64,000 nucleotides of DNA from the sequence record PQ826431.1; one strand, 5' to 3'. How positions within the stretch are numbered: position 1 is the first letter of the stretch; each line of letters opens with the position of its first letter. Positions 1 to 64,000 of this stretch are shown here, piece by piece. Both the position numbers and the translations under genes were made by a program. Under the pieces are notes generated by a model, which worked only from the letters and a program-made list of their open reading frames with translations, was not told where the DNA came from and did no database searches. The DNA is from a phage.

Positions 1-30
1 AATAGTTCCCGCTAAAAAGAGAGAAAGACC

Positions 31-384
31 ATGAAAGCACAAAATGCAATTAAAGAGTACATCCTTGCCGCTATCGATTTTAATGATTATGGTATTACAA
101 CCGAAAAAGAGAAGATCGCGGAATTGATGCGCCGTTTTAATTCCGAATACTGGTACCCTGATAATCAAAAACGGTACGATCATAGTATTATTAAAGCAAT
201 AGCATCATGGTTACAAGGTTTGCCATCAAATATTAATATCGCTTTCGAGTATTGGGAAGTAGATCGGTTGTTAACATCCTGGGGATACATTAAAGAGAAT
301 AGCAGCGATGATAAAATCCAACGAGAAAGGGAAAATTATTGGCTTTATATTGCAGGCGTGATCCTTGCTTGCTCTTATGAATGA
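31..384 (+). CDS. hypothetical protein (117 aa)
   Basis: ORF track; preceded by conserved hairpin fragment (1-13) and purine-rich RBS; no domain recognised. Confidence 0.55.
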   Translation: MKAQNAIKEYILAAIDFNDYGITTEKEKIAELMRRFNSEYWYPDNQKRYDHSIIKAIASWLQGLPSNINIAFEYWEVDRLLTSWGYIKENSSDDKIQRERENYWLYIAGVILACSYE

Positions 385-390
385 TAAACC

Positions 391-444
391 TTGACAATTT
401 TACAAAACAGTTTAAATTAACAATATAGCGGCAATGGTGCCGCT
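391..444 (+). promoter_or_regulatory. promoter (-35 TTGACA) plus conserved 5' stem-loop AGCGGCA-ATGG-TGCCGCT
   Basis: TTGACA at 391-396; hairpin ~427-444 immediately upstream of RBS of 464 ORF. Confidence 0.45.
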
Positions 445-463
445 CATATGAAGAGGAAACAAA

Positions 464-610
464 ATGAATACATCTAATCGCGCAGAAAAAATTCAATCTT
501 CCAAGATCCGCAAGGCCTGGAACGAGGAAGTGATCCGCAAAGGTGACAAGCGTAATAAAACAAAGCGCGGGAAGAGTGACAAATATAATTGGATGGATTT
601 AGAGGATTAA
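464..610 (+). CDS. small highly basic protein (48 aa)
   Basis: ATG with RBS GAAGAGGAAA; not in ORF track (<60 aa); followed by terminator. Confidence 0.4.
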   Translation: MNTSNRAEKIQSSKIRKAWNEEVIRKGDKRNKTKRGKSDKYNWMDLED

Positions 611-618
611 CATAACAA

Positions 619-644
619 GGGCGCATCAAGCGCCCTTTCTTTTT
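619..644 (+). terminator. intrinsic terminator GGGCGCA-tcaa-GCGCCC + T-run (copy 1 of 3)
   Basis: GC hairpin followed by TTTCTTTTT. Confidence 0.7.
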
Positions 645-665
645 ACATGTAGAGGATAAACAAAA

Positions 666-851
666 ATGACTTTAAACGAGCTTAAAACAGCCTACAACGC
701 AACATTAAAAATAGCCGTGCGTTACCGTGACGAGTACGGTTTTATCGCGCAGGGCGTGATCCTGGGCTTTTCTGACGATGGTTTGATCTATGTTGATGCA
801 CATCATAACAAGGTAAAACCTGAAAACGTCATTAGCATAAAATATCTTTAA
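666..851 (+). CDS. hypothetical protein (61 aa)
   Basis: ORF track; RBS GAGGATAAAC upstream. Confidence 0.5.
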   Translation: MTLNELKTAYNATLKIAVRYRDEYGFIAQGVILGFSDDGLIYVDAHHNKVKPENVISIKYL

Positions 852-857
852 AAGTGG

Positions 858-914
858 TTGACACCATAACCGGACCTGTTAAACTGTATTACATCAGGCG
901 GGGAATAGTTCCCC
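858..914 (+). promoter_or_regulatory. promoter (-35 TTGACA) plus 5' stem-loop GGGGAA-TAG-TTCCCC
   Basis: TTGACA 858-863, TGTATTAC box, hairpin ~900-914. Confidence 0.45.
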
Positions 915-936
915 ACCATACAAAAAGGTAAATATT

Positions 937-1143
937 ATGATCACCGCAAAACAAGAGAAAATCATTATCGACGTTGCAGCCGTTGCCGCTATTGCTATTA
1001 TTGGATCTTATTATGATACCCGTTTCCCGTCGGCTATGCATGAGGTCGCCGCCGTTGCATCAGTTGGCGTACTGTTTTACGTTGGTAAACGCTATTTATC
1101 ACCAATGATTAACAAGCTGACACCGTGGAAAAATAAAGGTTGA
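937..1143 (+). CDS. small membrane protein (68 aa)
   Basis: ORF track; hydrophobic stretch; RBS AAAAAGGTAAA. Confidence 0.5.
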   Translation: MITAKQEKIIIDVAAVAAIAIIGSYYDTRFPSAMHEVAAVASVGVLFYVGKRYLSPMINKLTPWKNKG

Positions 1144-1198
1144 CCCTGTTTTACATTGTGTTATAGTTATCGTGTAGGGCGGCAATGGTGCCGCGCCC
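1140..1198 (+). promoter_or_regulatory. promoter (TTGACC-16-TATAGT) plus 5' stem-loop GGGCGGCA-ATGG-TGCCGCGCCC
   Basis: -35/-10 spacing 16; hairpin 1177-1198. Confidence 0.5.
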
Positions 1199-1214
1199 CT
1201 TTGAGGATGCAATC

Positions 1215-1499
1215 ATGAGTAAAGCTAACACCGTGCTAATGTTTTCCCTGATTAATGATCTCGCTTACTTGTCCAACATGACGCAGGAGGGTAACACATT
1301 AACGGCAACATTCACCAATAAGCTTGACCGAGTGATCATCATCTCACTGAAAACAGTTAGTAAAGGCTTTTACTCGTTAGCTTATCATTGGATCACCGAT
1401 ACCGATGAGACAAGCCAGGACTATAGCGCCCCTTTCCCTGAATCAATGGCACGGGAGATCATCGCCGCCGTTGTAAATGATGGTTTGTTTACTGAATAA
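1215..1499 (+). CDS. hypothetical protein (94 aa)
   Basis: ORF track 1185-1499 trimmed to internal ATG with RBS GAGGATG; track start lies inside hairpin. Confidence 0.55.
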   Translation: MSKANTVLMFSLINDLAYLSNMTQEGNTLTATFTNKLDRVIIISLKTVSKGFYSLAYHWITDTDETSQDYSAPFPESMAREIIAAVVNDGLFTE

Positions 1500-1517
1500 A
1501 ATAATTTAGAAAAAGGC

Positions 1518-1574
1518 TTGCAATCATTTTGAGATAGTGTATATTTAATTCATAGGGCGGCGGGAATAGTTCCC
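1518..1574 (+). promoter_or_regulatory. promoter-like (-35 TTGCAA) plus 5' stem-loop GGGAA-TAG-TTCCC
   Basis: same module architecture as 858-914. Confidence 0.4.
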
Positions 1575-1597
1575 AAAGCAAACGAGAGGATTACACG

Positions 1598-1717
1598 ATG
1601 AGCAAGTACACAGTAGAATACACGGTAGAAAATCCGGCAGTATCCGAAGGTAAAAAGATGACATTTGCCATCAGTATAATCGCTTTCGTTGTCACTATCT
1701 TATCAATCATGTTATAA
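1598..1717 (+). CDS. small membrane peptide (39 aa)
   Basis: ATG after RBS GAGAGGATTAC; hydrophobic C-terminus; not in track. Confidence 0.35.
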   Translation: MSKYTVEYTVENPAVSEGKKMTFAISIIAFVVTILSIML

Positions 1718-1727
1718 GGTGCACACC

Positions 1728-1889
1728 ATGAAAACAACAGACATTATCAAAGAGATCGCCCTTGCCGCTGGCGTTGAAGTCGAGGAAGTGATCGCGCTCA
1801 ATCTTACAGAAAACGATCTGCGCAACTATGAAGCGGAAAGCGTGAAAGCAAGCGGCGCGGTCCTGGTATATGATCCGGCTAACAAGTAA
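1728..1889 (+). CDS. hypothetical protein (53 aa)
   Basis: track ORF 1689-1889 trimmed to ATG with RBS AAGGTG. Confidence 0.45.
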   Translation: MKTTDIIKEIALAAGVEVEEVIALNLTENDLRNYEAESVKASGAVLVYDPANK

Positions 1890-1898
1890 GGGGATAAC

Positions 1899-2009
1899 AT
1901 GAATCCGAAAGATATGCAAGCATGGAAAGGGTACGACGATCTAAGCGCCTTGCGCAATAAGTCAAGCCGTAACCTTAGACGGTTGGAAGCAAAGAAAAAG
2001 AAAAAATAG
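1899..2009 (+). CDS. small basic protein (36 aa)
   Basis: ATG with RBS AAGGGGATAAC; not in track. Confidence 0.3.
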   Translation: MNPKDMQAWKGYDDLSALRNKSSRNLRRLEAKKKKK

Positions 2010-2010
2010 T

Positions 2011-2066
2011 TTGACAAGTCCGCCTAGTCTGATAATATGTATCTTGTAGGGCGGCAATGGTGCCGC
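2011..2066 (+). promoter_or_regulatory. promoter (TTGACA-16-TAATAT) plus 5' stem-loop GGCGGCA-ATGG-TGCCGC
   Basis: sequence motifs. Confidence 0.5.
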
Positions 2067-2087
2067 TCACAAGAAGAGAGAAAAATC

Positions 2088-2372
2088 ATGAAAATCACAA
2101 AAAGCCTAACTAATTATGCAGCACGTCGCGGATTATGTTTAACCGTTGAAAACTTAGGGAAAGAAGACTTTTTGTGTTTTTGGGAGCTTGAAAATGATTG
2201 CGAGTGGATGTTTTCTTATTCTATCTGCGAAGATCAAAACGGTTGTTTGTTAACCTGGCGCGGTAATATCTATTTACCGGAAGAAATTAAAGAAGAGTTA
2301 CCAGGTACGATCATGACAGAGAGACAGCTTAAGGAAATGATTAATTTTGTAGGGCAAAACATTAAAAAATAA
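2088..2372 (+). CDS. hypothetical protein (94 aa)
   Basis: track ORF trimmed to ATG after RBS AAGAAGAGAGAAAAA. Confidence 0.55.
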   Translation: MKITKSLTNYAARRGLCLTVENLGKEDFLCFWELENDCEWMFSYSICEDQNGCLLTWRGNIYLPEEIKEELPGTIMTERQLKEMINFVGQNIKK

Positions 2373-2373
2373 T

Positions 2374-2437
2374 TTGACAGCACGCAAACAACGTAGTAAA
2401 GTTTATTACATAGAGCGGCGGAATGGTCCAGCCGCTC
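2374..2437 (+). promoter_or_regulatory. promoter (-35 TTGACA) plus 5' stem-loop GAGCGGCGGA-ATGG-TCCAGCCGCTC
   Basis: sequence motifs. Confidence 0.45.
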
Positions 2438-2458
2438 ACAACAGAAGAGAAACAAATC

Positions 2459-2629
2459 ATGATCCCGACTATGTTTTATGTATCGCGCAAAGGTCACAAT
2501 ATTTTTTGGTCTGAAGATTTAAATGAAGCTATGACGTTTGCCCGTGATCGTGTTGCTATCGGTGGCGTTAATATCACCGTGACCGATGAAAACGGCATTG
2601 AATACTATAACGGCGATGATGAAGAGTAA
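2459..2629 (+). CDS. hypothetical protein (56 aa)
   Basis: track ORF trimmed to ATG after RBS AGAAGAGAAAC. Confidence 0.5.
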   Translation: MIPTMFYVSRKGHNIFWSEDLNEAMTFARDRVAIGGVNITVTDENGIEYYNGDDEE

Positions 2630-2673
2630 TCAACAAGGCGGGATTAATCCCGCCTATATTAAAGGGCAATATA

Positions 2674-2811
2674 ATGAAAACTTTCAACGCAACAGCCTCG
2701 ACAATTGGTTATATTATTACAGTACAAGCCGTTGACCTGGTAGCGGCAGCAAACAAGATTAAAAAAATGATCCCAACAGGCAGCGAATTTTCCGTTTGGG
2801 AAGTAAAATAA
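2674..2811 (+). CDS. hypothetical protein (45 aa)
   Basis: ATG downstream of hairpin GGCGGGA-TTA-TCCCGCC; not in track. Confidence 0.35.
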   Translation: MKTFNATASTIGYIITVQAVDLVAAANKIKKMIPTGSEFSVWEVK

Positions 2812-2814
2812 AGC

Positions 2815-2876
2815 TTGACAATAATTTGTTATCTAGTAAAGTGTATTACGTAGGGCGGGGCAATGGTGCAACGCCC
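2815..2876 (+). promoter_or_regulatory. promoter (-35 TTGACA, TGTATTAC box) plus 5' stem-loop with ATGG loop
   Basis: sequence motifs. Confidence 0.45.
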
Positions 2877-2894
2877 ATTAATGAGGGTAGAATC

Positions 2895-2999
2895 ATGTTA
2901 GAGAAAATTTTCACGGTTGCAGTGGTTGGCCTGGCGTTATCGGTTGGAGTAGTTGCAACTATGGCTAATATGATCCTATCTTCCCACGGTATCGGTTAA
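2895..2999 (+). CDS. small membrane peptide (34 aa)
   Basis: track ORF trimmed to ATG after RBS GAGGGTAGAATC; hydrophobic. Confidence 0.35.
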   Translation: MLEKIFTVAVVGLALSVGVVATMANMILSSHGIG

Positions 3000-3009
3000 G
3001 GTGAAACAA

Positions 3010-3225
3010 ATGATCACGAACAAAACAGGCAAAACGGAATTTTTACGCGGCTTACAAGTTGGTAAGCCTGAGATCTGGCATTGCACGAAGTCCGCGCATA
3101 ATGAAATGAAAGATTTTACCGCTACTTTACAACGTGTTAAAATATCTATCACACAGAAAAAAGCCTTGTTAGTAGTAGAAAACGAGATCCCGCAAACTAT
3201 TATTATTGTCGAGCGTACAGCATGA
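3010..3225 (+). CDS. hypothetical protein (71 aa)
   Basis: ORF track; ATG after RBS AAGGTGA. Confidence 0.5.
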   Translation: MITNKTGKTEFLRGLQVGKPEIWHCTKSAHNEMKDFTATLQRVKISITQKKALLVVENEIPQTIIIVERTA

Positions 3226-3608
3226 AAACAGAAATCATTATTGAAATCATCAACGGCTATAAAGAAGCCTTTATTTTTGCTGAATCAGCAAGGGATCATG
3301 AAGGTAATTTTATTGAATACTTAGACTATTATGATTTTTCTCCTGGTGCGGATGAACGGATCGCCCAGGATGTAACAGCCTTTATTAATGCTAATCTTGC
3401 CGCTATCTCTGAGGCAATGAGCGACGGCGCAACAGCCATCCAGATCGGGAGTGATTTACATTTTACCCGTAACGGTCACGGCATAGGCTTTTGGAATCGC
3501 CCTGAAATATACACCACTAACACGGCAAACCGCTTAACCAGTGCCGCCGAGGTCATGCCGGACGTGTCGGCTTACATTGGGGAAGATAATTTGATTTATA
3601 TAGAATAA
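3222..3608 (+). CDS. hypothetical protein (128 aa)
   Basis: ORF track; start overlaps upstream stop (coupling). Confidence 0.55.
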   Translation: MKTEIIIEIINGYKEAFIFAESARDHEGNFIEYLDYYDFSPGADERIAQDVTAFINANLAAISEAMSDGATAIQIGSDLHFTRNGHGIGFWNRPEIYTTNTANRLTSAAEVMPDVSAYIGEDNLIYIE

Positions 3609-3614
3609 AAAGTA

Positions 3615-3673
3615 TTGACACCGATCCCCAATATGTTACTATTTACCACGTGGGCGGGAAATGGTTTCCCGCC
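3615..3673 (+). promoter_or_regulatory. promoter (-35 TTGACA) plus 5' stem-loop GGCGGGAAA-TGG-TTTCCCGCC
   Basis: sequence motifs. Confidence 0.45.
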
Positions 3674-3696
3674 AGGTAATCAAAAAGGTAAATACT

Positions 3697-4086
3697 ATGC
3701 GCAACCTGGTTTCTGTTTCTAACGTTGAAAAATTCCAATCTTTACAGGGTATCATTAACAACGTAGCGCCTTTTTTAGTCAATGGCTTGATTGCAAAGAT
3801 GAAGAATAAGCATCATGCGGCATGGTCTGCTTACTGCTTTGATAATGATGAAAAAGCGGCTGAAATGATGTTAAATATGCTGTTAGACAGTGTAGAATCA
3901 TCTTTACCGGAAAACATCGCAGAAGAGATCACCTATCGTTATAATATGGCGATCACTTACCAGGAAGTGGCACAGTTCAACATGATGGATGATGACGAAC
4001 AACAGGATCAAGAAATGTTTTGGGAGTATGCAGATCGTCAATCGGCTTTTGATGAAAAGTTAGCGATGTATTATAACGAATATTAA
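3697..4086 (+). CDS. hypothetical protein (129 aa), acidic C-terminus
   Basis: track ORF trimmed to ATG after RBS AAAAAGGTAAATACT. Confidence 0.6.
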   Translation: MRNLVSVSNVEKFQSLQGIINNVAPFLVNGLIAKMKNKHHAAWSAYCFDNDEKAAEMMLNMLLDSVESSLPENIAEEITYRYNMAITYQEVAQFNMMDDDEQQDQEMFWEYADRQSAFDEKLAMYYNEY

Positions 4087-4102
4087 TACACGGTAGAAGA
4101 AA

Positions 4103-4126
4103 GGGGCGCACTAAGCGCCCTTTTTT
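4103..4126 (+). terminator. intrinsic terminator GGGGCGCA-ctaa-GCGCCC + T6 (copy 2 of 3)
   Basis: hairpin plus T-run. Confidence 0.75.
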
Positions 4127-4473
4127 GTATTCTTTTTTCACGATGGAAACAACACGTAAAGAATAGGCGTAAAGGTGGCGTAAAACCATCTAAAACCGAC
4201 TGTAACCGCTTAAACAAGGTAGGGATGATTAATCACCTTACCAGGATGAAAAAGCCGTTATAAAGCTATCTAGAGCGTTTAAAGCACATAGGAAATAATT
4301 TGCTTTTTATCTTGCCTTTTATTCTGCTTTTGATTATTATTATGGAACGGGCGGCACCTGGGGGACAGGGGAAGATAATCACCGGAAGATCCCGCTATAT
4401 ATCGATAGCTAATACCTATCAAACAACAAAACATCAAAGAGATAAACTATCAAATCTTTACAATCCTACATAT

Positions 4474-4502
4474 TGACCGATAAATCACAACAGTTTAATA
4501 TT
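4474..4502 (+). promoter_or_regulatory. promoter (TTGACC-17-TAATAT)
   Basis: consensus-like -35/-10 upstream of 4550 ORF. Confidence 0.45.
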
Positions 4503-4549
4503 GTTTTTAGAGGTTAGAATATTCCCCAAACGAAAACAGGAAAAAGAAA

Positions 4550-4786
4550 ATGAAAGAAGTCATGATCCTCAAAAAATCACCTATTTTACGTGGTGGCTTT
4601 ATCGCTTACTCTGATGATCTGTTAATTGCAACAGTTGCAAAAATACTAAAATCAGAAGATGACAGTAAAAACGGCGTTTATCGTATCTGTTTCACCCGTG
4701 GAAAATTACAAGGTAAGATCGCTTATGCTTTTGATTTACAAGATGTAAACGATAAAATATGCGCTGTTATTGATTATGCAAAATAG
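4550..4786 (+). CDS. hypothetical protein (78 aa)
   Basis: ORF track; RBS AACAGGAAAAAG. Confidence 0.55.
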   Translation: MKEVMILKKSPILRGGFIAYSDDLLIATVAKILKSEDDSKNGVYRICFTRGKLQGKIAYAFDLQDVNDKICAVIDYAK

Positions 4787-4798
4787 TTAATTTTCTTA

Positions 4799-4827
4799 TT
4801 GACACCGGATCACGCTTGCATTATTAT
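4799..4827 (+). promoter_or_regulatory. promoter (TTGACA-17-TATTAT)
   Basis: good consensus; followed by degenerate TAGGGC box. Confidence 0.5.
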
Positions 4828-4873
4828 TTATCACGTAGGGCAAATCATTTTAAACGGTAAACGAGGAATCACC

Positions 4874-5257
4874 ATGAGCAATATCATCAACCTGGCAGCG
4901 ACTGTAAACGGTAAAGACTTTAACGGCGCTGTAGACCGTGATCCTATGTGGTGCTTATCAGTGTTTAAAGGCGACCTGGTTGAAGTTAGAACAACCGAAG
5001 GATATAGCGATGATTATAAATGTGAGGTCCATTTGCATAACTGGTACACGGGTAAAACTTATGCGCTGAATCACGCGTTTATCGGAAAAATCGAATATCG
5101 TGAGATGATCGACGAAGAAACGGGGCAAGATTTTAGCGAAAACGTTTATATCCGTTCAGAAACATTGGCCGAACGTTTGATCGAGAAAATGAAAGCAAAA
5201 AATAAAATTAACTTATCTCATTGGATTGATATAACAAACGATCCAGCTTATCAATAA
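4874..5257 (+). CDS. hypothetical protein (127 aa)
   Basis: track ORF trimmed to ATG after RBS AAACGAGGAATCACC. Confidence 0.6.
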   Translation: MSNIINLAATVNGKDFNGAVDRDPMWCLSVFKGDLVEVRTTEGYSDDYKCEVHLHNWYTGKTYALNHAFIGKIEYREMIDEETGQDFSENVYIRSETLAERLIEKMKAKNKINLSHWIDITNDPAYQ

Positions 5258-5273
5258 ATAACATTTCATACCA

Positions 5274-5299
5274 GGGCGCACCAAGCGCCCTTTCTTTTT
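5274..5299 (+). terminator. intrinsic terminator GGGCGCA-ccaa-GCGCCC + T-run (copy 3 of 3)
   Basis: hairpin plus TTTCTTTTT. Confidence 0.75.
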
Positions 5300-6780
5300 G
5301 CCCGAACAATGTTGATAGCTTCCGCCTATGAAAAACCGACACAGAACAAAACTGAATAAATCACGGTATCGAGCTAATCAACCAGCAAACGAATAACCAT
5401 ACACCCCAGGGCAACAGGCTGTTAGAGAGCTATTTAGAGCGGTTAAAATCGATCAACAACCAACAACAAACCATCAAAAACACGCTTTTCTTTCCTTTCC
5501 AGTGCAATGATAACCATTATCATCTACCCATGATTATCTATGCAATATAAGCGCATAACTATAATGTTGATAATAGTTCGCAACAACTAACCAACCAACA
5601 ACCTAAAACAATAAGCAAACTAATCATAATCAAAGGAATAATAGAAAGATGATTGATAACGACAAACAATCAAACCATGATGAATACTAAGCAAGATAAC
5701 GATAACACGACAAAACAACCAACTAACGAACAATAACAAACGAAACCATTAAAATAATAACTATTGCCATAATAGTGACTGAATGAAATCATTCCCAGGA
5801 TCATCATTAGCACGCTATGCCGGACACATAGCGAGCTAATAATAAGCCAACTACACCCCAACAATCATAACCATCGGTGATGGTTATTTCTTGTTACTGC
5901 GTAGCTTGCAATAATTGCAAGCGTAATGACGCTTACACTTATTGCGCTGGCTTATTATTAGCATTATATGTAATTACCAAGATCATAACATTAGCGCAAT
6001 AACAATAATCATTGTAATAATTACAGTATGAGATCATTAGCATGGCAATAATTATTGGGGGCAATGGGAGGATGATTATCATCATTCCGATACATTGCAC
6101 ACTATGCACATAATAGAATAAAAGTCAATACTTTTGGGGGCGAAATGTTACCGCCACAGGCGGGAATGTTGAGCATCTTCTCTTAAACGTAAATAAAATC
6201 AGAAAATTCTTGATTTATTCTGGTTTTTATGTTAATAAACGTTTAAATAATAATCATTCTCATATAAATAATAGTCTGCTTGTCATGAGCGGGATTAGTT
6301 GACATTGTTCCGTCATATGATGAAGTTGCCAAACCATTGATAAATAAGTGTTTGTGTGATTTATAATCAAGTGGCCCACCTTGTCGCTACGTTGGCATAA
6401 GCCTTGCATAAGTCATTGAATACGAATGATAATTATTCTCATTCGCATGATATTTGGGAATTGTCGCTGCGTGGACCTGACGGCCCGAAAATTCGCGTTA
6501 AGCACTTCTTACGTATGCGCCATGATTTTTGCCATATCCTATTGATTCTATTAGATATTCTTGCCATGATTGCCATGAAACAGGGTGTCCCGAAATAATC
6601 TCTCCCCGTAGATATTTTGGGTTACTTTTTATACAAGAGTGGGGTGTCAAAAATAATCGGTATATATGGGATAATTGATAGGAATCCCCTATGATAATTC
6701 GATTGTAATTCCCTAAGATTGATCGTATGATGTTGGTGATTGATGATTGCCATGAAAGATGGCTAACGATGAGAGGAGAT
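5300..6780. other. long non-coding region: G-poor A/C-rich tract with CAA/AAC repeats (5300-5880) then AT-rich palindromes (5880-6400)
   Basis: no RBS-supported ORF; strong strand compositional skew; palindrome GCTTGCAATAATTGCAAGC near 5903. Confidence 0.6.
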
Positions 6781-6784
6781 TATC

Positions 6785-7129
6785 ATGCAAGAGAGTAAAA
6801 ATGTTCCGTTGAGTAGCTTACGTCTAATGAAGTTTTACAAAGCTTGGCTTGCTGGTGAGGTAGAAGGTCACACAACGAGTGGTTTGTGCATATGTTTGAT
6901 TAAGTATGTAGAGGGAACATACCCTGATGAACTGTTACCTCGTCTACAACAGGAGATGAAATCACAGTTTATTAGTGCAGGATTGGATTACAATTTCCCG
7001 TTTAATGAAGGTGGTTATGAGGAATACACCTTCGAACATAAAAAACATATTTGCCATAAAAACAAACATCGTATACAATGGGTGCTAGATAGAATTCAGG
7101 ATTACGAAGGAGAGAAAAATGACAAATAA
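6785..7129 (+). CDS. paralog family member 1 (GLCxCL / WVKDR motifs), 114 aa
   Basis: ORF track; RBS GAGAGGAGATTATC; shares FYKAW, TSGLC, GLDYNFPFN, QWV-DRI motifs with six other ORFs. Confidence 0.65.
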   Translation: MQESKNVPLSSLRLMKFYKAWLAGEVEGHTTSGLCICLIKYVEGTYPDELLPRLQQEMKSQFISAGLDYNFPFNEGGYEEYTFEHKKHICHKNKHRIQWVLDRIQDYEGEKNDK

Positions 7130-7487
7130 TATTCCGTTGAGTAGTGCAGCATTGCTTCGCTTCTATAAAGCATGGATTGCCAACTATCCTGCAATGAATC
7201 GCACAACGAGTGGCTTATGTGGTTGTCTGGTAGATTATGTAGATGATTTTGTTGGTGAGACAACTAGAGAAGAAGATAGAAGATGGCGGGATAGTTTGTT
7301 AGACCGTTTGAAATATGAAATGAGGAAACAATTTACATGTGCAGGGTTGGACTACAATCTTCCGTTCAATGCAGATTGCATGGATTACCTTTCAGAGTGT
7401 ATAAACTTGGCGTGTCATACCAACACGTTACGTCTTCAATGGGTGAAAGATCGCATTGAAGATGCAAATAATGCTTGCATTGAATAA
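7119..7487 (+). CDS. paralog family member 2, 122 aa
   Basis: ORF track; motifs FYKAW, TSGLCGCL, GLDYNLPFN, LQWVKDRI. Confidence 0.65.
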   Translation: MTNNIPLSSAALLRFYKAWIANYPAMNRTTSGLCGCLVDYVDDFVGETTREEDRRWRDSLLDRLKYEMRKQFTCAGLDYNLPFNADCMDYLSECINLACHTNTLRLQWVKDRIEDANNACIE

Positions 7488-7546
7488 AAATGTCTGTATG
7501 ATAGTTTGCATACCGCGCATAACAGATAGCCAATGAGGAGATTGAA

Positions 7547-7813
7547 ATGTCAAATATGAAAAATACCTTTTACTCTGAAATTTGTGATCGATACGAAGCC
7601 ATTCTTCTTCAAGTAGAAGATCCAGATCAAGGTAAAACAGGTGCAAATCATTTGTTGTGGATGCTCAGTGAACTGCAAGATGATAGCAACCAAATGTCAG
7701 AAACCAAACGTCACCGTTGGTTGGGCTACATTCAGGGCGTAATGGTTATGAAAAATCTCATTAACGTTGAAGATGAACGTAATGCCACCCGCCCTATTTT
7801 TAAAGGAGCGTAA
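7547..7813 (+). CDS. hypothetical protein (88 aa)
   Basis: ORF track; RBS GAGGAGATTGAA. Confidence 0.55.
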   Translation: MSNMKNTFYSEICDRYEAILLQVEDPDQGKTGANHLLWMLSELQDDSNQMSETKRHRWLGYIQGVMVMKNLINVEDERNATRPIFKGA

Positions 7814-7814
7814 C

Positions 7815-8015
7815 ATGAAAATTCGTATTGAGAATGATGGTGGTTATAAAGGATTGGCACATGCAGAATTTCCACTTGTGTTGGAAGCTACAGTGGAATA
7901 CAGTGGGCTTGCTCATGTGCGATTCTCGAAGATGATGGAAGTGCAGGAGTGGTTTTGGGACGAGATAGATGCACGAGAAGGGGGAAGATTATGTTTTCTT
8001 TCCTCACGAATATGA
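7815..8015 (+). CDS. hypothetical protein (66 aa)
   Basis: track ORF trimmed to ATG after RBS AAAGGAGCG. Confidence 0.5.
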   Translation: MKIRIENDGGYKGLAHAEFPLVLEATVEYSGLAHVRFSKMMEVQEWFWDEIDAREGGRLCFLSSRI

Positions 8016-8040
8016 AATTGTCTATTAAAGGTTGTGTGCA

Positions 8041-8280
8041 ATGATCACACCACAACAGAACGAAGCAGCAATGGATCTTCTTGATAGTTTGTATTTCGAT
8101 AATTGGTACTCCGAATGTGAATGGATGAATATGCAAACTCTGAAAGAGAAAACAGAAGCGTTGATTACAGTAGATCAATTTCTTGCAGAGACGGAAAGAA
8201 TGAACTATGATATGGCATCTCGCGCACGACGCGTTTCCATTTTCAATAAAATGTTAGCATTATGGGGAGGTAGAAAATGA
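8041..8280 (+). CDS. hypothetical protein (79 aa)
   Basis: ORF track (TTG 8032) trimmed to first ATG. Confidence 0.5.
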   Translation: MITPQQNEAAMDLLDSLYFDNWYSECEWMNMQTLKEKTEALITVDQFLAETERMNYDMASRARRVSIFNKMLALWGGRK

Positions 8281-8738
8281 GACAATTCACTATACTGGCA
8301 GCTTATGTGCAATGTGTTCACGATTATGTTAGTGCTCATACAGGTTTGCTGGAAGTTACCAGTAAAATTGAAGGTAATATGGGTACTGTCTGTGTGCAAC
8401 ATACTTTATCCAATGTGCCGTTTAAAGTGTTCACTGTTGTAGCTGCCGATTACAATCGTGTAGATGTGCGTTTCTTGGATCATAATTTTCGTAACGCACT
8501 AGATAATATCGAAGATTATCTTCCCGTGAAACCTTTGTCATTTCCACCGAGTCGTGCAAATAATGTAGTGACAAACCTTAATGAAAGGAATGTGGCTATG
8601 CACAAAAAAGTCCGTCAACTGAAAACGCTGATGGAAATGCAAGAAGAGATTGAAAAAGAACTGAAAGAAGATTTTGGTATGCTTACAAAAGACGCTTTGA
8701 AATGGTATGATGAACTAGGAGGAGAAAGTTATGAATAA
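8277..8738 (+). CDS. hypothetical protein (153 aa)
   Basis: ORF track; RBS GGGAGGTAGAAA; overlaps upstream stop. Confidence 0.6.
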   Translation: MRQFTILAAYVQCVHDYVSAHTGLLEVTSKIEGNMGTVCVQHTLSNVPFKVFTVVAADYNRVDVRFLDHNFRNALDNIEDYLPVKPLSFPPSRANNVVTNLNERNVAMHKKVRQLKTLMEMQEEIEKELKEDFGMLTKDALKWYDELGGESYE

Positions 8739-8925
8739 AGGAACTACTGTATATTTAGTAACAAAGAATACCCCAGGCTGGAGCCAATGCAGCACTGTCC
8801 CTTACAAGATCTGTGCAACATTAGAACTAGCACAACGTGCAGAAGAAGAAGTGGATGCTATGCGATACAGCTACGGTGAAATCATTCCTTTTACTCTTGA
8901 ACAAGAAGGAGCACATCGTGTTTAA
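8731..8925 (+). CDS. hypothetical protein (64 aa)
   Basis: ORF track; RBS GGAGGAGAAAG. Confidence 0.5.
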   Translation: MNKGTTVYLVTKNTPGWSQCSTVPYKICATLELAQRAEEEVDAMRYSYGEIIPFTLEQEGAHRV

Positions 8926-9373
8926 AGTAGGGTTTACTTATAAATTCAAAAGCGTTGCTGACCAAGGAGCTATGGCAACACAGGACAAAGCAAATATTGC
9001 TGTTTGCCAAGCAATTGGAAACGAAGTTTTCAAAGTTATGAATACAGATGATAAGTATGGTCATGTTCTTGAGTTTTATATCAATGGTACCCTCTATACA
9101 GCAGGTGTTACCCCAGGGTTTAATTCGTATACTTATTTGATTGATAACGAAGAATTTAAATATTTTGAAGAAGCAAAGGAGGAAACAATGGGTAAAGCAG
9201 AACCACAATGGCATGTTGTGATCGTAGGATCAGAGTGTGTAGATGTTTGTTCTAGTTTTGAAAAAGCTTCTGAAGTCGCTACAAAAGCTAAGAAGGATTA
9301 TCCGTCGAAGACGGTTGAGATTTACGCTCGTGTTGCAGTAGCAAACGCCACAATCACTATTGATAAGGAGTAA
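8918..9373 (+). CDS. hypothetical protein (151 aa); C-terminal domain paralogous to 9379-9834
   Basis: GTG start 6 nt after AAGAAGGAG; track ORF 8837-9373 starts upstream without RBS. Confidence 0.5.
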   Translation: MFKVGFTYKFKSVADQGAMATQDKANIAVCQAIGNEVFKVMNTDDKYGHVLEFYINGTLYTAGVTPGFNSYTYLIDNEEFKYFEEAKEETMGKAEPQWHVVIVGSECVDVCSSFEKASEVATKAKKDYPSKTVEIYARVAVANATITIDKE

Positions 9374-9378
9374 AGCCA

Positions 9379-9834
9379 ATGTTCAAAGAAGGTCATGTCT
9401 ACCGTTTCCAGGATGAAGATTATATGCAATTATATTCTACCTTTGATAACAGTATGGCTGCTATCATTGGAGAGAATTTTTTCGAGGTGTTGAGCACTGA
9501 TGCAAATGGTAATATCTTGTCAATTGTTGTGATAGGGAGAGACGGTATTATCACTGCTAGTGATGGGGATCGTTACATAATCAATTCTGCTCATATAGAT
9601 TATTTTGTTGACGGTGGTATTCGTGGTGGTCGTGGAAAACCCCAAGAAGAACCTGTTGATACAACAAAAGAAGAGTGGTATGTTGTAATGACTGATGACA
9701 CCTGTATTTCTGGATTTGAAAGTTATGAAGAAGCTTTGAAAGAAGCAGCAGAGCATAAAATGGCTAATCCTACAGAAGAGGTTGAAGTTTATAAACGTTT
9801 GGTTGTTGCTACCATCGGCGTATCTTTTGTTTAA
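9379..9834 (+). CDS. hypothetical protein (151 aa)
   Basis: ORF track; RBS AAGGAG; C-terminus W-x-VV...VE-Y-R similar to preceding gene. Confidence 0.6.
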   Translation: MFKEGHVYRFQDEDYMQLYSTFDNSMAAIIGENFFEVLSTDANGNILSIVVIGRDGIITASDGDRYIINSAHIDYFVDGGIRGGRGKPQEEPVDTTKEEWYVVMTDDTCISGFESYEEALKEAAEHKMANPTEEVEVYKRLVVATIGVSFV

Positions 9835-9846
9835 AAGGGGAATGTT

Positions 9847-10284
9847 ATGTTTAAAGTTAATGCTGTTTACTGTTTCAAAAGTAAAGCTGCATGTGAAGCT
9901 TTCTCTATGATCTCTGATGAAAATTTCAAAATGGCAGCTTTGATTGAAGGGTCTTGTTTCCGCGTCGAAGATGTTAGTGAATCAGGGTCTGTTTGCTCAT
10001 TGACTTTATTGGACAGCGGGGATATTATTGAAGCTGGACAGTATCCGTTCAGGAGTTGGGAGATATTGTTAGCTCGCGGAGAGCGTAACTTTTTTATGTG
10101 CGTGTCTGCGGGGGAAATTGTGAAAGAAACTAAGGATGTTTCTGTTTACAATTCTGAATTTATAAGTTATAGTGAGTATCAACATCTGGAAGGCATTGTT
10201 GGTCACTTGTTATCTCTGATTGACATTGAATGTGACTTGCCTGAATCATTGAAAGAAGAGTTGAAAGCATTAGATCTGCTGTAA
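9847..10284 (+). CDS. hypothetical protein (145 aa)
   Basis: ORF track; RBS AAAGGGGAATG. Confidence 0.6.
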   Translation: MFKVNAVYCFKSKAACEAFSMISDENFKMAALIEGSCFRVEDVSESGSVCSLTLLDSGDIIEAGQYPFRSWEILLARGERNFFMCVSAGEIVKETKDVSVYNSEFISYSEYQHLEGIVGHLLSLIDIECDLPESLKEELKALDLL

Positions 10285-10311
10285 TGTTTCACACAACGAA
10301 AGGAGAATAAG

Positions 10312-10611
10312 ATGAATCTGACTGAACAGTTACGCCGTATTGCAAAAGAAGCTTCCTTCAACTTCCCTGTTGAAGAAGTGATCGAGACATGTTTCGCTGA
10401 AGCACGAGCGGGAAACTCTTCAAGAAATTTCACGCCATCTGATTTTGGTTTGGATAATTCTCCTACTCATCCAGGGGAAATCTACAATCAGGTGAAGTGG
10501 ATGGATGAAGCAGTAGCAATTCTTCGTGAGCGTGGGCTTATTGTTTATAAAGAAATGGATCTGAACGGAGCATATGAGTGGATCACTATTGATTGGTCCG
10601 AGGTGAAATGA
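10312..10611 (+). CDS. hypothetical protein (99 aa)
   Basis: ORF track; RBS AAAGGAGAATAAG. Confidence 0.6.
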   Translation: MNLTEQLRRIAKEASFNFPVEEVIETCFAEARAGNSSRNFTPSDFGLDNSPTHPGEIYNQVKWMDEAVAILRERGLIVYKEMDLNGAYEWITIDWSEVK

Positions 10612-10844
10612 TGAAAGGTAACAAGATGAAAGTTAATCAAGTGCCGAGCGCATACACTTTGTGGCTTGCGCGAGCATTACACCAGACGATCAAAAACCCT
10701 AAGAAGCCAATGAAGAGTGGGAAGAAGTTTATGTCTAAGGGCAAAACAACCTTTGGCTTCACTCGTATGTCTGTTAAGATGAAAAGGCTGGGGTACAAGC
10801 CAAACTACGCTCGTTACCCTTCTGAATACAACTGGTTTGACTAA
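10608..10844 (+). CDS. small highly basic protein (78 aa)
   Basis: ATG overlapping upstream stop, RBS GAGGTG; K/R-rich. Confidence 0.55.
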   Translation: MMKGNKMKVNQVPSAYTLWLARALHQTIKNPKKPMKSGKKFMSKGKTTFGFTRMSVKMKRLGYKPNYARYPSEYNWFD

Positions 10845-10857
10845 AAAGGAGAAAGCA

Positions 10858-11331
10858 ATGGCAGGTTTGAAACTGGAGATGTTGACAAAGCAAGAATTTG
10901 TTCCCGAACACGGTGAAACTTACATTGCTTTCTTGATTAGTGATTTTTATGGGGATTTAGAGTATGTTGAACTGGAGTGTGAGTTTCACTACCAAATGAT
11001 CGACGCAGAAACTGGTTATTGTCTGGGTACGTCTGCGGTGTATAATGGTGATAATGGCATTCCTTTTCATACCCCAATGAGGTACGAAGCGAAAAACCGA
11101 TTCAAACTTCTCACAGAAGAAGAAAAAGAGACATATAAATATCACGAAGAGGAGGATCAACGCTTCTGGTGGGAGAAAACTTGGTTCCTGTCTGATCGCC
11201 GTAATCTTCAGATTCACCCAGAAGAACTGGATGAAATGTCTATTGGCATTATGAAGAAGAAAGACTTCATGTTCCAGGTGAGAGAAGCTAATAAGTTCCG
11301 TATTGCAATTAAAGAGGAGAACAAAACATGA
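10858..11331 (+). CDS. hypothetical protein (157 aa)
   Basis: track ORF trimmed to ATG after RBS AAAAAGGAGAAAGCA. Confidence 0.6.
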   Translation: MAGLKLEMLTKQEFVPEHGETYIAFLISDFYGDLEYVELECEFHYQMIDAETGYCLGTSAVYNGDNGIPFHTPMRYEAKNRFKLLTEEEKETYKYHEEEDQRFWWEKTWFLSDRRNLQIHPEELDEMSIGIMKKKDFMFQVREANKFRIAIKEENKT

Positions 11332-11612
11332 AAACATCTATTCGCGTAAAACATGATCCAAACAGCAGTTACCCATACGCGGATGTTGAACGTCATGAAG
11401 GAGACTATTACACCATAAAACGTAAAGTCCCAACTGATACAGGGTTTAACTTTGATGTTATTGCGCTGGATGATCAAGGTGTTGATAATCTGGTGAATGC
11501 ATTACTCGCATTGAAGGAAGTGCGATATGAAAATCAGACTAAAGGTAAAGTGGCTTTCGATTCTTGTGATCGTTTAGCCGAAGAGATTGCCGAATGGCGT
11601 GACACTAACTAA
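11328..11612 (+). CDS. hypothetical protein (94 aa)
   Basis: ORF track; RBS AAAGAGGAGAAC. Confidence 0.6.
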   Translation: MKTSIRVKHDPNSSYPYADVERHEGDYYTIKRKVPTDTGFNFDVIALDDQGVDNLVNALLALKEVRYENQTKGKVAFDSCDRLAEEIAEWRDTN

Positions 11613-11627
11613 AACAGGAGAAAGATT

Positions 11628-11804
11628 ATGGCTACTTTTCAACAATTGAAAGATGTTTCACGTTTAGTAAGAAAAATCCGAGAAGCAGACGCTGCTGTGC
11701 GGAATGCATTAACGCCAGCAGAGCGTGAAGATCTTGAAGAGGAGGTGAAAACAGCCGAGAATGCTTTTGCTGTGTATCTTTCAACACTGTATACAGGAGG
11801 TTAA
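11628..11804 (+). CDS. hypothetical protein (58 aa)
   Basis: ATG after RBS CAGGAGAAAG; fills gap; not in track. Confidence 0.45.
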   Translation: MATFQQLKDVSRLVRKIREADAAVRNALTPAEREDLEEEVKTAENAFAVYLSTLYTGG

Positions 11805-12119
11805 ATGTCAGAAGAACTTAAAGAATTTTATCAGGCATATCATAACTGGCTATTAGCTGGTGCTCCAGATAATAATCCTTTCTGGCATGATAAAGGATTA
11901 TGTAGTTGCCTCTACCTTTGGACTGGTGGTTACGATGATCTAAATTATGAAATGCAAATGCAATTTCGAGAAGCAGGGTTGTCTGAAGAATACCCGTTTG
12001 ATGACGGAGACTGGTTTAAATATGATTTTGCACAAAGAAACGGGCTATTGCATTTGAATGCTGCCCGTATAAAATGGGTAAAAGATCATGCTACACAGGA
12101 GGATGTGCAATGCCAATAG
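11805..12119 (+). CDS. paralog family member 3, 104 aa
   Basis: ORF track; motifs FYQAYHNWL, GLCSCL, EEYPFDDG, IKWVKDH. Confidence 0.65.
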   Translation: MSEELKEFYQAYHNWLLAGAPDNNPFWHDKGLCSCLYLWTGGYDDLNYEMQMQFREAGLSEEYPFDDGDWFKYDFAQRNGLLHLNAARIKWVKDHATQEDVQCQ

Positions 12120-12310
12120 TGTTTAGTTTCTTGATAATTGTTATGGTTGTTCTTTTCGCGGCATGGCTTTGGGATTTTGACCCAGGAGCAGCGCAGCAAA
12201 GAGCTACAGACTGGAAAGAACAATGTATTGTGCTCAAACATGAACGAAATGCGGAGAAATTTCTTGACCTAGAGTGTGATCGCCTTGTAAGATACAAGCA
12301 AGATAAATAA
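12110..12310 (+). CDS. small membrane protein (66 aa)
   Basis: track ORF trimmed to ATG after RBS CAGGAGGATG; one predicted TM helix. Confidence 0.5.
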   Translation: MPIVFSFLIIVMVVLFAAWLWDFDPGAAQQRATDWKEQCIVLKHERNAEKFLDLECDRLVRYKQDK

Positions 12311-12324
12311 CCTTGAGGTGCAAA

Positions 12325-12513
12325 ATGGTAATTGAGATTAAACTTGAATATGCTGGGGCTGTTGCTCTGATCGCACAAATGCTTGGAGCAAAGATTGAAG
12401 AAGTGTATATCAATGCCTGGAGCGTAGAGATTGATGTTCCTATGGACAACATTGCTAATCGCTTGCTGGTGGCAGAGTGTGAACGCACCAACATAATCTA
12501 CAAAGGAGCATAA
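12325..12513 (+). CDS. hypothetical protein (62 aa)
   Basis: ATG after RBS GAGGTG. Confidence 0.5.
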   Translation: MVIEIKLEYAGAVALIAQMLGAKIEEVYINAWSVEIDVPMDNIANRLLVAECERTNIIYKGA

Positions 12514-12514
12514 T

Positions 12515-12736
12515 ATGAAAATTAGAGTTTGCGATGTATTGGGTTATGTTGGTTTTGAGAATGTTCAGATTCCTTTTGTTGTTGAAGCACATCTTGTTAG
12601 CGATGATATGACAACATTCTTTGTTACGATAGAAGAAATGTCCAAAGTTGAGGGATGGGAGTGGTTTGAAGAAGATGTTTGGGAAGGTTGTGATTACGTA
12701 TTTTTCTCTGATGAAGTGAATGTTCTTTCGGAGTAG
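12515..12736 (+). CDS. hypothetical acidic protein (73 aa)
   Basis: ORF track; RBS AAAGGAGCATAAT. Confidence 0.55.
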   Translation: MKIRVCDVLGYVGFENVQIPFVVEAHLVSDDMTTFFVTIEEMSKVEGWEWFEEDVWEGCDYVFFSDEVNVLSE

Positions 12737-12738
12737 GT

Positions 12739-12945
12739 ATGTCTTGTTTTACAAAAGCAGTGTCCATATGTAAGAAACAGTATGAAAGTGATTACGGAAT
12801 ATTTAATATTCCAGTGGATCATACGGAGTATTGTTCATGTGGTGGCAGGATGAAGAAAACAGTGATTTATGCGGATAGTGGAGACGAACTTGTTCCGGTT
12901 ATGGTTTGCAAAGCTTGTCATTCTGTTAAAACATTAAAAGCGTAA
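12739..12945 (+). CDS. small zinc-ribbon-like protein (68 aa)
   Basis: ORF track; Cys pairs CSCGG and CKAC. Confidence 0.55.
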   Translation: MSCFTKAVSICKKQYESDYGIFNIPVDHTEYCSCGGRMKKTVIYADSGDELVPVMVCKACHSVKTLKA

Positions 12946-13040
12946 GGAGTCGGGACACCCGACGATTGGAGCTAAAAATTTTGCGTACAACCCTTTCCGC
13001 CCAACAGGGGCGCGTCGGGTAAATAAAGAGGAGAGTTTAT

Positions 13041-13439
13041 ATGAAAAAGATCATTGTAGGTTTATTGTTACTCATTGCATCACTTGGAACAGCAAATGCG
13101 TCTCAAGTTTATGAGTGTGTGTCAGAGGTGGTTGTTAAAAATCTGAAAGGTGAAGTTATTTCTGGTCCTAAGAAAATGGCTTCTGTTGTCATTAACAAAG
13201 ATAACTCCTTTATCCTTAAAAATTCAGGTGGTGCTTTGATGAGTGGCATTCTGCAATACACAGGAGAAAAAAGTAAAGATGGTAGTGCTATGTACGGTTC
13301 ACAACAGTTTATTGGCACTACTGAAGTAGTAATGATGCGCACAGAGTATCGAGACACTTTGGCTTGGTTTGCATTTCTAAAAAATGATAAAACAATAACG
13401 AATGTTCTTACTCTAGAAGCTGATTGTACGCAACGATAA
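13041..13439 (+). CDS. secreted/periplasmic protein with N-terminal signal peptide (132 aa)
   Basis: ORF track; MKKIIVGLLLLIASLGTANA signal-like N-terminus; RBS AAAGAGGAGAG. Confidence 0.6.
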   Translation: MKKIIVGLLLLIASLGTANASQVYECVSEVVVKNLKGEVISGPKKMASVVINKDNSFILKNSGGALMSGILQYTGEKSKDGSAMYGSQQFIGTTEVVMMRTEYRDTLAWFAFLKNDKTITNVLTLEADCTQR

Positions 13440-13448
13440 GGGGGATTT

Positions 13449-13895
13449 ATGACTAAAATGAGACATTACGCTGTAAACTGCAACGATGCTTGGCGTTTGT
13501 GTCCTGATGATCCGACAGAAGGCACATTTGTAAGATATGAGGATTATAAAGAGTTATCGGATGCTGTGATCGCATTGTTAACTGATATCCGTTCACGTTA
13601 TCCAGGACAAGATTTCACTTGCCCTCACATCAAACTTCTTGCTTGTCTGGTAGAAGGTGAGAAAGAAGTGGAAGATGGCTTCAAGCGTGTAGAGTATCAA
13701 GGTGAAACTTTAGATGTTCCTGAATTTGTTAATTATATTGCAACAGACTCGGATGGTGATCGTTATGGTTACAGCCATAAGCCAGAGATTCCTGATTGGA
13801 TTCCCGCTTGGCGTATTTCCGTTAGTACCGGAGACTATATCTTCCTTGGCGTAGGTAGTAGTAAGGATTGGCGTTTCTCTTTGACAGAGGTTTAA
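13449..13895 (+). CDS. hypothetical protein (148 aa)
   Basis: ORF track; RBS AAGGGGGATTT. Confidence 0.6.
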   Translation: MTKMRHYAVNCNDAWRLCPDDPTEGTFVRYEDYKELSDAVIALLTDIRSRYPGQDFTCPHIKLLACLVEGEKEVEDGFKRVEYQGETLDVPEFVNYIATDSDGDRYGYSHKPEIPDWIPAWRISVSTGDYIFLGVGSSKDWRFSLTEV

Positions 13896-13899
13896 TAAT

Positions 13900-14163
13900 A
13901 TGAAAGAGACATTGCCAGCAGCATACCGTTTGAATGATGAACGTATTTGGGAGTGGACCGACGTTTCTTGTTTTTACCCTGAAATAGTTCAATATTGGCG
14001 AGCAAAAGGGTGTGTTGTAGTTATCAACCCTTGTGGACCAGTAGATGAAGATTGTTTGTATCTCAATGGAAAGTGGCACAGTTATTGTCGCTGGCCTTTT
14101 GAGTGGATGTGTAAAGAAGATCTCCCAGAGGGTTGGGAGTATCCGAAAGCAAATAGGAGATAA
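13900..14163 (+). CDS. hypothetical protein (87 aa)
   Basis: ORF track. Confidence 0.55.
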   Translation: MKETLPAAYRLNDERIWEWTDVSCFYPEIVQYWRAKGCVVVINPCGPVDEDCLYLNGKWHSYCRWPFEWMCKEDLPEGWEYPKANRR

Positions 14164-14164
14164 T

Positions 14165-14527
14165 ATGTCTAAAGATTTTGTTGAAGTGTTTGTCAAAGAC
14201 GAAGAAACTGGTTTAGGCACAGGTTTCATTTGCGAAGAAACTTTTAAGCGTGAACAAGAAAAAGCTATTCTTATGCACCGTTATGATCATGCATTAGAAC
14301 AATGGAAAAATGCAGAACAAAAATGCAAAAACCTTTACGCAGAAAATAGAAAACTACAAGATCAAATGGAGTTGTTAGCTATCAGTTTACGATCTCTCAT
14401 TTTGGCTGTAGAAGATGGTTTTAAAAATCCAGATGGTTTTCCTGTGAGCGATATTGAACATGATTTGTATCTTGCTCGTGGTGCTTACTTTTATGTTAAA
14501 CAGAAGCCTGTAGAAGGAGAGAAATGA
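14165..14527 (+). CDS. coiled-coil protein (120 aa)
   Basis: track ORF trimmed to ATG after RBS AATAGGAGATAAT. Confidence 0.55.
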   Translation: MSKDFVEVFVKDEETGLGTGFICEETFKREQEKAILMHRYDHALEQWKNAEQKCKNLYAENRKLQDQMELLAISLRSLILAVEDGFKNPDGFPVSDIEHDLYLARGAYFYVKQKPVEGEK

Positions 14528-14724
14528 TGGAAGAAAAACTGGAACGTATTATCGAGTTAGCCATGTCTATTGGCTACGACGATTGTTTTCTCCAAACTAT
14601 TGGAGAAACACAGGACGATTACGACTCTTGGGTGAAAGAGTTGGAAGAACTCAAAACTTCCTTGATTGCTGACTTTGCTGAAGCAGAGGATAAAGCAGAT
14701 CGTTACAACTATCTGTGTCGATAA
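14524..14724 (+). CDS. hypothetical acidic protein (66 aa)
   Basis: ORF track; RBS GAAGGAGAG. Confidence 0.55.
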   Translation: MMEEKLERIIELAMSIGYDDCFLQTIGETQDDYDSWVKELEELKTSLIADFAEAEDKADRYNYLCR

Positions 14725-14727
14725 GCC

Positions 14728-14756
14728 TTGACATTTATTTTATGTATGGTATACAT
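14728..14756 (+). promoter_or_regulatory. internal promoter (TTGACA-17-ATACAT)
   Basis: -35 consensus; intergenic. Confidence 0.4.
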
Positions 14757-14786
14757 ACATTATCAACGTGAGAAAGGTGGTGTAAT

Positions 14787-15059
14787 ATGAATAAAGATCG
14801 GTTTCTTTCTTTAGTCGCGGAAGCGCCTTTTGATGTTCTTGGGGTGAGATTATGGAAAGACAGAAACTATGGGTTAGATGTTCAAACATATTCTCTTTGG
14901 TTGGTTGGGGAGCACAGCTTAGATGAAAGCTTGTGCATGGGTAGGGATTCTCGTTCCCTTTGTTTAAAGTTTAGAAGCTTAGAACGCGCAAACAAAGAGC
15001 AAGAAAAACTAACGAGGTGGCTAAATGAAAACAAGCGCAGGGTTGATGGAGTTTTATAA
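14787..15059 (+). CDS. hypothetical protein (90 aa)
   Basis: ORF track; RBS GAAAGGTGG. Confidence 0.55.
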   Translation: MNKDRFLSLVAEAPFDVLGVRLWKDRNYGLDVQTYSLWLVGEHSLDESLCMGRDSRSLCLKFRSLERANKEQEKLTRWLNENKRRVDGVL

Positions 15060-15351
15060 AATTTATCTAGCATGGATTGATGTTGGTGCTCCTGAAGGTG
15101 AACCTTTTCGGCGAGATTGCGGTTTGTGTGCCAACTTGTTCGATTATGTGCACGCAGATGGCTACAATCTCCTTATAACAACCTTGTCAGACGAAATGCA
15201 CTCACAGTTTTACTACAAAGGGTTGAGTCAAGAACTCCCTTTCAATGAGAACTACGATGCATATGTCTTAGAATCAGATGCAGAGGTATGTCACCTGAAC
15301 GTGGACAGGATTAATTGGGTAAGAGATCGTATTGCAGAGGAGGATGAATAA
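15025..15351 (+). CDS. paralog family member 4, 108 aa
   Basis: ORF track; motifs FYKIYLAWI, GLCANL, ELPFNEN, INWVRDRI. Confidence 0.65.
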   Translation: MKTSAGLMEFYKIYLAWIDVGAPEGEPFRRDCGLCANLFDYVHADGYNLLITTLSDEMHSQFYYKGLSQELPFNENYDAYVLESDAEVCHLNVDRINWVRDRIAEEDE

Positions 15352-15578
15352 TGTCGGATTATAACTGGTATGAACTTGAGGCCGTTTGTCAGTTTTACGA
15401 CTCAATAGTTCTGCGTGATCCAATCTGTCAAGAATTAAGTCGCCGTGCAAGTGCATTGGCAATCAATGTTAAAGTGCACGATTGGAACGCAGATCTGGAA
15501 AAAGAATTGGAATTCCTTTTGGAAACAACCCGTGTCTTCCATAAAGTGTTCCCTGAATGGTTTGAGATGGAGGAATAA
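15351..15578 (+). CDS. hypothetical protein (75 aa)
   Basis: ORF track; RBS GAGGAGG; ATG overlaps upstream stop. Confidence 0.55.
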   Translation: MSDYNWYELEAVCQFYDSIVLRDPICQELSRRASALAINVKVHDWNADLEKELEFLLETTRVFHKVFPEWFEMEE

Positions 15579-15580
15579 GC

Positions 15581-15793
15581 ATGTGGATTGTCCGTCTTAA
15601 GTATGATGGCAAGTTTCCGTGGGAGAAAGATGTTTGTGCCTGTGATTCAGCAGCACATGCCAAAGCAGCGGGTCAGGCAGTAGTTGACATGTATAACAAC
15701 ACCCCTTTTGATCCAGAAATGGCAGGTGTTACAATGAGCATGTTCACTTACTATTCTTTTGAGGTTTACTATCACGAAGGAGAGTGGAAATGA
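15581..15793 (+). CDS. hypothetical protein (70 aa)
   Basis: ORF track; RBS GGAGGAATAAGC. Confidence 0.55.
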   Translation: MWIVRLKYDGKFPWEKDVCACDSAAHAKAAGQAVVDMYNNTPFDPEMAGVTMSMFTYYSFEVYYHEGEWK

Positions 15794-16110
15794 GCGAAGA
15801 ACTATTAACATTTTACCGCACGTATTTGGCATGGTTGGAAGCTGGTGCTCCTGAAGGTGAACCGTTCACCCGTTGCACAGGTTTGTGCACGAACCTCTAT
15901 GATTTTTACGACATAGGAGAAAGCGAACGATACGAACCTGTACTGGATGAAATGCATGAGCAGTTCTACCTCAAAGGTTTGGTTATGGTGTTGCCTTTCA
16001 ACAGTAATTTTGGAAAGTACACCTTAGAAGCGGAAAAAAGCCGTTGTCATTTGAATGTGGATCGTGTGAACTGGGTAAAAGAACGTGTAGCAGAAGAAAT
16101 AATTGGTTGA
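15790..16110 (+). CDS. paralog family member 5, 106 aa
   Basis: motifs FYRTYLAWL, GLCTNL, VLPFNSN, VNWVKERV. Confidence 0.65.
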   Translation: MSEELLTFYRTYLAWLEAGAPEGEPFTRCTGLCTNLYDFYDIGESERYEPVLDEMHEQFYLKGLVMVLPFNSNFGKYTLEAEKSRCHLNVDRVNWVKERVAEEIIG

Positions 16111-16135
16111 CAGAAGGATCTGTCTTTGTCATAAT
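16107..16135 (+). promoter_or_regulatory. promoter (TTGACA-17-CATAAT)
   Basis: good -35/-10 consensus upstream of 16165 ORF. Confidence 0.5.
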
Positions 16136-16164
16136 CATCTCATCGAAACAGAGAGGAGAAAATC

Positions 16165-16578
16165 ATGAAAAAGTTTATTTGCACCCGTTCCACTAACAGT
16201 GATATCCTTGTAGGTAAGGTTATCAAAGGAGACCTCTTCCATGCAAACGGTAAGAAATATATTCTGCTGAAAGATTCTTTCAACGGGGAATATCCGCGCT
16301 GCACTTTCTTCAATTACAACACTCCATTTGCTTTAGAAGGAGATTCTTGGGACTGGGCTGAACTCAATCCTTGTTGTGAGGAAGAAGAATCTATGTTCTT
16401 AGGTTTAAACGTTTACCGTGTAGATTACACCATGTGCGGAGCGGAACATTCTGTTCGCGTAGAAGCCGAATCCAAACTACAAGCACCTTTCAAGGCAGGA
16501 TTGACTTTGGGTCATTGTTTGGCAAACATTGAAGATGTTGTGATCCAAAGGGTTGTTTTAGAGAAAGAGGCTATTTGA
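16165..16578 (+). CDS. hypothetical protein (137 aa)
   Basis: ORF track; RBS AGAGAGGAGAAAATC. Confidence 0.6.
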   Translation: MKKFICTRSTNSDILVGKVIKGDLFHANGKKYILLKDSFNGEYPRCTFFNYNTPFALEGDSWDWAELNPCCEEEESMFLGLNVYRVDYTMCGAEHSVRVEAESKLQAPFKAGLTLGHCLANIEDVVIQRVVLEKEAI

Positions 16579-16631
16579 CAGAAGACGGTACAATATTTAA
16601 AATATAAAGATTAACCACAAAGGAGATAGAT

Positions 16632-16931
16632 ATGCAAGTTGAAGACCTGATCCACATTCTGAATAAAGCTAAAGAGAAGGGTGCTATCAAAGACTGGAAA
16701 CGTGAAACAAGTGAAGATTTATCTTATTGTTGCCGAGAGTTTTACATCGAAGGTATTGCTGACGATCATTATACTATCGAATGGTATATCAACTTAATGA
16801 CTCTTAAGCACGGTTCGTTTGAGGTTTGGTTTGATGACATTGATGTAAATGGTTTTCATCCTGGCTATAAAATCGCTATGCAGTTATCTTATCGTAGAGA
16901 AGTTGTAGCACATTTGGGTTTACATAACTAA
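16632..16931 (+). CDS. hypothetical protein (99 aa)
   Basis: ORF track; RBS AAAGGAGATAGAT. Confidence 0.6.
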   Translation: MQVEDLIHILNKAKEKGAIKDWKRETSEDLSYCCREFYIEGIADDHYTIEWYINLMTLKHGSFEVWFDDIDVNGFHPGYKIAMQLSYRREVVAHLGLHN

Positions 16932-16941
16932 GGAGAAAAGA

Positions 16942-17265
16942 ATGCAAGCAGTTGTTAACGAAGCTATTATGAACTTATCCTTCTTGTTAGCTGGTTTAGG
17001 AGGTGTTCTCATAGGCTTGGCTCTTATCTGGTGTATTCGTCGATTAATCGGGTACCGACAAAAAGGTGTTTCATGTTTTGTATCTTACAATTTTACAACT
17101 GCTTACAGTAATGAGGTTGGATCTGGCAATGCTCAAGCATTTTTACCAACATATCCTCCTACGGTGGAAGATATTCGAAACTTGGAAGTAGAACTTATGG
17201 GACTAGGTGATAACTATACATCTCTCGTTATTCAAAATATTTTTCGACTAAAACAGGAGTCGTGA
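16942..17265 (+). CDS. membrane protein (107 aa)
   Basis: ORF track; one TM helix; RBS AAGGAGAAAAGA. Confidence 0.55.
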   Translation: MQAVVNEAIMNLSFLLAGLGGVLIGLALIWCIRRLIGYRQKGVSCFVSYNFTTAYSNEVGSGNAQAFLPTYPPTVEDIRNLEVELMGLGDNYTSLVIQNIFRLKQES

Positions 17266-17478
17266 ATGAAGGCACATTACCCTCATCCCTTTGATCCTAA
17301 AAACAAAGCCGTAATTCTTCGTCAGTGGCAACGGGTTTGTCGTACTAAATGTCCAATCAATAGCCCACACAATGTAGACAAGGACTATCTTGGGACATTT
17401 GTTGAATACACTTACATAGACAAAAACAAGCGTAAACAACATGTCGAGGAATACTGCTTAAGAGTAGAATGGCTGTAA
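17266..17478 (+). CDS. hypothetical protein (70 aa)
   Basis: ORF track; RBS CAGGAGTCG. Confidence 0.5.
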   Translation: MKAHYPHPFDPKNKAVILRQWQRVCRTKCPINSPHNVDKDYLGTFVEYTYIDKNKRKQHVEEYCLRVEWL

Positions 17479-17490
17479 ATAATAAATACC

Positions 17491-17519
17491 TTGACAAGTG
17501 TTTATTCGTTTTGTAAAGT
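17491..17519 (+). promoter_or_regulatory. promoter (TTGACA-17-TAAAGT)
   Basis: upstream of recombinase gene. Confidence 0.45.
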
Positions 17520-17548
17520 GAGAATACAGTAATAGTTTAGGAGTGGTT

Positions 17549-18220
17549 ATGAAAAAGTTTGTTGTTTACAGTCGTCTTTCTAAACAGAAAAAAGGTGAGG
17601 CACAATATGGTATGGAGAGCCAAGAGAACGATATCCGTTACTTCTTAGACTCTGTGCCTGATGCTGAAGTTATTGGTCAATTTTCTGAATACTATTCGGG
17701 TAAGGGCGATTGGAAGCAACGTAAGGAACTGGTCAAAGCGGTTGAAATGTGTAAAGCTACCGGAGCAACTTTATTGGTAGCTAAAGTTGATCGCTTGGGT
17801 CGTAACAACGCCTCCGTAGCAACTCTTCTGGAGATGATCGATGTTAAGATAGCCATCATGCCAGACGCAGATAAAATGGTTATACAGCTTCTGTCTGTTC
17901 TGGCTGAACAAGAAGTTAGAGGTATTGCTGATCGTATTAAAAAGGGTCTTGCTGTAGCAAAAAGTAAAGGTGTTTTATTAGGCAGTGCTAATCCTAAAAC
18001 TGCCGCTGCACGTAGAAAAGGAAAAATGGAATACAATTCTGTTAAAGCAGACGCTTTTGCAGAGACATTCCGTGAACGCTTGGAGATCCTTAGAGATTTA
18101 AATACACCTTACAAAACTATTGCTGAAAAATTCAATAGTAAGAAAATAGCAACAGCACGTGGTGGTAAATGGGATGCTAAAACTGTTTCTCGTTTGTGTG
18201 CCAGACTGAACATTAAATAG
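17549..18220 (+). CDS. small serine recombinase (resolvase/invertase family), 223 aa
   Basis: N-terminal Y-S-R-L-S catalytic serine motif, LVAKVDRLGRN motif, GIADRIKKGLAVAKSKG, C-terminal HTH; RBS AGGAG. Confidence 0.7.
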   Translation: MKKFVVYSRLSKQKKGEAQYGMESQENDIRYFLDSVPDAEVIGQFSEYYSGKGDWKQRKELVKAVEMCKATGATLLVAKVDRLGRNNASVATLLEMIDVKIAIMPDADKMVIQLLSVLAEQEVRGIADRIKKGLAVAKSKGVLLGSANPKTAAARRKGKMEYNSVKADAFAETFRERLEILRDLNTPYKTIAEKFNSKKIATARGGKWDAKTVSRLCARLNIK

Positions 18221-18228
18221 GAGAGGAT

Positions 18229-18651
18229 ATGAAACAAGAAAATGAATCTGTAGATCACTTAATCATGCTGTCAGCCCTTTTTGCCGGATGGGACGTATTT
18301 TTTGAAAATTTGTTCAATTCTGCTACAGATGGTTCCGATTTTATGCGCCAGTTTAAACGACGAACTGTTGAGGACTATACCTTCTATTCAGGTCTGATTG
18401 AAAAAGGTTACGAAGATACAAATACAACACTCACCATTAAAGTTTTAGATGTGATGTTTAGTGTTATAGATGCTATCGACGAAAGTCTTCCGATCCTAGA
18501 CAATTGTAATACGAAAGCCTATGTTTACAAAATAGCTTGTGCTTATGTGTCTGCAAACAGTTGTCTTCTTTCCACCCAGATTGCCGTGAACAATCTTGCC
18601 AACTTGTTTGATGAAGGAGAAACTTTTTATGACAATCGATTTGAAGTGTAA
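18229..18651 (+). CDS. hypothetical protein (140 aa)
   Basis: ORF track; RBS TAGGAGAGG. Confidence 0.6.
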   Translation: MKQENESVDHLIMLSALFAGWDVFFENLFNSATDGSDFMRQFKRRTVEDYTFYSGLIEKGYEDTNTTLTIKVLDVMFSVIDAIDESLPILDNCNTKAYVYKIACAYVSANSCLLSTQIAVNNLANLFDEGETFYDNRFEV

Positions 18652-18994
18652 GAGGATTCTTTTAGATTTCTATAATAATTGGTTAGAACACCTCCGTCTC
18701 TTTCCAAGAGAAAGTGGTTACGCTGATGTTGGCTTATGCCGAGGTCTGCGTATGTATATAAGTGATGAATTTCGGGCAGAGCATTCTTTAGCATATTCTG
18801 TTTATGGTATGCAATTAGCCAGTTTTGAAAACGCTGGCTTAGATACAACTTTCCCATTTAACACAGCAAAATCTTTTGAGCAAGAGTGTAAGGAAAAACG
18901 TTGTATGTTTAATGAAAAACGTGTACAGTGGGTTAAGGATCGAGTTAAACAACTGGAACAAGAGTTGGATTTCTTCTATGATGAGGCAGAATAA
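18629..18994 (+). CDS. paralog family member 6, 121 aa
   Basis: track ORF trimmed to ATG after RBS AAGGAG; motifs FYNNWLEHL, GLCRGL, TFPFN, VQWVKDRV. Confidence 0.65.
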   Translation: MTIDLKCKRILLDFYNNWLEHLRLFPRESGYADVGLCRGLRMYISDEFRAEHSLAYSVYGMQLASFENAGLDTTFPFNTAKSFEQECKEKRCMFNEKRVQWVKDRVKQLEQELDFFYDEAE

Positions 18995-19266
18995 TGGATA
19001 GACAAACCTTAAAAACAATGGCAGATGCTACTAATTCCCCGTACTTTGAAAAAGTAAGTAAGTTGGTAGCTCAAGCCGCAGAGGAAGGATATTATAACAT
19101 AAACATCCACAACCCAAGTCTTATACTAGAAATGCCAAATGATAAGAAGATACAAGAAAGTATCTGCGAAGGTATTGTTAGTTACTGGCGCGAGCGTGGG
19201 TGTGGTGCAAACATGGCTTTAGACAGTGCAAACATTGTAAGATATATAAATATTTCTTGGGGGTGA
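18994..19266 (+). CDS. hypothetical protein (90 aa)
   Basis: ORF track. Confidence 0.55.
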   Translation: MDRQTLKTMADATNSPYFEKVSKLVAQAAEEGYYNINIHNPSLILEMPNDKKIQESICEGIVSYWRERGCGANMALDSANIVRYINISWG

Positions 19267-19270
19267 TTTT

Positions 19271-19882
19271 ATGATTCAATGCACTCATATCCAAATTACT
19301 TGGAGAGATGAACTTTACCATTTGGGACAATTTACTGTAGGGGAAACATACCCTATCATTAAACATAATCCTAACATCGCAAACTTTGACAGGATGGTTC
19401 TTGTTGAGGACGATCTAGGTCAAACTTATTCTTTAGATCTAAAATATCCGTTTTCTTACGGCTACGATTGGATCGTTACTTTTGAAGACGCGGAGGAAAA
19501 TAAAACAATGAACGAAAAAAATTCTTGGTATTATCGTTGTGAACTGCCGCCAGTAGGTGAAAAGGTTATCTTTGTTCCTGATTTGGAAAGATATTCTTGG
19601 GACAGTTCTTATTCTGTTCCTAAAGAAGGAACAGAAGTTGAAGTTATTGCACATCGCACAACTTCGCATGGTAACGATGTAGCAGTTGTTTTCTGGGATG
19701 ATGAAGGCGCTGCTTGTGCAGGTGGCTTTGTTGCAGGTAATTTTGAACCCCTGCCAGATCCTTTGAAGGAGGCAATTTTAGGCGTAGCTTCTTTTGGACT
19801 CTCTTACACATCTGCACAAGAGATCGTAGAAGGTATTTTAAACGGTACCGTTCCAAACGAAATTTTTAAACAGATTAAATAA
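19271..19882 (+). CDS. hypothetical protein (203 aa)
   Basis: ORF track; RBS GGGGGTGATTTT. Confidence 0.6.
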   Translation: MIQCTHIQITWRDELYHLGQFTVGETYPIIKHNPNIANFDRMVLVEDDLGQTYSLDLKYPFSYGYDWIVTFEDAEENKTMNEKNSWYYRCELPPVGEKVIFVPDLERYSWDSSYSVPKEGTEVEVIAHRTTSHGNDVAVVFWDDEGAACAGGFVAGNFEPLPDPLKEAILGVASFGLSYTSAQEIVEGILNGTVPNEIFKQIK

Positions 19883-19887
19883 TAGTT

Positions 19888-19915
19888 GCACCCCGTTCTG
19901 CGGGGTGTTATTGTA
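19888..19915 (+). terminator. weak terminator-like hairpin GCACCCCG-ttct-CGGGGTG + T-rich
   Basis: hairpin plus TTATTG. Confidence 0.35.
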
Positions 19916-19933
19916 TATGTAAAGGAGGCGCTA

Positions 19934-20272
19934 ATGTATTACACTGAAGACTACATACTGTATAACTTTTTTAAAAGCTGGTTGAAATGGGCTGAACAAG
20001 CTCCTGTCGGAGATTGTGTTTTTCCTTGGGATTCTCGTCAAGGTTTGTGTCGTTGTTTGGAAGATTGGCTTATAACCACAAACTACAATTCAGAAACTAA
20101 GAAATCTACATCAAATCGATTAAAAATGTTGTTTGAAGAAGATGGTTTAGATCCAATTTATCCTTTCGGTGAGGAAAGTTTCCACAATGGTCTTTTCCTT
20201 GGCACTCAACATTATGATAAAGATCGTGTAGATTGGGTAAAAGAAAAGGTAGCACAGTATGAATGGGGTTAA
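19934..20272 (+). CDS. paralog family member 7, 112 aa
   Basis: track ORF trimmed to ATG after RBS AAAGGAGG; motifs FKSWLKWA, GLCRCL, IYPFGEES, VDWVKEKV. Confidence 0.65.
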   Translation: MYYTEDYILYNFFKSWLKWAEQAPVGDCVFPWDSRQGLCRCLEDWLITTNYNSETKKSTSNRLKMLFEEDGLDPIYPFGEESFHNGLFLGTQHYDKDRVDWVKEKVAQYEWG

Positions 20273-20462
20273 GAATTATCACCGCTGGTTAGAAAGCTAT
20301 CTTAAGAAATGTGAACTTGGTGTTCCAGGTTATACTTACGACACGGACGAGATCCTTGATGAAATGGAAGTTTGGTTTAAAGAGCCTCGTGAACTATTGG
20401 AAAACATTCTAATGGCTTGGGATGGTACGGCACAAAGCATTGAAGGAGGTAGAAATGAGTAA
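20259..20462 (+). CDS. hypothetical protein (67 aa)
   Basis: ORF track. Confidence 0.5.
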   Translation: MNGVKNYHRWLESYLKKCELGVPGYTYDTDEILDEMEVWFKEPRELLENILMAWDGTAQSIEGGRNE

Positions 20463-20589
20463 GAAATTGTTTAATATTCGTGAGAACCGTGATGGATCGT
20501 TCTCTGTAGTCAATGAGTTTAACGTTTCGGTTGGGACTTTTATTACTAAACGTCAAGCAGAACAAGTAAGAGATACTTTAAACAAGTAA
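20455..20589 (+). CDS. hypothetical protein (44 aa)
   Basis: ATG after RBS GAAGGAGGTAGAA; not in track. Confidence 0.4.
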   Translation: MSKKLFNIRENRDGSFSVVNEFNVSVGTFITKRQAEQVRDTLNK

Positions 20590-20606
20590 ATTTTTAAGGG
20601 GGACTT

Positions 20607-21026
20607 ATGTTAGGTAAGATCAAAGCCTTTTTCAAACGTATTATCGAAGGAAGTCCAACAGAAGGTGCATTAGGAAGATCCCTAACAGGAGAACCACTTG
20701 CCATAATTTCTATCAGTCGGCATGGTGGATATTCCATTCGACAAACACCTTTAGGTATAAAAGGTAGTATGCTTTCTTGGACAATATCTCAAGTTGGTGA
20801 TAACAGGCTTGCAGCTATAGCGTTACTTCGTGGGGAGTATGACTACTGTTTATCAGCATCTTCTAAAAAGCACCTCATAGAGCACATTAGAGACAGAGTA
20901 GAAAGAGAAGGCGGATACTTCTTCGAAACTAAGAGAAACGAACAAGGAACTCTTGACTTCACTAAGGTTTACTGGGACAATCATACTCGTCAAACTGTTG
21001 AACAACTTCTGGAGGAAAGATGTTAA
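20607..21026 (+). CDS. hypothetical protein (139 aa)
   Basis: ORF track; RBS AAGGGGGACTT. Confidence 0.6.
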   Translation: MLGKIKAFFKRIIEGSPTEGALGRSLTGEPLAIISISRHGGYSIRQTPLGIKGSMLSWTISQVGDNRLAAIALLRGEYDYCLSASSKKHLIEHIRDRVEREGGYFFETKRNEQGTLDFTKVYWDNHTRQTVEQLLEERC

Positions 21027-21229
21027 AAGCTTTTGCTGTATACTCTACTGTAGGATTCTTTTATTGGATTATAGTTGTTGTTGGATGTTGGTTGGGTTCT
21101 TCTGTTGTGATGGGAGAATGGTTAACATACAATGTATTTGAATGGGATGTAGTTTGTAGATCATTACTTGTTATATGGACTGCTATTGTTTGTTGGATAA
21201 CTGTTAGTCTAACATTAGATCTATATTGA
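21020..21229 (+). CDS. small membrane protein (69 aa)
   Basis: ORF track; two hydrophobic helices. Confidence 0.5.
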   Translation: MLKAFAVYSTVGFFYWIIVVVGCWLGSSVVMGEWLTYNVFEWDVVCRSLLVIWTAIVCWITVSLTLDLY

Positions 21230-21522
21230 TTAATAGATGGTAGATAGATGATCATAGTTTATCTACCTTCACTTACGTTTCATACCTCACTATCGTGAGT
21301 AACATGAAACATTATTATATAGAAATCTACTACTCGCTATCGCTCGTAAACATATGTTTAGGGTACCATATTTTTTTGAAAAAGTCAATGCTGATTCACC
21401 TATCAATTATCTGTTTAAGATAAGTCTTACCTATCAATCTAAGTCTTAACTAGTATTGCACCTATAGTAAGACTATTCCTATAGTTATTAACCCTCTTCT
21501 TCTGTAGAATGTAATTAGATCC
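21230..21522. repeat. intergenic region with short repeated motifs (CCTATCAAT, AAGTCTTA, CCTATAGT) and inverted repeat GGTAGATA...TATCTACC
   Basis: no ORF; repeated words visible by eye. Confidence 0.4.
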
Positions 21523-21551
21523 TTGACAAACTCACAAAACTTGTGTTACAT
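21523..21551 (+). promoter_or_regulatory. promoter (TTGACA-17-TTACAT)
   Basis: -35 consensus upstream of 21590 ORF. Confidence 0.45.
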
Positions 21552-21589
21552 TGTGTCTCACAGGTGAATAATACCGAACAGGAGGAAGA

Positions 21590-21805
21590 ATGAGTTCCAA
21601 TTTTCTATACAAAGCAAAAGATTCACGAGATGGAGAGAACCATTGGTGGTTGATCACAGAAGATGGTGTTATCATCCTACCGTGGGACGGAGAGACGAAA
21701 GTTCAAATATTAGAGAAAGTAAAAGGTGTTAGTTTTAATGTTAGTCATGACATAACAACTTTCAAAGCTTTTGCTATGAATCCTAATCTTGTTGCTGAAT
21801 GGTAA
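21590..21805 (+). CDS. hypothetical protein (71 aa)
   Basis: ORF track; RBS AACAGGAGGAAGA. Confidence 0.55.
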   Translation: MSSNFLYKAKDSRDGENHWWLITEDGVIILPWDGETKVQILEKVKGVSFNVSHDITTFKAFAMNPNLVAEW

Positions 21806-21818
21806 TCCAGGAGAAAAT

Positions 21819-22037
21819 ATGACTAAAATGTATGCAGCCGTTGATAAGCTGGATGGGTCTGATTCTGTTTTTATTTTGAATAAAATGGGTGTCTTAGTTT
21901 ATGCCCGAACTTCTCAAAACATAGAACACCAAGTGGAAGCAGCACAAATTTTAGAGCAAATAACCCCTCCATACCTATACTCAAATGTTGAGCGTTTTAA
22001 CGATGCACTTGGTTTGACGTTAATAGCAGAATGGTAA
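21819..22037 (+). CDS. hypothetical protein (72 aa)
   Basis: track ORF trimmed to ATG after RBS CCAGGAGAAAAT; C-terminus ...IAEW resembles preceding gene ...VAEW. Confidence 0.55.
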   Translation: MTKMYAAVDKLDGSDSVFILNKMGVLVYARTSQNIEHQVEAAQILEQITPPYLYSNVERFNDALGLTLIAEW

Positions 22038-22039
22038 TA

Positions 22040-22237
22040 ATGGCGAAAATGTTGGAAATTGATAATGTTGTAACAATCACTACGTCCATACCTTGTCATC
22101 CTATGCCTTGCCCTTATTGTGGTGGTGCAGGATATGTTATGGCGGATGTAGGTCAAATTTACGAGTGTAACCCGTGCAAAACCACAGGCTATATCGAAAT
22201 AGAATCAGAGGAGAAACACTATGAGCCAAAACGCTAA
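22040..22237 (+). CDS. small zinc-ribbon protein (65 aa)
   Basis: CPYCGG and CNPCKTTG Cys pairs; start uncertain. Confidence 0.5.
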   Translation: MAKMLEIDNVVTITTSIPCHPMPCPYCGGAGYVMADVGQIYECNPCKTTGYIEIESEEKHYEPKR

Positions 22238-22670
22238 AGAAAAAGAAGTAATCACGGTAATCCGTCAGATGGAAGGTGCAGAAAACAATGCTTTTGTTAC
22301 TAAGATTCTTCTTAATATCTTTGAAGATATTATTTTAAACAATCCTGGTCATAAAGATTATCAGTATGATGTTATGATGGGTGCTTTGCTTGAGATTAAC
22401 AAAAACACTTTTGCTGAATATGAGCAACACATGCTTTTACCAGAGGAAGATCAGGATTATTTGTTATCTGGTGCTTTAAGTGCACAAGAAAATTTCTACC
22501 ACGTTCTTAATATGGCTTATGCAGATGAACTTGCTGTTTCCCTTGAAGAGCGTATTCAAATGGTTCGTGATGTGATGAATGAACAAATCCAAGAAGTTGA
22601 AGATTTGGTGGCAGAACCTTTAGCAGAAATTCGTGCAGCTATTGAAAAACAAAAAGGAACTCAATCATGA
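22221..22670 (+). CDS. hypothetical protein (149 aa)
   Basis: ORF track; RBS CAGAGGAGAAAC. Confidence 0.6.
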   Translation: MSQNAKEKEVITVIRQMEGAENNAFVTKILLNIFEDIILNNPGHKDYQYDVMMGALLEINKNTFAEYEQHMLLPEEDQDYLLSGALSAQENFYHVLNMAYADELAVSLEERIQMVRDVMNEQIQEVEDLVAEPLAEIRAAIEKQKGTQS

Positions 22671-22834
22671 TGCAAGTAGGTGATGTGGTTTGCCTTAAAG
22701 GTGCAAACAAACAAATGACAGTAATAGAAAGTTATGGTGAATCTTGTAAAGTAACTTGGTTCGATGAAAACGGGGAATTGCAACACGCCATATTCGATCA
22801 AAAAGCTTTGAGGAAGGTTGAAGAAAAAGAATGA
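22667..22834 (+). CDS. small beta-barrel protein (55 aa), DUF2158-like pattern
   Basis: GDVVxLKG...MTV...C.V.WFD pattern; not in track. Confidence 0.4.
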   Translation: MMQVGDVVCLKGANKQMTVIESYGESCKVTWFDENGELQHAIFDQKALRKVEEKE

Positions 22835-23094
22835 GCCATCCGTCAATATTTTTCTGTTTTGTAGATCTTGAAAACGAGTCTTTAATCGTTGATAGTGAGG
22901 GTTACTTCACTTATTGGGAATCCGAGCACGAAACTATAAGTGTAGTGAAAGAAATTATGCAAACCAATCCAAACCTACCAGCGCATAAGTACGGTATTGC
23001 AAAAGTGTTTGTTACTAAAACAGAGTACACAAAAGAGCGAAGCACTTTGTACCATAATATTGAAGTGATTCACTATTTCAAAGATGTTATTTAG
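22831..23094 (+). CDS. hypothetical protein (87 aa)
   Basis: ORF track. Confidence 0.55.
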   Translation: MSHPSIFFCFVDLENESLIVDSEGYFTYWESEHETISVVKEIMQTNPNLPAHKYGIAKVFVTKTEYTKERSTLYHNIEVIHYFKDVI

Positions 23095-23102
23095 GAGGTT
23101 AT

Positions 23103-23711
23103 ATGGAAGAGAAGATTTGGGATGGTAAAGATCCTTTAGAAGTTGGACACGTAGTGCGTGTCAAAAAATCTACTACAGGTCCTGGTTTTTCTGGTTTGTA
23201 TCATATACCAGAAGAAGGTCAGCACGTTACAATTTTGGCTCGTGACAAACAAAACGGAGCAACGCCTGTGTGGATTGTTCGTTGGTATGACAAAGATCTT
23301 AACATTTGCTTGTCACCTATTATGGCGCATTTGCTGGAAGCACCTTGCTCTGAAGAAGCTCTAATTTTTGTTTCGGCTTTTCAGAAAGCCACAGGTTTAA
23401 CATTAGATGCAAAAGATGTGCAAAAAGCATTTGACATTATTCAGGAAGACAACGATACTACATCTAACGACGAACTGGTTGAAGTTACAATCTTATCTTC
23501 AGCAGATATCCGAGAGATTGATAATTGTGATTTTCCAATCACATTTAAAATGTCGCAGAAAGACATGCAGTCATCTGGAAGTTGTTTTGGTATACCTCGT
23601 TGGTTTTTTGATTCTATCAAAAATTCTACTACAGAGGGATCAGACTATGATCAAGATGACGTGCTTTGGTTCTTAAAAAACCGAGAGATTGTTCTCTCAC
23701 CACTTAAATAA
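23103..23711 (+). CDS. hypothetical protein (202 aa)
   Basis: ORF track; RBS TTAGGAGGTTAT. Confidence 0.6.
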   Translation: MEEKIWDGKDPLEVGHVVRVKKSTTGPGFSGLYHIPEEGQHVTILARDKQNGATPVWIVRWYDKDLNICLSPIMAHLLEAPCSEEALIFVSAFQKATGLTLDAKDVQKAFDIIQEDNDTTSNDELVEVTILSSADIREIDNCDFPITFKMSQKDMQSSGSCFGIPRWFFDSIKNSTTEGSDYDQDDVLWFLKNREIVLSPLK

Positions 23712-23720
23712 GGAGAAATA

Positions 23721-23822
23721 ATGGTTTCATTTATCGTAGGTGTAGTTGTAGGCTATCTTATTAACAAATATCAAGACGTTATCACGGCAAAAGTAAAAGA
23801 CATTTTAGACTCATCTAAATAA
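23721..23822 (+). CDS. small membrane peptide (33 aa)
   Basis: ATG after RBS TAAGGAGAAATA; hydrophobic; not in track. Confidence 0.3.
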   Translation: MVSFIVGVVVGYLINKYQDVITAKVKDILDSSK

Positions 23823-23874
23823 TCTATCAAAGCTGCATCTTCAATAGGTGCAGCCTTTTAAAAGGAGATATGGC

Positions 23875-24048
23875 ATGACTAAACGCACTGATTTTAAATG
23901 TATGCATTGTGGGAAATCTTTTGGGGATCATCAAGCTCGCACATTCAACTGTCCACGTAAAGGTCGCGGAAATTTTAAAGGTTTTAATCCCGCACATGTT
24001 TATTCTCCAGATTACGATAAGCCAGAAGAAGAAAAATTTGTTATTTAA
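23875..24048 (+). CDS. small zinc-binding protein (57 aa)
   Basis: track ORF trimmed to ATG after RBS AAAAGGAGATATGGC; CMHCGK and CPRKG motifs. Confidence 0.45.
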   Translation: MTKRTDFKCMHCGKSFGDHQARTFNCPRKGRGNFKGFNPAHVYSPDYDKPEEEKFVI

Positions 24049-24060
24049 TAAGGAGGTCAT

Positions 24061-24342
24061 ATGGAACTCGTTCAAGAATTGTATAATGCTTTAGGAGCAA
24101 AAGGAAAAGATTGGCCCGAACATGCGCTTATTGCTATAAGAGACTCCGATGGTGAGATTAAGTTTTCAAGCGTAAGTAAAGAGCACATCGTAGAAACAAA
24201 ACTGGGTATTTACATGCGTGGAACTTATTGCTTATTCAACACCAGAATGGTAGAAGCCCCTGTTATCGAGGATGGAACAAAAGATTGCCCCACAATCGTA
24301 ACAAAATCTGAATATGAGAAGTTTTTCTACGCTAAGGCTTGA
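24061..24342 (+). CDS. hypothetical protein (93 aa)
   Basis: ORF track; RBS AATAAGGAGGTCAT. Confidence 0.6.
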   Translation: MELVQELYNALGAKGKDWPEHALIAIRDSDGEIKFSSVSKEHIVETKLGIYMRGTYCLFNTRMVEAPVIEDGTKDCPTIVTKSEYEKFFYAKA

Positions 24343-24387
24343 CACAGAAACAATACTATAGGATAGTGATCCTATCGTAGCAATAGA

Positions 24388-24409
24388 ACCCGCTTCGGCG
24401 GGTTTTTTC
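24388..24409 (+). terminator. intrinsic terminator ACCCGC-ttcg-GCGGGT + T6
   Basis: hairpin plus TTTTTT. Confidence 0.6.
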
Positions 24410-24433
24410 ATATCTGTAGCAATAGGAGGTCGT

Positions 24434-24664
24434 GTGTTAAATAAAATCGAAGAAGGTTGTATGGCATTTTTGGTAGATAACCCGTTTCCCTTTATGGTTA
24501 AGGTCCATGTAGGAGAGTATTTAGGTTATGACGAATGGGATTGTAGTATCAATAGTGAAATGCACCACTACCAACCAACAATACTTAAGACGGATCAAAT
24601 AGCGCGTATTACAGTAGAGGATGAATTGATCATTGAGTTATACGAGAGAGCACTACACAAGTAA
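24434..24664 (+). CDS. hypothetical protein (76 aa)
   Basis: ORF track; GTG start after RBS TAGGAGGTCGT. Confidence 0.5.
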   Translation: MLNKIEEGCMAFLVDNPFPFMVKVHVGEYLGYDEWDCSINSEMHHYQPTILKTDQIARITVEDELIIELYERALHK

Positions 24665-24708
24665 GCTAGAACCCACCTAAATCGAACAGAGACGCTCTAA
24701 AATAGAAA

Positions 24709-24737
24709 AGGCACCCACTTGGGTGCCTTTGTTTTAT
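24709..24737. terminator. bidirectional terminator at convergence of plus and minus gene blocks
   Basis: hairpin GGCACCCA-ctt-GGGTGCC flanked by A-run and T-run. Confidence 0.65.
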
Positions 24738-25006
24738 TCTTCGTTAGATTGCGTCTCAGACGCGTTAAATTCGGTTTCAGTACAACTTGCTAGGTAACTT
24801 ATATTTTGCATCACTACAACTACAGGTGTTTGAAGTTTATTTTCTAGCCCCGCAGCCACTTGAGCCAAGGCATTATCAATATTTGATTTTCTAACGCCTG
24901 TTCCATGTCCTGTTGCCAAGTAAAGATTACCTTCCCCTTTTTGCGTAGCATTGGCAAAGTAGTAAACGTAATGTGCAAGGTAGTAATCACGGATTTCTTC
25001 AGTCAT
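24734..25006 (-). CDS. hypothetical protein (90 aa)
   Basis: ORF track; RBS AGGAGAATAAA. Confidence 0.55.
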   Translation of the reverse strand: MTEEIRDYYLAHYVYYFANATQKGEGNLYLATGHGTGVRKSNIDNALAQVAAGLENKLQTPVVVVMQNISYLASCTETEFNASETQSNEE

Positions 25007-25049
25007 TTTATTCTCCTAATAAGAAAGGGGCCGAAGCCCCTTGAGTGGT

Positions 25050-25865
25050 TTATTTGTTTAAGTGGTCTTCGACCATTTTAATGAAACCTTCATTGCTGAA
25101 GGCTGTTGCAGCTTTTTCTCGGTAAACAAAAACTCCACGATCTTCATAGAGAAGTGTTTCTTCGTAATTAACTCCAGGGTTAACTACAACCATTTTTGTA
25201 CCCATACTAAGTGCAGGAAATAATTCCCAATTAAAATTGATAACTTGGTTTGAACATCCTACTACTACAACCAAATCTTGCATGGTCAAAGTATCGAACA
25301 AGTGAGCCATATCTGCATACAAAGGTGCAGCCTCACCAAAAAATACAACATTAGGCTTCACCCAGTTATAATCATCTATGTTTATACTATTGTAACCAAT
25401 ATCTACCAGTGTTTTGTAATCTCCAGGATGCATACGGTAAACTACTTCAGGAAGATATCCGTGTACGTGAATAACAGAATCTCTGTCTACACCTGCTCGC
25501 TCTAGTAGATCATCAACGTTTGTTGTCAAGTTTACTATTTGGTTAGGATATTCCTTAAACCACTTTGCTATTTGAATATGTGCAGCATTAGGTTGTACAT
25601 CTTTAAGCTCAACACGTCTTTTGTTATAAAATTCGTGTGTTTTGGCATACAAATCCATACCGTTCTCGTCTACACCACCGACCACTGGAAGATCTGGAGA
25701 TGTTCTAACACGATAACCTGCTTGGAAAGCTCCAATATCGCAGACCTCTTCTAAATCATATTCTTCCCATAAAGCACGACCACTATCTGTGTCTGTTCTA
25801 AATGTTCGAATCCCACTGTCTGCACTTAAACCTGCACCGCTTACAAAAATCACTCGTCTTGGCAT
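25050..25865 (-). CDS. Sir2-family (sirtuin-like) NAD-binding protein, 271 aa
   Basis: N-terminal FVSGAGLSADSGIRTFR (sirtuin GAG-S-x-x-SGI-P-x-FR-like motif), IHVHG motif; no Zn-ribbon cysteines seen. Confidence 0.65.
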   Translation of the reverse strand: MPRRVIFVSGAGLSADSGIRTFRTDTDSGRALWEEYDLEEVCDIGAFQAGYRVRTSPDLPVVGGVDENGMDLYAKTHEFYNKRRVELKDVQPNAAHIQIAKWFKEYPNQIVNLTTNVDDLLERAGVDRDSVIHVHGYLPEVVYRMHPGDYKTLVDIGYNSINIDDYNWVKPNVVFFGEAAPLYADMAHLFDTLTMQDLVVVVGCSNQVINFNWELFPALSMGTKMVVVNPGVNYEETLLYEDRGVFVYREKAATAFSNEGFIKMVEDHLNK

Positions 25866-26335
25866 TCTTCCTCCTCAAATGGATCATAAGAATTGTACTC
25901 GTAAGTATCATCTTCTGAAAATTCTACTTCGAAATAAATATCAAACTCTGCAAACAGACGTAGGATGTTAGACATGCTGTAATAATTATCGTAGGCAGAT
26001 TCAGCTTCATAGTAAACATAAAGCAAATGGTTAGCCTTATCATCTTCCAAATATTTCCCGTCTGCATACGCATAGTCTGCATATGCTTTACCTGCATCTT
26101 CCACAAGAGAACGATCAAGCAGAGTAGGAAATGGTTTCTCTTTTTCTTTTAGTTTGCTCACTAACCAATGTGCAATATCATTCCATTCTGCATCCATACC
26201 ACTAAAGCAACTTGCTTCTTCTCCAAAAGAAGCTTCTCCTAAATCGCCACTAATACGAACAACATTAGATGAATTATAGCCACACGTTTCACAATCAGAG
26301 TAACTATTATGCACATTGACATTTACTTGAAACAT
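25850..26335 (-). CDS. hypothetical acidic protein (161 aa)
   Basis: ORF track; D/E/Y-rich. Confidence 0.55.
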   Translation of the reverse strand: MFQVNVNVHNSYSDCETCGYNSSNVVRISGDLGEASFGEEASCFSGMDAEWNDIAHWLVSKLKEKEKPFPTLLDRSLVEDAGKAYADYAYADGKYLEDDKANHLLYVYYEAESAYDNYYSMSNILRLFAEFDIYFEVEFSEDDTYEYNSYDPFEEEECQDE

Positions 26336-26393
26336 ATTCCCTCCTATAAAAGAAAAGCCCCCTGAAACAGGAGGCTTTGTTCAGATATTGGCA

Positions 26394-27047
26394 CTATACC
26401 AGACTTTCAAGGTATTTGTCAAGGGCTTCTTGATCACCTTGACAAACATAGCAACGGAAGTCTTGAGCCGAAGGTTGTTTATTTTCATCCCAATCCCAAT
26501 AAACATTACCTTTATAACGCGAGCCAGGGAACTCAAAAGAGGCTGTATGTGTAATGTATCCTGGGCCACCAGTGAAATCACAGAATGAGAATTGAGGGTA
26601 TGCCGCCTTTACTGCCTCAATAAACCAAGCTTTACGATCTAAAGCTTCATTGATGCTATACGCATGTCTCTCCATTTCTTCCCACGTTTTCCAGACACTT
26701 CTCTCATCAGGAGAAAAGACAAGCCATTCTGGAAGGTATAGAGTGTCATAGTAATCATCATATTCGATCTCGGAGGCGCACGAAGCTGACTCCTCCAGTT
26801 TTGAGTAATCAAAAGCAGAATATACCCACCAACCATCTTCCAGTAACGCTTTGATAGGGACGAAGCCTTTATCAGCATATTGATCGAATTGTTTGACACG
26901 GTGGCTTGTGCAGTCTTCAAACTCACATTCTAAACGATATGCACCTTTTCGACGAGCCTCAAGACCGTGTGTACTGAAAATAACAACACTTCCTTCACCA
27001 TCATTACGATCTACTTGATAAGCAACCACTGGTTTTGAATTTGACAT
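26394..27047 (-). CDS. hypothetical protein (217 aa)
   Basis: ORF track. Confidence 0.55.
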   Translation of the reverse strand: MSNSKPVVAYQVDRNDGEGSVVIFSTHGLEARRKGAYRLECEFEDCTSHRVKQFDQYADKGFVPIKALLEDGWWVYSAFDYSKLEESASCASEIEYDDYYDTLYLPEWLVFSPDERSVWKTWEEMERHAYSINEALDRKAWFIEAVKAAYPQFSFCDFTGGPGYITHTASFEFPGSRYKGNVYWDWDENKQPSAQDFRCYVCQGDQEALDKYLESLV

Positions 27048-27730
27048 TATTTCTCCTTATCTAGAAGATTGTTAGACAAAAACACTGCACGAGCAAAACC
27101 ACGTGCGGTTAGTGATCTAAGTTGTTTTGTTTTTGCACTAGCTCCACCTAAGCTTTTCCAACCCCAGAAGCAGCCTATATGATCTACTGGTTTCTTCACT
27201 GGTTGAACAAAACCATTGCCGTGCCAAATACAAGTTTTCTTTGTATACCCATCACGGGTAGGCATTTTAGGATGAAAACTTCCTTCCTCTTCAAACAAAT
27301 ACCCACCATACTCATAAGGATCAAAGTAAAAATCAGGTTTACGCCATAAGGTTGAAAGTTTACCTACTGGGTTTTCAATCATCCAAGGAACATTATATTT
27401 GTTACCCAAAGCTTCCACTACACGAATATTAGCTAAAGCTTCATCTAATTCCTCTGTGCTACGTTCGTGTTTGCTACCACTACCTGCTAACATAGTGCAG
27501 GGTGGAAATCCAAAAATAATATCGGGTTTAGGTATCCCATGATCTTCAGGGTTGAATGTAGAATCTATCCAGGCATTCACATAAGTTATGTTTGGGTGCT
27601 CCATCCTAACCTCGTATTTACCGTGATCCCCTTCATCAGCGTTTACACAAAAACACTTGTGACCTGCTTCGGCATAACGTAACACCATGATCCCAGATCC
27701 GTCAAACATAGACAAAACTGTTTTACTCAT
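27047..27730 (-). CDS. C5-cytosine methyltransferase-fold protein, short (227 aa), Pro-Cys-Thr in place of Pro-Cys-Gln
   Basis: motif I-like FDGSG, motif IV-like DIIFGFPPCTMLAGSG, motif VI-like ENPVGKL; track ORF trimmed to ATG after RBS GGAGGGG. Confidence 0.5.
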   Translation of the reverse strand: MSKTVLSMFDGSGIMVLRYAEAGHKCFCVNADEGDHGKYEVRMEHPNITYVNAWIDSTFNPEDHGIPKPDIIFGFPPCTMLAGSGSKHERSTEELDEALANIRVVEALGNKYNVPWMIENPVGKLSTLWRKPDFYFDPYEYGGYLFEEEGSFHPKMPTRDGYTKKTCIWHGNGFVQPVKKPVDHIGCFWGWKSLGGASAKTKQLRSLTARGFARAVFLSNNLLDKEK

Positions 27731-28118
27731 TACCCCTCCATTCAAGACAAGCCATAACTTTACGCCAATCACTTTCTGTAAGAAAAATCTCGTTTGCTTT
27801 CTTCCACAAATCTAAATCGTGAAGGGTTGGAATACGATATGTTAGTTCACAGAATCTATGCTCTTCTTCTGTAATATAACCAAAATGCAGAGCCACATCG
27901 TGAAACCAACACCAACCATGCATCTCTCGAACAACATGGTCATGCTGAGACATTGTTTTATGCCGTAAACCTAACCAACAAGGAACAGATACTTTAGTAG
28001 TCTTTAATCTGTGATCAACAGTATTAGAGTATTCAATAATAGCTGTCAGTTTCAATCGTGCTTTTTCTAAATCCTCATGCGTCACTTTGAAATAACTTTC
28101 TGAAAGATATCCACACAT
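27723..28118 (-). CDS. hypothetical protein (131 aa)
   Basis: track ORF trimmed to ATG after RBS GAAGGAGG. Confidence 0.5.
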   Translation of the reverse strand: MCGYLSESYFKVTHEDLEKARLKLTAIIEYSNTVDHRLKTTKVSVPCWLGLRHKTMSQHDHVVREMHGWCWFHDVALHFGYITEEEHRFCELTYRIPTLHDLDLWKKANEIFLTESDWRKVMACLEWRGNE

Positions 28119-28119
28119 A

Positions 28120-29061
28120 TTAATAACCTCCTTCAAAAGGCTTTACTACATGTTGATTAGCTTTAAAACGTTCAACATAGTCGTTTTCGCCCATGTTTTC
28201 ATATAGCTTAGTAACAACATAAAAGTTTTCCCAAGCATATTCCCTAAACCAACCACTAGTGATGGATGTGCAGACTTTAGATAAAGCCATTATAAAACTT
28301 TGCTTAGGGGTTGGACCTCCGATCTCTCCACCGAAAGGAATTTGTGAACGTTCCAAAGCCAAAACACACGCTTCTTCATAAACACCTAACAGGCGCACAT
28401 GTTTTGGTTGAGCAAAAAACTTTTCTTTGCTGGTCATAACTTCACTTCCATCTTTCATATAAGATTTATATGCCGGAGCATCCATTACCGCGATTGCTTC
28501 ATGGATAGAATCATGATCATAAACATACGGAACCTCATCACCTTTAAAAAAGTCTTTACTTTTTACGTTTAAGTTCGGATGAGAGTAAGTGTATGTTTCT
28601 TTCTCACGCAACTCATAAATACTCTTAAGATTTTCTGGGATCTTTGCGCCCAGTGACCGCATGAAATGAATATCTTTCATAGTTTTAAAGAAGTGAGGAC
28701 TATCCTTTTTAAAACGATGACTCATTTTAAGAAGGTAGAGCACATCTAAAGGAGCAACAACATGTCCAGCGTAAGTTCGACGAACATCATCAGAATCTTC
28801 ACAATAACTAATCAAAGCTTCTGTGCTATCTCCTTGAGAAGCAATATCGTATTCCAAATGTGCACCAGCTATCATTTTGACATGGCCTTTGTTTCCTTTA
28901 CGTTCTACAAGTTCAACAAACTCCTCTTGAGAGAACATTTTTGATAATTCTTCCCACTCTTGTTCTGTACACAGGTAATCTAAATCTACACAAGGGCGAT
29001 ACAAGTCTTTTCCCATGTCCATAGCATGAATTTGCAATGCACGGCTACCAATTAACACCAT
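28120..29061 (-). CDS. hypothetical protein (313 aa); possible nucleotidyltransferase-like N-terminus
   Basis: ORF track; N-terminal LIGSRAL...DLD pattern only weakly resembles NTase GS...D-x-D motif. Confidence 0.5.
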   Translation of the reverse strand: MVLIGSRALQIHAMDMGKDLYRPCVDLDYLCTEQEWEELSKMFSQEEFVELVERKGNKGHVKMIAGAHLEYDIASQGDSTEALISYCEDSDDVRRTYAGHVVAPLDVLYLLKMSHRFKKDSPHFFKTMKDIHFMRSLGAKIPENLKSIYELREKETYTYSHPNLNVKSKDFFKGDEVPYVYDHDSIHEAIAVMDAPAYKSYMKDGSEVMTSKEKFFAQPKHVRLLGVYEEACVLALERSQIPFGGEIGGPTPKQSFIMALSKVCTSITSGWFREYAWENFYVVTKLYENMGENDYVERFKANQHVVKPFEGGY

Positions 29062-29091
29062 AATATTTCTCCTCTATTGGTTGATAGGTTA

Positions 29092-29120
29092 AGTTTATCA
29101 AGCTTCCAGATTCCTGTCAA
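29092..29120 (-). promoter_or_regulatory. promoter on minus strand (TTGACA-17-TAAACT)
   Basis: reverse-complement reading; upstream of 28120-29061 gene. Confidence 0.5.
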
Positions 29121-29141
29121 TAAAAAACCCGCCGAAGCGGG
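29121..29141 (-). terminator. intrinsic terminator (CCCGC-UUCG-GCGGG + U6) on minus strand
   Basis: UUCG tetraloop hairpin followed by U-run in minus-strand RNA; abuts promoter. Confidence 0.6.
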
Positions 29142-29151
29142 TTATTATTTA

Positions 29152-29424
29152 CTAACACATTGAGGAAGAAGAGATCCAAACACCTCTTGTGGTTAAACCA
29201 TTTTCATCCAACTCTACACCATAATCTTCACAAATGAAATCAATATAGTGATCTGCGGCTGGCGTTCCTGTAGGGTAATAAGTTTCTCCGTTACCGTAGT
29301 CACCTATCCAAGCTTGTTCCTGAAACTGTTCACAAAGTTCTTCAATCTCCTTACGGAACTTTCTTTGTGCTTGTTCCATCTCTTTAACTTTCTTTTTTAT
29401 CAGCAGTTCGCCTTCAGACTCCAC
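29152..29424 (-). CDS. small acidic protein (90 aa) with C-terminal GVW-x-SSS-x-C tail
   Basis: ORF track (GTG start); tail shared with 29434 and 29939 ORFs. Confidence 0.5.
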   Translation of the reverse strand: MESEGELLIKKKVKEMEQAQRKFRKEIEELCEQFQEQAWIGDYGNGETYYPTGTPAADHYIDFICEDYGVELDENGLTTRGVWISSSSMC

Positions 29425-29433
29425 AATCTCTCC

Positions 29434-29652
29434 TTAACAGCTACTACTGTGCCAAACGCCTTGAGAATTAACGACGAAACCATCATCACCTTCACCATAA
29501 CAAGAAGAGGATTGCCAATCTTCAAAACAGATTGCGTCATTTTCTAAACTAAGACCAAAACCAGCATCTTCAGCTTCTTTTGTAAGTTCGTCCACTAAAG
29601 CCATAATAGCTTGGGCTTTTTCAGTTAATTCTTCAACATTACGATCACTCAT
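29434..29652 (-). CDS. small acidic protein (72 aa) with C-terminal GVWHSSSC tail
   Basis: track ORF trimmed to ATG after RBS AGAGGAGAAATACTA. Confidence 0.5.
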   Translation of the reverse strand: MSDRNVEELTEKAQAIMALVDELTKEAEDAGFGLSLENDAICFEDWQSSSCYGEGDDGFVVNSQGVWHSSSC

Positions 29653-29927
29653 TAGTATTTCTCCTCTGGTTGGAAAACTGAACGACAAGCCCACATACTA
29701 GCTTCTTTTAAATGTTTAATAGCACAACGGATTTGATCAATACGTTCGTATGCAAGATCTAATTCTTTTTCTGTGCCGTCAAAAGACCCATGATCTGCTT
29801 CACAATACTCTTCCTCTAAAGCTTTGAAGATTAAACCTAAACGCTCTTCTGCATCTTTAATAGCGTTAACCTTGCCAATCTTATCGTCAGTATGCGCCTT
29901 ATAACCTTTGATATCTTCGATTCCCAC
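29652..29927 (-). CDS. hypothetical protein (about 91 aa)
   Basis: track ORF 29652-29966 (TTG, no RBS) trimmed to GTG after AGGAGG; start uncertain. Confidence 0.4.
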   Translation of the reverse strand: MGIEDIKGYKAHTDDKIGKVNAIKDAEERLGLIFKALEEEYCEADHGSFDGTEKELDLAYERIDQIRCAIKHLKEASMWACRSVFQPEEKY

Positions 29928-29938
29928 TTTACCTCCTA

Positions 29939-30136
29939 TTAACAACTTAAAGAAGATGGATGCCAATTTGTTCCAGTATTCTCATTTTCATCTTCTGGAT
30001 CATAATAGCCACCCATCCCATATTCAGGGGAGAAACGGAAACCTTTACCAGTCTCATCTGCTAACTGCTCTGCTTCCGCTAAAGCCTCATAAGCTGCTTT
30101 TACGGCTTCTTCTACTGTTTTAAACTTGGTCGTCAT
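29939..30136 (-). CDS. small acidic protein (65 aa) with C-terminal NWHPSSLSC tail
   Basis: ORF track. Confidence 0.5.
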   Translation of the reverse strand: MTTKFKTVEEAVKAAYEALAEAEQLADETGKGFRFSPEYGMGGYYDPEDENENTGTNWHPSSLSC

Positions 30137-30410
30137 AAAATTTCTCCTCTCCTAAAGACATGTTGACATGAAATGCACGATATGTAAATTCGTTGTCCGT
30201 TGTGTTTGAATAAAACTCAAATTGAACAACACCGTCTTGAGAAGACAGATACATGCCAATTTGAACTGTCCCTTCTGGTACCAGGTAAGCATACTCTGGA
30301 CGTAGTGTTACATTGTAAAAATAAAGTTCCCCAACACCCATTTCATCCCAAGCTTCCCAAGCGGTAACGAAGTTACTTTCAAAACTTGTTACTGATCCGA
30401 ACTCTGCCAT
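30120..30410 (-). CDS. hypothetical protein (96 aa)
   Basis: ORF track. Confidence 0.5.
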   Translation of the reverse strand: MAEFGSVTSFESNFVTAWEAWDEMGVGELYFYNVTLRPEYAYLVPEGTVQIGMYLSSQDGVVQFEFYSNTTDNEFTYRAFHVNMSLGEEKFYDDQV

Positions 30411-30901
30411 AAAACCTCCTCAATCTTGTAGTTTGACTCCATCTCCAACACATTTCCACGAACGTCTCTCCGAAGAAAGGCATAAGCTTTATTAGGTATT
30501 GTAGACTCATATTTAACCATATCTGGCACAGCAAAAGATACTACTACTCCTGCTGGGCTTCTGTCAAGAGCCTTATTAATATTTCTAAGAATATCGTTAG
30601 CCAAGATTTCTGCCAATTCTCCAAGAACAGTTTCGGTTATATCTTTATATCCCATTAAGTATTTGTTGATATCTTTCATCTCTGTATTGTTCAGAGTATA
30701 ATCCAAAGGATAGAAATTCAAAGCGGAGTCACTTTTATGTGTCCACATGAAATGCACCCGATCCGAGCAGAATCGTAACCCTCTTTGAAGAATATCTTCT
30801 ACAACAGGCAGAATTTCTTTTGTCACATCATTAACCATGTTGTAATCTAAGATTTCTGCCAAGTTTGTTCTTTGTTCACCACGTTTACGTTTAGGAATCA
30901 C
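30389..30901 (-). CDS. hypothetical protein (170 aa)
   Basis: ORF track. Confidence 0.55.
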   Translation of the reverse strand: MIPKRKRGEQRTNLAEILDYNMVNDVTKEILPVVEDILQRGLRFCSDRVHFMWTHKSDSALNFYPLDYTLNNTEMKDINKYLMGYKDITETVLGELAEILANDILRNINKALDRSPAGVVVSFAVPDMVKYESTIPNKAYAFLRRDVRGNVLEMESNYKIEEVLWQSSDQ

Positions 30902-31472
30902 TTGTTATTGCCCTCATTACCAAAGGTCGTAGAAAATCGTAAATCTCTTGTTTTGTTTTCCCACGAATGTTTAAACAAGGAACATTATTGGCTTTAGCTA
31001 TCTTCCAAGCCGTAGCTGTTCCACCTTTTGCATCTCCATGTTTATCAGTATTAGCACAAGCCAACAAGAAACATGATGGAGCAGGATTCTCCAAATCTCT
31101 ACCTAACACTTGATGCACATTACGTTGGTGCAATTTTCTAGCACCCTGCTTAAGCTTTTCATAGACTGGGTGAACATCTTTGATCCATTGCACAGAGATA
31201 GCATAGTTCATTGTATCTGGTTTTGCAAGAACAATAACATCCCCTGGAATCTGATTACCTTTGAAATTTTCCCAAGGAACATAAATCTCCTTGTTAGTAG
31301 GATTTTCAGACTCTTGGACACCTGTTTCAAAAGCAGAATCACTACCCTCTGCCTTCCCAGACCTTAATTTAAACCCAAGGTTTGAAAGCCATTTCCCTAT
31401 GCCTACCATCAAAGCCCACTCTTCTTCGGATATGTCTCTACTTCCAACTCCCGTATAGAACAGTTCTGCCAT
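30891..31472 (-). CDS. hypothetical protein (193 aa); weak DprA/SLOG-like Rossmann pattern
   Basis: VGSR...SGKAEGSDSAFETGV resembles DprA/SLOG nucleotide-binding motif; track ORF trimmed to ATG after RBS GAGGTG. Confidence 0.45.
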   Translation of the reverse strand: MAELFYTGVGSRDISEEEWALMVGIGKWLSNLGFKLRSGKAEGSDSAFETGVQESENPTNKEIYVPWENFKGNQIPGDVIVLAKPDTMNYAISVQWIKDVHPVYEKLKQGARKLHQRNVHQVLGRDLENPAPSCFLLACANTDKHGDAKGGTATAWKIAKANNVPCLNIRGKTKQEIYDFLRPLVMRAITSDS

Positions 31473-31479
31473 AATCACC

Positions 31480-31788
31480 TCAACAAGTAATTTCAAAAGG
31501 TGTATACGGTTCCGTATTTCTCATGATCCAAGGACTGCTAGGATTGCTCGGATCATAAGGACCAAAAGGTTTTATGGTCGGTTGTGTTTCTTTCTTCTGA
31601 ATCTCTTCAAAAATACGACGAAGTTCAGAATATTCTTGATCCACCATAAGATTCGGTGCATCTGATTCTACAGCTTGCAGGTTATCTTCCTTAAGAACAA
31701 TCTCACGAACAAGATTAACATCTTCTGTTTCTAAGATAACTTCTTTACGGATATTACCTACACTTTGAATAATTGTAATCTTATACAT
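31480..31788 (-). CDS. hypothetical protein (102 aa)
   Basis: ORF track. Confidence 0.55.
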   Translation of the reverse strand: MYKITIIQSVGNIRKEVILETEDVNLVREIVLKEDNLQAVESDAPNLMVDQEYSELRRIFEEIQKKETQPTIKPFGPYDPSNPSSPWIMRNTEPYTPFEITC

Positions 31789-32531
31789 TAATCCTCCTCA
31801 AGAGTTGAATAAAATTGAAGACCACCGTCCATATCGAAATAAGCAAATGTTAAGTTATTATTGAACACAGATCCAGTATCCATATAAACACGATTCGCAT
31901 TGATAATAGGTGTTTTTACATAAGAGTGTCCATGAAACACATAATCCACACCCATCACAACAGGAAGTTTCATTCCCTCTTTAGCACAGTCTACCATATC
32001 TCTGTCCCACATAAGTGCTTCAGCAAAACGGTTTTCCTGTGTTTTTGTCATCTTCGAAATGTATTCTGGAATATCTGTTACAGGGAGATATTCCAAAGAA
32101 GATGGATACCCACCATGAATAAACGCAAGTTTCATGCCTCTGTAGTTAACAATGAGAACAACAGGTAAATCTTCTGTCATCATTGCTAAGGCTGTAGCTC
32201 CTTCTTCACCACATTCTTCAAAGACCGTATATCCTCCATTTTGATACCAACACTCGTAGTAGCTACGATCTCCTTCCAGCATACCTTTAATCATCATGTC
32301 TTCATGATTGCCACGAATAGCGTAGCGATTGTGTTTACGAGTAAATTCTAAAACACAACGAAAGTTTTGCTTTCCACGGTCAGTAAGATCTCCTAGAGAT
32401 ACAACCACATCTGTATCTCGGATACCTAACTTTGCCTTTCCTTTTTCATACAAATTATAACAACCGTGTAGATCTCCAATTATAAAAAGATCTTGATCGC
32501 TTTTAACAGTAATTTCTCTGTGTATGATCAC
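31788..32531 (-). CDS. Ser/Thr protein phosphatase (calcineurin-like metallophosphoesterase), 247 aa
   Basis: GDLHG, GDLTDRG and GNHE motifs. Confidence 0.85.
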   Translation of the reverse strand: MIIHREITVKSDQDLFIIGDLHGCYNLYEKGKAKLGIRDTDVVVSLGDLTDRGKQNFRCVLEFTRKHNRYAIRGNHEDMMIKGMLEGDRSYYECWYQNGGYTVFEECGEEGATALAMMTEDLPVVLIVNYRGMKLAFIHGGYPSSLEYLPVTDIPEYISKMTKTQENRFAEALMWDRDMVDCAKEGMKLPVVMGVDYVFHGHSYVKTPIINANRVYMDTGSVFNNNLTFAYFDMDGGLQFYSTLEED

Positions 32532-32857
32532 TTATCCTCCTCAAAATCTAAGAAAATAAAAATATTCACCTTTCCTTCAATCTCTTGTTCTAAAACAAGA
32601 TCGGCAAATTCTGCATAAGCTTTCTCTTCAACTTTTTCAATATGTTCTGCGGCATCTTTAAAAGGCGTATCCCCATCCACCTTTACTAATAAGAAAAGAG
32701 ATCGCATTTCGACGTTTTTACTGTTACGAGGAAGGAAATCTACAGCTTCAACAATTCTCCAACCCAAATAGCCAGGGGTTTTATGAATCTCCCCTAAATA
32801 CTTTTCTAAGATTTTACGACCCTCGTCGATAAGGGCTTGTTCTGTAGTAATTTCCAT
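32528..32857 (-). CDS. hypothetical protein (109 aa)
   Basis: ORF track. Confidence 0.55.
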   Translation of the reverse strand: MEITTEQALIDEGRKILEKYLGEIHKTPGYLGWRIVEAVDFLPRNSKNVEMRSLFLLVKVDGDTPFKDAAEHIEKVEEKAYAEFADLVLEQEIEGKVNIFIFLDFEEDK

Positions 32858-32867
32858 TCCTTCCTCC

Positions 32868-33458
32868 TCAAATTATTAACGAAACCGCATGACTAAATCT
32901 TGGTTCAGATATAACCTCTGCTACAGTCACATATGTATCGTGCAGCCAAAAAGATTCTACTCTACAAACACAAATACCGTTGATAATGAAATCTACACAG
33001 GCTTTATTATTTTCGCACACTTGTTGACTATAAACAACCCCTAAAGAGTCATAAAGTGATCTCACTGTTGCTACCATTTCATCTGTTTCGTCTTCCTGTG
33101 AAACAAAGAAAACGAATACAGACAAGTTATTAGCGAAAGTATTGCTATTCTCTACTTCAACCGACTTACAAGGTAAAAAGGAGTAATATTTACCGTTAGG
33201 TATCAATTTCGCCTCAACCTGGTTAAGTATGCTTTGAGATGGTTTTGTTACATAAAAAAGATTTTCTGTTGGGTTTTCAACATTGCTCCTTACTATGCAA
33301 CGAGTGGGGTTCGAAGGATCAAAAACATGATCGAAATCGACACACACAGGTAAGTTAACAACTTTAAACTTTTTGCTAAGAATGCTTACTGCTGTAAAAA
33401 TCAAACCAGCATTTATTTTGCCAGTGAAAGTTGAACGCATAACTACTCCTCGGATCAT
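32868..33458 (-). CDS. hypothetical protein (196 aa)
   Basis: ORF track. Confidence 0.55.
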   Translation of the reverse strand: MIRGVVMRSTFTGKINAGLIFTAVSILSKKFKVVNLPVCVDFDHVFDPSNPTRCIVRSNVENPTENLFYVTKPSQSILNQVEAKLIPNGKYYSFLPCKSVEVENSNTFANNLSVFVFFVSQEDETDEMVATVRSLYDSLGVVYSQQVCENNKACVDFIINGICVCRVESFWLHDTYVTVAEVISEPRFSHAVSLII

Positions 33459-33649
33459 TCTACCAAAGAGAATTCCGCCTCTTCCAGGTAGATTACAGAC
33501 CTTGTTGCATGATATTTAACGCTCCAGAAATTACCTTCGCGCCGTAAAAGTATCTCATTCACATCAAGATTGCTTAGAAAAACCATATAACTTAAAGCTT
33601 GTTGACGCGTTGAGAATTGTTTCTCTAAAAGTTCTTCTCCGCTCTGCAT
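33455..33649 (-). CDS. hypothetical protein (64 aa)
   Basis: ORF track; RBS AGGAGGG after hairpin. Confidence 0.5.
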   Translation of the reverse strand: MQSGEELLEKQFSTRQQALSYMVFLSNLDVNEILLRREGNFWSVKYHATRSVIYLEEAEFSLVE

Positions 33650-33694
33650 AATCCCTCCTTAAAATACTCCCTCCGAAAAGGGAGTATAAGTATA

Positions 33695-33898
33695 TCACGT
33701 AGTTGTTATGTTGTCTTCTTGGATACTAGAATCCACTTCTGCAAACATATCTTCTGCACTGTAATTATTTCCAGTCCAGCGTGATAAAAGGATAGCACCA
33801 ATCTCTTTTGCATGAGATTCGGACTCTGCATAAACGTTAGTCCCAGTGTCACCTTTTTTCTTTTCATGTGCATAAATGCAGTAATAATTGTAAGCCAT
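33695..33898 (-). CDS. hypothetical protein (67 aa)
   Basis: ORF track. Confidence 0.5.
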   Translation of the reverse strand: MAYNYYCIYAHEKKKGDTGTNVYAESESHAKEIGAILLSRWTGNNYSAEDMFAEVDSSIQEDNITTT

Positions 33899-34134
33899 TA
33901 ATCTTCCCAGTCATTGCCCTCGGTAGAGTGAACTAAAGCTCGCACGATACCACCGTAATCTACTGCCTGATTTGCAGCATGTTCGGCATAAACTTCAATG
34001 GCTTTTTTGAAGAAAAGAGCAGTAGCTGCTTCAATATTATCCATTTCGCCATCTACGTCAGTAGAAAGTGAAAGGTTGAGGCTTTCATCTACTTCATCAA
34101 AATCAATAGCCACTGTCATAATTAGTTTACCCAT
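33898..34134 (-). CDS. hypothetical acidic protein (78 aa)
   Basis: ORF track. Confidence 0.5.
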   Translation of the reverse strand: MGKLIMTVAIDFDEVDESLNLSLSTDVDGEMDNIEAATALFFKKAIEVYAEHAANQAVDYGGIVRALVHSTEGNDWED

Positions 34135-34146
34135 AGTTCACACTCC

Positions 34147-34656
34147 TTAAACAAAATAAAATGGTTGAGAGAGGCCCAAACGATTCTTTGGGTCGTATAC
34201 ATACCAAGCGTATGCTGTCTTATCTGTTCCACCTGCAACAAACGAAGGCCGTTCTGAAAGGACTATAAGGTTTGTTGGTGGATTCTTTTGATGGAACTCT
34301 CGTCGTTTCTTTGACTCCAAGAAGCCCAACCGAAGAAGATAAATACAAACATCCGCCTCTTTTAAGCTCTTTTCCAAGAACTCCATTGCTAACTTAAATG
34401 GAGGATTTGTGATTATAATGTCGGGACGATTTTCCCATTCATGACTAAAATAATCTTTACCTTCTTCAAGTTCGCAATATTCTGAACCTTCAGGAAAATG
34501 GCGATAAATCGCTTCAGCTTCACCTCTGCAAGGTTCTGCAAAAACCCAACCTTCTTCCTTTAGATTTTTGAAATCTATAACACTAAACAAACTATTGATT
34601 GCTTTTTGCGGTGTCGGATAATAATCGCTCGTTGGGCGATCATAATCTAATGCCAT
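34147..34656 (-). CDS. putative N6-adenine (amino-)methyltransferase-like protein, 169 aa
   Basis: catalytic-type IIITNPPF (N/D-PP-F/Y) motif and N-terminal YYPTP motif. Confidence 0.5.
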   Translation of the reverse strand: MALDYDRPTSDYYPTPQKAINSLFSVIDFKNLKEEGWVFAEPCRGEAEAIYRHFPEGSEYCELEEGKDYFSHEWENRPDIIITNPPFKLAMEFLEKSLKEADVCIYLLRLGFLESKKRREFHQKNPPTNLIVLSERPSFVAGGTDKTAYAWYVYDPKNRLGLSQPFYFV

Positions 34657-35074
34657 CTAAAATCTCCTCTTTTGTAATATTATCCAACTCTTTAAAGGAT
34701 GAAATCTCGTTTAATAATCCTATTTGATCAGCTTCTAGAGGATAAGTGTTTTTATCTGTTTTTCTAGACAGAATATCTTCAACAAACTTATCAATAGCCA
34801 AAGAAGAATCATAAAATTTTAAAAGTTGGTAATCCATAGGAGATATTTTGTCATCTCTTAGAAATATTTCTAACATGTTTTCAGGAGTATCATGGTTTAG
34901 TTTATGTTCACCAAAAATATTAACTTCATAAACATCTTTGCCAAACCAACGTTTCTTCTTTTCAACAGTATAGGTTTTTGCCACCAGACCATCTAAACAG
35001 TTTCTTGCCCTCTTACATGTTTGACGGTAAGAGTGGATAGCGCCTTCAACAAACTTAGCAGGAACTTGTAACAT
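34640..35074 (-). CDS. hypothetical protein (144 aa)
   Basis: track ORF trimmed to ATG after hairpin and RBS TAGGAGATTAATA. Confidence 0.5.
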   Translation of the reverse strand: MLQVPAKFVEGAIHSYRQTCKRARNCLDGLVAKTYTVEKKKRWFGKDVYEVNIFGEHKLNHDTPENMLEIFLRDDKISPMDYQLLKFYDSSLAIDKFVEDILSRKTDKNTYPLEADQIGLLNEISSFKELDNITKEEILDGIRL

Positions 35075-35120
35075 TATTAATCTCCTATGTTTAAGAAATG
35101 CCCCCGAAGGGGGCAGTTTG

Positions 35121-35813
35121 TTAAATAGCGGTTCCTTCGAAATCCGCCACATTTACGAGATTAATATTTTCAGATTTAGAAGTCAAGTTGTTTTCTGCAA
35201 CAGATTTTTCTTCAGTATCCGCCTCGTTACCTGCCACGTTACGAGGTTCTTCTTCACCGTAGGGATTACCGAATTTCAAAAGATTGATCAATTCTTCTTT
35301 GGAGAAGTTTTCTAAATCATCATCTGTTAATTCAATAATCTCGTCTTGTTCTTCAATAAATGTTTCACCACCAGAAAAAGCATCTCGCTTTTTAGCTACT
35401 TCCATAGCCTGTTCTGGTGTTGCTCCTGCATCAAGAGCAGCTAAAGCAAAGTCTGACCCGCTTCCTACCGCATAATATTCTTCATCAATCGGATATGCAC
35501 GTGTTGGGTTGTTACCTTCGTGCAGGAAAATACGTCCATCTGGATGAACAACAAGTGCAATAAACTCTTCATCTTCTTTATCTGGATCAGAGTGAATCAT
35601 CAAACCAGGGACAGCATCACGTGCTGCTTCGCACTGTAGATTTTGTTCAAACCATTGAAAGAAAGAAAGCACGGAGGTCAGACGACCAGCACCGCCTACA
35701 AGGTAATCTCCAATTTTTCGGACCTTTTTGAAATTAATAGAATCTACACGTCCACCAAAAGTTACCTTACCGTCACTCAAAATCTTATTTTTGGTCGCAA
35801 TAATTGTCGTCAC
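35121..35813 (-). CDS. HslV-like (proteasome beta-type, N-terminal Thr) peptidase with acidic C-terminal extension, 230 aa
   Basis: MTTIIATKN N-terminus, GGRV, LVGGAGR, AVGSGSDFALAAL resemble HslV/ClpQ. Confidence 0.55.
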   Translation of the reverse strand: MTTIIATKNKILSDGKVTFGGRVDSINFKKVRKIGDYLVGGAGRLTSVLSFFQWFEQNLQCEAARDAVPGLMIHSDPDKEDEEFIALVVHPDGRIFLHEGNNPTRAYPIDEEYYAVGSGSDFALAALDAGATPEQAMEVAKKRDAFSGGETFIEEQDEIIELTDDDLENFSKEELINLLKFGNPYGEEEPRNVAGNEADTEEKSVAENNLTSKSENINLVNVADFEGTAI

Positions 35814-36316
35814 TATTCTTCCTCCTCTGTTAATGTTTTAAGAACCGCTTTCCCGCCATTCACATATTTGCAGATGTATTCTATCGCACGTAGTGTCTCT
35901 TTGTCAACAAAAATTTGATCAGACGTTGCGAGCGGGTTATTAAGAAGATCACTGCAATCACGAACAAGCAGTGCTTTCTTATTAAACAAATTACTTAAGA
36001 ACAGTAACTTCGCCTCTTCTTCTGTTATGTGCAGAAGGCTAGGATCGGAGCCAGCTATTCCTATTATACAATCAAACAAGCTTTCTTTACTATCAGAAAG
36101 TTCTTGAAAATGGTTTAAAAGCCAATCTTCTCCTAGACACCAACATTTAAACATTTCCAGTTTATCTCGGAGGGTCATATTCTCTAAAGTAAGAGCAATC
36201 TCTTTTTCAATATGGTTTACACAAATTTGACGAAATTCGTTAGGTTTTACGAGTCCCGTTTGATAGCACTCATCTATACCGCTTCTTCCGATAGCTATTG
36301 TTGCTACACCCATCAA
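35813..36316 (-). CDS. hypothetical protein (167 aa)
   Basis: ORF track. Confidence 0.55.
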   Translation of the reverse strand: MMGVATIAIGRSGIDECYQTGLVKPNEFRQICVNHIEKEIALTLENMTLRDKLEMFKCWCLGEDWLLNHFQELSDSKESLFDCIIGIAGSDPSLLHITEEEAKLLFLSNLFNKKALLVRDCSDLLNNPLATSDQIFVDKETLRAIEYICKYVNGGKAVLKTLTEEEE

Positions 36317-36348
36317 TCCTCCTTATAAATGGCTTCCCTGCCACATTA

Positions 36349-37107
36349 TTAAATAAACACTTCAGTAATCAGTTTAGACAAACGTCCACGTTTATTATCG
36401 TCCGTTGTCAGTTCAACATATCCAATAAAATCTACAATTGGCTCACGAACACCCTCTTCATTCTCTGGATATAAAAGTTCCAAAATTTGATGCAGACCAT
36501 TGCTACGTTTTTTAATTGCATATGTCTGGCGAACATCGCCTAATACAATAACATGCGTATTAATACCTGCACGTTCAATAAGAAGTTTAAGTGTTTCTGT
36601 TGACATAAGTTGTGCTTCGTCAATAATGACGATTGTATTATCCAGGGTAGCCCCCAACAAATAGTTAGGAATATTCAATTCGATCTTACCTGATCCAATA
36701 TCGTTTTCCAATTTGTTGGCTGTCATGAATTGCTGGAAAATACGTTTTGTAGATTCATAGTGTGCTGCTAGTTTATCTGTTTTATCCCCAGACAAGAAAC
36801 CAATCTGGTCATCTCCGACTTCAGTAGGGTTCTTGATAAAAAGTAGTTTACGGAAGTCTCCTGAACGAAGCATCTGCAAAGCTTTCCATAAAGCAACAGA
36901 GGTTTTACCAGTCCCTGCCGGAGCATTTACAACAGTCAGATCATTCCAAATCATGCTTTGAACAATCTTATTTTGGTCCCCTTCAGGCATAAATTCATCT
37001 AAACGGTAATCGTCATTACCTACCGCTTTTGCTGCATAACGGCTTTCAATCTTTGCTGAATTAGCCAGTTTCTGCCGTTGTGTTTTAGCTGCGGTTTTAT
37101 TTCCCAT
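36349..37107 (-). CDS. phoH: PhoH-like ATPase
   Basis: Walker A APAGTGKTSVAL, IIDEAQL and GDVRQ motifs; track ORF trimmed to ATG after RBS AAAAGGAGTG. Confidence 0.85.
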   Translation of the reverse strand: MGNKTAAKTQRQKLANSAKIESRYAAKAVGNDDYRLDEFMPEGDQNKIVQSMIWNDLTVVNAPAGTGKTSVALWKALQMLRSGDFRKLLFIKNPTEVGDDQIGFLSGDKTDKLAAHYESTKRIFQQFMTANKLENDIGSGKIELNIPNYLLGATLDNTIVIIDEAQLMSTETLKLLIERAGINTHVIVLGDVRQTYAIKKRSNGLHQILELLYPENEEGVREPIVDFIGYVELTTDDNKRGRLSKLITEVFI

Positions 37108-37126
37108 AGTAGCACTCCTTTTAGAA

Positions 37127-37140
37127 GGGGCCGAAGCCCC
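37127..37140 (-). promoter_or_regulatory. intergenic UUCG-tetraloop hairpin GGGGC-UUCG-GCCCC (copy; also at 25027 and 41413)
   Basis: identical 14-nt hairpin at three minus-strand junctions, each followed by RBS. Confidence 0.5.
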
Positions 37141-37144
37141 TTTA

Positions 37145-37645
37145 TTAGTTGTAAGCATCTAAAGTTCCAGAAGTCAGAACTTTAATTACTCGTTCAGCAC
37201 GGTTTGGCGTCTGGCTATACCATCGGCTTTTACGCATGTTTTTACCTGCTTGAGTATAATATGCATTGCTGATTAAAGTCAAGCTATTTTGAAACCCTTC
37301 AGCACCTTTTAACCCCAACTGGAAAACCATGTTGATTATTCCCAATTTACGAGTATCACTAACCTTATCATAGATTGGTGATAAGATAGTACTGTTTTTT
37401 ATGTCTCTCTTCACTTTTGCAACATCGTCAGCAAAGATTTGACGGGCTTCTTTTTCTGTGATAACTCCATTAGTCTTACGACCAAGAAGATTATCTAAGA
37501 TTTGAATAGCCTTTGCTTTATCTTTTATTTTAGTCAGAAGGTGTCCTATGCCGACTGTCCAATAACCAAGATGGTCTTGATAAACAGTAAGCTTCAGTCC
37601 TTCATCGACTCGTAGCATATCAAACTCATCTACTACTTTAGCCAT
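37145..37645 (-). CDS. T4-type lysozyme (endolysin, GH24), 166 aa
   Basis: near-colinear similarity to T4 lysozyme: EFDMLRVDEGLKL..YQD..GYWTVGIGHLL, catalytic E/D/T positions conserved. Confidence 0.9.
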   Translation of the reverse strand: MAKVVDEFDMLRVDEGLKLTVYQDHLGYWTVGIGHLLTKIKDKAKAIQILDNLLGRKTNGVITEKEARQIFADDVAKVKRDIKNSTILSPIYDKVSDTRKLGIINMVFQLGLKGAEGFQNSLTLISNAYYTQAGKNMRKSRWYSQTPNRAERVIKVLTSGTLDAYN

Positions 37646-37652
37646 TTACTTC

Positions 37653-37802
37653 CTATTCGTCGTCTCCTACTCCGTGATCCAACTCGTTAAACAACAAATG
37701 TTCTGGAGAAGTTTCACGTTTTGGTTTCGTTTTCTTTATGTTGGACTTCAGCTCATTTGCCAAAGCACGAGAAAAGATCTTACGTTTCTGTTTACTTTTC
37801 AT
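37653..37802 (-). CDS. small basic protein (49 aa)
   Basis: ATG after RBS GGAGTAACAATT; not in track. Confidence 0.35.
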   Translation of the reverse strand: MKSKQKRKIFSRALANELKSNIKKTKPKRETSPEHLLFNELDHGVGDDE

Positions 37803-37807
37803 AATTG

Positions 37808-38068
37808 TTACTCCGCAATTTGAGCCATGAGATCACGCAGTTCGGTAAAACCGCCTACGTATGTTACCTCCCCGTTCACTTCAGACAGAATTTGTGGAAA
37901 TGTGCGTGGAGGAACTCCGGTAAGATCAACAACTGTTTTAGTCATTGATTCTAAATCATAGTCTTGATCAAGACTTAAATATTCAAACTGTTTATTGCGC
38001 ATGGTTAATAGTTGTTTTGACATTTCGCAAAATTGACAGTTAGGTTTACCAAAAATTACAAATTCCAT
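37808..38068 (-). CDS. glutaredoxin-like protein (NrdC/NrdH-type), 86 aa
   Basis: thioredoxin-fold CxxC (KPNCQFC) and TFPQI...GG motif. Confidence 0.75.
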   Translation of the reverse strand: MEFVIFGKPNCQFCEMSKQLLTMRNKQFEYLSLDQDYDLESMTKTVVDLTGVPPRTFPQILSEVNGEVTYVGGFTELRDLMAQIAE

Positions 38069-38910
38069 TACCTCTCCTTATTAAGTAATACTGCTAAAGA
38101 CTGTTCAATACCTTTATTTAAATCTGATTTTGTAAGATAGTGACTGGTTACTAGTTGTGACTTCACCGGACGTGCTGCTGGAGCATTATAGGTTGAAGCT
38201 GATACCGCCGATATCTTAACAGGTTCTGGCATCTGTGTCAAGATCTTTTCCGCAAACTCCGCCCAAGAAATAAAATGGCTTCCTGCAAAATGGTAAGTCT
38301 TAACAGACCTTGACCAACCTGTTTTTAATACTTCAAAAATAGCTTCTGCTAAATCTGGAGCATATGTTGGACAAGAGAACTGATCAGCAACAACAATAAA
38401 ATCACGTTGTCCATCATTATAGCGAGACAACATGGTTTTTAGAAAGTTATTTCCAAATTCGCTATATACCGAGGCTGTTCGAATAATATATGCATTTGGG
38501 TTAACTCCTCGCACCATTTTTTCACCAAGTTCTTTCGTATACCCATAATTGTTTATTGGGTTAGGTGTAGTATCTTCAAAAATAGGATGAGAATAATTAA
38601 AAATATAATCTGTAGAAATATGCACAAAATCAATTTTAAGTTTGCTGCACACTGCCGCAATATTTGCAGGTCCATACGCATTAACAGCCAAAGCAGTAGC
38701 AAAATCATGTTCTGCTTTATCTACAGCCGTATAAGCGGCGCAATTAATAACACCATCTACATAATCTTCAACAATAGCGTTTCGCACAGCTTCAAAATTT
38801 GTAATATCTACACGTTCTTTAGGATAAATTAAAGATACATTTGAAGGAACCACTTTACGTAAAGCTTGTCCCAGTTGTCCATTACCGCCCAATACCAGAT
38901 ATGTTAGCAT
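38068..38910 (-). CDS. rmlD: dTDP-4-dehydrorhamnose reductase
   Basis: GGNGQLG, INCAAYTAVDKAE, HISTDYIF, YGYTKELGEK (YxxxK), RTASVY..GNNFLKTML closely match RmlD. Confidence 0.85.
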   Translation of the reverse strand: MLTYLVLGGNGQLGQALRKVVPSNVSLIYPKERVDITNFEAVRNAIVEDYVDGVINCAAYTAVDKAEHDFATALAVNAYGPANIAAVCSKLKIDFVHISTDYIFNYSHPIFEDTTPNPINNYGYTKELGEKMVRGVNPNAYIIRTASVYSEFGNNFLKTMLSRYNDGQRDFIVVADQFSCPTYAPDLAEAIFEVLKTGWSRSVKTYHFAGSHFISWAEFAEKILTQMPEPVKISAVSASTYNAPAARPVKSQLVTSHYLTKSDLNKGIEQSLAVLLNKER

Positions 38911-39470
38911 ACACCCTCGCTACGTAACTGTTGAAAAGATTTAGCCATTGCATCTTTTGTTGATAGGATAGGTTTAAAACCTTCGTCAAAAATCATATCG
39001 AAGCCCCAATCGATCCCTATGTCAGGATCATCCCAACGTAAACTTTGTTCACTAGAAGGGTCGTATGGAGTTGTGCATTTGTATTCAAAGATCGCATCCA
39101 TACTCAAAACTATAAAACCATGTGCCAAACCAGGAGGAAGCCAAAACTGCGTATGGTGTCGTGCACGAAGAACAACACCGTCCCAAGCACCGTAAGTTGG
39201 ACTGTCTTTACGTAAGTCTACAGCGAAATCCAATACTTCCCCACTTACACAACGAACAAGCTTACCTTGCGGATTATTTGTTTGAAAGTGCATTCCTCGC
39301 AAAACACCGAAGTTTGATTTAGACATATTATCTTGAACGAAAGTTTGTTTACCAATAATATCTTCGTATTTTTGTTCATTGTATGTTTCTAAAAAGAAAC
39401 CACGATCATCTTTATAAACGTCTGGTTTGATAATTACCGCACCTTCAATTTTTGTTTTTTCTACTTTCAT
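38904..39470 (-). CDS. rmlC: dTDP-4-dehydrorhamnose 3,5-epimerase
   Basis: DDRGFFLETY, FVQDN-SKS-FGVLRGMHFQ match RmlC cupin signature. Confidence 0.85.
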   Translation of the reverse strand: MKVEKTKIEGAVIIKPDVYKDDRGFFLETYNEQKYEDIIGKQTFVQDNMSKSNFGVLRGMHFQTNNPQGKLVRCVSGEVLDFAVDLRKDSPTYGAWDGVVLRARHHTQFWLPPGLAHGFIVLSMDAIFEYKCTTPYDPSSEQSLRWDDPDIGIDWGFDMIFDEGFKPILSTKDAMAKSFQQLRSEGVC

Positions 39471-39479
39471 TTTCTCTCC

Positions 39480-39806
39480 TTACCAGACATGTTGAGAAAT
39501 AATAGTTTCCGTTTTAATGTTATATTTTTCAAGTAGCTCTGCATAGGCTTCTTTTGCATTCTCATTCAATTGCTCAAGATCTACAGCTATGCTTCCTTCT
39601 CCACCTTCTAAATCAAGGCCATATATGCAATAAGACTCATCTGCATCGTAGAAAGGAGAGATGCGGCTTAAGTCAAGACCTTCTTGTAAGAACCAATTAA
39701 AATCTCCATCAAATTCTTCTTCAATTCTAGGATCTTCTCCTACAGCCTCTTCCCACTTATTAAAAGGTGCACCCTGTAACATACGCCATTCGATATCAAT
39801 ACCCAT
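39480..39806 (-). CDS. hypothetical acidic protein (108 aa)
   Basis: ORF track. Confidence 0.55.
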   Translation of the reverse strand: MGIDIEWRMLQGAPFNKWEEAVGEDPRIEEEFDGDFNWFLQEGLDLSRISPFYDADESYCIYGLDLEGGEGSIAVDLEQLNENAKEAYAELLEKYNIKTETIISQHVW

Positions 39807-39960
39807 TTTTCATCTCCTCCTCTTCTTGAGCAGCTTTAATAATTGCTTCATAAATATCGTAAGCAATGCCTCCACAACATCTAGCTTCGAAAGCTATTGC
39901 TTCTGCAATGTGATCTGTTAATTCTCGTGGAATACGGACATACTCTTTTTCATTCTCCAT
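39796..39960 (-). CDS. hypothetical protein (54 aa)
   Basis: track ORF trimmed to ATG after RBS GAGGTGGAAG. Confidence 0.4.
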   Translation of the reverse strand: MENEKEYVRIPRELTDHIAEAIAFEARCCGGIAYDIYEAIIKAAQEEEEMKNGY

Positions 39961-40096
39961 CTTCCACCTCTTCTTTTTCAAAGACTACTACTCGTCCCTC
40001 ACCATGACAATTCAGGCAAGGAAATGTTACCATAATTTCCACTTCCATCTGTCCAGTCCCACCGCACACAGGACAAAAAATAAGTTTTTCAGCCAT
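39956..40096 (-). CDS. small zinc-ribbon protein (46 aa)
   Basis: CPVCGG and CLNCHG Cys pairs; not in track. Confidence 0.4.
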
Positions 40097-40305
40097 TATT
40101 CCTCCTTAATTATTTCAAACTTGGCAACACCATTTACAATAATATGACCACAAGACATAACTCCTAGCCAAGGATCGCCGTTTTTCTTCAGGCGTTTACC
40201 GAATACATCACAAAAACCATTCTTCATTTCGGAGGCTTCATAAGAAGCCCCTTTGTCAAAAACGTCTTTGAATGTGTCGATTATACCAACACATCTCAAA
40301 ATCAT
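40096..40305 (-). CDS. hypothetical protein (69 aa)
   Basis: ORF track. Confidence 0.5.
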   Translation of the reverse strand: MILRCVGIIDTFKDVFDKGASYEASEMKNGFCDVFGKRLKKNGDPWLGVMSCGHIIVNGVAKFEIIKEE

Positions 40306-41390
40306 TAGAAGTCAAGCTCCTCATCATCAGAGAGATCTTTGTTAGCTGAATTCAATTTGTAGTTAGTTAACTGAATCTCTTGGGCTGCTGACTGAATCAA
40401 ATCAGGATTCAACCATTTTTCCATCCAAGCTAAAGGACTATGTTTAGGTGCTTTAAACTTAGCTTTCATTTTCAATCGACGATAAATAGGAGCAGCATTG
40501 AAATAAACCCACTGTTTAGACAATTCGGCGTTAAGACCTACAATAAAACGACCTTCACTAAACAGGTAGTCACACCACTGTTCCTCTTGTTCAACAACAG
40601 TGTCGAGGATCAAAGTCAACTCTTCAATATTGTCTTCGTAAATTTTACGCCAAATTGGGTCATGCATCAATGCATCAATTACAGCATAATCCATCTTAAC
40701 ATGCAAGATTTCATCTAGCATAATTTTCTGGATCAGTTTACAAGCCCCAACAAACAGTTGTTGTTCTGCCATAGCAAAAGTAGCAGAGAAGGAAGATATA
40801 AACTGAATACCTTCTAATCCAATCAGGGCTACCATCCCTTTAAGAATCAGCAGTCGAAGTTCATCGTTAGCTTCAATCAATCCTAGAGCATACTTATGAC
40901 CAGCTTCTTCCAACTGACCCATGATATCAGCAATGATACCCATACGATTGAAAATTTTATCATTAATCATAATCTGATTGATGACTTCAATTGGATCTGG
41001 AGTACATTGACGGATTATTTCAGAATACGTTAACGCATGGAGAACTTCCATTTCACTCTGCTTCATCATCATAGCACAGGCTTCATTGTTACTCAAGAAT
41101 GGAGAGAACAAAGTGATGATTGATTTTGCAAGAGAATCATTTTCCCATTGGAACGATAAGTTTTTAATCATAACATCATAGTTGTTTTTAGAACAAGCTA
41201 CGAAATCTTTACGTGTCTGATCCAGATTAACTTCGTTTTCATCCCAATCTTGTGCTTTTTGAAGTTTGTAGAGTTTGTGCATTTCTGGATAAGTTACGTT
41301 AACAGAATCAAAGATCCCTAATTGCTCCCCCAAAAATACTGGATATTTTCCTGTTTTGTAAACTTCATTGTGTAAATTAATTGCTGCCAT
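40305..41390 (-). CDS. nrdB: ribonucleotide reductase class Ia beta subunit
   Basis: di-iron ExxH motifs (MEVLHA, DEILHV), size and adjacency to nrdA. Confidence 0.85.
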   Translation of the reverse strand: MAAINLHNEVYKTGKYPVFLGEQLGIFDSVNVTYPEMHKLYKLQKAQDWDENEVNLDQTRKDFVACSKNNYDVMIKNLSFQWENDSLAKSIITLFSPFLSNNEACAMMMKQSEMEVLHALTYSEIIRQCTPDPIEVINQIMINDKIFNRMGIIADIMGQLEEAGHKYALGLIEANDELRLLILKGMVALIGLEGIQFISSFSATFAMAEQQLFVGACKLIQKIMLDEILHVKMDYAVIDALMHDPIWRKIYEDNIEELTLILDTVVEQEEQWCDYLFSEGRFIVGLNAELSKQWVYFNAAPIYRRLKMKAKFKAPKHSPLAWMEKWLNPDLIQSAAQEIQLTNYKLNSANKDLSDDEELDF

Positions 41391-41407
41391 TTAAAATTCT
41401 CCTCAAT

Positions 41408-41426
41408 AAAAAGGGGCCGAAGCCCC
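41408..41426 (-). terminator. UUCG-tetraloop hairpin + U5 (attenuator-like) immediately upstream of nrdB RBS
   Basis: GGGGC-UUCG-GCCCC followed by UUUUUAUUGAGGAGAA in minus-strand RNA. Confidence 0.55.
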
Positions 41427-41433
41427 TTTATAT

Positions 41434-42087
41434 TTAGCCTCGAAATACTGTTTTTGTTTCCGCCAGGTGCCAATAGAAATCCGCCTTGTTTACAAGAGTG
41501 TTGTACACCTCTGGATAAAAATGTTCTTCCTCTTTGTAACGATCCGCTGTTTCCCTGATTGACTTAGCTTTATCTTTTAGCCAAGCGAAGTGTGCCTCTT
41601 CCTCTGTAGCGAAGTAACCTAAATGCTTTCCTTTGTGTCCAGATGATTTAGAAGAAATCTTACCATCGGATTTTCTTACAGTTACCCCTAAAAGGGATTT
41701 TCTTTCCGTCCTTTTTGAGTAACTTAACAGAGTATTCACATATGCTGGAACAAACCTACAATACGCTGGACAATAGACCGTATTACCTTCAAGTACAAGG
41801 TCTTTGTCCAGAACAAAGTTTGCTACAAAGTTTTCTTGATACCACATGTCGAAGTTTGAAAACATAAACCACTCGTCACAAACCGTCACACCTGTATACC
41901 CAGGTCTTGCTTGTTCCATTTTATAGGCTCTTTCGAACATGTTTTTCCAAGCTTTGTAAGACGGGTCTGGCTTCCCGTCTACAAATAATCGTCTTTCTAC
42001 ATCAACTACTAAGGGGATTTCTCCCCTTTCGGTAGTAACGGTCACTGCACGTTTACCTTTGAGCATTTGACCTCCTACATGCTGCAA
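41434..42087 (-). CDS. homing endonuclease-like protein (degenerate HNH-type N-domain + AP2-like DNA-binding domain) between nrdA and nrdB
   Basis: YKAW..M..RAY...GVTVCDEW..F.NFDMW pattern shared with 52446 ORF; C-terminal GYFATEEEAHFAW AP2-like motif. Confidence 0.5.
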   Translation of the reverse strand: MQHVGGQMLKGKRAVTVTTERGEIPLVVDVERRLFVDGKPDPSYKAWKNMFERAYKMEQARPGYTGVTVCDEWFMFSNFDMWYQENFVANFVLDKDLVLEGNTVYCPAYCRFVPAYVNTLLSYSKRTERKSLLGVTVRKSDGKISSKSSGHKGKHLGYFATEEEAHFAWLKDKAKSIRETADRYKEEEHFYPEVYNTLVNKADFYWHLAETKTVFRG

Positions 42088-44321
42088 CCCTCACATCCAG
42101 ACTCTTTCAGGTTATCTTCTTGTGCTAAAGAATCTGCTGATTTTGTTCTACTATTAAGGTAATACAATGACTTACCACCCAGTCTAGCAAAGTTCAAAAT
42201 AAATTTCATCTCTTCTTTAACTGATAAACGTCCCCCTACCAATTTAGAATAATCTAACCAAGAATCACAAGAAATTCCTTGGTCCGTAAACTTGGTAAAG
42301 ATACCATACATTTCTGCAAGATCTTTAGCCGGAGTATCCCAGGCAGATTGGTAGAACATTTTCAGTTTTTCATAGTCTGGAACAATAAATAATACACTGC
42401 CTTTCTGACTTTGTTTATACATAATGGTATCACGAACAGGATACAGAGAGTTAGTAGTATTGCTTACCAAACTGCTGGACTCATTAGGTGCAATAGCAGC
42501 CAAGACACTGTTACGGATACCACCTTGTTCAATGATTTCAGCACGTAAGCCTTCCCAGTCCATTTTAAGATCAAAATTACCGATACTATCTACTGTTTTA
42601 GCATAAGTGTCAATTGGTAGCCAACCTTGAGGCCATTTGGTCTTATCGATCCACTCCGCATTACCTTTTTCCTTAGCCAGACGCAGAGAGGCTTTTGCCA
42701 ACCAAAAGTAATGACGTTCTGCAAGTTCATGCATTAATTTTTTAGCATAAGCATCTGAATAATTTACAAAATTACTTGCCAAGTAATGCGCTAAGTTTGT
42801 AATGCCTACACCAATAGATCTACGTGCTTTAGCAGTTATTTCGTTATGTTTAAATGGATAATCCATTGTTTCAATAACGTTGTCAATTGTCAATACAGTG
42901 TAGTATGCAACATCTTCATATTCTTCAGGTAATACACGACCAGCAACAATAGAAGATAAGAAACATAAAGCCAATTCTTGATCTTCTGTATTCTCACCAG
43001 TAAAGAGATCCGGCATACTGTGGAAAGCTTTAGTTGGTAAGAAGATCTCTTGACACAGGTTTGATTGATACACCGTATCCAGGAAAGGTGTATGGTTGTT
43101 AACGTTGTCAGCAAAGAACATGTAAATACGTCCTGTTTCTGCACGTTGAACAATAATCTCTGTCAGAAGATCACGAGCCTTAACAAATTTTTTCTTAATG
43201 CGACGACGGCTTACTTTGTCATAAACTGCATCAAACTCTTCTTCACTTTTATACAAAGCTTCATAAAGTTCAGGAGCATCATCACAACTAACTAACATCC
43301 AATCTTCGTTTTTTGCTGCTCGACGCAAGAACGAACGGTTAACAACAATAGAATAATCCAGTTTGTCTACTCGTTTATCTATAGGTGTTGTTGGATTCTT
43401 CAGTCGAATCAGATCGTCGAAGTCTGGTTCAAGTATGGTAAAGGTAACTGTAGCACTACCTCCACGGCTTGCTTGCTTCGAAGCTCCAACACTATCTTCC
43501 ATCCATTTCAGATACGGAAGAAGACCACCATGAATAATACGATTATTCTTAACACCTTGACCTGTGGCACGAGTTTGAAGATTAACACCAATACCTGCGT
43601 TATTCAACGTATACTCATGAGCTAAGTAATTAGCAATGGCTAAAGATTCTGCCGTATCGTCTGCACGGAATAAACAACAAGACGCACTTCCTTTGATTGG
43701 AGTTCGTAGAGTTGTCAGATACGGCGATGGCAGATTAATCTTAAGATCGCTAACATAAGTATAAAGTTTTTTAATATCTTCTATACGGCGTTCTTTTGGT
43801 TGGATCTCCATAACCTTCATTGCGATACCAATGAAAAGAAACTGTGGAGACTCATGCACCACATCGTTTACTGCATCTCGAATAAGATATTTATCTACCA
43901 TCTGACGTAAAACAGAATAACCATAAGTTAGATTTTTATTATGCTTTACAATCTTACCGATTTCTTTGATCTCTTCATCAGTATAATCCATTTTAGCCCA
44001 ATGTCCACGTTCTACCATATCATGATAAAAGGTATTCAGTGAAGGGATACTGTGGTATCCCCCATGAGCCTGTTTGTAAATCATACCCAGAAGAAGTCTT
44101 CCTGCCATATCACTGTAAGCTTGTGTTTTCTTGTCAATACACGCTGCAATCATTGCTTTATGCAGATCACGTGTAGACACACCGTCATAACACCGCTTCA
44201 CAGCTTCTAATTCAATTTCAGACCAGTTTAGTTTACCTGCTGCAAATTCAGACCACTTGCGAAGTTTTTCTGGATTAAACTCCTCTGTCTTACCGTTAGA
44301 TTTAGTTACAAAACGAATCAA
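42075..44321 (-). CDS. nrdA: ribonucleotide reductase class Ia alpha subunit
   Basis: 748 aa; ATP-cone N-terminus, catalytic-core motifs (NLCQEI, PNESSS), C-terminal CEGCSM tail analogous to T4/E. coli NrdA. Confidence 0.9.
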   Translation of the reverse strand: MIRFVTKSNGKTEEFNPEKLRKWSEFAAGKLNWSEIELEAVKRCYDGVSTRDLHKAMIAACIDKKTQAYSDMAGRLLLGMIYKQAHGGYHSIPSLNTFYHDMVERGHWAKMDYTDEEIKEIGKIVKHNKNLTYGYSVLRQMVDKYLIRDAVNDVVHESPQFLFIGIAMKVMEIQPKERRIEDIKKLYTYVSDLKINLPSPYLTTLRTPIKGSASCCLFRADDTAESLAIANYLAHEYTLNNAGIGVNLQTRATGQGVKNNRIIHGGLLPYLKWMEDSVGASKQASRGGSATVTFTILEPDFDDLIRLKNPTTPIDKRVDKLDYSIVVNRSFLRRAAKNEDWMLVSCDDAPELYEALYKSEEEFDAVYDKVSRRRIKKKFVKARDLLTEIIVQRAETGRIYMFFADNVNNHTPFLDTVYQSNLCQEIFLPTKAFHSMPDLFTGENTEDQELALCFLSSIVAGRVLPEEYEDVAYYTVLTIDNVIETMDYPFKHNEITAKARRSIGVGITNLAHYLASNFVNYSDAYAKKLMHELAERHYFWLAKASLRLAKEKGNAEWIDKTKWPQGWLPIDTYAKTVDSIGNFDLKMDWEGLRAEIIEQGGIRNSVLAAIAPNESSSLVSNTTNSLYPVRDTIMYKQSQKGSVLFIVPDYEKLKMFYQSAWDTPAKDLAEMYGIFTKFTDQGISCDSWLDYSKLVGGRLSVKEEMKFILNFARLGGKSLYYLNSRTKSADSLAQEDNLKESGCEGCSM

Positions 44322-44337
44322 CTTCTCCTCCCTATTA

Positions 44338-44592
44338 TTAATGCATATTCAAAACATCTACATCATAACCGAACTTCATTTCATTAAAAAGTCCATTAGC
44401 ATATAGAAAACCTTCAAAATGAGTTATGTCATCAAACCCTTTTGCTTTTGCTCGACGGTCTGCTTCTTGTCTTTTAGGAGATAAACGTTTTGAAGTGTCT
44501 AGAATTACAGTTACATTACAACCAACAGTTTCATCAAAATAGACTTCGATTTCACAGCCTTCATATTTATTATCAGTCATTGTCCCTCTCAT
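44338..44592 (-). CDS. hypothetical protein (84 aa)
   Basis: ORF track. Confidence 0.5.
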   Translation of the reverse strand: MRGTMTDNKYEGCEIEVYFDETVGCNVTVILDTSKRLSPKRQEADRRAKAKGFDDITHFEGFLYANGLFNEMKFGYDVDVLNMH

Positions 44593-44999
44593 TGATTAGT
44601 ATCATCTGCTTTCGCAGGATCATAAGAGTTACCGAAATCATCCATCTTAATATGTGACGCACCCCAACCTGTAAATTCTTCATCACCAAAATGAAAAATA
44701 TCATTTTCTTGATAGATTCGTTTAAAACCACAATTAGGTGAAACAGGGAAAGTGAAAAGCGTTGTATTTGCAAACACTACTCGCTTATCGTTATTGCTTC
44801 GGATATTCACATTACGCTCAACAGAATAGTGTGAATCTTCAGCCATACCCAGCATTACAAGCGACGCTCTAATAACAGCATTTTGTTTCTCGTGTGGGAT
44901 ATTACCATTGTGTTTATTTGATTCTAGTTTCCAGATAGGGGTAGACATTACAGTAGACATGCTTACGGTAGCCCAAGTTGTAGTATTTACTAATGACAT
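44589..44999 (-). CDS. hypothetical protein (136 aa)
   Basis: track ORF trimmed to ATG after RBS AAGGAGAAAAT. Confidence 0.5.
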   Translation of the reverse strand: MSLVNTTTWATVSMSTVMSTPIWKLESNKHNGNIPHEKQNAVIRASLVMLGMAEDSHYSVERNVNIRSNNDKRVVFANTTLFTFPVSPNCGFKRIYQENDIFHFGDEEFTGWGASHIKMDDFGNSYDPAKADDTNQ

Positions 45000-45053
45000 A
45001 TTTTCTCCTTCATTTTGAATGGGAGGACTCACCTCCTCCCAGTATTGTGCTAT

Positions 45054-45081
45054 ATTATACTAAAACTAATACTAAAGTCAA
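45054..45081 (-). promoter_or_regulatory. strong promoter on minus strand (TTGACT-16-TATAAT)
   Basis: near-consensus -35/-10 in reverse complement. Confidence 0.6.
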
Positions 45082-45097
45082 TAACTATTTAAACAGA

Positions 45098-46096
45098 TCA
45101 CCATTTAGTATGATTTGTTAAAAGTTGACGATGTTGAATCCAGCCTTTGAAATTGCCAGACCAAAACTTACCATTACGATCTACATGGGTAATGCCTGGC
45201 TCCCAAGAGTTAAAATCCCAAGGAGCATTGATAAACAAATCTTCAAAACAGTTCTCTCCATATTGTTCGTATGTTTCTTGCATTGGAGTGGCTTGATGTT
45301 CAAACGGAGAAGCATGAACCTTGCGCCCAGTCAGCAAACGACCATAGATATCTAAAGCTTTATCTTTAGTTGCATTCAAACGACGATAGCTAACCTGTGC
45401 ACAACACGAAGCTGAAATAGCTTTGGCTTCTTCCAAAGTAAGCACAACAACTTCTCCAGATTCATCTTGAACGTAGTATCCACCAAAAACAAAATGATCG
45501 TCACCTTCTGTGCCAATAGTATCATAGAAATGGTCTACATAAGGTGTGTGCCATTGCCCTGGTTTCAGCACTTCTGGTGTAGATCCTTCATACTCTTTGT
45601 GCATCTCTTTAGCCAAAGCTTCGATAGTAGGATCGGCTTCTTTGTCATCACGCAGCCACCAGAAATTTTCATATTCTGTTGCTGTCAGAACTGTTTTAAT
45701 TCGTTGGAAAGGTTCCAGAAGACGGTTTGCAACTTGTTTGTGGTACCCTGCCAAAGAGAATTCTTCTGCAAAACGTGCTGCACTAAGCGCGGCAAGATCC
45801 CACCACTCTTGAGCAGTATAACCTGCATCAATAAGAGCGTCATGATCAACACCTTTATCCTGCATACCAGGTTGGTTAGCCCCAAAACGATAAGGACGAG
45901 CAGGTTGATTTCGCACCATTTCAATCAGTGTTTTAACAGGTATAGCACGGCTAGAAGCAGCATTACGACTGAACAGGCGGTGAGTCATCAATTCTGAATG
46001 AATAATACGTGGATATTCTAGTTCAAAAGTTACAATCTCTTTTCCGTCTTCAGTGATGGAATGCGCAATAATACTAGCCGAAATCTGTTTTGTCAT
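45098..46096 (-). CDS. thyX: flavin-dependent thymidylate synthase-like protein
   Basis: ThyX signature variant THR-x3-S-x4-SSR (LMTHRLFSRNAASSRAIP); 332 aa. Confidence 0.65.
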   Translation of the reverse strand: MTKQISASIIAHSITEDGKEIVTFELEYPRIIHSELMTHRLFSRNAASSRAIPVKTLIEMVRNQPARPYRFGANQPGMQDKGVDHDALIDAGYTAQEWWDLAALSAARFAEEFSLAGYHKQVANRLLEPFQRIKTVLTATEYENFWWLRDDKEADPTIEALAKEMHKEYEGSTPEVLKPGQWHTPYVDHFYDTIGTEGDDHFVFGGYYVQDESGEVVVLTLEEAKAISASCCAQVSYRRLNATKDKALDIYGRLLTGRKVHASPFEHQATPMQETYEQYGENCFEDLFINAPWDFNSWEPGITHVDRNGKFWSGNFKGWIQHRQLLTNHTKW

Positions 46097-46112
46097 TTTT
46101 TCTCCTTAGTTT

Positions 46113-46715
46113 TTAAAAATTGTTCAAAGTGTTAAAAACATCCAAACATGTTAGCCACTGATCTTCTAAACCTGTGATCACAACATTTGGTTTTTTCTTT
46201 AGTTCTTCTAGATGGTTATCTTTATAAGGCGTATTAAAATATATTTTAACCACTTCATCTGGAAAATATAGTAGGTTATCAGCCCTGTCATCTATTGCTA
46301 TATCACAAGGCAATAAGTATTTTTCTTTCGTAGCAAAAAAGCCGTTGCCAGATCCTTTGCTAAAATCAATCGTATCTAATGTTCTTAAAACATGCTTATG
46401 TTTAGAACTTAAGTGACCACCTTTTGTCACACTTGCGATCAAAAGATTGCTACCTTTCCTTGAAACATACTTTAAGAAATCTGGCATACCTGGAACAAAA
46501 CCCATTGTATCATAGAGATGAGGATTATCCAGAAATCCGTAAGGATCTATATTGAACTCCTCCCTGAAACCAGGAAAGTAGTTGGTAAGATCATAGTCTG
46601 CATTTTTTGTGAATGTGTCTATCTTAACACCAAGTCCACTAATCTTATTCAACCATTCTAACCAAGCAACATCTAATGGAGCCACAACTAAATCCCAATC
46701 ACATACTATCTGCAT
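46113..46715 (-). CDS. HAD-superfamily phosphatase, 5'(3')-deoxyribonucleotidase-like, 200 aa
   Basis: N-terminal CDWDLV (DxD motif I) and IAIDDRADN (motif IV). Confidence 0.5.
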   Translation of the reverse strand: MQIVCDWDLVVAPLDVAWLEWLNKISGLGVKIDTFTKNADYDLTNYFPGFREEFNIDPYGFLDNPHLYDTMGFVPGMPDFLKYVSRKGSNLLIASVTKGGHLSSKHKHVLRTLDTIDFSKGSGNGFFATKEKYLLPCDIAIDDRADNLLYFPDEVVKIYFNTPYKDNHLEELKKKPNVVITGLEDQWLTCLDVFNTLNNF

Positions 46716-46736
46716 AAAACCTCCTCTCTCTCTTTT

Positions 46737-46764
46737 AGTATAGTTATCTTATACTAACTTTCAA
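46737..46764 (-). promoter_or_regulatory. promoter on minus strand (TTGAAA-16-TATACT)
   Basis: reverse-complement reading; upstream of 46715 start. Confidence 0.45.
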
Positions 46765-47329
46765 TTTCCTGCAATAGGATTTTGACTATTTGTTTGCGGC
46801 GTTTTGCTACTGTGCTTTCAGGTTCTATTTTACGCTTCTTCAGCCATGCCTTATCTTTCTTAGCTCTACACAAAGCTATCGCTTCTTTTTCAGCTTTTGC
46901 TTCTTCAAAAGATATGCCTTGCTTGTCTGCATAAGCAAGAATAGAGTTGCACAATTTACAAACCATTCGCAAATCTTCTTCTTTCACATAGATCAAACGG
47001 AAAACAAAAAGAGGAATATCATCAAAACATTGAAGTTGTTTTGCTGCGTGAATATGATCCACTTGGAAGTCTTTCATTCCTCCCCTATGTCCACATATTT
47101 CGCACTCACAATTCCAAACTTGTTTTGGTTTTCCAGTTTTCTTGTCTATCATTACATTGCCGTCTTTATCTACTCGATCAACTTTAAAACGCCTTGCATT
47201 GATAACCTTAATTTTATTAGGGTGTCTCATCCATGCTTTTCTAAAACATCCCCTAAGATAAGTATAAAATTCAGCTTGTGTTTTCCAGGGTGTTCCTTCA
47301 CCCCACATTATTTTTGGTTCACCTGCCAA
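46754..47329 (-). CDS. HNH endonuclease, 191 aa
   Basis: CECEICGH...DFQVDHIHA...LCKLCN (CxxC-HNH-CxxC); start uncertain. Confidence 0.6.
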   Translation of the reverse strand: MAGEPKIMWGEGTPWKTQAEFYTYLRGCFRKAWMRHPNKIKVINARRFKVDRVDKDGNVMIDKKTGKPKQVWNCECEICGHRGGMKDFQVDHIHAAKQLQCFDDIPLFVFRLIYVKEEDLRMVCKLCNSILAYADKQGISFEEAKAEKEAIALCRAKKDKAWLKKRKIEPESTVAKRRKQIVKILLQEIES

Positions 47330-47375
47330 TATTGCTCACCTTTTTAGCTGTATATTCCCCTGGTGGGATATTGTG

Positions 47376-47408
47376 TTTAAAAAACAAAAGGCGGTCTAAC
47401 CCCGCCTT
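47376..47408 (-). terminator. intrinsic terminator on minus strand
   Basis: hairpin GGCGG..CCGCC followed by UUUUGUUUUUU in minus-strand RNA. Confidence 0.6.
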
Positions 47409-47496
47409 GCACATTGTTTCTGGAATAGTCAAAGTTAGTAAAAGTTTATCACCTTTTCGGTTGAATATTTTATAAACTTCTCCTGCTCCATATTGT

Positions 47497-47898
47497 TTAG
47501 TATTGCTCGCCACTAATACGTTCCTTAAGTTGTTTAATAGCTTCAACTGCATCTACATAAGAAGAGTTATACATGTGTTTCAGTGCCACTCGGATTAAAG
47601 GATCTTTTGTGAAGAAATCAATAAGAAGCATAGCTTGATCATGTTTAGCTGCATTTGTCATAGATGGATAATTTTCACGAACCATATACGTGTTATTTTC
47701 CATAAGGGTTCTTTCTAGTTCAATACAATGAATAGCTTTATCTAGGTTAATCTGACGTTCACCTTTGATACGTGTTGCGTATTTTGCCAATTTGCAAAAA
47801 CAAGGTGTGCCACCAACCAAATAAGCTAGTTCAATAGGTTGCATTGCCATTTTTGTGTAGTGATCACCGTCAACCTGATTATCAAAAGCATTAGACAT
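47497..47898 (-). CDS. DUF3310-like phage protein, 133 aa
   Basis: VDGDHYTK..MQPIE...KYATRIKG pattern typical of DUF3310. Confidence 0.6.
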   Translation of the reverse strand: MSNAFDNQVDGDHYTKMAMQPIELAYLVGGTPCFCKLAKYATRIKGERQINLDKAIHCIELERTLMENNTYMVRENYPSMTNAAKHDQAMLLIDFFTKDPLIRVALKHMYNSSYVDAVEAIKQLKERISGEQY

Positions 47899-48118
47899 AA
47901 TTTTCCTCCTGAATTCCTACTGCGCCGTCTTCTGGGTAGTCTGTATAATAAGCTACCCTACCTTGATAGATAACATCACCATCGCTATTGTAGATTGCTG
48001 TATCTTCTTGAATTGTTATTTCAACGTCAAGTAAATCTGGGTCTTTCTCGATGGTATAGTTCAAACCTAACATTTCAAACAGTTCGAAAATTTCGTTACC
48101 TGTTAATGTAATGCTCAT
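47891..48118 (-). CDS. hypothetical protein (75 aa)
   Basis: track ORF trimmed to ATG after RBS AAAGGAGGAAAT. Confidence 0.5.
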   Translation of the reverse strand: MSITLTGNEIFELFEMLGLNYTIEKDPDLLDVEITIQEDTAIYNSDGDVIYQGRVAYYTDYPEDGAVGIQEENYV

Positions 48119-48145
48119 ATTTCCTCCTTTTATTGTGGTTAGCAG

Positions 48146-48174
48146 AGTATACACTAATATAAAATTTTTGTCAA
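48146..48174 (-). promoter_or_regulatory. promoter on minus strand (TTGACA-17-TATACT)
   Basis: near-consensus in reverse complement. Confidence 0.6.
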
Positions 48175-48175
48175 T

Positions 48176-48198
48176 AAAAAAGGGAGCAATAAGCTCCC
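48176..48198 (-). terminator. intrinsic terminator on minus strand abutting promoter
   Basis: hairpin GGGAGC..GCTCCC + U-run. Confidence 0.6.
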
Positions 48199-48204
48199 TG
48201 ATTA

Positions 48205-49164
48205 TTAGATTCCAATAATAGTTGCTGCTCGTTTATCCTTGGATCTGGTGTTTGCTCTACTACGTGACAAACCTCCACAAGATTCACAACGAATGATATC
48301 GAAAGAACTTACCGCAGTGTGGTATTGTTTACCAGTAACAACGTGAACGTGATCACTGCCACAACGAGAACAACGGACCTTCTCATCTGGGTAATAAGCG
48401 GATAAGTTAGGATGCTGTGGAATCCACGGAAGGATTTTCATATACAAATCACGGAGTGAAACAACATCACCATCATTGTAAATCTGCATACGTTCAAAAG
48501 CATCACGATCACCTTCACAACATGCTTTCCATAAAGGGAACCCCTCGTTATCCAGTTTTTCACTTTCTGTTTCGAAATATGCTCCCATTTCTTTAAGGGA
48601 GTTGGAAGGAAGTGCAAATTGTTTCTTAGCTGCCTTCAATGTATCAACGACTACATAATTAGAAGGAGGAGCCATATCGTGATATGCAAATCGTTGGTTA
48701 ATGTATGCACGGTCAAACTTATACCCGTTGTGTGCCACAACTACATCTGCCTCGTTCAGAAGGTTCCAAAGATCTTGGCAAAGCTCCCAATCATCTGTAT
48801 GATCAATATCAAAAAGAGGATAAGAAGACAAGTTCTTACCTTCCACTTCACCTGTATACAAATCAGCAGAAGAGTAAGATAACAAATAACCCCTACGAAT
48901 TACTTGATCTGGAGAAATGAAGGCTTTGAATCGACGGAAAGTATATGCAATCTCTGGTGCAGTTTCAACATCAATAATTTTAATAACTGGTTGTTTCTTT
49001 TTAACTGGCTCTTGTCTACTTGCTCCGAATCGTGCAAGGAAATCGTTCACTGTGCTTTTTCTTGTTGGACTACCTAAAACAATTGCTGCAATATTGCGAG
49101 AAGACATACCCTCTGCACTCATACTAAGGATATCTGCTTTCTGCTCTTCTGTTAATCTGCTCAC
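48205..49164 (-). CDS. DnaQ-like DEDD 3'-5' exonuclease with N-terminal HTH and C-terminal zinc ribbon, 319 aa
   Basis: Exo I IIDVETAP, Exo II VVAHNGYKFD, Exo III YNDGD; CSRCG/CESCGG. Confidence 0.6.
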   Translation of the reverse strand: MSRLTEEQKADILSMSAEGMSSRNIAAIVLGSPTRKSTVNDFLARFGASRQEPVKKKQPVIKIIDVETAPEIAYTFRRFKAFISPDQVIRRGYLLSYSSADLYTGEVEGKNLSSYPLFDIDHTDDWELCQDLWNLLNEADVVVAHNGYKFDRAYINQRFAYHDMAPPSNYVVVDTLKAAKKQFALPSNSLKEMGAYFETESEKLDNEGFPLWKACCEGDRDAFERMQIYNDGDVVSLRDLYMKILPWIPQHPNLSAYYPDEKVRCSRCGSDHVHVVTGKQYHTAVSSFDIIRCESCGGLSRSRANTRSKDKRAATIIGI

Positions 49165-50279
49165 TCTGCCTCCTGTTGCGAGATGTATGACTGAAGCATA
49201 CTCTCAAATGTTGTATCGTCATTATCCCAGCGTTTCATGTATACCAACTGGAAAATTGTTTCTATCCATTCATCTGTTGTCATATGGACTTCTTCTCCAT
49301 CCCAAGAAGTAAAATTAACACCATCTGGGAACCATGAGTAGTAAGTATCTTTAACTGTTTGGAAAAGTTCTGCTTGAGTTTTACAAGCTGAAAGAAGATT
49401 AAAACAAGTAATATCTCCGAACTTAATATCAAAATCTTGATAAGGTCGGATACTATCTGTTTTATCTCCCATTAGCATCTGGTATGCTAACCAGTAACTG
49501 CCCCAACCTTTAACTTCTTTCTTTTTACCTTTATCTACGATCCATATATCGCCAATAGACTCGTCAATAAGAATTATATCTGGATTTTTAAATACTCCAT
49601 CCTCTTTGTAGAAATTAAAAAGGATACTAGGAGTATGTAAACTATCTTTATCTATAGATACTACGATATAAGAAAATTTACCCGTCCTTTTATAATCTTT
49701 ATAACCTTGGAAACCATACTTCTCTAACTCATCATCAGCTTCTATTACAGTAACAACATCACCATTGTGGAACTCCACAAGATAATCTTTGGTTTCTGAA
49801 AGCTGAAGTGGTTTGATATCTAATCGTTCAGATTTATATTCTACAGGCATTTTGAAGGCGTGTCTGAAAGTTTTTCCTACGCCAATAACTCCGCAATATT
49901 TTTCTAAACGTAGATGTTTTAGAATACCTAAGACTTTTGTTTTAGCTGCTTGGAAGGTGTGTCCGATATCTTCTGGCGGGTATTGCTTATCAATGATTTC
50001 GAACTCTTCCTTTGTGAAGGGACGTTTGTTTTTGGAGGCTCTTTCTGCATTTGTATCTCCTAGCCAACCTCCAATTTTAGTCTTACTTTTACCCCAAAAC
50101 TCTGTCTTATTTTTAAATTCCTTTTGAGCACCTGAAGGGATGTGCTTCGCAATGATTGTTCTTTTCTCTAATGCAGACGCTGCTTGGAAAGCGATCTGAT
50201 CATAATCAATTGCAGCTATTGTTTCTTCGTTGACATATAAATGAAGATCTTCAGGTTTAATTAAAATATAACCGCTAAT
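49161..50279 (-). CDS. rnh: T4 RNase H-like 5'-3' exonuclease / flap endonuclease; start codon unresolved
   Basis: IAAIDYDQIAFQAAS and GDKTDSIRPY resemble T4 RNase H; conserved N-terminus lies in open frame upstream of first ATG (49850) with no ATG/GTG/TTG; 5' end placed at candidate ATT. Confidence 0.6.
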   Translation of the reverse strand: MSGYILIKPEDLHLYVNEETIAAIDYDQIAFQAASALEKRTIIAKHIPSGAQKEFKNKTEFWGKSKTKIGGWLGDTNAERASKNKRPFTKEEFEIIDKQYPPEDIGHTFQAAKTKVLGILKHLRLEKYCGVIGVGKTFRHAFKMPVEYKSERLDIKPLQLSETKDYLVEFHNGDVVTVIEADDELEKYGFQGYKDYKRTGKFSYIVVSIDKDSLHTPSILFNFYKEDGVFKNPDIILIDESIGDIWIVDKGKKKEVKGWGSYWLAYQMLMGDKTDSIRPYQDFDIKFGDITCFNLLSACKTQAELFQTVKDTYYSWFPDGVNFTSWDGEEVHMTTDEWIETIFQLVYMKRWDNDDTTFESMLQSYISQQEAE

Positions 50280-50291
50280 ATTTCCCCCTAA

Positions 50292-50501
50292 TTATTCATC
50301 GTCATCCTCTGTTGAGAATGTTTTAGTATACGGACATTGACGACTTTTCGGGATTGCTATAACTTCATCTTGGTTAGCGTTAGAATAGTAGCAATATTTT
50401 GTATTGCCATTAACTTCAGAATCAGACAAGATTAAAGTAATTTGACCTGCTGCTACTGTGAAACTAAAAGCTAAAAGAACGACTGTCAGAATCTTTTTCA
50501 T
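50292..50501 (-). CDS. small secreted protein with signal peptide (69 aa)
   Basis: ORF track; MKKILTVVLLAFSFTVAAG signal-like; RBS AGGAGG. Confidence 0.55.
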   Translation of the reverse strand: MKKILTVVLLAFSFTVAAGQITLILSDSEVNGNTKYCYYSNANQDEVIAIPKSRQCPYTKTFSTEDDDE

Positions 50502-50539
50502 AACGCCTCCTAAAAGCCTACCTCATTAAGTAGGTAGGC

Positions 50540-50568
50540 ATAATATCATAACTAATCCCGCAAGTCAA
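50540..50568 (-). promoter_or_regulatory. promoter on minus strand (TTGACT-17-TATTAT) followed by 5' hairpin
   Basis: reverse-complement reading; hairpin GCCTACCT..AGGTAGGC between -10 and RBS. Confidence 0.5.
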
Positions 50569-50572
50569 GAAC

Positions 50573-51451
50573 TTATTTAAGGATTGTTGCTTTGGTTAAA
50601 TCTTCCATCAGACCTCGAATCTCATTGAAGCACAGAAGGACCGAAGCTTCAATACTACCTTCTTCGTCTGCAAAATATTTCGGAAAACGTAGTTTAGAAA
50701 GTTTAAACTCTTTATCCACTACAAAATCTACAACACCATCATATTCAAGACCGATTGCAACAACATTTTTACCATCTTCTTTTAGTTCGACAGCTTTAGA
50801 CTCATATAAGGATTCTTTACTCCAAACAACAACGCCCTCGCTATCCTCCATTTTGATATAATTTCCGAGAGTAATACGATCTGCTTCGTGATTCTCCAGC
50901 AATTCACCAAAACCTTTTACAATAGCTTCTTCATGCACACTAAAACCTACTGAAGGGAAAGTCCCCAGAACGGAACGGAGGAAAGAAGTAATCTCTTCTG
51001 CAACCTTTTTACTTCCATTAAGAACATAAAGAAGATTCGTAGTTTTATCCAAGACAACATAGTTAAAGAAATCTTCAGGTTCTGTTTCAGGCAATAGTGC
51101 AAATTCAATATCTTCCTTCATTGCTTTGACTACTTCTTTATCGACATAAAACTCTTTACCTTCGCTCTCCATGTCCTGACGCATTTCTTCTAGACGTTCA
51201 TTCAGAATACGTTTAACTTTCTTTTTATCTACCTTCTTCACAGATTGACCTACATTAAGTAGTTCAAGATCTGAGAACTCTTTTACAAATTTAGAGTCAT
51301 CTTCGAAACGAACAAGACCGATAGTGTGTGACTGGGAGCCTTCTGCTGTTACAAATTCCAGAGGAATATCTGTAATGCTGTTAAGGGATGCTACAGAAGC
51401 ATCGTCACCAACAACCATAGGCAGAGCGGATTTAAAAGATTTTACAAACAT
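50573..51451 (-). CDS. RdgC-like recombination-associated protein, 292 aa
   Basis: LRSVLGTFPSVGFS and LNGSKKVAEE resemble RdgC; size matches. Confidence 0.45.
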   Translation of the reverse strand: MFVKSFKSALPMVVGDDASVASLNSITDIPLEFVTAEGSQSHTIGLVRFEDDSKFVKEFSDLELLNVGQSVKKVDKKKVKRILNERLEEMRQDMESEGKEFYVDKEVVKAMKEDIEFALLPETEPEDFFNYVVLDKTTNLLYVLNGSKKVAEEITSFLRSVLGTFPSVGFSVHEEAIVKGFGELLENHEADRITLGNYIKMEDSEGVVVWSKESLYESKAVELKEDGKNVVAIGLEYDGVVDFVVDKEFKLSKLRFPKYFADEEGSIEASVLLCFNEIRGLMEDLTKATILK

Positions 51452-51507
51452 GTTTCCTCCTATTTAATACATCTCACATTACCGCCCGTAAAGGGCGGCT
51501 TACAACA

Positions 51508-52233
51508 TTACTTGTTAATAATACCTGCGATATTAGGTTTAATGAAACCTGACCACTTCATGATCTTACCTTTATCATCAAAGAACACATACACTTTCTG
51601 TTTTTCATTATAAACGGCATGAACACCAGTGTATGCCCCTTCTGGACGATTGGCATTTCGTTCTTCAATTGAAGCGCATTCTTGTGCAATGGCTGAATCG
51701 ATATCTGAAGTTTTCCAAGTTTTCAGCAACTGTTGTTTAGTTGGATACTTGGAATCATTACTTTTCAATACCTCTTTAATAACTTTCTTTTCTGGATATT
51801 TTGAACGGATTAGAGTGTCACGAGACATACGCATGATACCAGCAGCCATTAGTGCCATTTGAACTGGCTCTGTAAATGTTTGTTCCAAAGCATCAAAATC
51901 AGTATACACAGTTGGAGTAAAAACATCGCCTACAGCATAGTCCAAGAAATTCATCGTATGTTCTTCACCAAAGAACATGTAAGTAAGATAACTGGATACT
52001 ACAAAAATATCCGCTGCTGCATCCAAGAGTTCTACATGATCGTTTACTTTCGCGGCTGTTTCATACTCTTTAAGCTCTTCACGAACGAACCCGATTTGGG
52101 ACATAAATAGCTCTTGAGTGAATTCAGGTTGTTCACCACCTCGTGCTTTGGCATTCCAATCAATTACGTGCTTTGCTGCATTTTTGAAAAATTCAGTATC
52201 GAATTTAATATCTTTAAAAAAATTCTCGATCAT
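51508..52233 (-). CDS. MazG-like nucleotide pyrophosphohydrolase-domain protein, 241 aa
   Basis: EExxxYE...ELLDAAADIF resembles MazG EExxE/D motifs. Confidence 0.4.
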   Translation of the reverse strand: MIENFFKDIKFDTEFFKNAAKHVIDWNAKARGGEQPEFTQELFMSQIGFVREELKEYETAAKVNDHVELLDAAADIFVVSSYLTYMFFGEEHTMNFLDYAVGDVFTPTVYTDFDALEQTFTEPVQMALMAAGIMRMSRDTLIRSKYPEKKVIKEVLKSNDSKYPTKQQLLKTWKTSDIDSAIAQECASIEERNANRPEGAYTGVHAVYNEKQKVYVFFDDKGKIMKWSGFIKPNIAGIINK

Positions 52234-52242
52234 TGTTTCTCC

Positions 52243-52434
52243 TTATTTAAAATATTGTTTTGTAAATTCCACCAGATATACAACAACTGCACCCATTTGT
52301 GTACCTGCTGCACCGTAGACAATAATTAGACTAACCTTCTGCCACCATGTTGGGTGAGGGAAAGTTGATGCGCCAATTATACCACAAGCAACAATAGAAA
52401 GGAACACAAGAACCAGAATAACTTCAATGCTCAC
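52243..52434 (-). CDS. small membrane protein (63 aa)
   Basis: ORF track; GTG start after RBS AAGGAGG; two TM helices. Confidence 0.5.
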   Translation of the reverse strand: MSIEVILVLVFLSIVACGIIGASTFPHPTWWQKVSLIIVYGAAGTQMGAVVVYLVEFTKQYFK

Positions 52435-52445
52435 TGCAACCTCCT

Positions 52446-53075
52446 TTATGTTTTAATCTTGCCAAAATACAATACTTCAGCTTCCTGTCTTGCTGATATA
52501 GCATCTTCAATATCAGTAAATGCTCCAAGACGGATATCTTTTCCTTGATAGGATATACGAGCAATCCATCTTTTTTCTTTCTCGCTCCACACAACACCTG
52601 TTTTACCAGAAGTGTTGTTTTTCTGTTTTCGTGTATTGTATGACTGGACAGACCTTGTAGCCCAGCGACAATTTTCTTTACTGTAATCTTTTTCCGAGTC
52701 TATTCTGTCAAGAGATAAACCTTTAGGTCTATCTCCCATATCCTCAAAAAATGCAGAGAATGAATTTCTCCAAGCATCGCAGACCTTAATACCACGACCA
52801 CCGTAGTATTCAAAGTGAGTATTGTTTTTGTTATAGCATCTCCCTAACATAGCTTCCCACGATTTGTATGCTCCTGTTTGTGTTGTTTGCGGTCTACACT
52901 TCGAACAATAAGAACTTTTATTCTTCCTAAGTGTTGCCATAGTTACCGTGCAAATATTACCACAATCACAAGAACAAGTAAAACGTCTTTTGCCATGCTT
53001 GTCCCTTTCAATCTCTTCTAAGACAGTATAACAACCACATTTCTTACCTACAAGGTCTACTCTCTTGGCTCCCAT
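52446..53075 (-). CDS. HNH-AP2 family homing endonuclease-like protein, 209 aa
   Basis: LDRIDSEKDYSKENCRWAT (HNH_3-like) and C-terminal AP2-like WIARISYQGKDIRLGAFTDIEDA. Confidence 0.6.
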   Translation of the reverse strand: MGAKRVDLVGKKCGCYTVLEEIERDKHGKRRFTCSCDCGNICTVTMATLRKNKSSYCSKCRPQTTQTGAYKSWEAMLGRCYNKNNTHFEYYGGRGIKVCDAWRNSFSAFFEDMGDRPKGLSLDRIDSEKDYSKENCRWATRSVQSYNTRKQKNNTSGKTGVVWSEKEKRWIARISYQGKDIRLGAFTDIEDAISARQEAEVLYFGKIKT

Positions 53076-54184
53076 GTTCCCTCCACCATTTCCCGTAAAC
53101 GGACACCTGTTGGTTTAGTAGGTATTCCACCATCAGAAAACTCTTCATACTCAATCTCAACAAATTTACCAATTAACATTTCGGCATTCTCTGCTTTACG
53201 ATAATTGATAGTCTCATGAGCATCTTTACGCATTAAGAATTCGACTACTTTACCATTTTCCATCTCACCTGTCAACACTCCATCGCCATTTTTATCACTT
53301 TTTGAATTTGTTACTTTAACTTCAAGGGTGTGGCGAGGCTTACGTTTAATAACGTCATAAGAACGTTTATCAAATTCGTAAACTCCGTGAGCATTACGAT
53401 ATACTACACCTTCAGCTTTCTCAAGTAAAGCTTTTTCATAGAAAGCATCAAACTGTTCTTGGTTTTCAATATACTCTGTATGAACTACGCAAATAAGCTC
53501 GTCAAGACCATAATCTTCAACTACTGCCTTAAGAGCAGTAAGAACATCAACACGTTTTTCAAACGGTAGATCTGGAACTGGAATATCGTATACGTAATAG
53601 TTCAGCAAAGGTGTATTTGCATTATGCTTCTTCCAGGCACTGTTAATTTGTTGTAGACTAAGGACACCTAACCCAGCAAACACTTCACCATCAAGAGGAT
53701 GACCAACAACTTCACTAATAAAGTTTGGAATACCTTTCCAATGAGGTGGCAGGTTGTACACTTCCCCAGCTTTTGATAAACACTCTCCTTTCATGTTAAT
53801 CATAGAACGTAACCCGTTCAGTTTGTATTGTGCATAACCAGGGAACACAACCCTTTCAGGATAATCTTTATAATCCTGGCATTTCATTGGTGTGGAAGGA
53901 ACATGGTTTTCAGCTTCTTCTTTTGTTTTATAATAGCCATTCTTTAACTGTTTTGTCCATTTGGCAAAAGCTTCAAGTTCAGCTTGTTCTTCTGGTGTTG
54001 TTTCATTGGAACGACCAATGTTTTTTGCTTCTGCTGTATAAGATTTTTCTGTGATTTTTCCACCTACCCTTCCATGAGCTACAGTAACAACTGCACCATC
54101 TGTATACACTGTCCACTGTTTAAGTTTTCCTTTTGAATCTTTACCATACAGCGTTTGATTTGTTTGTTGCATTAGTCCTCCCAC
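53057..54184 (-). CDS. ATP-dependent DNA ligase-like protein, 375 aa
   Basis: nucleotidyltransferase motifs I (KLNGLR, Asn replacing usual Asp), III (DGEVFA), IV (EGVVYR), V (VIKRK). Confidence 0.6.
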   Translation of the reverse strand: MGGLMQQTNQTLYGKDSKGKLKQWTVYTDGAVVTVAHGRVGGKITEKSYTAEAKNIGRSNETTPEEQAELEAFAKWTKQLKNGYYKTKEEAENHVPSTPMKCQDYKDYPERVVFPGYAQYKLNGLRSMINMKGECLSKAGEVYNLPPHWKGIPNFISEVVGHPLDGEVFAGLGVLSLQQINSAWKKHNANTPLLNYYVYDIPVPDLPFEKRVDVLTALKAVVEDYGLDELICVVHTEYIENQEQFDAFYEKALLEKAEGVVYRNAHGVYEFDKRSYDVIKRKPRHTLEVKVTNSKSDKNGDGVLTGEMENGKVVEFLMRKDAHETINYRKAENAEMLIGKFVEIEYEEFSDGGIPTKPTGVRLREMVEGTWEPRE

Positions 54185-54393
54185 TTAAAAACTGAAATTT
54201 TCAATCTGTTACACACTTCATCCAAATCTGCGTCGAGTAACGTTGTAGATGTTGCCAACATATAATCAATGCTTGTGAAACCTTGCCCTTTGGCATAGTC
54301 AAGCATATCTTCATACATATCTTCAAGATCACCGTCATCAAAAGTAGCTAGAAAATCCTCGTCCCCGCTACGAACATAAAATGCAGTACTCAT
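54172..54393 (-). CDS. hypothetical acidic protein (73 aa)
   Basis: ORF track. Confidence 0.5.
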   Translation of the reverse strand: MSTAFYVRSGDEDFLATFDDGDLEDMYEDMLDYAKGQGFTSIDYMLATSTTLLDADLDEVCNRLKISVFKWED

Positions 54394-54578
54394 TCATCTT
54401 CATCCCAAGATTCACAAGCACAACAATCATAGATTTCTATAATACCAGTACGTCCACAAGAAAGGCAAGTGATTTTATCACCGTAGAATACATAATTCTC
54501 GTCTCCGTTGGTATTCACGGAAATCAGATCACTGCCACAGGGACATTCCAACCAAGGCACAATGATATCTTTCTTCAT
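54390..54578 (-). CDS. small zinc-ribbon protein (62 aa)
   Basis: CPCGSD, CLSCG, CCAC. Confidence 0.5.
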   Translation of the reverse strand: MKKDIIVPWLECPCGSDLISVNTNGDENYVFYGDKITCLSCGRTGIIEIYDCCACESWDEDE

Positions 54579-54587
54579 GTTTTCTCC

Positions 54588-54740
54588 TTAACCTTTAGGT
54601 GTGCAGAATCCACGATCAAATACATTCTTACGGATGCCTTCTGCTAAAGCCATCTCACAAGCCCCTTGCGATCCGAATTCTTGTGTATAATCATTACTAC
54701 CATGACTCCAAAGAGCAAACAAAATATAGATTGTTGCCAT
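54588..54740 (-). CDS. hypothetical small protein (50 aa)
   Basis: ATG after RBS AAGGAGG; not in track. Confidence 0.35.
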   Translation of the reverse strand: MATIYILFALWSHGSNDYTQEFGSQGACEMALAEGIRKNVFDRGFCTPKG

Positions 54741-54749
54741 TTTTCCTCC

Positions 54750-55076
54750 TTAAGCATTCAGTTCGCTGTTGAGTTCATATATCTCCTCTTGAAGAGAATA
54801 GATCTCTTCCTCCAAACGGGAGATCTCTTCTTTTAGATATACCATTTCGGATTCTTTCTCTTCTAATTCATTTTCAAATTTTACTTTATTAGCCTCATTT
54901 TCATAATGCAGTTCAGCGTAATCATCACGCATTTGTTCAATAAGATGAATCAGAGACAAGATATAATTGTCTCCCGTTTCATCACACCACTCTTCACCGT
55001 GACGGAGAACGGTAATTCGTCCAGTATCTTCATCTAAAATTGTCTCATATTTACAATCATCTGTATAAATCTGCAT
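54750..55076 (-). CDS. coiled-coil protein (108 aa)
   Basis: ORF track; heptad-rich C-terminus. Confidence 0.55.
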   Translation of the reverse strand: MQIYTDDCKYETILDEDTGRITVLRHGEEWCDETGDNYILSLIHLIEQMRDDYAELHYENEANKVKFENELEEKESEMVYLKEEISRLEEEIYSLQEEIYELNSELNA

Positions 55077-55085
55077 TATTTCTCC

Positions 55086-55490
55086 TTATTGAAGTTTAAG
55101 TGAACCACGAAGACGTTTCTCTTGCTGATCACGGATATATTGTGGAACCTCGTGAATTGAATCATTACCGTGCCTATTTTCAACAACTAAAGAGATAACT
55201 TGATAACCAAACTCTTCAGCAAGAGCTAGATAAGGTTTAAGTTCTTTCTCTGTGGTTGAAGTATTAGAAACAATAATCTTGTTAAGATTAGATGCCATAG
55301 CATCACGAACAATACCCTGACACCATGCGTGTGCTTTACCTACATTTTCTGGCTTCCAATCGTAAACACCACTCTCTGTGTAATGATATTGATCTGCCTC
55401 ACAGATAGGCCAATAACCTTCAGAAATAATTTCTGCTACTGTAGATTTACCAGCACCTGAAACACCACGTAAAATGATAAGTTGTTTCAT
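55086..55490 (-). CDS. P-loop nucleotide kinase (polynucleotide kinase-like), 134 aa
   Basis: Walker A GVSGAGKST; immediately downstream of RNA ligase gene. Confidence 0.6.
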   Translation of the reverse strand: MKQLIILRGVSGAGKSTVAEIISEGYWPICEADQYHYTESGVYDWKPENVGKAHAWCQGIVRDAMASNLNKIIVSNTSTTEKELKPYLALAEEFGYQVISLVVENRHGNDSIHEVPQYIRDQQEKRLRGSLKLQ

Positions 55491-56423
55491 TTATCCTCCA
55501 AAAAAGTTTTCGATTTTTTCACGTCGCTCTTGCTGATTTAAAGCAGCCCATTGAATCTTCGTAAAATTATTTCGAATCCATTCTAACAAAGCGTAATATT
55601 CTTCGTCAACCATTTGTTTGGCATTTTTTGGATTATCCCAAATCAGATCCCACTTTTTATCTCCACCGCGCATAAGAAACTTCTTAGTAAGATAGTGTGG
55701 TGATTTAATTTTTAAAAGTAAGTTGAACGGATAGTTTGTTTCACGAACTACAAACCCTTCGTGTTTACAATGTTTAGACATTTCAACAACATCTGAAAAC
55801 TTAACCATTGGATGAACTTCAGGACGCTTAAATTTGGTGACAGAAGCAATTCCATCAAGAGCACCTTCAGGTAACATAAAACTTGTCCCATCAGGATTTT
55901 GAATTCTGGCACCAATTAAGTATGCACCTGGTTCTTCTTCGACAATATGCGGATCAGAAGGATCACAGATTTCAAAAAGGAAAGTTGCTTTTGCACTCTC
56001 TGTCCATTTGATGAAATGTTCTATGTCATCACACTCTGAAATAATATGATTCTTTGCAATACTTGCAAAATCTGATTCAAGGCTTCCTGTTGTCGATACA
56101 ATAAGTTGACCTTTATATACACCTACAGAGGCCATAAAACCATTTACTTTACGAACCACATCTACAAGTTCATCCGCTGGTAGATCTGTGCCATTCTCAA
56201 AACGATTAAAAATCTTAGTGAAAGGCCAAATAACAACATTGTCATCAGCATCAACAACGATTCCGCGACATTCTAGAAGACGAGAATCAATGCTCCATAA
56301 GTTATCCCAGAAAACTTTGTTCTTATACTTAAGAACAGATAGACCAGAATACTCTCCTTCTTTATATGTTTTCTTATGAACTAAACCTTTTTCAACCAAA
56401 TCGTCGCAATTAAATTTAGCCAC
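55491..56423 (-). CDS. RNA ligase (Rnl-type nucleotidyltransferase), 310 aa
   Basis: motif I RKVNGF (K-x-x-G), motif IV EGFVVRE, motif V LLKIKS. Confidence 0.6.
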   Translation of the reverse strand: MAKFNCDDLVEKGLVHKKTYKEGEYSGLSVLKYKNKVFWDNLWSIDSRLLECRGIVVDADDNVVIWPFTKIFNRFENGTDLPADELVDVVRKVNGFMASVGVYKGQLIVSTTGSLESDFASIAKNHIISECDDIEHFIKWTESAKATFLFEICDPSDPHIVEEEPGAYLIGARIQNPDGTSFMLPEGALDGIASVTKFKRPEVHPMVKFSDVVEMSKHCKHEGFVVRETNYPFNLLLKIKSPHYLTKKFLMRGGDKKWDLIWDNPKNAKQMVDEEYYALLEWIRNNFTKIQWAALNQQERREKIENFFGG

Positions 56424-56424
56424 A

Positions 56425-56976
56425 TTATTCTCCTTTGATTATTTTGTGATGGTCTACAGTCACGATATCTCGTTTACTCATCATAGAAATTATCTCATCA
56501 AAATGCAAGATTTTTCCGTGTGCATCCCAACCCACATCTAACATTTTACCATAAGCTTCATCAGGGAAAGATCCGTGGGAATGCCCGTGTAGCATGATTG
56601 ATCCACGACCTTGTTTATTCCAGGAGGCCATAGGGTAATGGCTTAAGACGAAGAACAGCTTCTGATATTTCACTTCGTCATAATACACCACTTCTCCATA
56701 CTCTGCAAGCACTTCTCGGTGTTTGCTGTAGTCATGGTTCCCAACACAGTAGGTGATATCTCCTTGGAGACGGGAAGCAATTTTACGGGTATCTTCTTCA
56801 GTTCCGAAACAGAAGTCGCCCAAATGCCACATCTTAACACCAGGAGTAGTAGCACATTTGTTCCATGCTTCGATCAAGGCTTCTGTCATGTGGTCCATAT
56901 CTTCCCACGGACGATATTCAGGAGCAAACTCTCGAATACGTTTATGCATAAAATGCAAATCGCTTGTAATAAACAT
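56425..56976 (-). CDS. calcineurin-like metallophosphoesterase, 183 aa
   Basis: DLHFMH, GDF, GNHD, HGHSH motifs. Confidence 0.7.
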   Translation of the reverse strand: MFITSDLHFMHKRIREFAPEYRPWEDMDHMTEALIEAWNKCATTPGVKMWHLGDFCFGTEEDTRKIASRLQGDITYCVGNHDYSKHREVLAEYGEVVYYDEVKYQKLFFVLSHYPMASWNKQGRGSIMLHGHSHGSFPDEAYGKMLDVGWDAHGKILHFDEIISMMSKRDIVTVDHHKIIKGE

Positions 56977-57332
56977 TAGTATAATCCCTCGCTAAATAAT
57001 TCATGGTCGTGACCATTACGCTCATGGTCGATCTGGTCAGCATTTTCCGCGATAATGTAAGCATCCGCACGACTCCACCAATTGTAATACTGATCGATAA
57101 AGCCTTGATTATCTGGTGTGCACAAAGTTTTGTTGATTACACCTGCTTCTTTCAACACGTTTAACTGTGCATATAGTACAGGATTTGCATGTCGAACACA
57201 AGGAATAATTAATTCTTCACCATTATTCAAAATATACTTATTTGCAGCACAGACGATAACACGTTGCGCATAATGCCCCTCACCAATCCAGGTAAGAGGT
57301 TGGTAACAAATGTTGTTTTCAATACCACTCAT
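56976..57332 (-). CDS. hypothetical protein (118 aa)
   Basis: ORF track. Confidence 0.55.
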   Translation of the reverse strand: MSGIENNICYQPLTWIGEGHYAQRVIVCAANKYILNNGEELIIPCVRHANPVLYAQLNVLKEAGVINKTLCTPDNQGFIDQYYNWWSRADAYIIAENADQIDHERNGHDHELFSEGLY

Positions 57333-57338
57333 TGTTTC

Positions 57339-57482
57339 CTAATCCTCCTCTCTTAAGTTATCCTCGAAAAAACTAGTATCTGGAAGTAAAAGATCATTGC
57401 TTGTGTCGGGCCAATCCTCTTCTTCTCTGTAGATAAAGTAACCTTCGTCCTCTTCTTGTTCCGACCAAACCGAATGATGCAT
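57339..57482 (-). CDS. small acidic protein (47 aa)
   Basis: ATG after RBS TAAGGAGAG; not in track. Confidence 0.35.
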   Translation of the reverse strand: MHHSVWSEQEEDEGYFIYREEEDWPDTSNDLLLPDTSFFEDNLREED

Positions 57483-57491
57483 GTTCTCTCC

Positions 57492-57848
57492 TTAGTAGTG
57501 CACACGAATCATTTTAATACCATAACGCTGCATGGATTCTTTTGCAAGCATGAATTTATCCCCAGCGGCGGGATTAGAAGTATGCACGAAAATGGTAGGT
57601 GAACCAAAGCAAGGTTTACCAAACGCCAGAAGTTCTTCCAGATGCAGGAAAACATCATACCCATCTTGGTCTGACTCCATACCCAAATCGTTGTCAAAAT
57701 GCCACTCGTCTACAAAACGATAACCCTTCTGCACCTCATTCATGTAGTGAGAGGCAAGAAGTTCCTGTGATGTTTTAAACCAGATTGCATCTGGACAACC
57801 ATAATCTTTTGGATCACGTAAATCATCAAGCCAAATAATAGTACTCAT
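57492..57848 (-). CDS. hypothetical protein (118 aa)
   Basis: ORF track. Confidence 0.55.
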   Translation of the reverse strand: MSTIIWLDDLRDPKDYGCPDAIWFKTSQELLASHYMNEVQKGYRFVDEWHFDNDLGMESDQDGYDVFLHLEELLAFGKPCFGSPTIFVHTSNPAAGDKFMLAKESMQRYGIKMIRVHY

Positions 57849-57858
57849 ATAACCTCCT

Positions 57859-58329
57859 CTAAGCTGGCATTATTAAAAAAGAACTCTCCACTTCAAAATG
57901 CCAATCGTCAACAAGCCCTGATTCCCAATCCTTCTCTTCATGGAAAGAGCAAATCCAACGGTACATACCTGGCGGTGTATTATCAACATCTTCTGGCAAC
58001 CCGTAATCCAAAGCTGTCAAACCGTTCTCTGTAAAACTAGGATGGAGATTAGGAGCTTTCAATACAGAAACCCTTCCTCCAACATCTACAGCCACAATCC
58101 ACTCTGTCATGTATGGGCTGTCATATTGAGGTTCATCAGAACCTACCTCAACAGCCTCTGTGCGTAAGATGATAATAGCCTGCTCTGTGATTGGGGCTTT
58201 GACAATATACCCGTGATCCTCAAAAAGATCGATAACCTCGAACTCATCGCCGTTTTCGACACCATAACTCTTATTCAAAGAGATAAACTTCGGGTTATCA
58301 TCGTAAGCTTTAGTTACTTTAATTCTCAT
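57859..58329 (-). CDS. hypothetical protein (156 aa)
   Basis: ORF track. Confidence 0.55.
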   Translation of the reverse strand: MRIKVTKAYDDNPKFISLNKSYGVENGDEFEVIDLFEDHGYIVKAPITEQAIIILRTEAVEVGSDEPQYDSPYMTEWIVAVDVGGRVSVLKAPNLHPSFTENGLTALDYGLPEDVDNTPPGMYRWICSFHEEKDWESGLVDDWHFEVESSFLIMPA

Positions 58330-58550
58330 TTTTCCTCCTTCACTTTAACCTCAAATTCTACAGGCTTACCCTCAATGTAAAAACAATGATACTCTGCCTT
58401 ATCATCCTCATCACGAGGCCAAGTTACCAAGGAGTTATAGCAATCTTCTGGTGCTTTGAAGATGGTTTTAGTCTCCACAGTAACATTCCCATTAAGTGTT
58501 GCCAATACCACCCACCCAGTTACAGGGATCATAGTGCCTCCACTTTCCAC
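58326..58550 (-). CDS. hypothetical protein (74 aa)
   Basis: ORF track. Confidence 0.5.
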   Translation of the reverse strand: MESGGTMIPVTGWVVLATLNGNVTVETKTIFKAPEDCYNSLVTWPRDEDDKAEYHCFYIEGKPVEFEVKVKEEK

Positions 58551-58711
58551 GTTTTACCCTTATCAACCAAGGTCTTTGCTACAGCATACTCCTTCCCATT
58601 AACAAGGAAATAATAAACGATAAAAGATTTCCCGATTGTTACTGTCTTAGTAACCTCTACACGTTTAACACCTTGCATGTATTTTGCCTTACCGGAATAG
58701 AGTAAAATCAT
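58529..58711 (-). CDS. hypothetical protein (60 aa)
   Basis: ORF track. Confidence 0.45.
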   Translation of the reverse strand: MILLYSGKAKYMQGVKRVEVTKTVTIGKSFIVYYFLVNGKEYAVAKTLVDKGKTWKVEAL

Positions 58712-58989
58712 TTTGCATTCCTCTTGTTGTTGATAACATCCATAGCAGTATATGGTTTATTAGTGCCATGATACTCCAGAATCATTGGAGAGCCTTCTTG
58801 CACTACTTCAAAGATACCATAAACAGAACTTTCAGCAAATACCATTTGCTTCGTGCCTTCATCGTTTACAACGAGAGAAAACTTCTTGCCTGTCCCGTTG
58901 AGGATCTCGTATTTCTTGCCAGCAGTGAATAATCCAGAGTACCACTCATTATCTGTTGCTTTTACACACTTCAGGAAAGTCTTGATCAT
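58708..58989 (-). CDS. hypothetical protein (93 aa)
   Basis: ORF track. Confidence 0.5.
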   Translation of the reverse strand: MIKTFLKCVKATDNEWYSGLFTAGKKYEILNGTGKKFSLVVNDEGTKQMVFAESSVYGIFEVVQEGSPMILEYHGTNKPYTAMDVINNKRNAK

Positions 58990-59339
58990 TTCTTTTTGCT
59001 CCTCTTTTTAGATTTCTCATACAAACCTAACACAGCCGCTTCTTTTGCACAAGTAGGAACTGAAGTCATCCCTCTTCTTTTTGCTTCTGGTAGTTGCAAA
59101 GTCCATATTCCCCACCAATAAATTTGGTCTGCCGTGAGTGGTTCAGCCATTGGATCTGCCTCCTGCTCCTCAAGACGTTGCAACGCTTCTTCAATCTTCT
59201 CGATTGGTGTGTCAAAGACGAATGCCTCCGTATCAAATTTATCTTTCTTAGGAACTGATTTAGCTACTTTGAGAACCTCGTTTTTCGGTTTCTTAGTAAC
59301 GTTCTTTGGCTTTGATAACTTCTTCGGTGTTTTCGCCAC
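58986..59339 (-). CDS. lysine-rich basic protein (117 aa), possible DNA-binding
   Basis: ORF track; N-terminal K/P-rich histone H1-like tract. Confidence 0.5.
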   Translation of the reverse strand: MAKTPKKLSKPKNVTKKPKNEVLKVAKSVPKKDKFDTEAFVFDTPIEKIEEALQRLEEQEADPMAEPLTADQIYWWGIWTLQLPEAKRRGMTSVPTCAKEAAVLGLYEKSKKRSKKK

Positions 59340-59532
59340 TTACTACCTCCATACGATCTAAAAAGTCATTCACAAATCTCCAGTAACGTTGACCTGTTCT
59401 AAGATCTTCATAGATAACCACAGGATCAAACACTTTAGATATTCCGGCAGGTTTTGGAAATTCCACTACTGTATATAAACCACCTTTTGCTACACAAGAA
59501 TAGGTTACGCCTGTAATTGGATAGTTGCTCAT
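59293..59532 (-). CDS. hypothetical protein (79 aa)
   Basis: ORF track. Confidence 0.5.
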   Translation of the reverse strand: MSNYPITGVTYSCVAKGGLYTVVEFPKPAGISKVFDPVVIYEDLRTGQRYWRFVNDFLDRMEVVSGENTEEVIKAKERY

Positions 59533-59723
59533 TTCTTTACGTACTCCATGATTGGGGTATGGTCGCCAGTAAGCGTAACACGGCTGTAGGACACATCTTG
59601 TGTCTTCAGTGTATCAATCCACTCTAAGAAGTGTTCTTTCGCTTCTGTGTAGTTCTGTGTTCCTTTAACAACGTGTATACCATCTAGAGTTACACGGAAT
59701 ACCATTTGAATAACGTCTTTCAT
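59529..59723 (-). CDS. hypothetical protein (64 aa)
   Basis: ORF track. Confidence 0.5.
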   Translation of the reverse strand: MKDVIQMVFRVTLDGIHVVKGTQNYTEAKEHFLEWIDTLKTQDVSYSRVTLTGDHTPIMEYVKK

Positions 59724-59836
59724 TTCTTACCTCCTTTGTTGTCAAAATAACTTACCAGAACATCGTGAACCACACACATGGCAAAAATCAGAACAATTGT
59801 TGTCAGGACTGGATTCTCACTAATTAGTGCTATCAT
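59720..59836 (-). CDS. small membrane peptide (38 aa)
   Basis: track ORF 59720-59917 trimmed to ATG after RBS GGAGGTGG. Confidence 0.35.
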   Translation of the reverse strand: MIALISENPVLTTIVLIFAMCVVHDVLVSYFDNKGGKK

Positions 59837-60143
59837 CTTTAACCACCTCCAATTGCCTTTCGAGTTTGACTTTGTTTGAGAACTGATAATGACACAACTT
59901 ACATTGCATGTCAACAATCTGATCGTGATTTAACCCTACAATTTTAACTTCCTTTGCACCATCCCACTCCAAATACTCAAAGCCATCCAAATGATTACTC
60001 TTGTCCAACAGGAATGCTATCTGCTGCCATTCAATCTGAATGTCATTTAAATGATATGCTGCACAGAAGATATCTTCATAGTAAAAGACGATCATTGTCA
60101 TTGCTTCGTCCAGCACAACTACCTCTTGTCTTGTAAATCTCAT
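59820..60143 (-). CDS. hypothetical protein (107 aa), first gene of minus-strand block
   Basis: ORF track; RBS TAGGAGGCT. Confidence 0.55.
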   Translation of the reverse strand: MRFTRQEVVVLDEAMTMIVFYYEDIFCAAYHLNDIQIEWQQIAFLLDKSNHLDGFEYLEWDGAKEVKIVGLNHDQIVDMQCKLCHYQFSNKVKLERQLEVVKDDSTN

Positions 60144-60624
60144 TCTAGCCTCCTAAACGCGTCTCTGACGCACTTTTTATATATAAGATGATAAATCACC
60201 TTACCTAGTAAGTAAACTTGCTCTACGAGCCTCTTATGAAGCTTGTGTTATAGGCTATACTATTGCTACCTGTTTAAGCAAGGTTTTTGCACACAGAAAA
60301 TAATTTTTAATAAAACTCTTGACTTTTGTGTTCGAAGTATGCTACCCTGGAAATCTATTAACGAGCGCAGCGAGTTAAGGTTTTAGGTTGTTGATGTAGT
60401 ACTCTGTACTCAAGTACTGTATTCCGTACTAGATTAATAATTATTAAATATTAATAATAAATAATTATTAGATCTAACAAACAGGTACAGTGTATCAGAA
60501 CTGGTACGTACAGATCAACTTCTATCAATTAAAAATAAAATAATAAATTATTATAAATAATACTTGATCTATAGATCAGTATGAAGTACAGTACGGAACA
60601 TCTTAACAAGAATGGAGGTGTGCA
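60144..60624. other. divergent AT-rich intergenic region with nested palindromes; candidate origin / bidirectional control region
   Basis: palindromes TGATCTATAGATCA, TAATAATTATTA tracts, distant inverted repeats GTATTCCGTACT / AGTACGGAAC; no ORF. Confidence 0.5.
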
Positions 60625-60810
60625 ATGATTAGTGAGAATCCGTGCAAATGGCATCATGTGCCTATTAAAGATTGTATGTCTTGTAATCCACGTTCTATTT
60701 ATAACATTGCATCTTATGATGACGACAATGTGTTAGACGATGATGAAGGCTGGGAGGATTTAGATTGGACTGGTTATGAAACCAAAAAGGATAAAATTAT
60801 TCCTAGTTGA
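60625..60810 (+). CDS. hypothetical acidic protein (61 aa)
   Basis: ORF track; RBS GGAGGTG. Confidence 0.5.
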   Translation: MISENPCKWHHVPIKDCMSCNPRSIYNIASYDDDNVLDDDEGWEDLDWTGYETKKDKIIPS

Positions 60811-60847
60811 CTTAAGATATCCTTCGTGCTAAACTAGAAGTGAGGAG

Positions 60848-61099
60848 ATGCCGATCACTCCCCATTTGGGGTTCGAAGGATATATGCAAAATAGCTTTTA
60901 TTTTAGGTGCCGTGCTTGTAATAGGCATTTGACAAACCACTCCAGACGTGATAAAAATGGAGTCATCAAGGAATCAGACCTCTGTTCTATTTGCACAGGT
61001 TTGGCTTTTGATGATAGTCCCGAAAGGGTTTATCAGCATCAATGTATAACAGACGTTCTCGTGTCAAACTTGGTAGAGGACGAACAACTAACAGATTAG
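60848..61099 (+). CDS. zinc-ribbon protein (83 aa), start uncertain
   Basis: CRACNRH and CSICTG; RBS spacing poor at track start. Confidence 0.45.
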   Translation: MPITPHLGFEGYMQNSFYFRCRACNRHLTNHSRRDKNGVIKESDLCSICTGLAFDDSPERVYQHQCITDVLVSNLVEDEQLTD

Positions 61100-61107
61100 G
61101 AGGAACA

Positions 61108-61356
61108 ATGTCTCTATTAGAAAAACACGTGTTTGAAGATGGTAACGGCAATGCAGTTTTTCTTTTCCATCCAGAAAAATACACATCTGAAAACAATGGT
61201 ACAACTTCTATTGTAATCACTAAAGATGTTAAAGTTATTGATTTCTTGGCTCTGATGCGAGAGATGGATCTTGAAATTAATACTTTTAACGCAGAAGCTT
61301 TGGTTGTTGCTCTTCTGGAAAAGAAAGATAGTGAAGAAGTAGCAGAATATGCTTAA
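61108..61356 (+). CDS. hypothetical protein (82 aa)
   Basis: track ORF trimmed to ATG after RBS TAGGAGGAACA. Confidence 0.55.
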   Translation: MSLLEKHVFEDGNGNAVFLFHPEKYTSENNGTTSIVITKDVKVIDFLALMREMDLEINTFNAEALVVALLEKKDSEEVAEYA

Positions 61357-61364
61357 ATAACTAT

Positions 61365-61393
61365 TGACAAACGTATCCTTCATATGTTAGGAT
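61365..61393 (+). promoter_or_regulatory. promoter (TTGACA-17-TAGGAT, ATGT box)
   Basis: same promoter class as 61951, 63038, 63803. Confidence 0.5.
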
Positions 61394-61600
61394 ACGTTCA
61401 TCAAGTGTGGTAACAGGGTCGTTGACTTTTGTTAAGAGGGGCTTGCACTGCGGTAGTGTTAGAGACTACTTCTTCAGAGGTTAGCTACCAAAGAGGAAAA
61501 GGAATAGTCTCGGCTCAAGAACTTTTACGCTGAAAGTTGGGCTTGGTCTTAGAGAATGTAGCGGTTCTCTACAATCGTCAGCGTCTCTGTTACCACATTT
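61394..61600 (+). ncRNA. candidate structured leader / small stable RNA upstream of tRNA cluster
   Basis: no ORF; several local hairpins and long-range complementarity GTGGTAACAG / CTGTTACCAC at its ends. Confidence 0.3.
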
Positions 61601-61602
61601 AT

Positions 61603-61677
61603 GGCCCTGTAGCTCAATGGGAGAGCTGTCGGCTCATAACCGATAGGTAGCTGGATCGAAACCAGCCAGGGCCACCA
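61603..61677 (+). tRNA. tRNA-Met (anticodon CAT; initiator/elongator/Ile2 not resolved), incl. CCA
   Basis: manual cloverleaf: acceptor GGCCCTG/CAGGGCC, D GCTC/GAGC, anticodon loop CTCATAA, T-arm GCTGG-ATCGAAA-CCAGC. Confidence 0.8.
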
Positions 61678-61679
61678 AC

Positions 61680-61754
61680 GTCTTTATGGTGTAATGGATA
61701 GCACAGGAGTCTTCTAAACTCTTAGTCAAGGTTCGATTCCTTGTAAAGACACCA
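61680..61754 (+). tRNA. tRNA-Arg (anticodon TCT), incl. CCA
   Basis: manual cloverleaf: acceptor GTCTTTA/TAAAGAC, anticodon loop CTTCTAA, T-arm CAAGG-TTCGATT-CCTTG. Confidence 0.8.
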
Positions 61755-61950
61755 GAACATTTTAACATGAATTAGCTCAAGTGATTTGAACCCACTACTG
61801 ATCATGGTGGCAGAGAATGAGGCAAGTATGTCAGACATTATAAACAAAGGCCACGGTTATATTAGAAGACATAAATGCTCGAAGAGCACCGTTCGTTGAG
61901 AACGGGGGTTGGTGGAGTCACCATTCATGGTAAAATGTTTTAAAAAACTA

Positions 61951-61979
61951 TTGACAACTAACATTATTTTATGTTAGAT
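61951..61979 (+). promoter_or_regulatory. promoter (TTGACA-17-TTAGAT)
   Basis: consensus -35; upstream of tRNA-Ser. Confidence 0.5.
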
Positions 61980-61988
61980 TATAAGTAT

Positions 61989-62079
61989 GGAAGGGCAAAT
62001 CGACGTGGCGACGAAAACGGTCTTGAAAACCGCCGAGCTTGAAAGAGCCTTGGGAGTTCGACTCTCCCTCCTTCCGCCA
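61989..62079 (+). tRNA. tRNA-Ser (anticodon TGA), type II long variable arm, incl. CCA
   Basis: acceptor GGAAGGG/TCCTTCC, anticodon loop CTTGAAA, variable-arm hairpin GCTT-GAAA-GAGC, T-arm GGGAG-TTCGACT-CTCCC. Confidence 0.7.
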
Positions 62080-62084
62080 GATTA

Positions 62085-62170
62085 GGTAGATTGGTGAAAT
62101 GGTAGCCACAACAGTTTGCTAAACTGTAGTCGGAAACGGCGTGTAGGTTCGAGTCCTACATCTACCGCCA
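62085..62170 (+). tRNA. tRNA-Ser (anticodon GCT), type II, incl. CCA
   Basis: acceptor GGTAGAT/ATCTACC, anticodon stem ACAGT/ACTGT loop TTGCTAA, T-arm GTAGG-TTCGAGT-CCTAC. Confidence 0.75.
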
Positions 62171-62303
62171 AGTTCTTTTTAATATAGCTTACTTTAATAG
62201 AGTAAACTTTCAGCAGATGGCCCCCCCACCATCTTACTGATAACTCATAGTTAGTGGTGTGAACACTGGCTATTTTAAAAAGAATTTTAAATATTAGTAT
62301 TTA

Positions 62304-62391
62304 GGTGAGTTAATTCCGTAGGGGTAGCGGGGCAGACTGTAAATCTGTTATCATTGCGATTCGGGTGGTTCGACTCCATCACTCACCACCA
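62304..62391 (+). tRNA. tRNA-Tyr (anticodon GTA), type II, incl. CCA
   Basis: acceptor GGTGAGT/ACTCACC, anticodon loop CTGTAAA, long variable arm. Confidence 0.7.
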
Positions 62392-62397
62392 AATTAA

Positions 62398-62483
62398 GAT
62401 GAGTTGGCTGAATGGTTTAAGCGGCGGACTGTTAATCCGTGTTCGAAAGAACGATATAGGTTCAAATCCTATACTCATCGCCA
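62398..62483 (+). tRNA. type II (long variable arm) tRNA; manual fold gives anticodon GTT (Asn), identity uncertain
   Basis: acceptor GATGAGT/ACTCATC, 3-bp D stem, anticodon stem GCGGA/TCCGT loop CTGTTAA, variable hairpin GTTC-GAAA-GAAC, T-arm ATAGG-TTCAAAT-CCTAT. Confidence 0.5.
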
Positions 62484-62490
62484 GAATTAT

Positions 62491-62567
62491 GGACTTGTAG
62501 AGTTAAGGTAAACCCCCAGTCGCCAAGAGGCTTCTGGAATTGCAGGTATCGAATCCTGCCGAGTCCC
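62491..62567 (+). tRNA. tRNA-like element with non-canonical anticodon domain (possible pseudo-tRNA)
   Basis: acceptor GGACTTG/CGAGTCC and T-arm-like GCAGG-TATCGAAT-CCTGC present, but no 5-bp/7-nt anticodon arm. Confidence 0.3.
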
Positions 62568-62686
62568 AGAAAAGAAACAGGGTCGCTCCCTGTAAGTCGT
62601 CCAACTGAAGCCCACTGCGGTGTTCCTCCTCCCACAGTTTAACTGTGTTCTGGTCAACATCAAGCATGGTTGAAGGGGCGCAATAT

Positions 62687-62762
62687 GCTTCAATAGCTCA
62701 GTTGGTAGAGCACTTGCCTTGTAAGCATGAGGTCGTAGGTTCGAGTCCTACTTGGAGCACCA
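62687..62762 (+). tRNA. tRNA-Thr (anticodon TGT), incl. CCA
   Basis: D-arm TAGCTCAGTTGGTAGAGCA, anticodon loop CTTGTAA, T-arm GTAGG-TTCGAGT-CCTAC; one T-T mismatch in anticodon stem. Confidence 0.75.
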
Positions 62763-63037
62763 ACACAACATTAAGAGCACTGTGATTGATCGTCGTATCC
62801 TGTGCACAAGGTCTGTTCGAAAGACAGTGTTCTTAGTATTGTGTTGATCACACAAAAAGAGTCACCTGAAACTTGACCGGAGTAGGGTTGGATGGGGTAA
62901 AAGAAGAAGCGGCTCTCCCATCGACAGCAACGAAGAATAATATTTGACTTTGGTTTTGTATTATTTTAAGTTAGCTTACCGAACGTAGGGCTAGTCACCC
63001 AATGGGATACTCGTCACTGTCCCACTCAATAAAACTA

Positions 63038-63068
63038 TTGACAACCAATAGTAAAATGTAGTATAGTA
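63038..63068 (+). promoter_or_regulatory. promoter (TTGACA-17/18-TATAGT)
   Basis: consensus -35; upstream of tRNA-Gly. Confidence 0.5.
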
Positions 63069-63078
63069 AAGAGGTAGG

Positions 63079-63152
63079 GCGTTCTTGGTGTAGCGGTAGC
63101 ATTCCGTCCTTCCAAGTCGGCGGCACGAGTTCGATCCTCGTAGAACGCTCCA
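63079..63152 (+). tRNA. tRNA-Gly (anticodon TCC), incl. CCA
   Basis: acceptor GCGTTCT/AGAACGC, anticodon loop CTTCCAA, T-arm ACGAG-TTCGATC-CTCGT. Confidence 0.75.
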
Positions 63153-63250
63153 AATTATTTAATAAAGGGTTGCCAGAAAACTTTCTCTTTTACTCATGGT
63201 TTTCTCCTTCTCTCACACCTCTTCTGGTTGCCCTTCATTAAATGATTTAT

Positions 63251-63326
63251 TGGTTTGTAGTGTAGTCAGGTAGCACACGACACTTTGACTGTCGTAGGTT
63301 TGGTTCAAATCCAGACAGACCAGCCA
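63251..63326 (+). tRNA. tRNA-Gln (anticodon TTG), incl. CCA
   Basis: acceptor TGGTTTG/CAGACCA, anticodon stem CGACA/TGTCG loop CTTTGAC, T-arm TTTGG-TTCAAAT-CCAGA. Confidence 0.7.
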
Positions 63327-63331
63327 TATAA

Positions 63332-63408
63332 CGGAATTTAGCTCAGTTTGGTAGAGCATACGCTTTGGGAGCGTAGGGTCGCAGGTTCGAATCCTGCAAT
63401 TCCGACCA
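63332..63408 (+). tRNA. tRNA-Pro (anticodon TGG), incl. CCA
   Basis: acceptor CGGAATT/AATTCCG, anticodon stem TACGC/GCGTA loop TTTGGGA, T-arm GCAGG-TTCGAAT-CCTGC. Confidence 0.8.
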
Positions 63409-63414
63409 ATTTAA

Positions 63415-63488
63415 TGTTTCGTAGTTCAATGGTAGAACCCACGACTGATAATCGTGAGACACAAGTTCGATTCTTGTCGAAACAACCA
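63415..63488 (+). tRNA. tRNA-Ile (anticodon GAT), incl. CCA
   Basis: acceptor TGTTTCG/CGAAACA, anticodon stem CACGA/TCGTG loop CTGATAA, T-arm ACAAG-TTCGATT-CTTGT. Confidence 0.75.
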
Positions 63489-63490
63489 AT

Positions 63491-63560
63491 TTCCCGTTAG
63501 ACTTACAGGATAAGAGTTCCACAACTTATTGTGATGCTGGTTCGAATCCAGCACGGGATA
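63491..63560 (+). tRNA. tRNA-like element with degenerate anticodon arm (possible pseudo-tRNA); no encoded CCA
   Basis: canonical T-arm GCTGG-TTCGAAT-CCAGC and acceptor TTCCCGT/ACGGGAT but anticodon region forms CACAA-CTTA-TTGTG hairpin (4-nt loop). Confidence 0.3.
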
Positions 63561-63566
63561 CCTAAT

Positions 63567-63645
63567 AGCGGGATAGAGGAGTCTGGTCGTCCTCGCCAGT
63601 TTCATATGCTGGAGATCATTGGTTCAAATCCAATTCCCGCCTCCA
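63567..63645 (+). tRNA. tRNA-Met (anticodon CAT), second copy, incl. CCA; A1-C72 unpaired
   Basis: acceptor AGCGGGA/TCCCGCC, anticodon stem CCAGT/GCTGG loop TTCATAT, T-arm ATTGG-TTCAAAT-CCAAT. Confidence 0.65.
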
Positions 63646-63760
63646 AATATCGCTTGCCAGCGGTATCTTTGAAGACCTTGCCTGGTTCCTTCTAAGATGG
63701 AGGGGTGCGACTCCTTAACGCACAATTATAATAAAGCATTTCAAATTAACAGTATTTATT

Positions 63761-63785
63761 AGCCTCCTTATTGGAGGCTTTTTGC
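63761..63785 (+). terminator. intrinsic terminator after tRNA cluster
   Basis: hairpin AGCCTCC-ttatt-GGAGGCT + TTTTT. Confidence 0.7.
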
Positions 63786-63802
63786 TATCTATTGAATAAA
63801 AC

Positions 63803-63831
63803 TTGACTTATTATTTTTTATATGTTAAGAT
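63803..63831 (+). promoter_or_regulatory. promoter (TTGACT-17-TAAGAT)
   Basis: same class as tRNA-region promoters. Confidence 0.5.
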
Positions 63832-63852
63832 AAAGTTTAGGAGGATTTTATT

Positions 63853-64000
63853 ATGCCTAAACTAAAACGTGGTCGTGGAAGACCAACAGCCGAAATGCAA
63901 CAGATTTACGCAATGGATGCGGCGCAAGCAAGTGTAAAAGAATTATTTGCAGAGCATTATTTAGAAGCTATGCGGTATATTGTTGAACTTGTTAATGATA
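63853..64000 (+). CDS. AT-hook-containing protein, 5' partial (runs off window)
   Basis: ATG after RBS TAGGAGGATTTT; MPKLKRGRGRPT N-terminus; no stop within window. Confidence 0.5.
   Translation, partial: MPKLKRGRGRPTAEMQQIYAMDAAQASVKELFAEHYLEAMRYIVELVND

Follow-up and report, generated by a model that had tools for sequence, protein, structure and literature searches.

The cassette array

The window (the whole stretch of DNA that was analysed, 64 kb) is Phapecoctavirus sequence from a phAPEC8-like E. coli phage. Its first 4 kb hold a row of tiny genes of unknown function, each preceded by a cassette of about 80 bp. This intergenic cassette opens in A/T-rich DNA, where the ORFan before it has its stop codon, and continues with -35 TTGACA, a 16–17 nt spacer, -10 TAnnnT, a G+C-rich helix 9–11 nt further on, an A/C-rich leader, SD and ATG. 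We found eight complete cassettes on the + strand within 1–3700, and another truncated by the window edge (Table 1). Sigma70 units, for the most part with one gene each, make up the region, and between -10 and RBS they have a conserved hairpin; the eight complete cassettes bear out the sequence-only reading, which had described such units, and the hairpin copies that it named exist, at or a few bases from where it placed them. It had drawn the array over 1–4860, which holds for the hairpin cassettes in 1–3700 but not for the promoters at 4473 and 4799, which lack the hairpin. Its GGGGAA-TAG-TTCCCC motif is present at 897–917, degenerate near 1562, and near 1 represented by a 3′ half only, at the window edge. 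Some ORFs of the array are both small and very basic (for example 464–610).

Table 1. Features of the array in the window; fold z-scores are relative to dinucleotide shuffles
Feature	Coordinates	Strand	Elements	Fold or model match
Cassette 0, edge-truncated	1–30	+	hairpin 3′ half AATAGTTCCCGC (1–10), leader, SD; ATG 31	model R1, 16.1 bits, 5′ end cut off
Cassette 1	391–463	+	-35 391–396; -10 TAAATT 413–418; hairpin 427–444 AGCGGCAATGGTGCCGCT; SD; ATG 464	-11.4 kcal/mol, z -2.3
Cassette 2	858–936	+	-35 858; -10 TAAACT ending 885; hairpin 897–917 GGCGGGGAATAGTTCCCCACC, loop TAG, one C.A mismatch; ATG 937	covariance model, 36.4 bits
Cassette 3	1140–1214	+	-35 TTGACC; -10 TATAGT; hairpin 1177–1198 GGGCGGCAATGGTGCCGCGCCC, loop ATGG; ATG 1215	z -0.1, not significant because the leader is G+C-rich
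Cassette 4, degenerate	1518–1597	+	-35 TTGCAA; -10 TATATT; hairpin 1562–1574 GGGAATAGTTCCC, short, outer 3′ arm lost; ATG 1598	partial model match, 13.5 bits; z -0.65
Cassette 5	2011–2087	+	-35; -10 TAATAT; hairpin 2049–2068, lengthened by flank pairing; ATG 2088	-15.8 kcal/mol, z -4.4
Cassette 6	2374–2458	+	-35; -10 TAAAGT; bulged hairpin 2413–2437; ATG 2459	-17.5 kcal/mol, z -4.8
Cassette 7	2815–2894	+	-35; -10 TAAAGT; hairpin 2853–2876 with internal loop; ATG 2895	z -3.1
Cassette 8	3615–3696	+	-35; -10 TACTAT; 9-bp hairpin 3653–3673, loop TGG; ATG 3697	covariance model, 37.8 bits; z -2.8
Promoterless intercistronic hairpin	2637–2654		perfect palindrome GGCGGGATTAATCCCGCC between genes 2459–2629 and 2674–2811; no T-run on + strand	covariance model on both strands, 20.3 and 17.3 bits
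Promoter-leader unit without hairpin	4473–4549	+	TTGACC, 17 nt, TAATAT; ATG 4550	-1.1 kcal/mol, z +0.8
Promoter unit without full hairpin	4799–4873	+	region's best promoter match, 11/12; hairpin 5′ arm GTAGGGC only	z +1.7
Canonical intrinsic terminator t1	617–644	+	AAGGGCGCATCAAGCGCCCTT then T-run; ARNold call, same site in Schickermooser
Canonical intrinsic terminator t2	about 4098–4127	+	sequence family shared with t1 and t3
Canonical intrinsic terminator t3	5273–5300	+	ends the array before the non-coding genome-end region

A covariance model search of the whole 64 kb, for the motif elsewhere as the sequence-only reading had proposed, yielded + strand copies only in 1–3700, with scores far higher on the + strand because the conserved flanks are asymmetric; in relatives the array extends about 3.6 kb upstream of the window start. 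There cassette 0 is complete, as TTGACA..TAAACT..GTAGGGCGGGAATAGTTCCCGCTC (L001 and L002, at 19956 in both). In the nearest complete genome 17 of the 18 cassettes form one 7.4-kb array, with ORFs of unknown function, beside the terminal-repeat region at the genome end, and one lies elsewhere. The 17–18 copies per genome all point the same way with respect to transcription and keep a constant distance to -10.

Promoters and predicted transcript starts

The promoters of the complete cassettes rank among the best sigma70-like matches of the region, scoring 10/12 at 391, 858, 1140, 2011, 2374, 2815 and 3615; that at 1518 is weaker (9/12, TTGCAA). Among 76 unique units the -35 is TTGACA in 61, the spacer is 16–17 nt in 70, and the helix begins 9–11 nt past -10 in 57, a position that is kept when discriminator and hairpin have other sequences, FV3 being an example. 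Counting from -10, position 7 is C in 65 of 98 units and position 8 a purine in 82, with the helix from position 11; this resembles the usual pyrimidine-purine start-site context, and predicts +1. Promoter geometry thus supports placement of the window hairpins within the transcript, where the sequence-only reading had put them.

The array also has canonical intrinsic terminators (t1–t3). None of the + strand cassette hairpins is called a terminator or has a T-run, and the ARNold calls deposited for the related phage Schickermooser mark canonical terminator sites only, not hairpins, in agreement with the earlier view that the hairpins are not canonical terminators. Gene 666–851 lies downstream of t1 without its own promoter, so some read-through is evidently tolerated.

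Hairpin structure

Hairpin sequence varies while pairing is conserved. Base pairs fill 97.1% of helix cells, as against 77% in shuffles (0/500 reaching the observed value) and at most 66% once partners are slid as a control. All 38 distinct helices are paired, and double-sided changes occur in six of the nine helix pairs, so that the covariance analysis suggested earlier did reveal compensatory stem changes. Stems range from 5 to 12 bp, with bulges. Compared with dinucleotide shuffles, six of the eight leaders reach fold z-scores of -2.2 to -4.8; the hairpin is the dominant structure of the leader, and SD and AUG usually stay unpaired. The stems thus covary as the sequence-only reading had expected, but loop conservation is weaker than it claimed: the 76 unique units have 21 different loops, including ATGG, TGG, TAG, GTGGT, ATAG, AATAAG, ACAAG, TAC and CAC, and one copy carries an exact inversion of a 6-nt loop (L072 compared with L004). 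The 3′ flanks are A/C-rich, for example CACAACAGAAG. The G.U versus A.C asymmetry expected from selection on + strand RNA was not seen (6 vs 3 contexts), and it could be as DNA that perfect palindromes are maintained. Rfam has no family for the hairpin, and no boxA-like element was found beside the hairpins.

Related genera and breakpoints

Promoter and hairpin are paired in related genera too, with the hairpin in the spacer, around -10 or around -35. It lies inside the promoter in many Certrevirus, Seunavirus and Vequintavirus cassettes (CR3, SSE121, FV3), where loops are unrelated to those of the window, and therefore cannot be in that promoter's own mRNA. Because of these in-promoter hairpins and of promoterless ones such as 2637–2654, a purely 5′-terminal role can be neither the sole function nor the ancestral one.

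Of 185 homology breakpoints between relatives, 84 lie in cassettes where 26 would be expected, an approximately threefold enrichment that is confounded by the general tolerance of intergenic DNA for breaks. Junctions in or beside hairpins separate the window from phAPEC8 at 4799 and from 536P1 at 3665; the phAPEC8 homologue of the former (L003 4473) has a full hairpin, placing the junction within the hairpin. The phAPEC8 record (GenBank JX561091) marks hairpin 20-mers as 'putative promoter' (PHIRE).

Comparison with known systems

Promoter-early stem-loop (PeSL) cassettes were described in T4-like phages (RB49/phi1, T4/PST and KVP40/nt-1), with positional subclasses of the stem-loop, one of them downstream of -10 (Arbiol et al., 2010, PMC2839356; Comeau et al., 2014, PMC4122927). 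Like the cassettes here, they are intergenic, measure roughly 80–100 bp, have the preceding stop codon in A/T-rich DNA, join a consensus sigma70 early promoter to a stable G/C stem-loop, SD and ATG, cluster in a hyperplastic region of small ORFans, and bound indels and replacements between close relatives. The sequence-only reading did not recognise this class, which covers the promoter-hairpin architecture (Arbiol et al., 2010; Comeau et al., 2014). The lineage differs, being Stephanstirmvirinae and Vequintavirinae rather than T4-like, and no sequence similarity is claimed. Positional subclasses are shared, others occurring in CR3, SSE121 and FV3, whereas in Phapecoctavirus all copies are of the downstream subclass, so that transcription would place the hairpin at the predicted 5′ end.

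The leaders of ompA, papA, T4 gene 32 and T7 gene 10 likewise have a stable hairpin a few nt from the 5′ end (here predicted), upstream of an unstructured leader and RBS; those are single verified cases, whereas here a repeated module would serve about 18 transcripts with a putative effect. Work on a 5′-terminal stabiliser stem-loop was reportedly done by Gorski and colleagues in 1985. Stabilisation of mRNA by 5′ hairpins is established (Emory, Bouvet and Belasco, 1992, listed in PMC3997798), and PMC8948821 cites the T4 gene 32 5′ hairpin. The 41-nt repeats of PAK_P1-like phages and the TGTTGAC..TATAAT sites of Certrevirus are also clustered, near-identical host-type promoters in regions of short hypothetical ORFs that are taken for early genes; their published descriptions lack a hairpin component, yet the CR3 sites do carry hairpins in or beside the promoter. 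Lambda nut boxB/N and HK022 put share a small promoter-proximal hairpin in phage early RNA with terminators downstream, but here boxA is absent, loops are neither conserved nor GNRA-like, hairpins come one to a short gene and not one to a long operon, and no N-like factor was identified.

Function of the hairpin

The explanation that we favour, with about an even chance of being right, is that these are PeSL-type regulatory cassettes in which 5′ hairpins shield early mRNA ends, and which secondarily provide portable homology. The most plausible function would be mRNA stabilisation; in this genus the hairpin lies about 3 nt from the predicted 5′ end, and protection of mRNA ends is its most likely role. 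E. coli RNA polymerase would initiate at the conserved purine 8 nt past -10, so that immediate-early mRNAs would begin with about 3 unpaired nt and then a hairpin of -11 to -17 kcal/mol, which would shield them from RppH and 5′-end-dependent RNase E as in ompA, papA, T4 gene 32 and T7 gene 10. In read-through transcripts, the hairpin of the next cassette would stop 3′ exonucleases just beyond the upstream stop codon. Short mRNAs with a hairpin cap at both ends would result, for burst expression from the genome end, and the repeated cassettes may in addition serve as portable homologous stretches through which ORFans are inserted, deleted or swapped. Against 5′ protection, about 3 unpaired nt may still let RppH in, units 4473 and 4799 manage without a hairpin, and one stem-loop had terminator-like activity in the measurements of the PeSL authors.

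That activity, by which an RB49/phi1 PeSL stem-loop lowered lacZ expression like a strong terminator, underlies the original PeSL proposal of a terminator or attenuator that curbs read-through from the preceding promoter and keeps each ORFan independent, with limited spill-over. With its own promoter a gene does not need read-through, and the hairpins that are promoterless or inside promoters (CR3, SSE121, FV3) can act only on upstream transcripts or DNA. But all window hairpins lack a U-tract and have A/C-rich 3′ flanks, which makes the terminator role doubtful in this phage, the array already uses canonical hairpin plus T-run terminators at 617, 4100 and 5273, the only sites of the kind that ARNold calls in the relative, and gene 666–851 behind t1 implies tolerated read-through; we consider termination unlikely here. 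A loop-specific operator is also unlikely, and we give a rather small probability to the broader idea that a phage or host RNA-binding protein, antiterminator or endoribonuclease co-regulates an early regulon through the hairpin, by shut-off cleavage, translational control or boxB/N-like antitermination. It could draw on the need of gene 666–851 for read-through of t1, the small, very basic ORFs such as 464–610, a 5′ flank (RTAGGGCGG) conserved more than pairing requires, and a Phapecoctavirus apex biased to A-A-T-R-G-T (ATGG 22, TGG 11, TAG 8, ATAG 6; n = 76), although cassette duplication and gene conversion account for apical similarity. The sequence-only reading had taken loop conservation to suggest a shared protein or RNase site, a conclusion that is not supported, given the 21 loops, the L072 inversion, the unrelated loops of FV3, CR3 and SSE121 and the in-promoter hairpins; bulged stems of 5 to 12 bp, other hairpin positions in sister genera, and the lack of a boxA-like neighbor or Rfam family also tell against a dedicated factor.

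Improbable as well is a DNA element with no RNA role, whether recombination or template-switch hot spots or selfish quasi-palindromes subject to hairpin-templated repair, which would spread and mediate ORFan shuffling. The breakpoint enrichment, the junctions at 4799 (phAPEC8) and 3665 (536P1), the absent wobble asymmetry, the crossovers in stem-loops of PeSL mini-circles, and the L072 inversion, typical of palindrome template switching, all fit; yet the 17–18 copies per genome share orientation and -10 distance, scores are much higher on the + strand with its asymmetric flanks, about 80 bp of homology suffices for recombination without a hairpin, and pairing kept across two subfamilies despite sequence turnover suggests selection on expression. 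The repeated 20-mer GTAGGGCGGCAATGGTGCCG, annotated as a putative promoter in phAPEC8 (JX561091, PHIRE), could be phage-specific and read by an RNA polymerase or sigma factor of the phage, or could form a hairpin promoter like those of N4, whose virion RNA polymerase uses small hairpins in DNA. This is already disfavoured and has very little probability: the 20-mer always follows a near-consensus sigma70 promoter at 10 nt and precedes ATG by about 25 nt, is conserved in pairing and not in sequence, and was reported by PHIRE as over-represented, nothing more, while related phages are reported to encode no RNA polymerase of their own and to be transcribed from host sigma70 promoters. Read as PeSL-type cassettes protecting mRNA ends, the array would be a known kind of cassette, here in a phage lineage unrelated to the T4-like phages.

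Array Genes and Phage Identity

Window bases 1-5400 were searched for similarity, and about 190 phage records matched. Phapecoctavirus 536P1 (OZ035728.1) ranked first, with 96.9% identity across 81% of the query; AV125, ETEC-TG and phAPEC8 were also found. These relatives are virulent E. coli myoviruses of ~150 kb, belonging to the Stephanstirmvirinae. The array region appears in their annotations as a string of short 'hypothetical protein' genes. Ten array proteins were scanned against PHROG; nine match only families of unknown function and one has no match.

Promoter-Hairpin Cassettes of the Window

We found eight complete cassettes and one cut by the window edge in window positions 1-3700 (Table), among them every hairpin copy listed in a sequence-only reading of this DNA. 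The promoters scoring 10/12 are among the top matches of the region. The stop codon of the upstream gene abuts the -35 (e.g., TGATAAACC-TTGACA at 379-396), and the Shine-Dalgarno (SD) sequence and start codon of the downstream gene form the 3′ end of the cassette, as in the promoter-early stem-loop cassettes (PeSLs) of T4-like phages. Plus-strand matches to a covariance model built from 14 copies were confined to 1-3700 of the 64-kb window. The sequence-only reading had extended the array further, over two promoters (4473 and 4799) that have no hairpin. Promoterless intercistronic hairpins like the one in the window also occur upstream of 6992 in phage CR3 (L126) and of 7001 in phage SSE121 (L127).

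Features of the promoter-hairpin array and its surroundings (window coordinates unless another genome is named)
Feature	Position	Strand	Basis or detail
Edge-cut cassette, hairpin 3′ half	1-10	+	covariance model; complete cassette seen in relatives
Cassette hairpin	427-444	+	sequence inspection
Cassette hairpin	897-917	+	sequence inspection
Cassette hairpin	1177-1198	+	sequence inspection
Cassette hairpin, degenerate	1562-1574	+	sequence inspection
Cassette hairpin	2049-2068	+	sequence inspection
Cassette hairpin	2413-2437	+	sequence inspection
Cassette hairpin	2853-2876	+	sequence inspection
Cassette hairpin	3653-3673	+	sequence inspection
Sigma70-like promoter, 10/12	391	+	promoter scan
Sigma70-like promoter, 10/12	858	+	promoter scan
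Sigma70-like promoter, 10/12	1140	+	promoter scan
Sigma70-like promoter, 9/12	1518	+	promoter scan
Sigma70-like promoter, 10/12	2011	+	promoter scan
Sigma70-like promoter, 10/12	2374	+	promoter scan
Sigma70-like promoter, 10/12	2815	+	promoter scan
Sigma70-like promoter, 10/12	3615	+	promoter scan
Promoterless perfect-palindrome hairpin GGCGGGATTAATCCCGCC, between two genes	2637-2654		covariance model match
Intrinsic terminator, AGGGCGCAnnAAGCGCCCT + T-run	617-644	+	hairpin + T-run scan
Intrinsic terminator, AGGGCGCAnnAAGCGCCCT + T-run	4100-4127 (scan position 4098)	+	hairpin + T-run scan
Intrinsic terminator, AGGGCGCAnnAAGCGCCCT + T-run	5273-5300	+	hairpin + T-run scan
Isolated 18th cassette of 536P1	~61,262 (L129 11197-11229)	-, opposite to array	TTGACA, 16 nt, TAAGAT, then GCGGGGAATAGTTCCCCGC

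In six of the eight window leaders the fold is significantly more stable than in their dinucleotide shuffles (z between -2.2 and -4.8); the SD and AUG are usually unpaired beside the folded hairpin. In three cassettes the loop (ATGG) contains an ATG that shares the reading frame of the downstream gene (1185-1499, 2423-2629, 3661-4086), and some deposited annotations (AV125, Schickermooser) have N-terminally extended CDSs that start at or before the loop ATG, upstream of the SD-preceded ATG (L001 21186-21500; L131 1192-1506 and 2353-2634). We rejected the loop ATG (1185, 2423, 3661) as an alternative start, since it has no SD and is buried in a stable helix; the predicted true start is the SD-preceded ATG ~30 nt downstream.

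Unit Anatomy Across Relatives

Cassettes were collected from the window, from AV125 (L001), 536P1 (L002) and phAPEC8 (L003), from phi92 (L004, Justusliebigvirus) and FV3 (L005, Vequintavirus), and from five IMG/VR contigs. Scanning IMG/VR with a 17-mer palindrome gave mostly single chance matches in unrelated contigs; the only relatives were L044, L054, L072, L090 and L123. Of 76 unique units, 61 have TTGACA as their -35. The promoter spacer measures 16 nt in 53 units and 17 nt in another 17; the -10 follows TAnnnT, with TAAACT, TAAGAT and TAAAGT the commonest forms, and in 57 units the main helix starts 9-11 nt past the -10 hexamer. Counting from the -10, position 7 is C in 65 of 98 units, position 8 is a purine in 82 of 98, and positions 11-13 are G. 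Transcription usually starts with a pyrimidine at -1 and a purine at +1, so the predicted transcript 5′ end is RUAGGGCGG, its +1 being the conserved purine at position 8. This start would leave ~3 unpaired nucleotides ahead of a helix from +4; the leader from predicted +1 to ATG is about 45-53 nt.

The helices themselves are diverse, with 38 distinct forms (e.g., GCGGCA/TGCCGC, GCGGGAA/TTCCCGC, GGGGCG/CGCCCC, GGGGCAA/TTGCCCC, GGGCC/GGCCC and GGCGGTGG/CCACCGCC). A MAFFT alignment of all variants was structurally inconsistent, and a gap-free seed with covariance-model alignment was used instead. Standard pairs occupy 97.1% of helix cells in that alignment, compared with 77.0% when shuffled (0/500) and no more than 66% once the partners are slid, and six of nine helix pairs show changes on both sides; these counts lean towards structure, the alignment being fitted to the model and including reverse-strand rows of palindromes. 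The compensatory stem changes sought by the sequence-only reading are thus present. Its conserved loops are not: the 76 unique units have 21 loop variants, and one 6-nt loop occurs in exact inversion, as AGGCGGTGG-AATAGC-CCACCGCCT in phi92-type units (L004 18293, L054 1098) and as AGGCGGTGG-GCTATT-CCACCGCCT in L072 (626), which is a signature of palindrome template switching. Wobble asymmetry (G.T vs A.C), examined as a test of strand selection, gave no clear preference for either strand. The plus-strand RNA fold is the more stable in 53 units and the minus-strand fold in 21, these rows being non-independent.

We compared ten arrays, and found 84 of 185 homology breakpoints within cassette intervals where 26 were expected, an excess to which general break tolerance of intergenic DNA may contribute. 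An AV125 gene missing in 536P1 has its junction between -10 and hairpin, the junction of the 4799 unit with its phAPEC8 version lies within the hairpin, and homology blocks end at 3665 and 3692. The pattern is consistent with modular shuffling of ORFans.

Genome Distribution

The search for the motif elsewhere in the genome, suggested in the sequence-only reading, was run on the complete genome of the nearest relative, 536P1 (149,471 bp). Seventeen of its 18 cassettes lie on one strand at 83,564-90,966 (7.4 kb), so the array reaches ~3.6 kb beyond the upstream edge of the window. The isolated copy is distant from the array and corresponds to no part of the window; apart from it and the array, no cassette was found in that genome. 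Past the array is a non-coding stretch of ~1.6 kb (window ~5300-7000), parts of which are homologous to the right end and direct terminal repeat of phi92; the physical genome end is therefore probably there, perhaps with a pac site or origin. The array would then adjoin the genome end and be transcribed towards it. Short repeats (ATTGCCAT/ATGGCAAT, AATAATCATT) are also scattered through this stretch, along with several imperfect inverted repeats.

Other loci were noticed during the scans. The interval 24339-24410 of the window pairs a TTGACA promoter-like site with a strong UUCG-loop terminator, GAACCCGCTTCGGCGGGTTTTTTC, located within ~50 nt downstream, perhaps marking a short non-coding transcript or else a terminator that works in both directions. 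Ten tRNA genes (Met, Arg, Ser, Asn, Thr, Gly, Gln, Pro, Ile, Met) lie at 61603-63645, interspersed with consensus sigma70 promoters (61364, 61951, 63038). An unrelated viral contig of ~143 kb (L078, IMGVR_UViG_3300030098_005028) has on its plus strand, at 2694-10343, a repeated TTGACA..TAAAAT promoter directly followed by TTGCGGGGYAGNWTTAGCTGCCCCTTGCGGGGCAG. It was rejected as a further hairpin-promoter family, its repeated element being different; the repeats may be small-RNA genes.

Relation to PeSLs

PeSLs are intergenic units of T4-like phages that join a G/C stem-loop to a consensus sigma70 early promoter and close with SD and ATG, and they are concentrated among the ORFans of hyperplastic regions; they have been shown to recombine with one another, and have been proposed to terminate or attenuate upstream transcription (PMC2839356, PMC4122927). 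Five subclasses are distinguished by where the stem-loop lies: upstream of the -35, overlapping it, between it and the -10, overlapping the -10, or downstream of the -10 (PMC2839356, PMC4122927). The window cassettes are likewise a repeated intergenic motif that favors a hyperplastic region of small ORFans, with sigma70-consensus -35 and -10 elements and A/T-rich upstream DNA holding a stop codon, and they border the insertions, deletions and replacements that distinguish close relatives. All window copies, and those of the window's genus, belong only to the subclass downstream of -10. As for the proposed terminator role, the cassette sequences, having no T-run, argue against classical intrinsic termination.

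The other positions are found in sister genera. CR3 (Certrevirus) and SSE121 (Seunavirus) are more distant relatives, picked by a common array gene. In CR3 some hairpins occupy the spacer (TTGACA-CGGGGCC..GGCCCC-ATAAT), some surround the -10, which then lies in the loop, and others are downstream; SSE121 has spacer, -10 and downstream types plus the promoterless intercistronic type. FV3 has hairpins enclosing the -35 alongside many downstream ones. Its repeated cassette (L005 9521, 10150, 10472, 13866) places the -35 TTGAC within a 10-bp hairpin, GATGGCCTTGACTCCAGGGCCATC, which would occlude the promoter if formed in DNA or in upstream RNA. Because promoter and hairpin are paired in these three phages in other PeSL positions, the class, as judged by sequence, is clade-wide and fits the PeSL definition subclass by subclass. 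We consider it very probable that the window elements are PeSL-type cassettes, here in a non-T4 lineage and, in the window's genus, uniformly of the 5′-leader subclass.

The repeat had already been noticed in the phAPEC8 GenBank record, where it is interpreted as a promoter: the sigma70 part is annotated 'putative host dependent promoter (MEME)' and hairpin 20-mers (GTAGGGCGGCAATGGTGCCG, GGGCGGCGGGAATAGTTCCC) 'putative promoter determined with PHIRE'. That the hairpins are phage-specific promoters, as this annotation has it, is scarcely credible. A literature search found no paper on these hairpins in phAPEC8-, phi92- or rV5-like phages.

Function of the Hairpins

Host RNA polymerase would fire from every cassette directly after DNA entry, and every mRNA would begin ~3 nt ahead of a hairpin of -11 to -17 kcal/mol, which would hinder RppH and 5′-end-dependent attack by RNase E. 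Protection of mRNA by 5′-terminal stem-loops is an established effect (PMC3997798, PMC8948821). In read-through RNA, the hairpin of the next cassette, ~45 nt past the upstream stop codon, may stall 3′ exonucleases; short mRNAs with a hairpin at each end would result. We give about even chances to a PeSL-type cassette with end protection as its main RNA-level role. This reading draws on the observed architecture, the constrained helix position, pairing kept despite sequence turnover, the lack of U-tracts, and restriction to the early ORFan array. It would explain the fixed distance from the -10 despite differing sequences (FV3), the free ribosome binding site, and why termination, where needed, is left to separate canonical terminators. 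It is incomplete as an account: hairpins within promoters in sister genera, promoterless hairpins, the two window units without hairpin (4473, 4799), and the lack of a clear wobble signal for selection on plus-strand RNA count against it.

Attenuation or termination of upstream transcription would agree with a lacZ experiment on PeSLs and with the hairpins located within promoters, but U-tracts are missing and we consider it unlikely. No cassette hairpin of the window array is followed by a T-run, which bears out the sequence-only reading; the hairpins thus lack the U-tract that accompanies the G/C hairpin of an intrinsic terminator. Plus-strand G/C-rich hairpins with a T-run are found only at the three terminators of the Table, which form a repeated family of their own, and the depositors' ARNold calls in phage Schickermooser are only at their equivalents. 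Weaker matches with three GC pairs (352, 750, 5867) are not cassette hairpins. The gene at 666-851 lies directly behind the first terminator and has no promoter of its own, so terminator read-through is needed.

The breakpoints and the loop inversion would also suit a DNA-only recombination element or quasi-palindrome; strict orientation and fixed promoter spacing make this improbable. The shared protein or RNase site proposed in the sequence-only reading, whose observation is confirmed and whose interpretation is partly supported, has in its favor a biased apex and the RTAGGGCGG base conserved within the genus. Diverse loops, the loop inversion and variable stem geometry speak against a specific factor-binding or cleavage site. 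No boxA-like match was found in any leader, which with the variable loops leaves no nut-like boxA and boxB, and an Rfam scan of 1-6000 gave only two matches, both at chance level (E ≥ 2.3) and away from the hairpins. We regard such a site as quite improbable. Also quite improbable is a reading in which a dedicated trans-acting factor uses the hairpins as a common handle to switch the entire immediate-early regulon of ORFans; the A-A-T-R-G-T apex and the RTAGGGCGG base of Phapecoctavirus would then be recognition determinants and not relics of cassette duplication. The factor could be a phage endoribonuclease or RNA-binding repressor for early shut-off, or a hairpin-dependent antiterminator.

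Implications

Public annotation can be corrected: what the phAPEC8 record lists as 'PHIRE promoters' are hairpins, and in several records the loop ATG is taken as a CDS start. A compact immediate-early module is delimited, of ~20 genes by the genome end, each with defined promoter and leader. Host-takeover and anti-defense genes are to be expected there. The cassettes are a set of ready-made expression parts, and with the hairpin uniformly ~3 nt from the predicted 5′ end they offer a clean natural test of 5′-end protection in phage infection. The PeSL idea is extended past the T4-like phages to a second, unrelated group of large virulent myoviruses (Stephanstirmvirinae, Vequintavirinae), which suggests that portable promoter-plus-hairpin cassettes driving and shuffling ORFans are a general solution, and not a peculiarity of T4.

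Follow-up and report, generated by a model that had tools for sequence, protein, structure and literature searches.

What does a phage genome hold in some 1.5 kb of DNA without a single gene? We pursued this question in the window, i.e., the whole 64,000-nucleotide stretch of sequence record PQ826431.1 that was analysed, which, judging by its sequence, is a Phapecoctavirus (phAPEC8-like) genome with E. coli as its host and is collinear with phAPEC8. A previous sequence-only reading had described a non-coding tract of about 1.5 kb without any ORF supported by a ribosome-binding site, and both statements were borne out. The gap between the homologues of phAPEC8_0017 and phAPEC8_0018 (Table 1) is truly devoid of genes, and each of its ORFs is broken by stops or frameshifting indels in relatives—with none of the plus- or minus-strand ORFs of 41–64 amino acids remaining intact across them. 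Spurious small ORFs are annotated across the tract in several records, e.g., eight in ETEC-TG and six in WPEC6. The window as a whole contains one ORF of at least 420 amino acids. No tRNAs were found near the tract and no Chi site within it, the single such site of the window lying far off at position 12465.

Comparison with related phage genomes, which the same reading had proposed as a check, showed that the gap is kept in 10 of the 10 relatives compared, at 90–97% identity, and matches of 90–96% identity that span at least 80% of the tract were obtained for 57 phage records. The small flanking genes, in contrast, are swapped among relatives, each being present in only 1–7 of the ten. The 1.5 kb in its entirety belongs to the conserved core, and its neighbouring genes are exchangeable. 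Segment 6000–6170 is the least conserved part of the gap (75–82% identity), and positions 6609–6816 are 92% identical to muut (Justusliebigvirus), as against about 71–81% for the remaining gap.

Table 1. Features of the non-coding gap and its surroundings, in window coordinates (a slash within a motif marks the cut; DTR, direct terminal repeat).
Feature	Position	Strand	Remarks
Non-coding gap	5258–6784 (1527 bp)		Between phAPEC8_0017 homologue (ends 5257) and phAPEC8_0018 homologue (ATG 6785)
Intrinsic terminator AGGGCGC-ACCAA-GCGCCCT + T-run	5273–5300	+	Closes rightward transcription unit of right-arm small genes
A/C-rich, G- and T-poor tract	5292–5870	+	On right-end side of DTR
Three clusters of AACAACCAAC-type short repeats	5447–5469, 5583–5606, 5707–5738	+	Spacing about 124–142 bp
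Fur-like site F1, TGCAATGATAACCATTATC	5503–5527		15/19 with overlapping 14/19 site
Fur-like site F2, degenerate	5563–5581		12/19 (hand count); 16/19 in muut, 15/19 in phi1_175008
Compound palindrome	5807–5962		Between A/C-rich tract and DTR
Palindrome H1	5813–5819 / 5827–5833		
Palindrome stem A	5835–5849 / 5948–5962		
Palindrome H2	5867–5875 / 5879–5887		
Palindrome H3	5904–5911 / 5915–5922		Perfect palindrome quoted in the sequence-only reading
Fur-like sites	5998–6016, 6068–6086		14/19 and 15/19; in least conserved gap segment
GC-rich hairpin CCGCC-ACA-GGCGG	6151–6163		8 nt before left terminus
Left terminus motif GTTG/AGCATCTTCT	6168–6181	+	Cut between 6171 and 6172
Direct terminal repeat (putative)	6172–6500		328/329 bp (6172–6499/6500); single copy in window, as in concatemer or collapsed assembly
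Sigma-70-like promoter TTGATT-17-TAATAA inside DTR	6210–6238	+	Reads into genome; predicted, read by eye
Fur-like site F6	6243–6261		14/19; 17/19 (GCAAATGATAATCATTATC) in muut and L020
Fur-like site F7	6422–6446		Overlapping 14/19 and 15/19 sites, near DTR right end
Right terminus motif GTTA/AGCACTTCT	6497–6510	+	Cut after 6499 or 6500; record ends map there
Leader of first left-end gene	6501–6784	+	ATG at 6785
Leader repeats TTGCCATGA	6561–6578, 6746–6754	+	
Leader repeat GGGTGTC-N-AAATAAT, two copies	about 6583–6607, 6642–6664	+	
Leader 24-nt tandem repeat	6670–6719	+	
Leader promoter-like site TTGTAA-17-TATGAT	6703–6731	+	
Leader ribosome-binding site GAGAGGAGA	Upstream of ATG 6785	+	

Probable genome ends and direct terminal repeat

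The tract is probably the control region for the concatemer junction and the genome termini in a phage whose virion DNA would be linear and bounded by a 328-bp direct terminal repeat. This assignment draws on three independent linear records (Schickermooser, WPEC6 and Mt1B1_P17), each bounded on both sides by an exact repeat of 328–329 bp; their starts are homologous to window position 6172 and their ends to 6499/6500. The entire segment 6172–6500 aligns base for base with both ends of these records, and the starts of the Schickermooser and WPEC6 records, together with the end of the Mt1B1_P17 record (deposited reversed), fall exactly on the left cut. The presence of one repeat copy only in the window is what a record opened elsewhere would show.

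Both boundaries share the signature GTTR/AGC, and the cut motifs as well as the implied repeat length are conserved at 15 loci from four or more lineages. The relatives have fixed, sequence-specific ends, with GTTG/AGC and CGCGTTA/AGCAC found in all lineages at a spacing of 329–344 bp—more precisely, 329–332 bp in Phapecoctavirus and 343–344 bp in Justusliebigvirus and the Klebsiella lineages—and with the sequence GAAAAT(T)CGCGTTA/AGCAC at the right cut invariant in 20 distinct sequences. The 14-nt terminus motif, with two mismatches allowed, is no rarer in the window than expected by chance, so that its significance derives from position and cross-lineage conservation rather than from rarity. 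Moreover, the two cut motifs are direct and not inverted; hence, staggered nicking is not explained by them alone.

Published data on relatives fit this assignment. A 328-bp terminal repeat was reported for Schickermooser, with the ends placed where the majority of reads break off abruptly (Korf et al. 2019, PMC6563267), and a 342-bp repeat was assigned to BME3 by PhageTerm (PMC12210895). The ends of the BME3 record are homologous to the cut motifs of the window; a 'DTR-L' repeat of BME3 lying 73 nt further right was considered and rejected, since that record carries an appended piece of 415 nt and its real ends sit on the cut motifs. The phiWec179 paper states that the genomes 'terminate with direct terminal repeats', and in the phiWec179 record the only overlap between the ends, 148 bp long, lies at an unrelated locus and was probably produced by the assembly. 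The terminus region itself belongs to an already known kind; what is new, and of modest interest, is the detail added by the compound palindrome and the Fur-like sites. The papers reporting the repeat lengths of relatives are silent on both of these, as they are on the cut motif, the hairpin and the A/C-rich spacer.

Sequence elements flanking the repeat

On the right-end side, the repeat is preceded by a tract with a composition of 42.8% A, 23.3% C, 12.8% G and 21.1% T, the A+C content of which (66%) is unsurpassed among 579-nt stretches of the 64 kb (mean 50.5%, standard deviation 3.3%). The strong strand skew noted in the sequence-only reading was therefore confirmed by the composition check, as was the richness in CAA and AAC (2.4 and 3.3 times the window density, respectively), whereas its description as 'almost devoid of G' overstated the case: the tract has 74 G in 579 nt, i.e., 12.8% as against 18.7% window-wide, a low value at the 2nd percentile that is not the minimum. 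This G-poverty is kept or stronger in other genera (3–7% G in muut, 5–7% in the Klebsiella phage phi1_175008), although the sequence of the core, 5580–5800, is unconserved between genera and is marked by large indels of 150 nt. Folded as RNA, the tract appears unstructured (z = -1.0). The heptamer AACCAAC occurs four times vs. 0.05 expected, and in muut the same place is occupied by three copies of ATCTAACCTTTA, spaced by 99–104 bp, plus a 16-nt tandem array.

Between this tract and the repeat lies a compound palindrome. The perfect palindrome quoted previously, GCTTGCAATAATTGCAAGC, is exact at 5904–5922, and the further repeats said to follow it turned out to be many, both inverted and direct. 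RNAalifold predicted 38 pairs in the compound palindrome, 12 of them with compensatory changes; 98.5% of the cells were paired vs. 23–48% when the partners were slid, and the covariation score was 0.231 vs. at most 0.054, with scans of IMG/VR and of metagenomes supplying four and six loci, which made the covariation test a feasible one and not a large one. The covariation is almost purely Watson–Crick, with G.U in 1 of 532 cells and the few mismatches mixed between the two strands. As single-stranded DNA, the palindrome folds strongly on either strand, with z-scores of -7.7 (plus strand) and -10.3 (minus strand), and it recurs in lineages of Phapecoctavirus, Justusliebigvirus, Klebsiella phages and metagenomes. 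For a possible fifth helix (137–142 / 174–179 in alignment A2), alignment shifts limit the support to a partial one. Next to the left terminus, the GC-rich hairpin is replaced in other lineages by hairpins of different sequence (TATCGC-GTA-GCGATA, ACCCT-GTTA-AGGGT and AGCGC-GATC-AGCGCT); Justusliebigvirus has no hairpin at this place and carries the direct repeat CTATTTGTTG instead.

Predicted signals for transcription occur as well. The intrinsic terminator at the start of the gap was found by a terminator scan, is annotated in phAPEC8 and Schickermooser, and retains its stem and T-run in five of the five aligned lineages. The promoter-like site inside the repeat was spotted by eye and is absent from the promoter scan table; in all eight lineages examined, TTGATT lies at +38 to +40 from the left end and is followed by a 17-nt spacer and a T-A-rich hexamer. 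The 'PHIRE promoter' motif annotated in phAPEC8 (GTAGGGCGGCAATGGTGCCG) was considered and set aside, being unrelated to the motifs of the gap and giving no window match by regular expression. The suggestion that the region might be a boundary between differently regulated parts of the genome, or a site concerned with DNA entry, held in so far as the chromosome ends and the first rightward promoters would lie within the tract. It failed with regard to a T5-style pause site, because the repeat measures 328 bp and not about 10 kb.

Taken together, these elements can be fitted into the following scheme, drawn by analogy with T7-type phages. One copy of the repeat would separate neighbouring genomes in replicating concatemers; a packaging nuclease would cut at the two GTTR/AGC sites, and repair or strand-displacement synthesis would duplicate the repeat. 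A right-end module, made up of the A/C-rich short-repeat spacer, the compound palindrome and the terminus hairpin, would act in cis as the part recognised for packaging and processing, with the palindromes acting when the DNA is single-stranded or extruded. We infer this putative packaging role of spacer and palindromes from their position and conservation. On injection, the left end would enter first, and the repeat promoter at +39, together with the promoters of the leader, would start early transcription. The Fur-box-like sites would overlie this terminus architecture and could recruit host Fur.

Fur-box-like sites

Fur-box-like sites were scored as the number of matches, out of 19, to the consensus GATAATGATAATCATTATC. 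Eight sites with at least 14/19 (14–15/19) lie within 5503–6446, as against six in the other 63 kb; dinucleotide shuffles gave an expectation of 0.17 such sites, and 0 of 2000 shuffles reached eight. Only 0.07% of permuted half-site palindromes did as well as the Fur consensus. Scored in this way, three textbook E. coli K-12 operators (fepA-fes, fepD-entS and fepB-entC) attain 13–16/19, so that the matches of the tract are comparable to known operators besides being above chance. Relatives carry sites of up to 17/19 (16–17/19) at conserved offsets, some of them inside the terminal repeat. The offset of F1, about 244 nt from the start of the gap, is the same in phiWec179, muut and phi1_175008, and F6 and F7 hold fixed positions inside the repeat: E. 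coli-phage lineages have F6 at +72 to +74 and Klebsiella-type lineages have lost it, and F7 ends 54–56 nt before the right cut in every lineage, with 15–17/19. F6 lies just downstream of the -10 element of the conserved promoter-like site, at the predicted transcription start. An overlap of Fur boxes with promoters is partly built in, since the boxes resemble AT-rich -10 elements.

A cluster of this kind at phage ends is apparently undescribed. One possibility, which we put forward tentatively and from the sequence alone, is that it binds host Fur-Fe2+ and forms a Fur-responsive or Fur-titrating element, a function that can coexist with that of the terminus. The enrichment, the permutation result, the conserved offsets in relatives, the scores of the K-12 operators and the placement of F6 point in this direction. 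They have to be weighed against the absence of F6 from Klebsiella-phage lineages, the fact that the match at 5950–5968 is simply a palindrome arm, a literature search that found no mention of Fur boxes in such phages, and the alternative that a phage protein of similar specificity may be the binder. Should Fur bind, the terminal promoters might be repressed when iron is plentiful; Fur might play the architectural part at the ends that the host factor IHF plays at lambda cos; or multiplying genomes might soak up Fur and derepress host iron uptake. Extended to the whole subfamily, the idea would be that a virulent E. coli myovirus and its relatives have their chromosome ends wired to the iron sensor of the host through arrays of high-quality Fur boxes, located within and next to the terminal repeat at fixed distances from both cuts—a proposal that the evidence leaves rather less than probable. 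If true, these arrays would gate the very first promoter by iron status, build an end-recognition complex, or titrate Fur so that host iron uptake serves the phage. The 2.6-kb 'non-coding' box of rV5 (PMC3606486) was considered as the same element and rejected at the sequence level, since it shows no similarity, one Fur-like match and no cut motif.

Alternative functions and known systems

Some features of the tract could also be read as those of a replication origin, with the short repeats as iterons, the palindromes and AT-rich DNA as places of unwinding or priming, and perhaps with priming by transcription as at T7 phiOR/phiOL. A core non-coding element, lineage-specific repeats spaced by about 100–140 bp, and a structured, covarying single-stranded-DNA element would all suit an origin, and in T7 annotated promoters adjoin the terminal repeats, where they serve as secondary origins. 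We nevertheless consider an origin unlikely. DnaA-like boxes (at most one mismatch) occur four times in the tract vs. about 2.4 expected and are not enriched, leaving the origin candidate of the sequence-only reading without positive sequence support; no initiator gene is adjacent, and the neighbours are exchangeable. Furthermore, the GC-skew excursion is local and compositional rather than a genome-wide switch, and the GC content of the tract (30–42%) is not markedly below that of the genome (39%).

Explanations at the RNA level fare worse. A long non-coding or sponge RNA would be an A/C-rich transcript running from the TATAAT at 5560–5565, a perfect -10 hexamer, to the terminator-like hairpin at 5867–5887 with its T-run, and binding Hfq or another RNA chaperone; its predicted lack of structure and the covarying helices in its 3' domain would be in keeping with such a role. 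Yet the 'A-R-N-like' pattern invoked for Hfq does not rise above shuffles, with two in-phase (ARN)n runs of at least four vs. 1.2 in composition-matched shuffles (34% of which reach two), and Rfam 15 gave no match at E <= 1 for 4500–7500 on either strand. Neither the TATAAT nor the T-run after H2 is conserved in other genera, the A/C-rich sequence diverges with its 150-nt indels, and a strong, conserved terminator stands directly upstream. The near-lack of G.U intermediates in the covariation, and mismatches that are mixed between strands, likewise speak against an RNA, and we regard the proposal, which lacks support, as very improbable. We hold just as little of a Rho-dependent insulator, in which a C>G, unstructured plus-strand RNA would form a Rho loading site and stop read-through from the right arm before the early region. 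The position directly behind an intrinsic terminator and the plus-strand G-poverty, kept across genera though the sequence is not, would agree with it; however, it is A and not C in which the tract is rich, its C/G ratio per 80 nt stays mostly at 1–2.6 and rises to 4.8 in one segment only, and YC dinucleotides are few in 5540–5740. The terminus region remains our preferred reading of the tract.

This reading has practical consequences, given that most GenBank records of these widely used therapeutic-candidate coliphages are opened at arbitrary points. The true ends that it would place at 6172 and 6499/6500, together with the GTTR/AGC signature, would allow genomes to be oriented correctly and false genes to be removed, and would define the cis region to be preserved in phage engineering and rebooting. 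In addition, the covarying palindrome and the Fur-like sites offer testable handles on how a large short-repeat myovirus recognises and duplicates its ends, and on whether the iron status of the host feeds into the first minutes of infection.

Several known systems share parts of this architecture. The first-step-transfer stop signal of T5, apparently the model for the pause site suggested in the sequence-only reading, lies in non-coding DNA that is rich in repeats and palindromes and forms part of a terminal repeat of about 10 kb with the pre-early genes. Repeat- and palindrome-rich non-coding DNA tied to a terminal repeat is found here as well, but the repeat is 328 bp long and gene-free, and nothing suggests a two-step transfer. 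In lambda cos (cosN/cosB), the sites of nuclease cutting stand together with repeated protein-binding sites and with a site for the host DNA-binding protein IHF, and the packaging-recognition region proposed here would unite parts of the same sort; lambda differs in having 12-nt cohesive ends instead of a duplicated 328-bp repeat and in its use of IHF, for which sites are not enriched in our tract, with one core match only. With E. coli Fur operators, the sites have in common the 19-bp consensus at an equal or better match (14–17/19 vs. 13–16/19), overlapping hexamer arrays and, as predicted here, an overlap with promoter elements; what sets these candidate sites apart is that they lie in non-coding DNA at the ends of a virulent phage genome and that no iron-related gene follows them.

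T7 also has a short direct terminal repeat (160 bp) and, beside it, a G-poor, A/C-rich array of short repeats that comes close to our tract in composition (positions 161–400: 37% A, 28% C, 11% G and 24% T, with about nine CCTAAAG-type repeats), and its inward host-type promoters A1–A3 are found in the leftmost few hundred bp, where promoters of this type are predicted in our phage as well. Processing of T7 concatemers reportedly proceeds through an intermediate with a hairpin, formed at an inverted repeat to the left of the junction, as described by Chung, Nardone and Hinkle in 1990, and our literature search on T7 hairpin processing gave nothing usable. The array of T7, however, is on the left-end side of the repeat and not, as here, on the right-end side; there is no sequence homology, our repeat is twice as long, and the phage studied here is a 150-kb myovirus with no known phage RNA polymerase. 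Homology does extend to the terminal repeats of Phapecoctavirus and Stephanstirmvirinae members such as Schickermooser and BME3, in which the same boundary motifs recur across genera.

Conservation of the tract and location of the genome ends

A sequence search with the 1.5-kb tract as query matched 76 phage records, 57 of them at a query coverage of at least 80% and an identity of 90–96%, and almost all of these 57 belong to Phapecoctavirus—the phAPEC8-like myoviruses of ~150 kb within the subfamily Stephanstirmvirinae. The window and the phAPEC8 genome are collinear from about the first base on; in phAPEC8 the tract lies between phAPEC8_0017 and phAPEC8_0018, with a terminator as its sole annotation. 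Since all ORFs of 41–64 aa in the tract are interrupted in close relatives, by stops or frameshifting indels, the tract is non-coding, as the sequence-only reading had proposed. Automatic annotation has placed six to eight small minus-strand 'hypothetical proteins' over it in phages ETEC-TG (2484–3999) and WPEC6 (6021–7146), and these are not conserved as ORFs. Moreover, the tract was found in 10 of 10 relatives compared, at 90–97% identity except for segment 6000–6170 (75–82%), while the flanking genes occur in just 1–7 of the 10 and unrelated small genes substitute for them in others. A tract kept among variable neighbours is the pattern that would be expected of an essential cis-acting element between accessory genes. 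Small genes occupy almost all of this half of the genome; a single ORF of at least 420 aa (42075–44321, minus strand) is present in the window, together with a plus-strand cluster of 10 tRNA genes (61603–63645; Met, Arg, Ser, Asn, Thr, Gly, Gln, Pro, Ile and Met).

Features of the tract (window positions)
Feature	Position	Description
Gene-free gap	5258–6784	between flanking genes
Intrinsic terminator	5273–5300	conserved; left end of tract
Cross-genus conserved block	~5305–5400	follows the terminator
Compound palindrome	5807–5962	hairpin H1, 15-bp long-range stem A, hairpin H2, perfect palindrome H3
GC-rich hairpin	6151–6163	CCGCC-ACA-GGCGG; shortly 5' of left cut
Leader before first gene		284 bp; several repeat families and a promoter-like site

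A sensitive search with the tract as query turned up several linear records that start or stop inside it. The Schickermooser record begins at the homologue of position 6172 and ends at that of 6500, with 329 bp present at both termini; in WPEC6 and in Mt1B1_P17, whose record runs in the reverse orientation, the repeats are exact over 328 bp and bounded at the same positions. For Schickermooser, 'a terminal repeat of 328 bp' has been described, its ends set where most reads stopped abruptly (Korf et al., PMC6563267), and a 342-bp repeat was determined by PhageTerm for BME3, a phage of a sister genus (PMC12210895). The BME3 record ends map to homologous positions 4129 and 4470 of the Justusliebigvirus muut, and its reported 342 bp differs by no more than 1 bp from the 343 bp that separate its conserved cut motifs. 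To judge from these records, the genome ends are located within the tract. The two boundaries were compared at 15 loci (Phapecoctavirus, phiWec179 group, Justusliebigvirus, Klebsiella phages and metagenomes): (A/T)TGTTG|AGC marks the left one and GAAAAT(T)CGCGTTA|AGCAC the right one (bar, cut), and the two are 329–332 bp or 343–344 bp apart; GTTR|AGC(A/C) is therefore common to both. The GC-rich hairpin 5' of the left cut recurs in most lineages, fixed in position and lineage-dependent in sequence. Two deposits show further peculiarities: BME3 (PP239276) has an additional 415-nt piece at one record end and a 'DTR-L' feature shifted by 73 nt from the conserved cut motifs, and the two ends of the phiWec179 record (LC739533) share exactly 148 bp, at a locus that has nothing to do with the conserved termini—probably an assembly overlap taken for a 'direct terminal repeat'.

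Composition and the compound palindrome

The strand skew ascribed to the first ~600 nt is real, with A+C in 5292–5870 reaching 66%, the highest value in all 64 kb (~4.7 sd over the mean), and CAA and AAC enriched 2.4-fold and 3.3-fold; 'almost devoid of G', however, overstated a composition of A 42.8%, C 23.3%, G 12.8% and T 21.1%, with G only at the window's 2nd percentile. The supposed A-R-N-like pattern did not hold up, as phased A-R-N runs are no commoner than composition gives. The A/C-rich tract is G-poor in every lineage (G 3–7% in muut), and its core (5580–5800) differs in sequence between genera, with indels of up to ~150 nt. Its short repeats are lineage-specific: AACAACCAAC-type repeats form three clusters here, 124–142 bp apart, and muut has a 16-nt tandem array and three copies of ATCTAACCTTTA spaced by 99–104 bp. 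As RNA, the A/C-rich tract is predicted to be unstructured (z = -1.0). The published 2.6-kb ORF-free box of phage rV5 (NC_011041, 104014–106617; PMC3606486) includes a short G-poor, C-rich stretch (G 6–9%, C 29–37%); comparison of this box with the tract revealed neither similarity nor a Fur-like cluster.

The perfect palindrome quoted earlier is exact, at 5904–5922, with many more repeats 3' of it, and it forms part of the compound palindrome. RNAalifold analysis of 14 diverse sequences gave 38 pairs, 12 of them with compensatory double changes. Paired cells amounted to 98.5% vs 23–48% with partners slid by 1–3 columns, at a covariation score of 0.231 vs at most 0.054, and on four of five measures the observed values were reached by none of 500 shuffles (114 of 500 for the fifth, further pair types). 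G.U occurs in 1 of 532 cells, and the few mismatches comprise both A.C and G.T. This pattern fits a need for pairing on both DNA strands, as ssDNA hairpins or cruciforms, better than one in RNA. As ssDNA, both strands fold far beyond shuffles (z = -7.7 and -10.3).

Promoter, leader and Fur-box-like sites

In every lineage, the terminal repeat contains a putative sigma-70-like promoter, its -35 element TTGATT at +38 to +40 relative to the left end and followed by a 17-nt spacer. Further inward, a stretch running from the leader into the first gene (6609–6816) is 92% identical to muut 4588–4796, the rest of the tract being ~71–81% identical, which suggests a recent inter-genus exchange just inside the left end. 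The first two genes 3' of the tract (6785–7129 and 7119–7487) are tandem paralogues; both begin M..N(V/I)PLSS..L..FYKAW(L/I)A and have CxC and AGLDYN(F/L)PFN motifs in common, and relatives carry one copy, two, or another gene at this site. In phAPEC8, the annotated 'PHIRE promoters' (62–81, 443–462, 1293–1312 and 2708–2727) have in common GTAGGGCGGCAATGGTGCCG, a GC-rich hairpin-forming motif located in at least one case directly 3' of a host-type promoter (TTGACA...TAATAT); in appearance, the motif is closer to a conserved 5'-leader element than to a promoter.

A mechanical repeat search yielded a family, AATRATAAYYATTNTCAT, that fits the E. coli Fur consensus. Scored as matches out of 19 to GATAATGATAATCATTATC, eight positions at or above 14/19 fall within 5503–6446 vs only six in the other 63 kb; dinucleotide shuffles of the region predict 0.17 (0 of 2000 reach eight), and only 0.07% of permuted-half-site palindromes equal the result. 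The classical E. coli K-12 Fur operators fepA-fes, fepD-entS and fepB-entC reach 13–16/19 by the same score, and the corresponding sites of relatives match more closely than those here (17/19 in phiWec179 and muut; 16/19 in muut and Klebsiella phage phi1_175008). One site lies 3' of the left end at +72 to +74, directly after the -10 of the putative promoter—Fur boxes are inherently similar to -10 elements—and another ends 54–56 nt 5' of the right cut in every lineage. The cluster is thus a well-supported sequence observation of putative sites, and a Fur reading and a terminus function are not mutually exclusive.

Proposed working of the tract and comparison with T7

The comparisons establish the genome ends with their repeat and conserved cut motifs, show that the tract belongs to the core, and reveal a covarying palindrome. 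We infer that the tract is most likely a concatemer junction, in which a single repeat copy would separate neighbouring genomes of the replicating concatemer. The packaging nuclease would cleave both GTTR|AGC sites and the repeat would become duplicated, with the right-end module (short-repeat spacer, palindrome and hairpin) acting as a candidate region for recognition and processing. The left end, its promoters directed into the genome, would be the first into the cell. The tract might alternatively serve as a replication origin, act as a Rho loading site or give rise to a non-coding or sponge RNA; the support for each is slight and circumstantial, and against each there is specific evidence.

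Regions of this kind are known, and a close relative's terminal repeat has been published before, so that the main finding is an ordinary one. In the literature examined, we found no description of the signature at the cut sites, of the hairpin with its conserved position, of the covarying compound palindrome or of the Fur-like array, nor any mention of Fur-box-like sites in such phages; should Fur bind, the array would be of real interest. Among studied phages, T7 offers the nearest parallel: its 160-bp repeat adjoins a tract with almost the composition found here (A 37%, C 28%, G 11%, T 24%), made of CCTAAAG-type repeats and succeeded by the inward-reading host promoters A1–A3. During processing of the T7 junction, a hairpin intermediate forms at an inverted repeat next to it. 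However, T7 is a very different type of virus, the two regions are without homology, and the A/C-rich array lies on the other side of the repeat.
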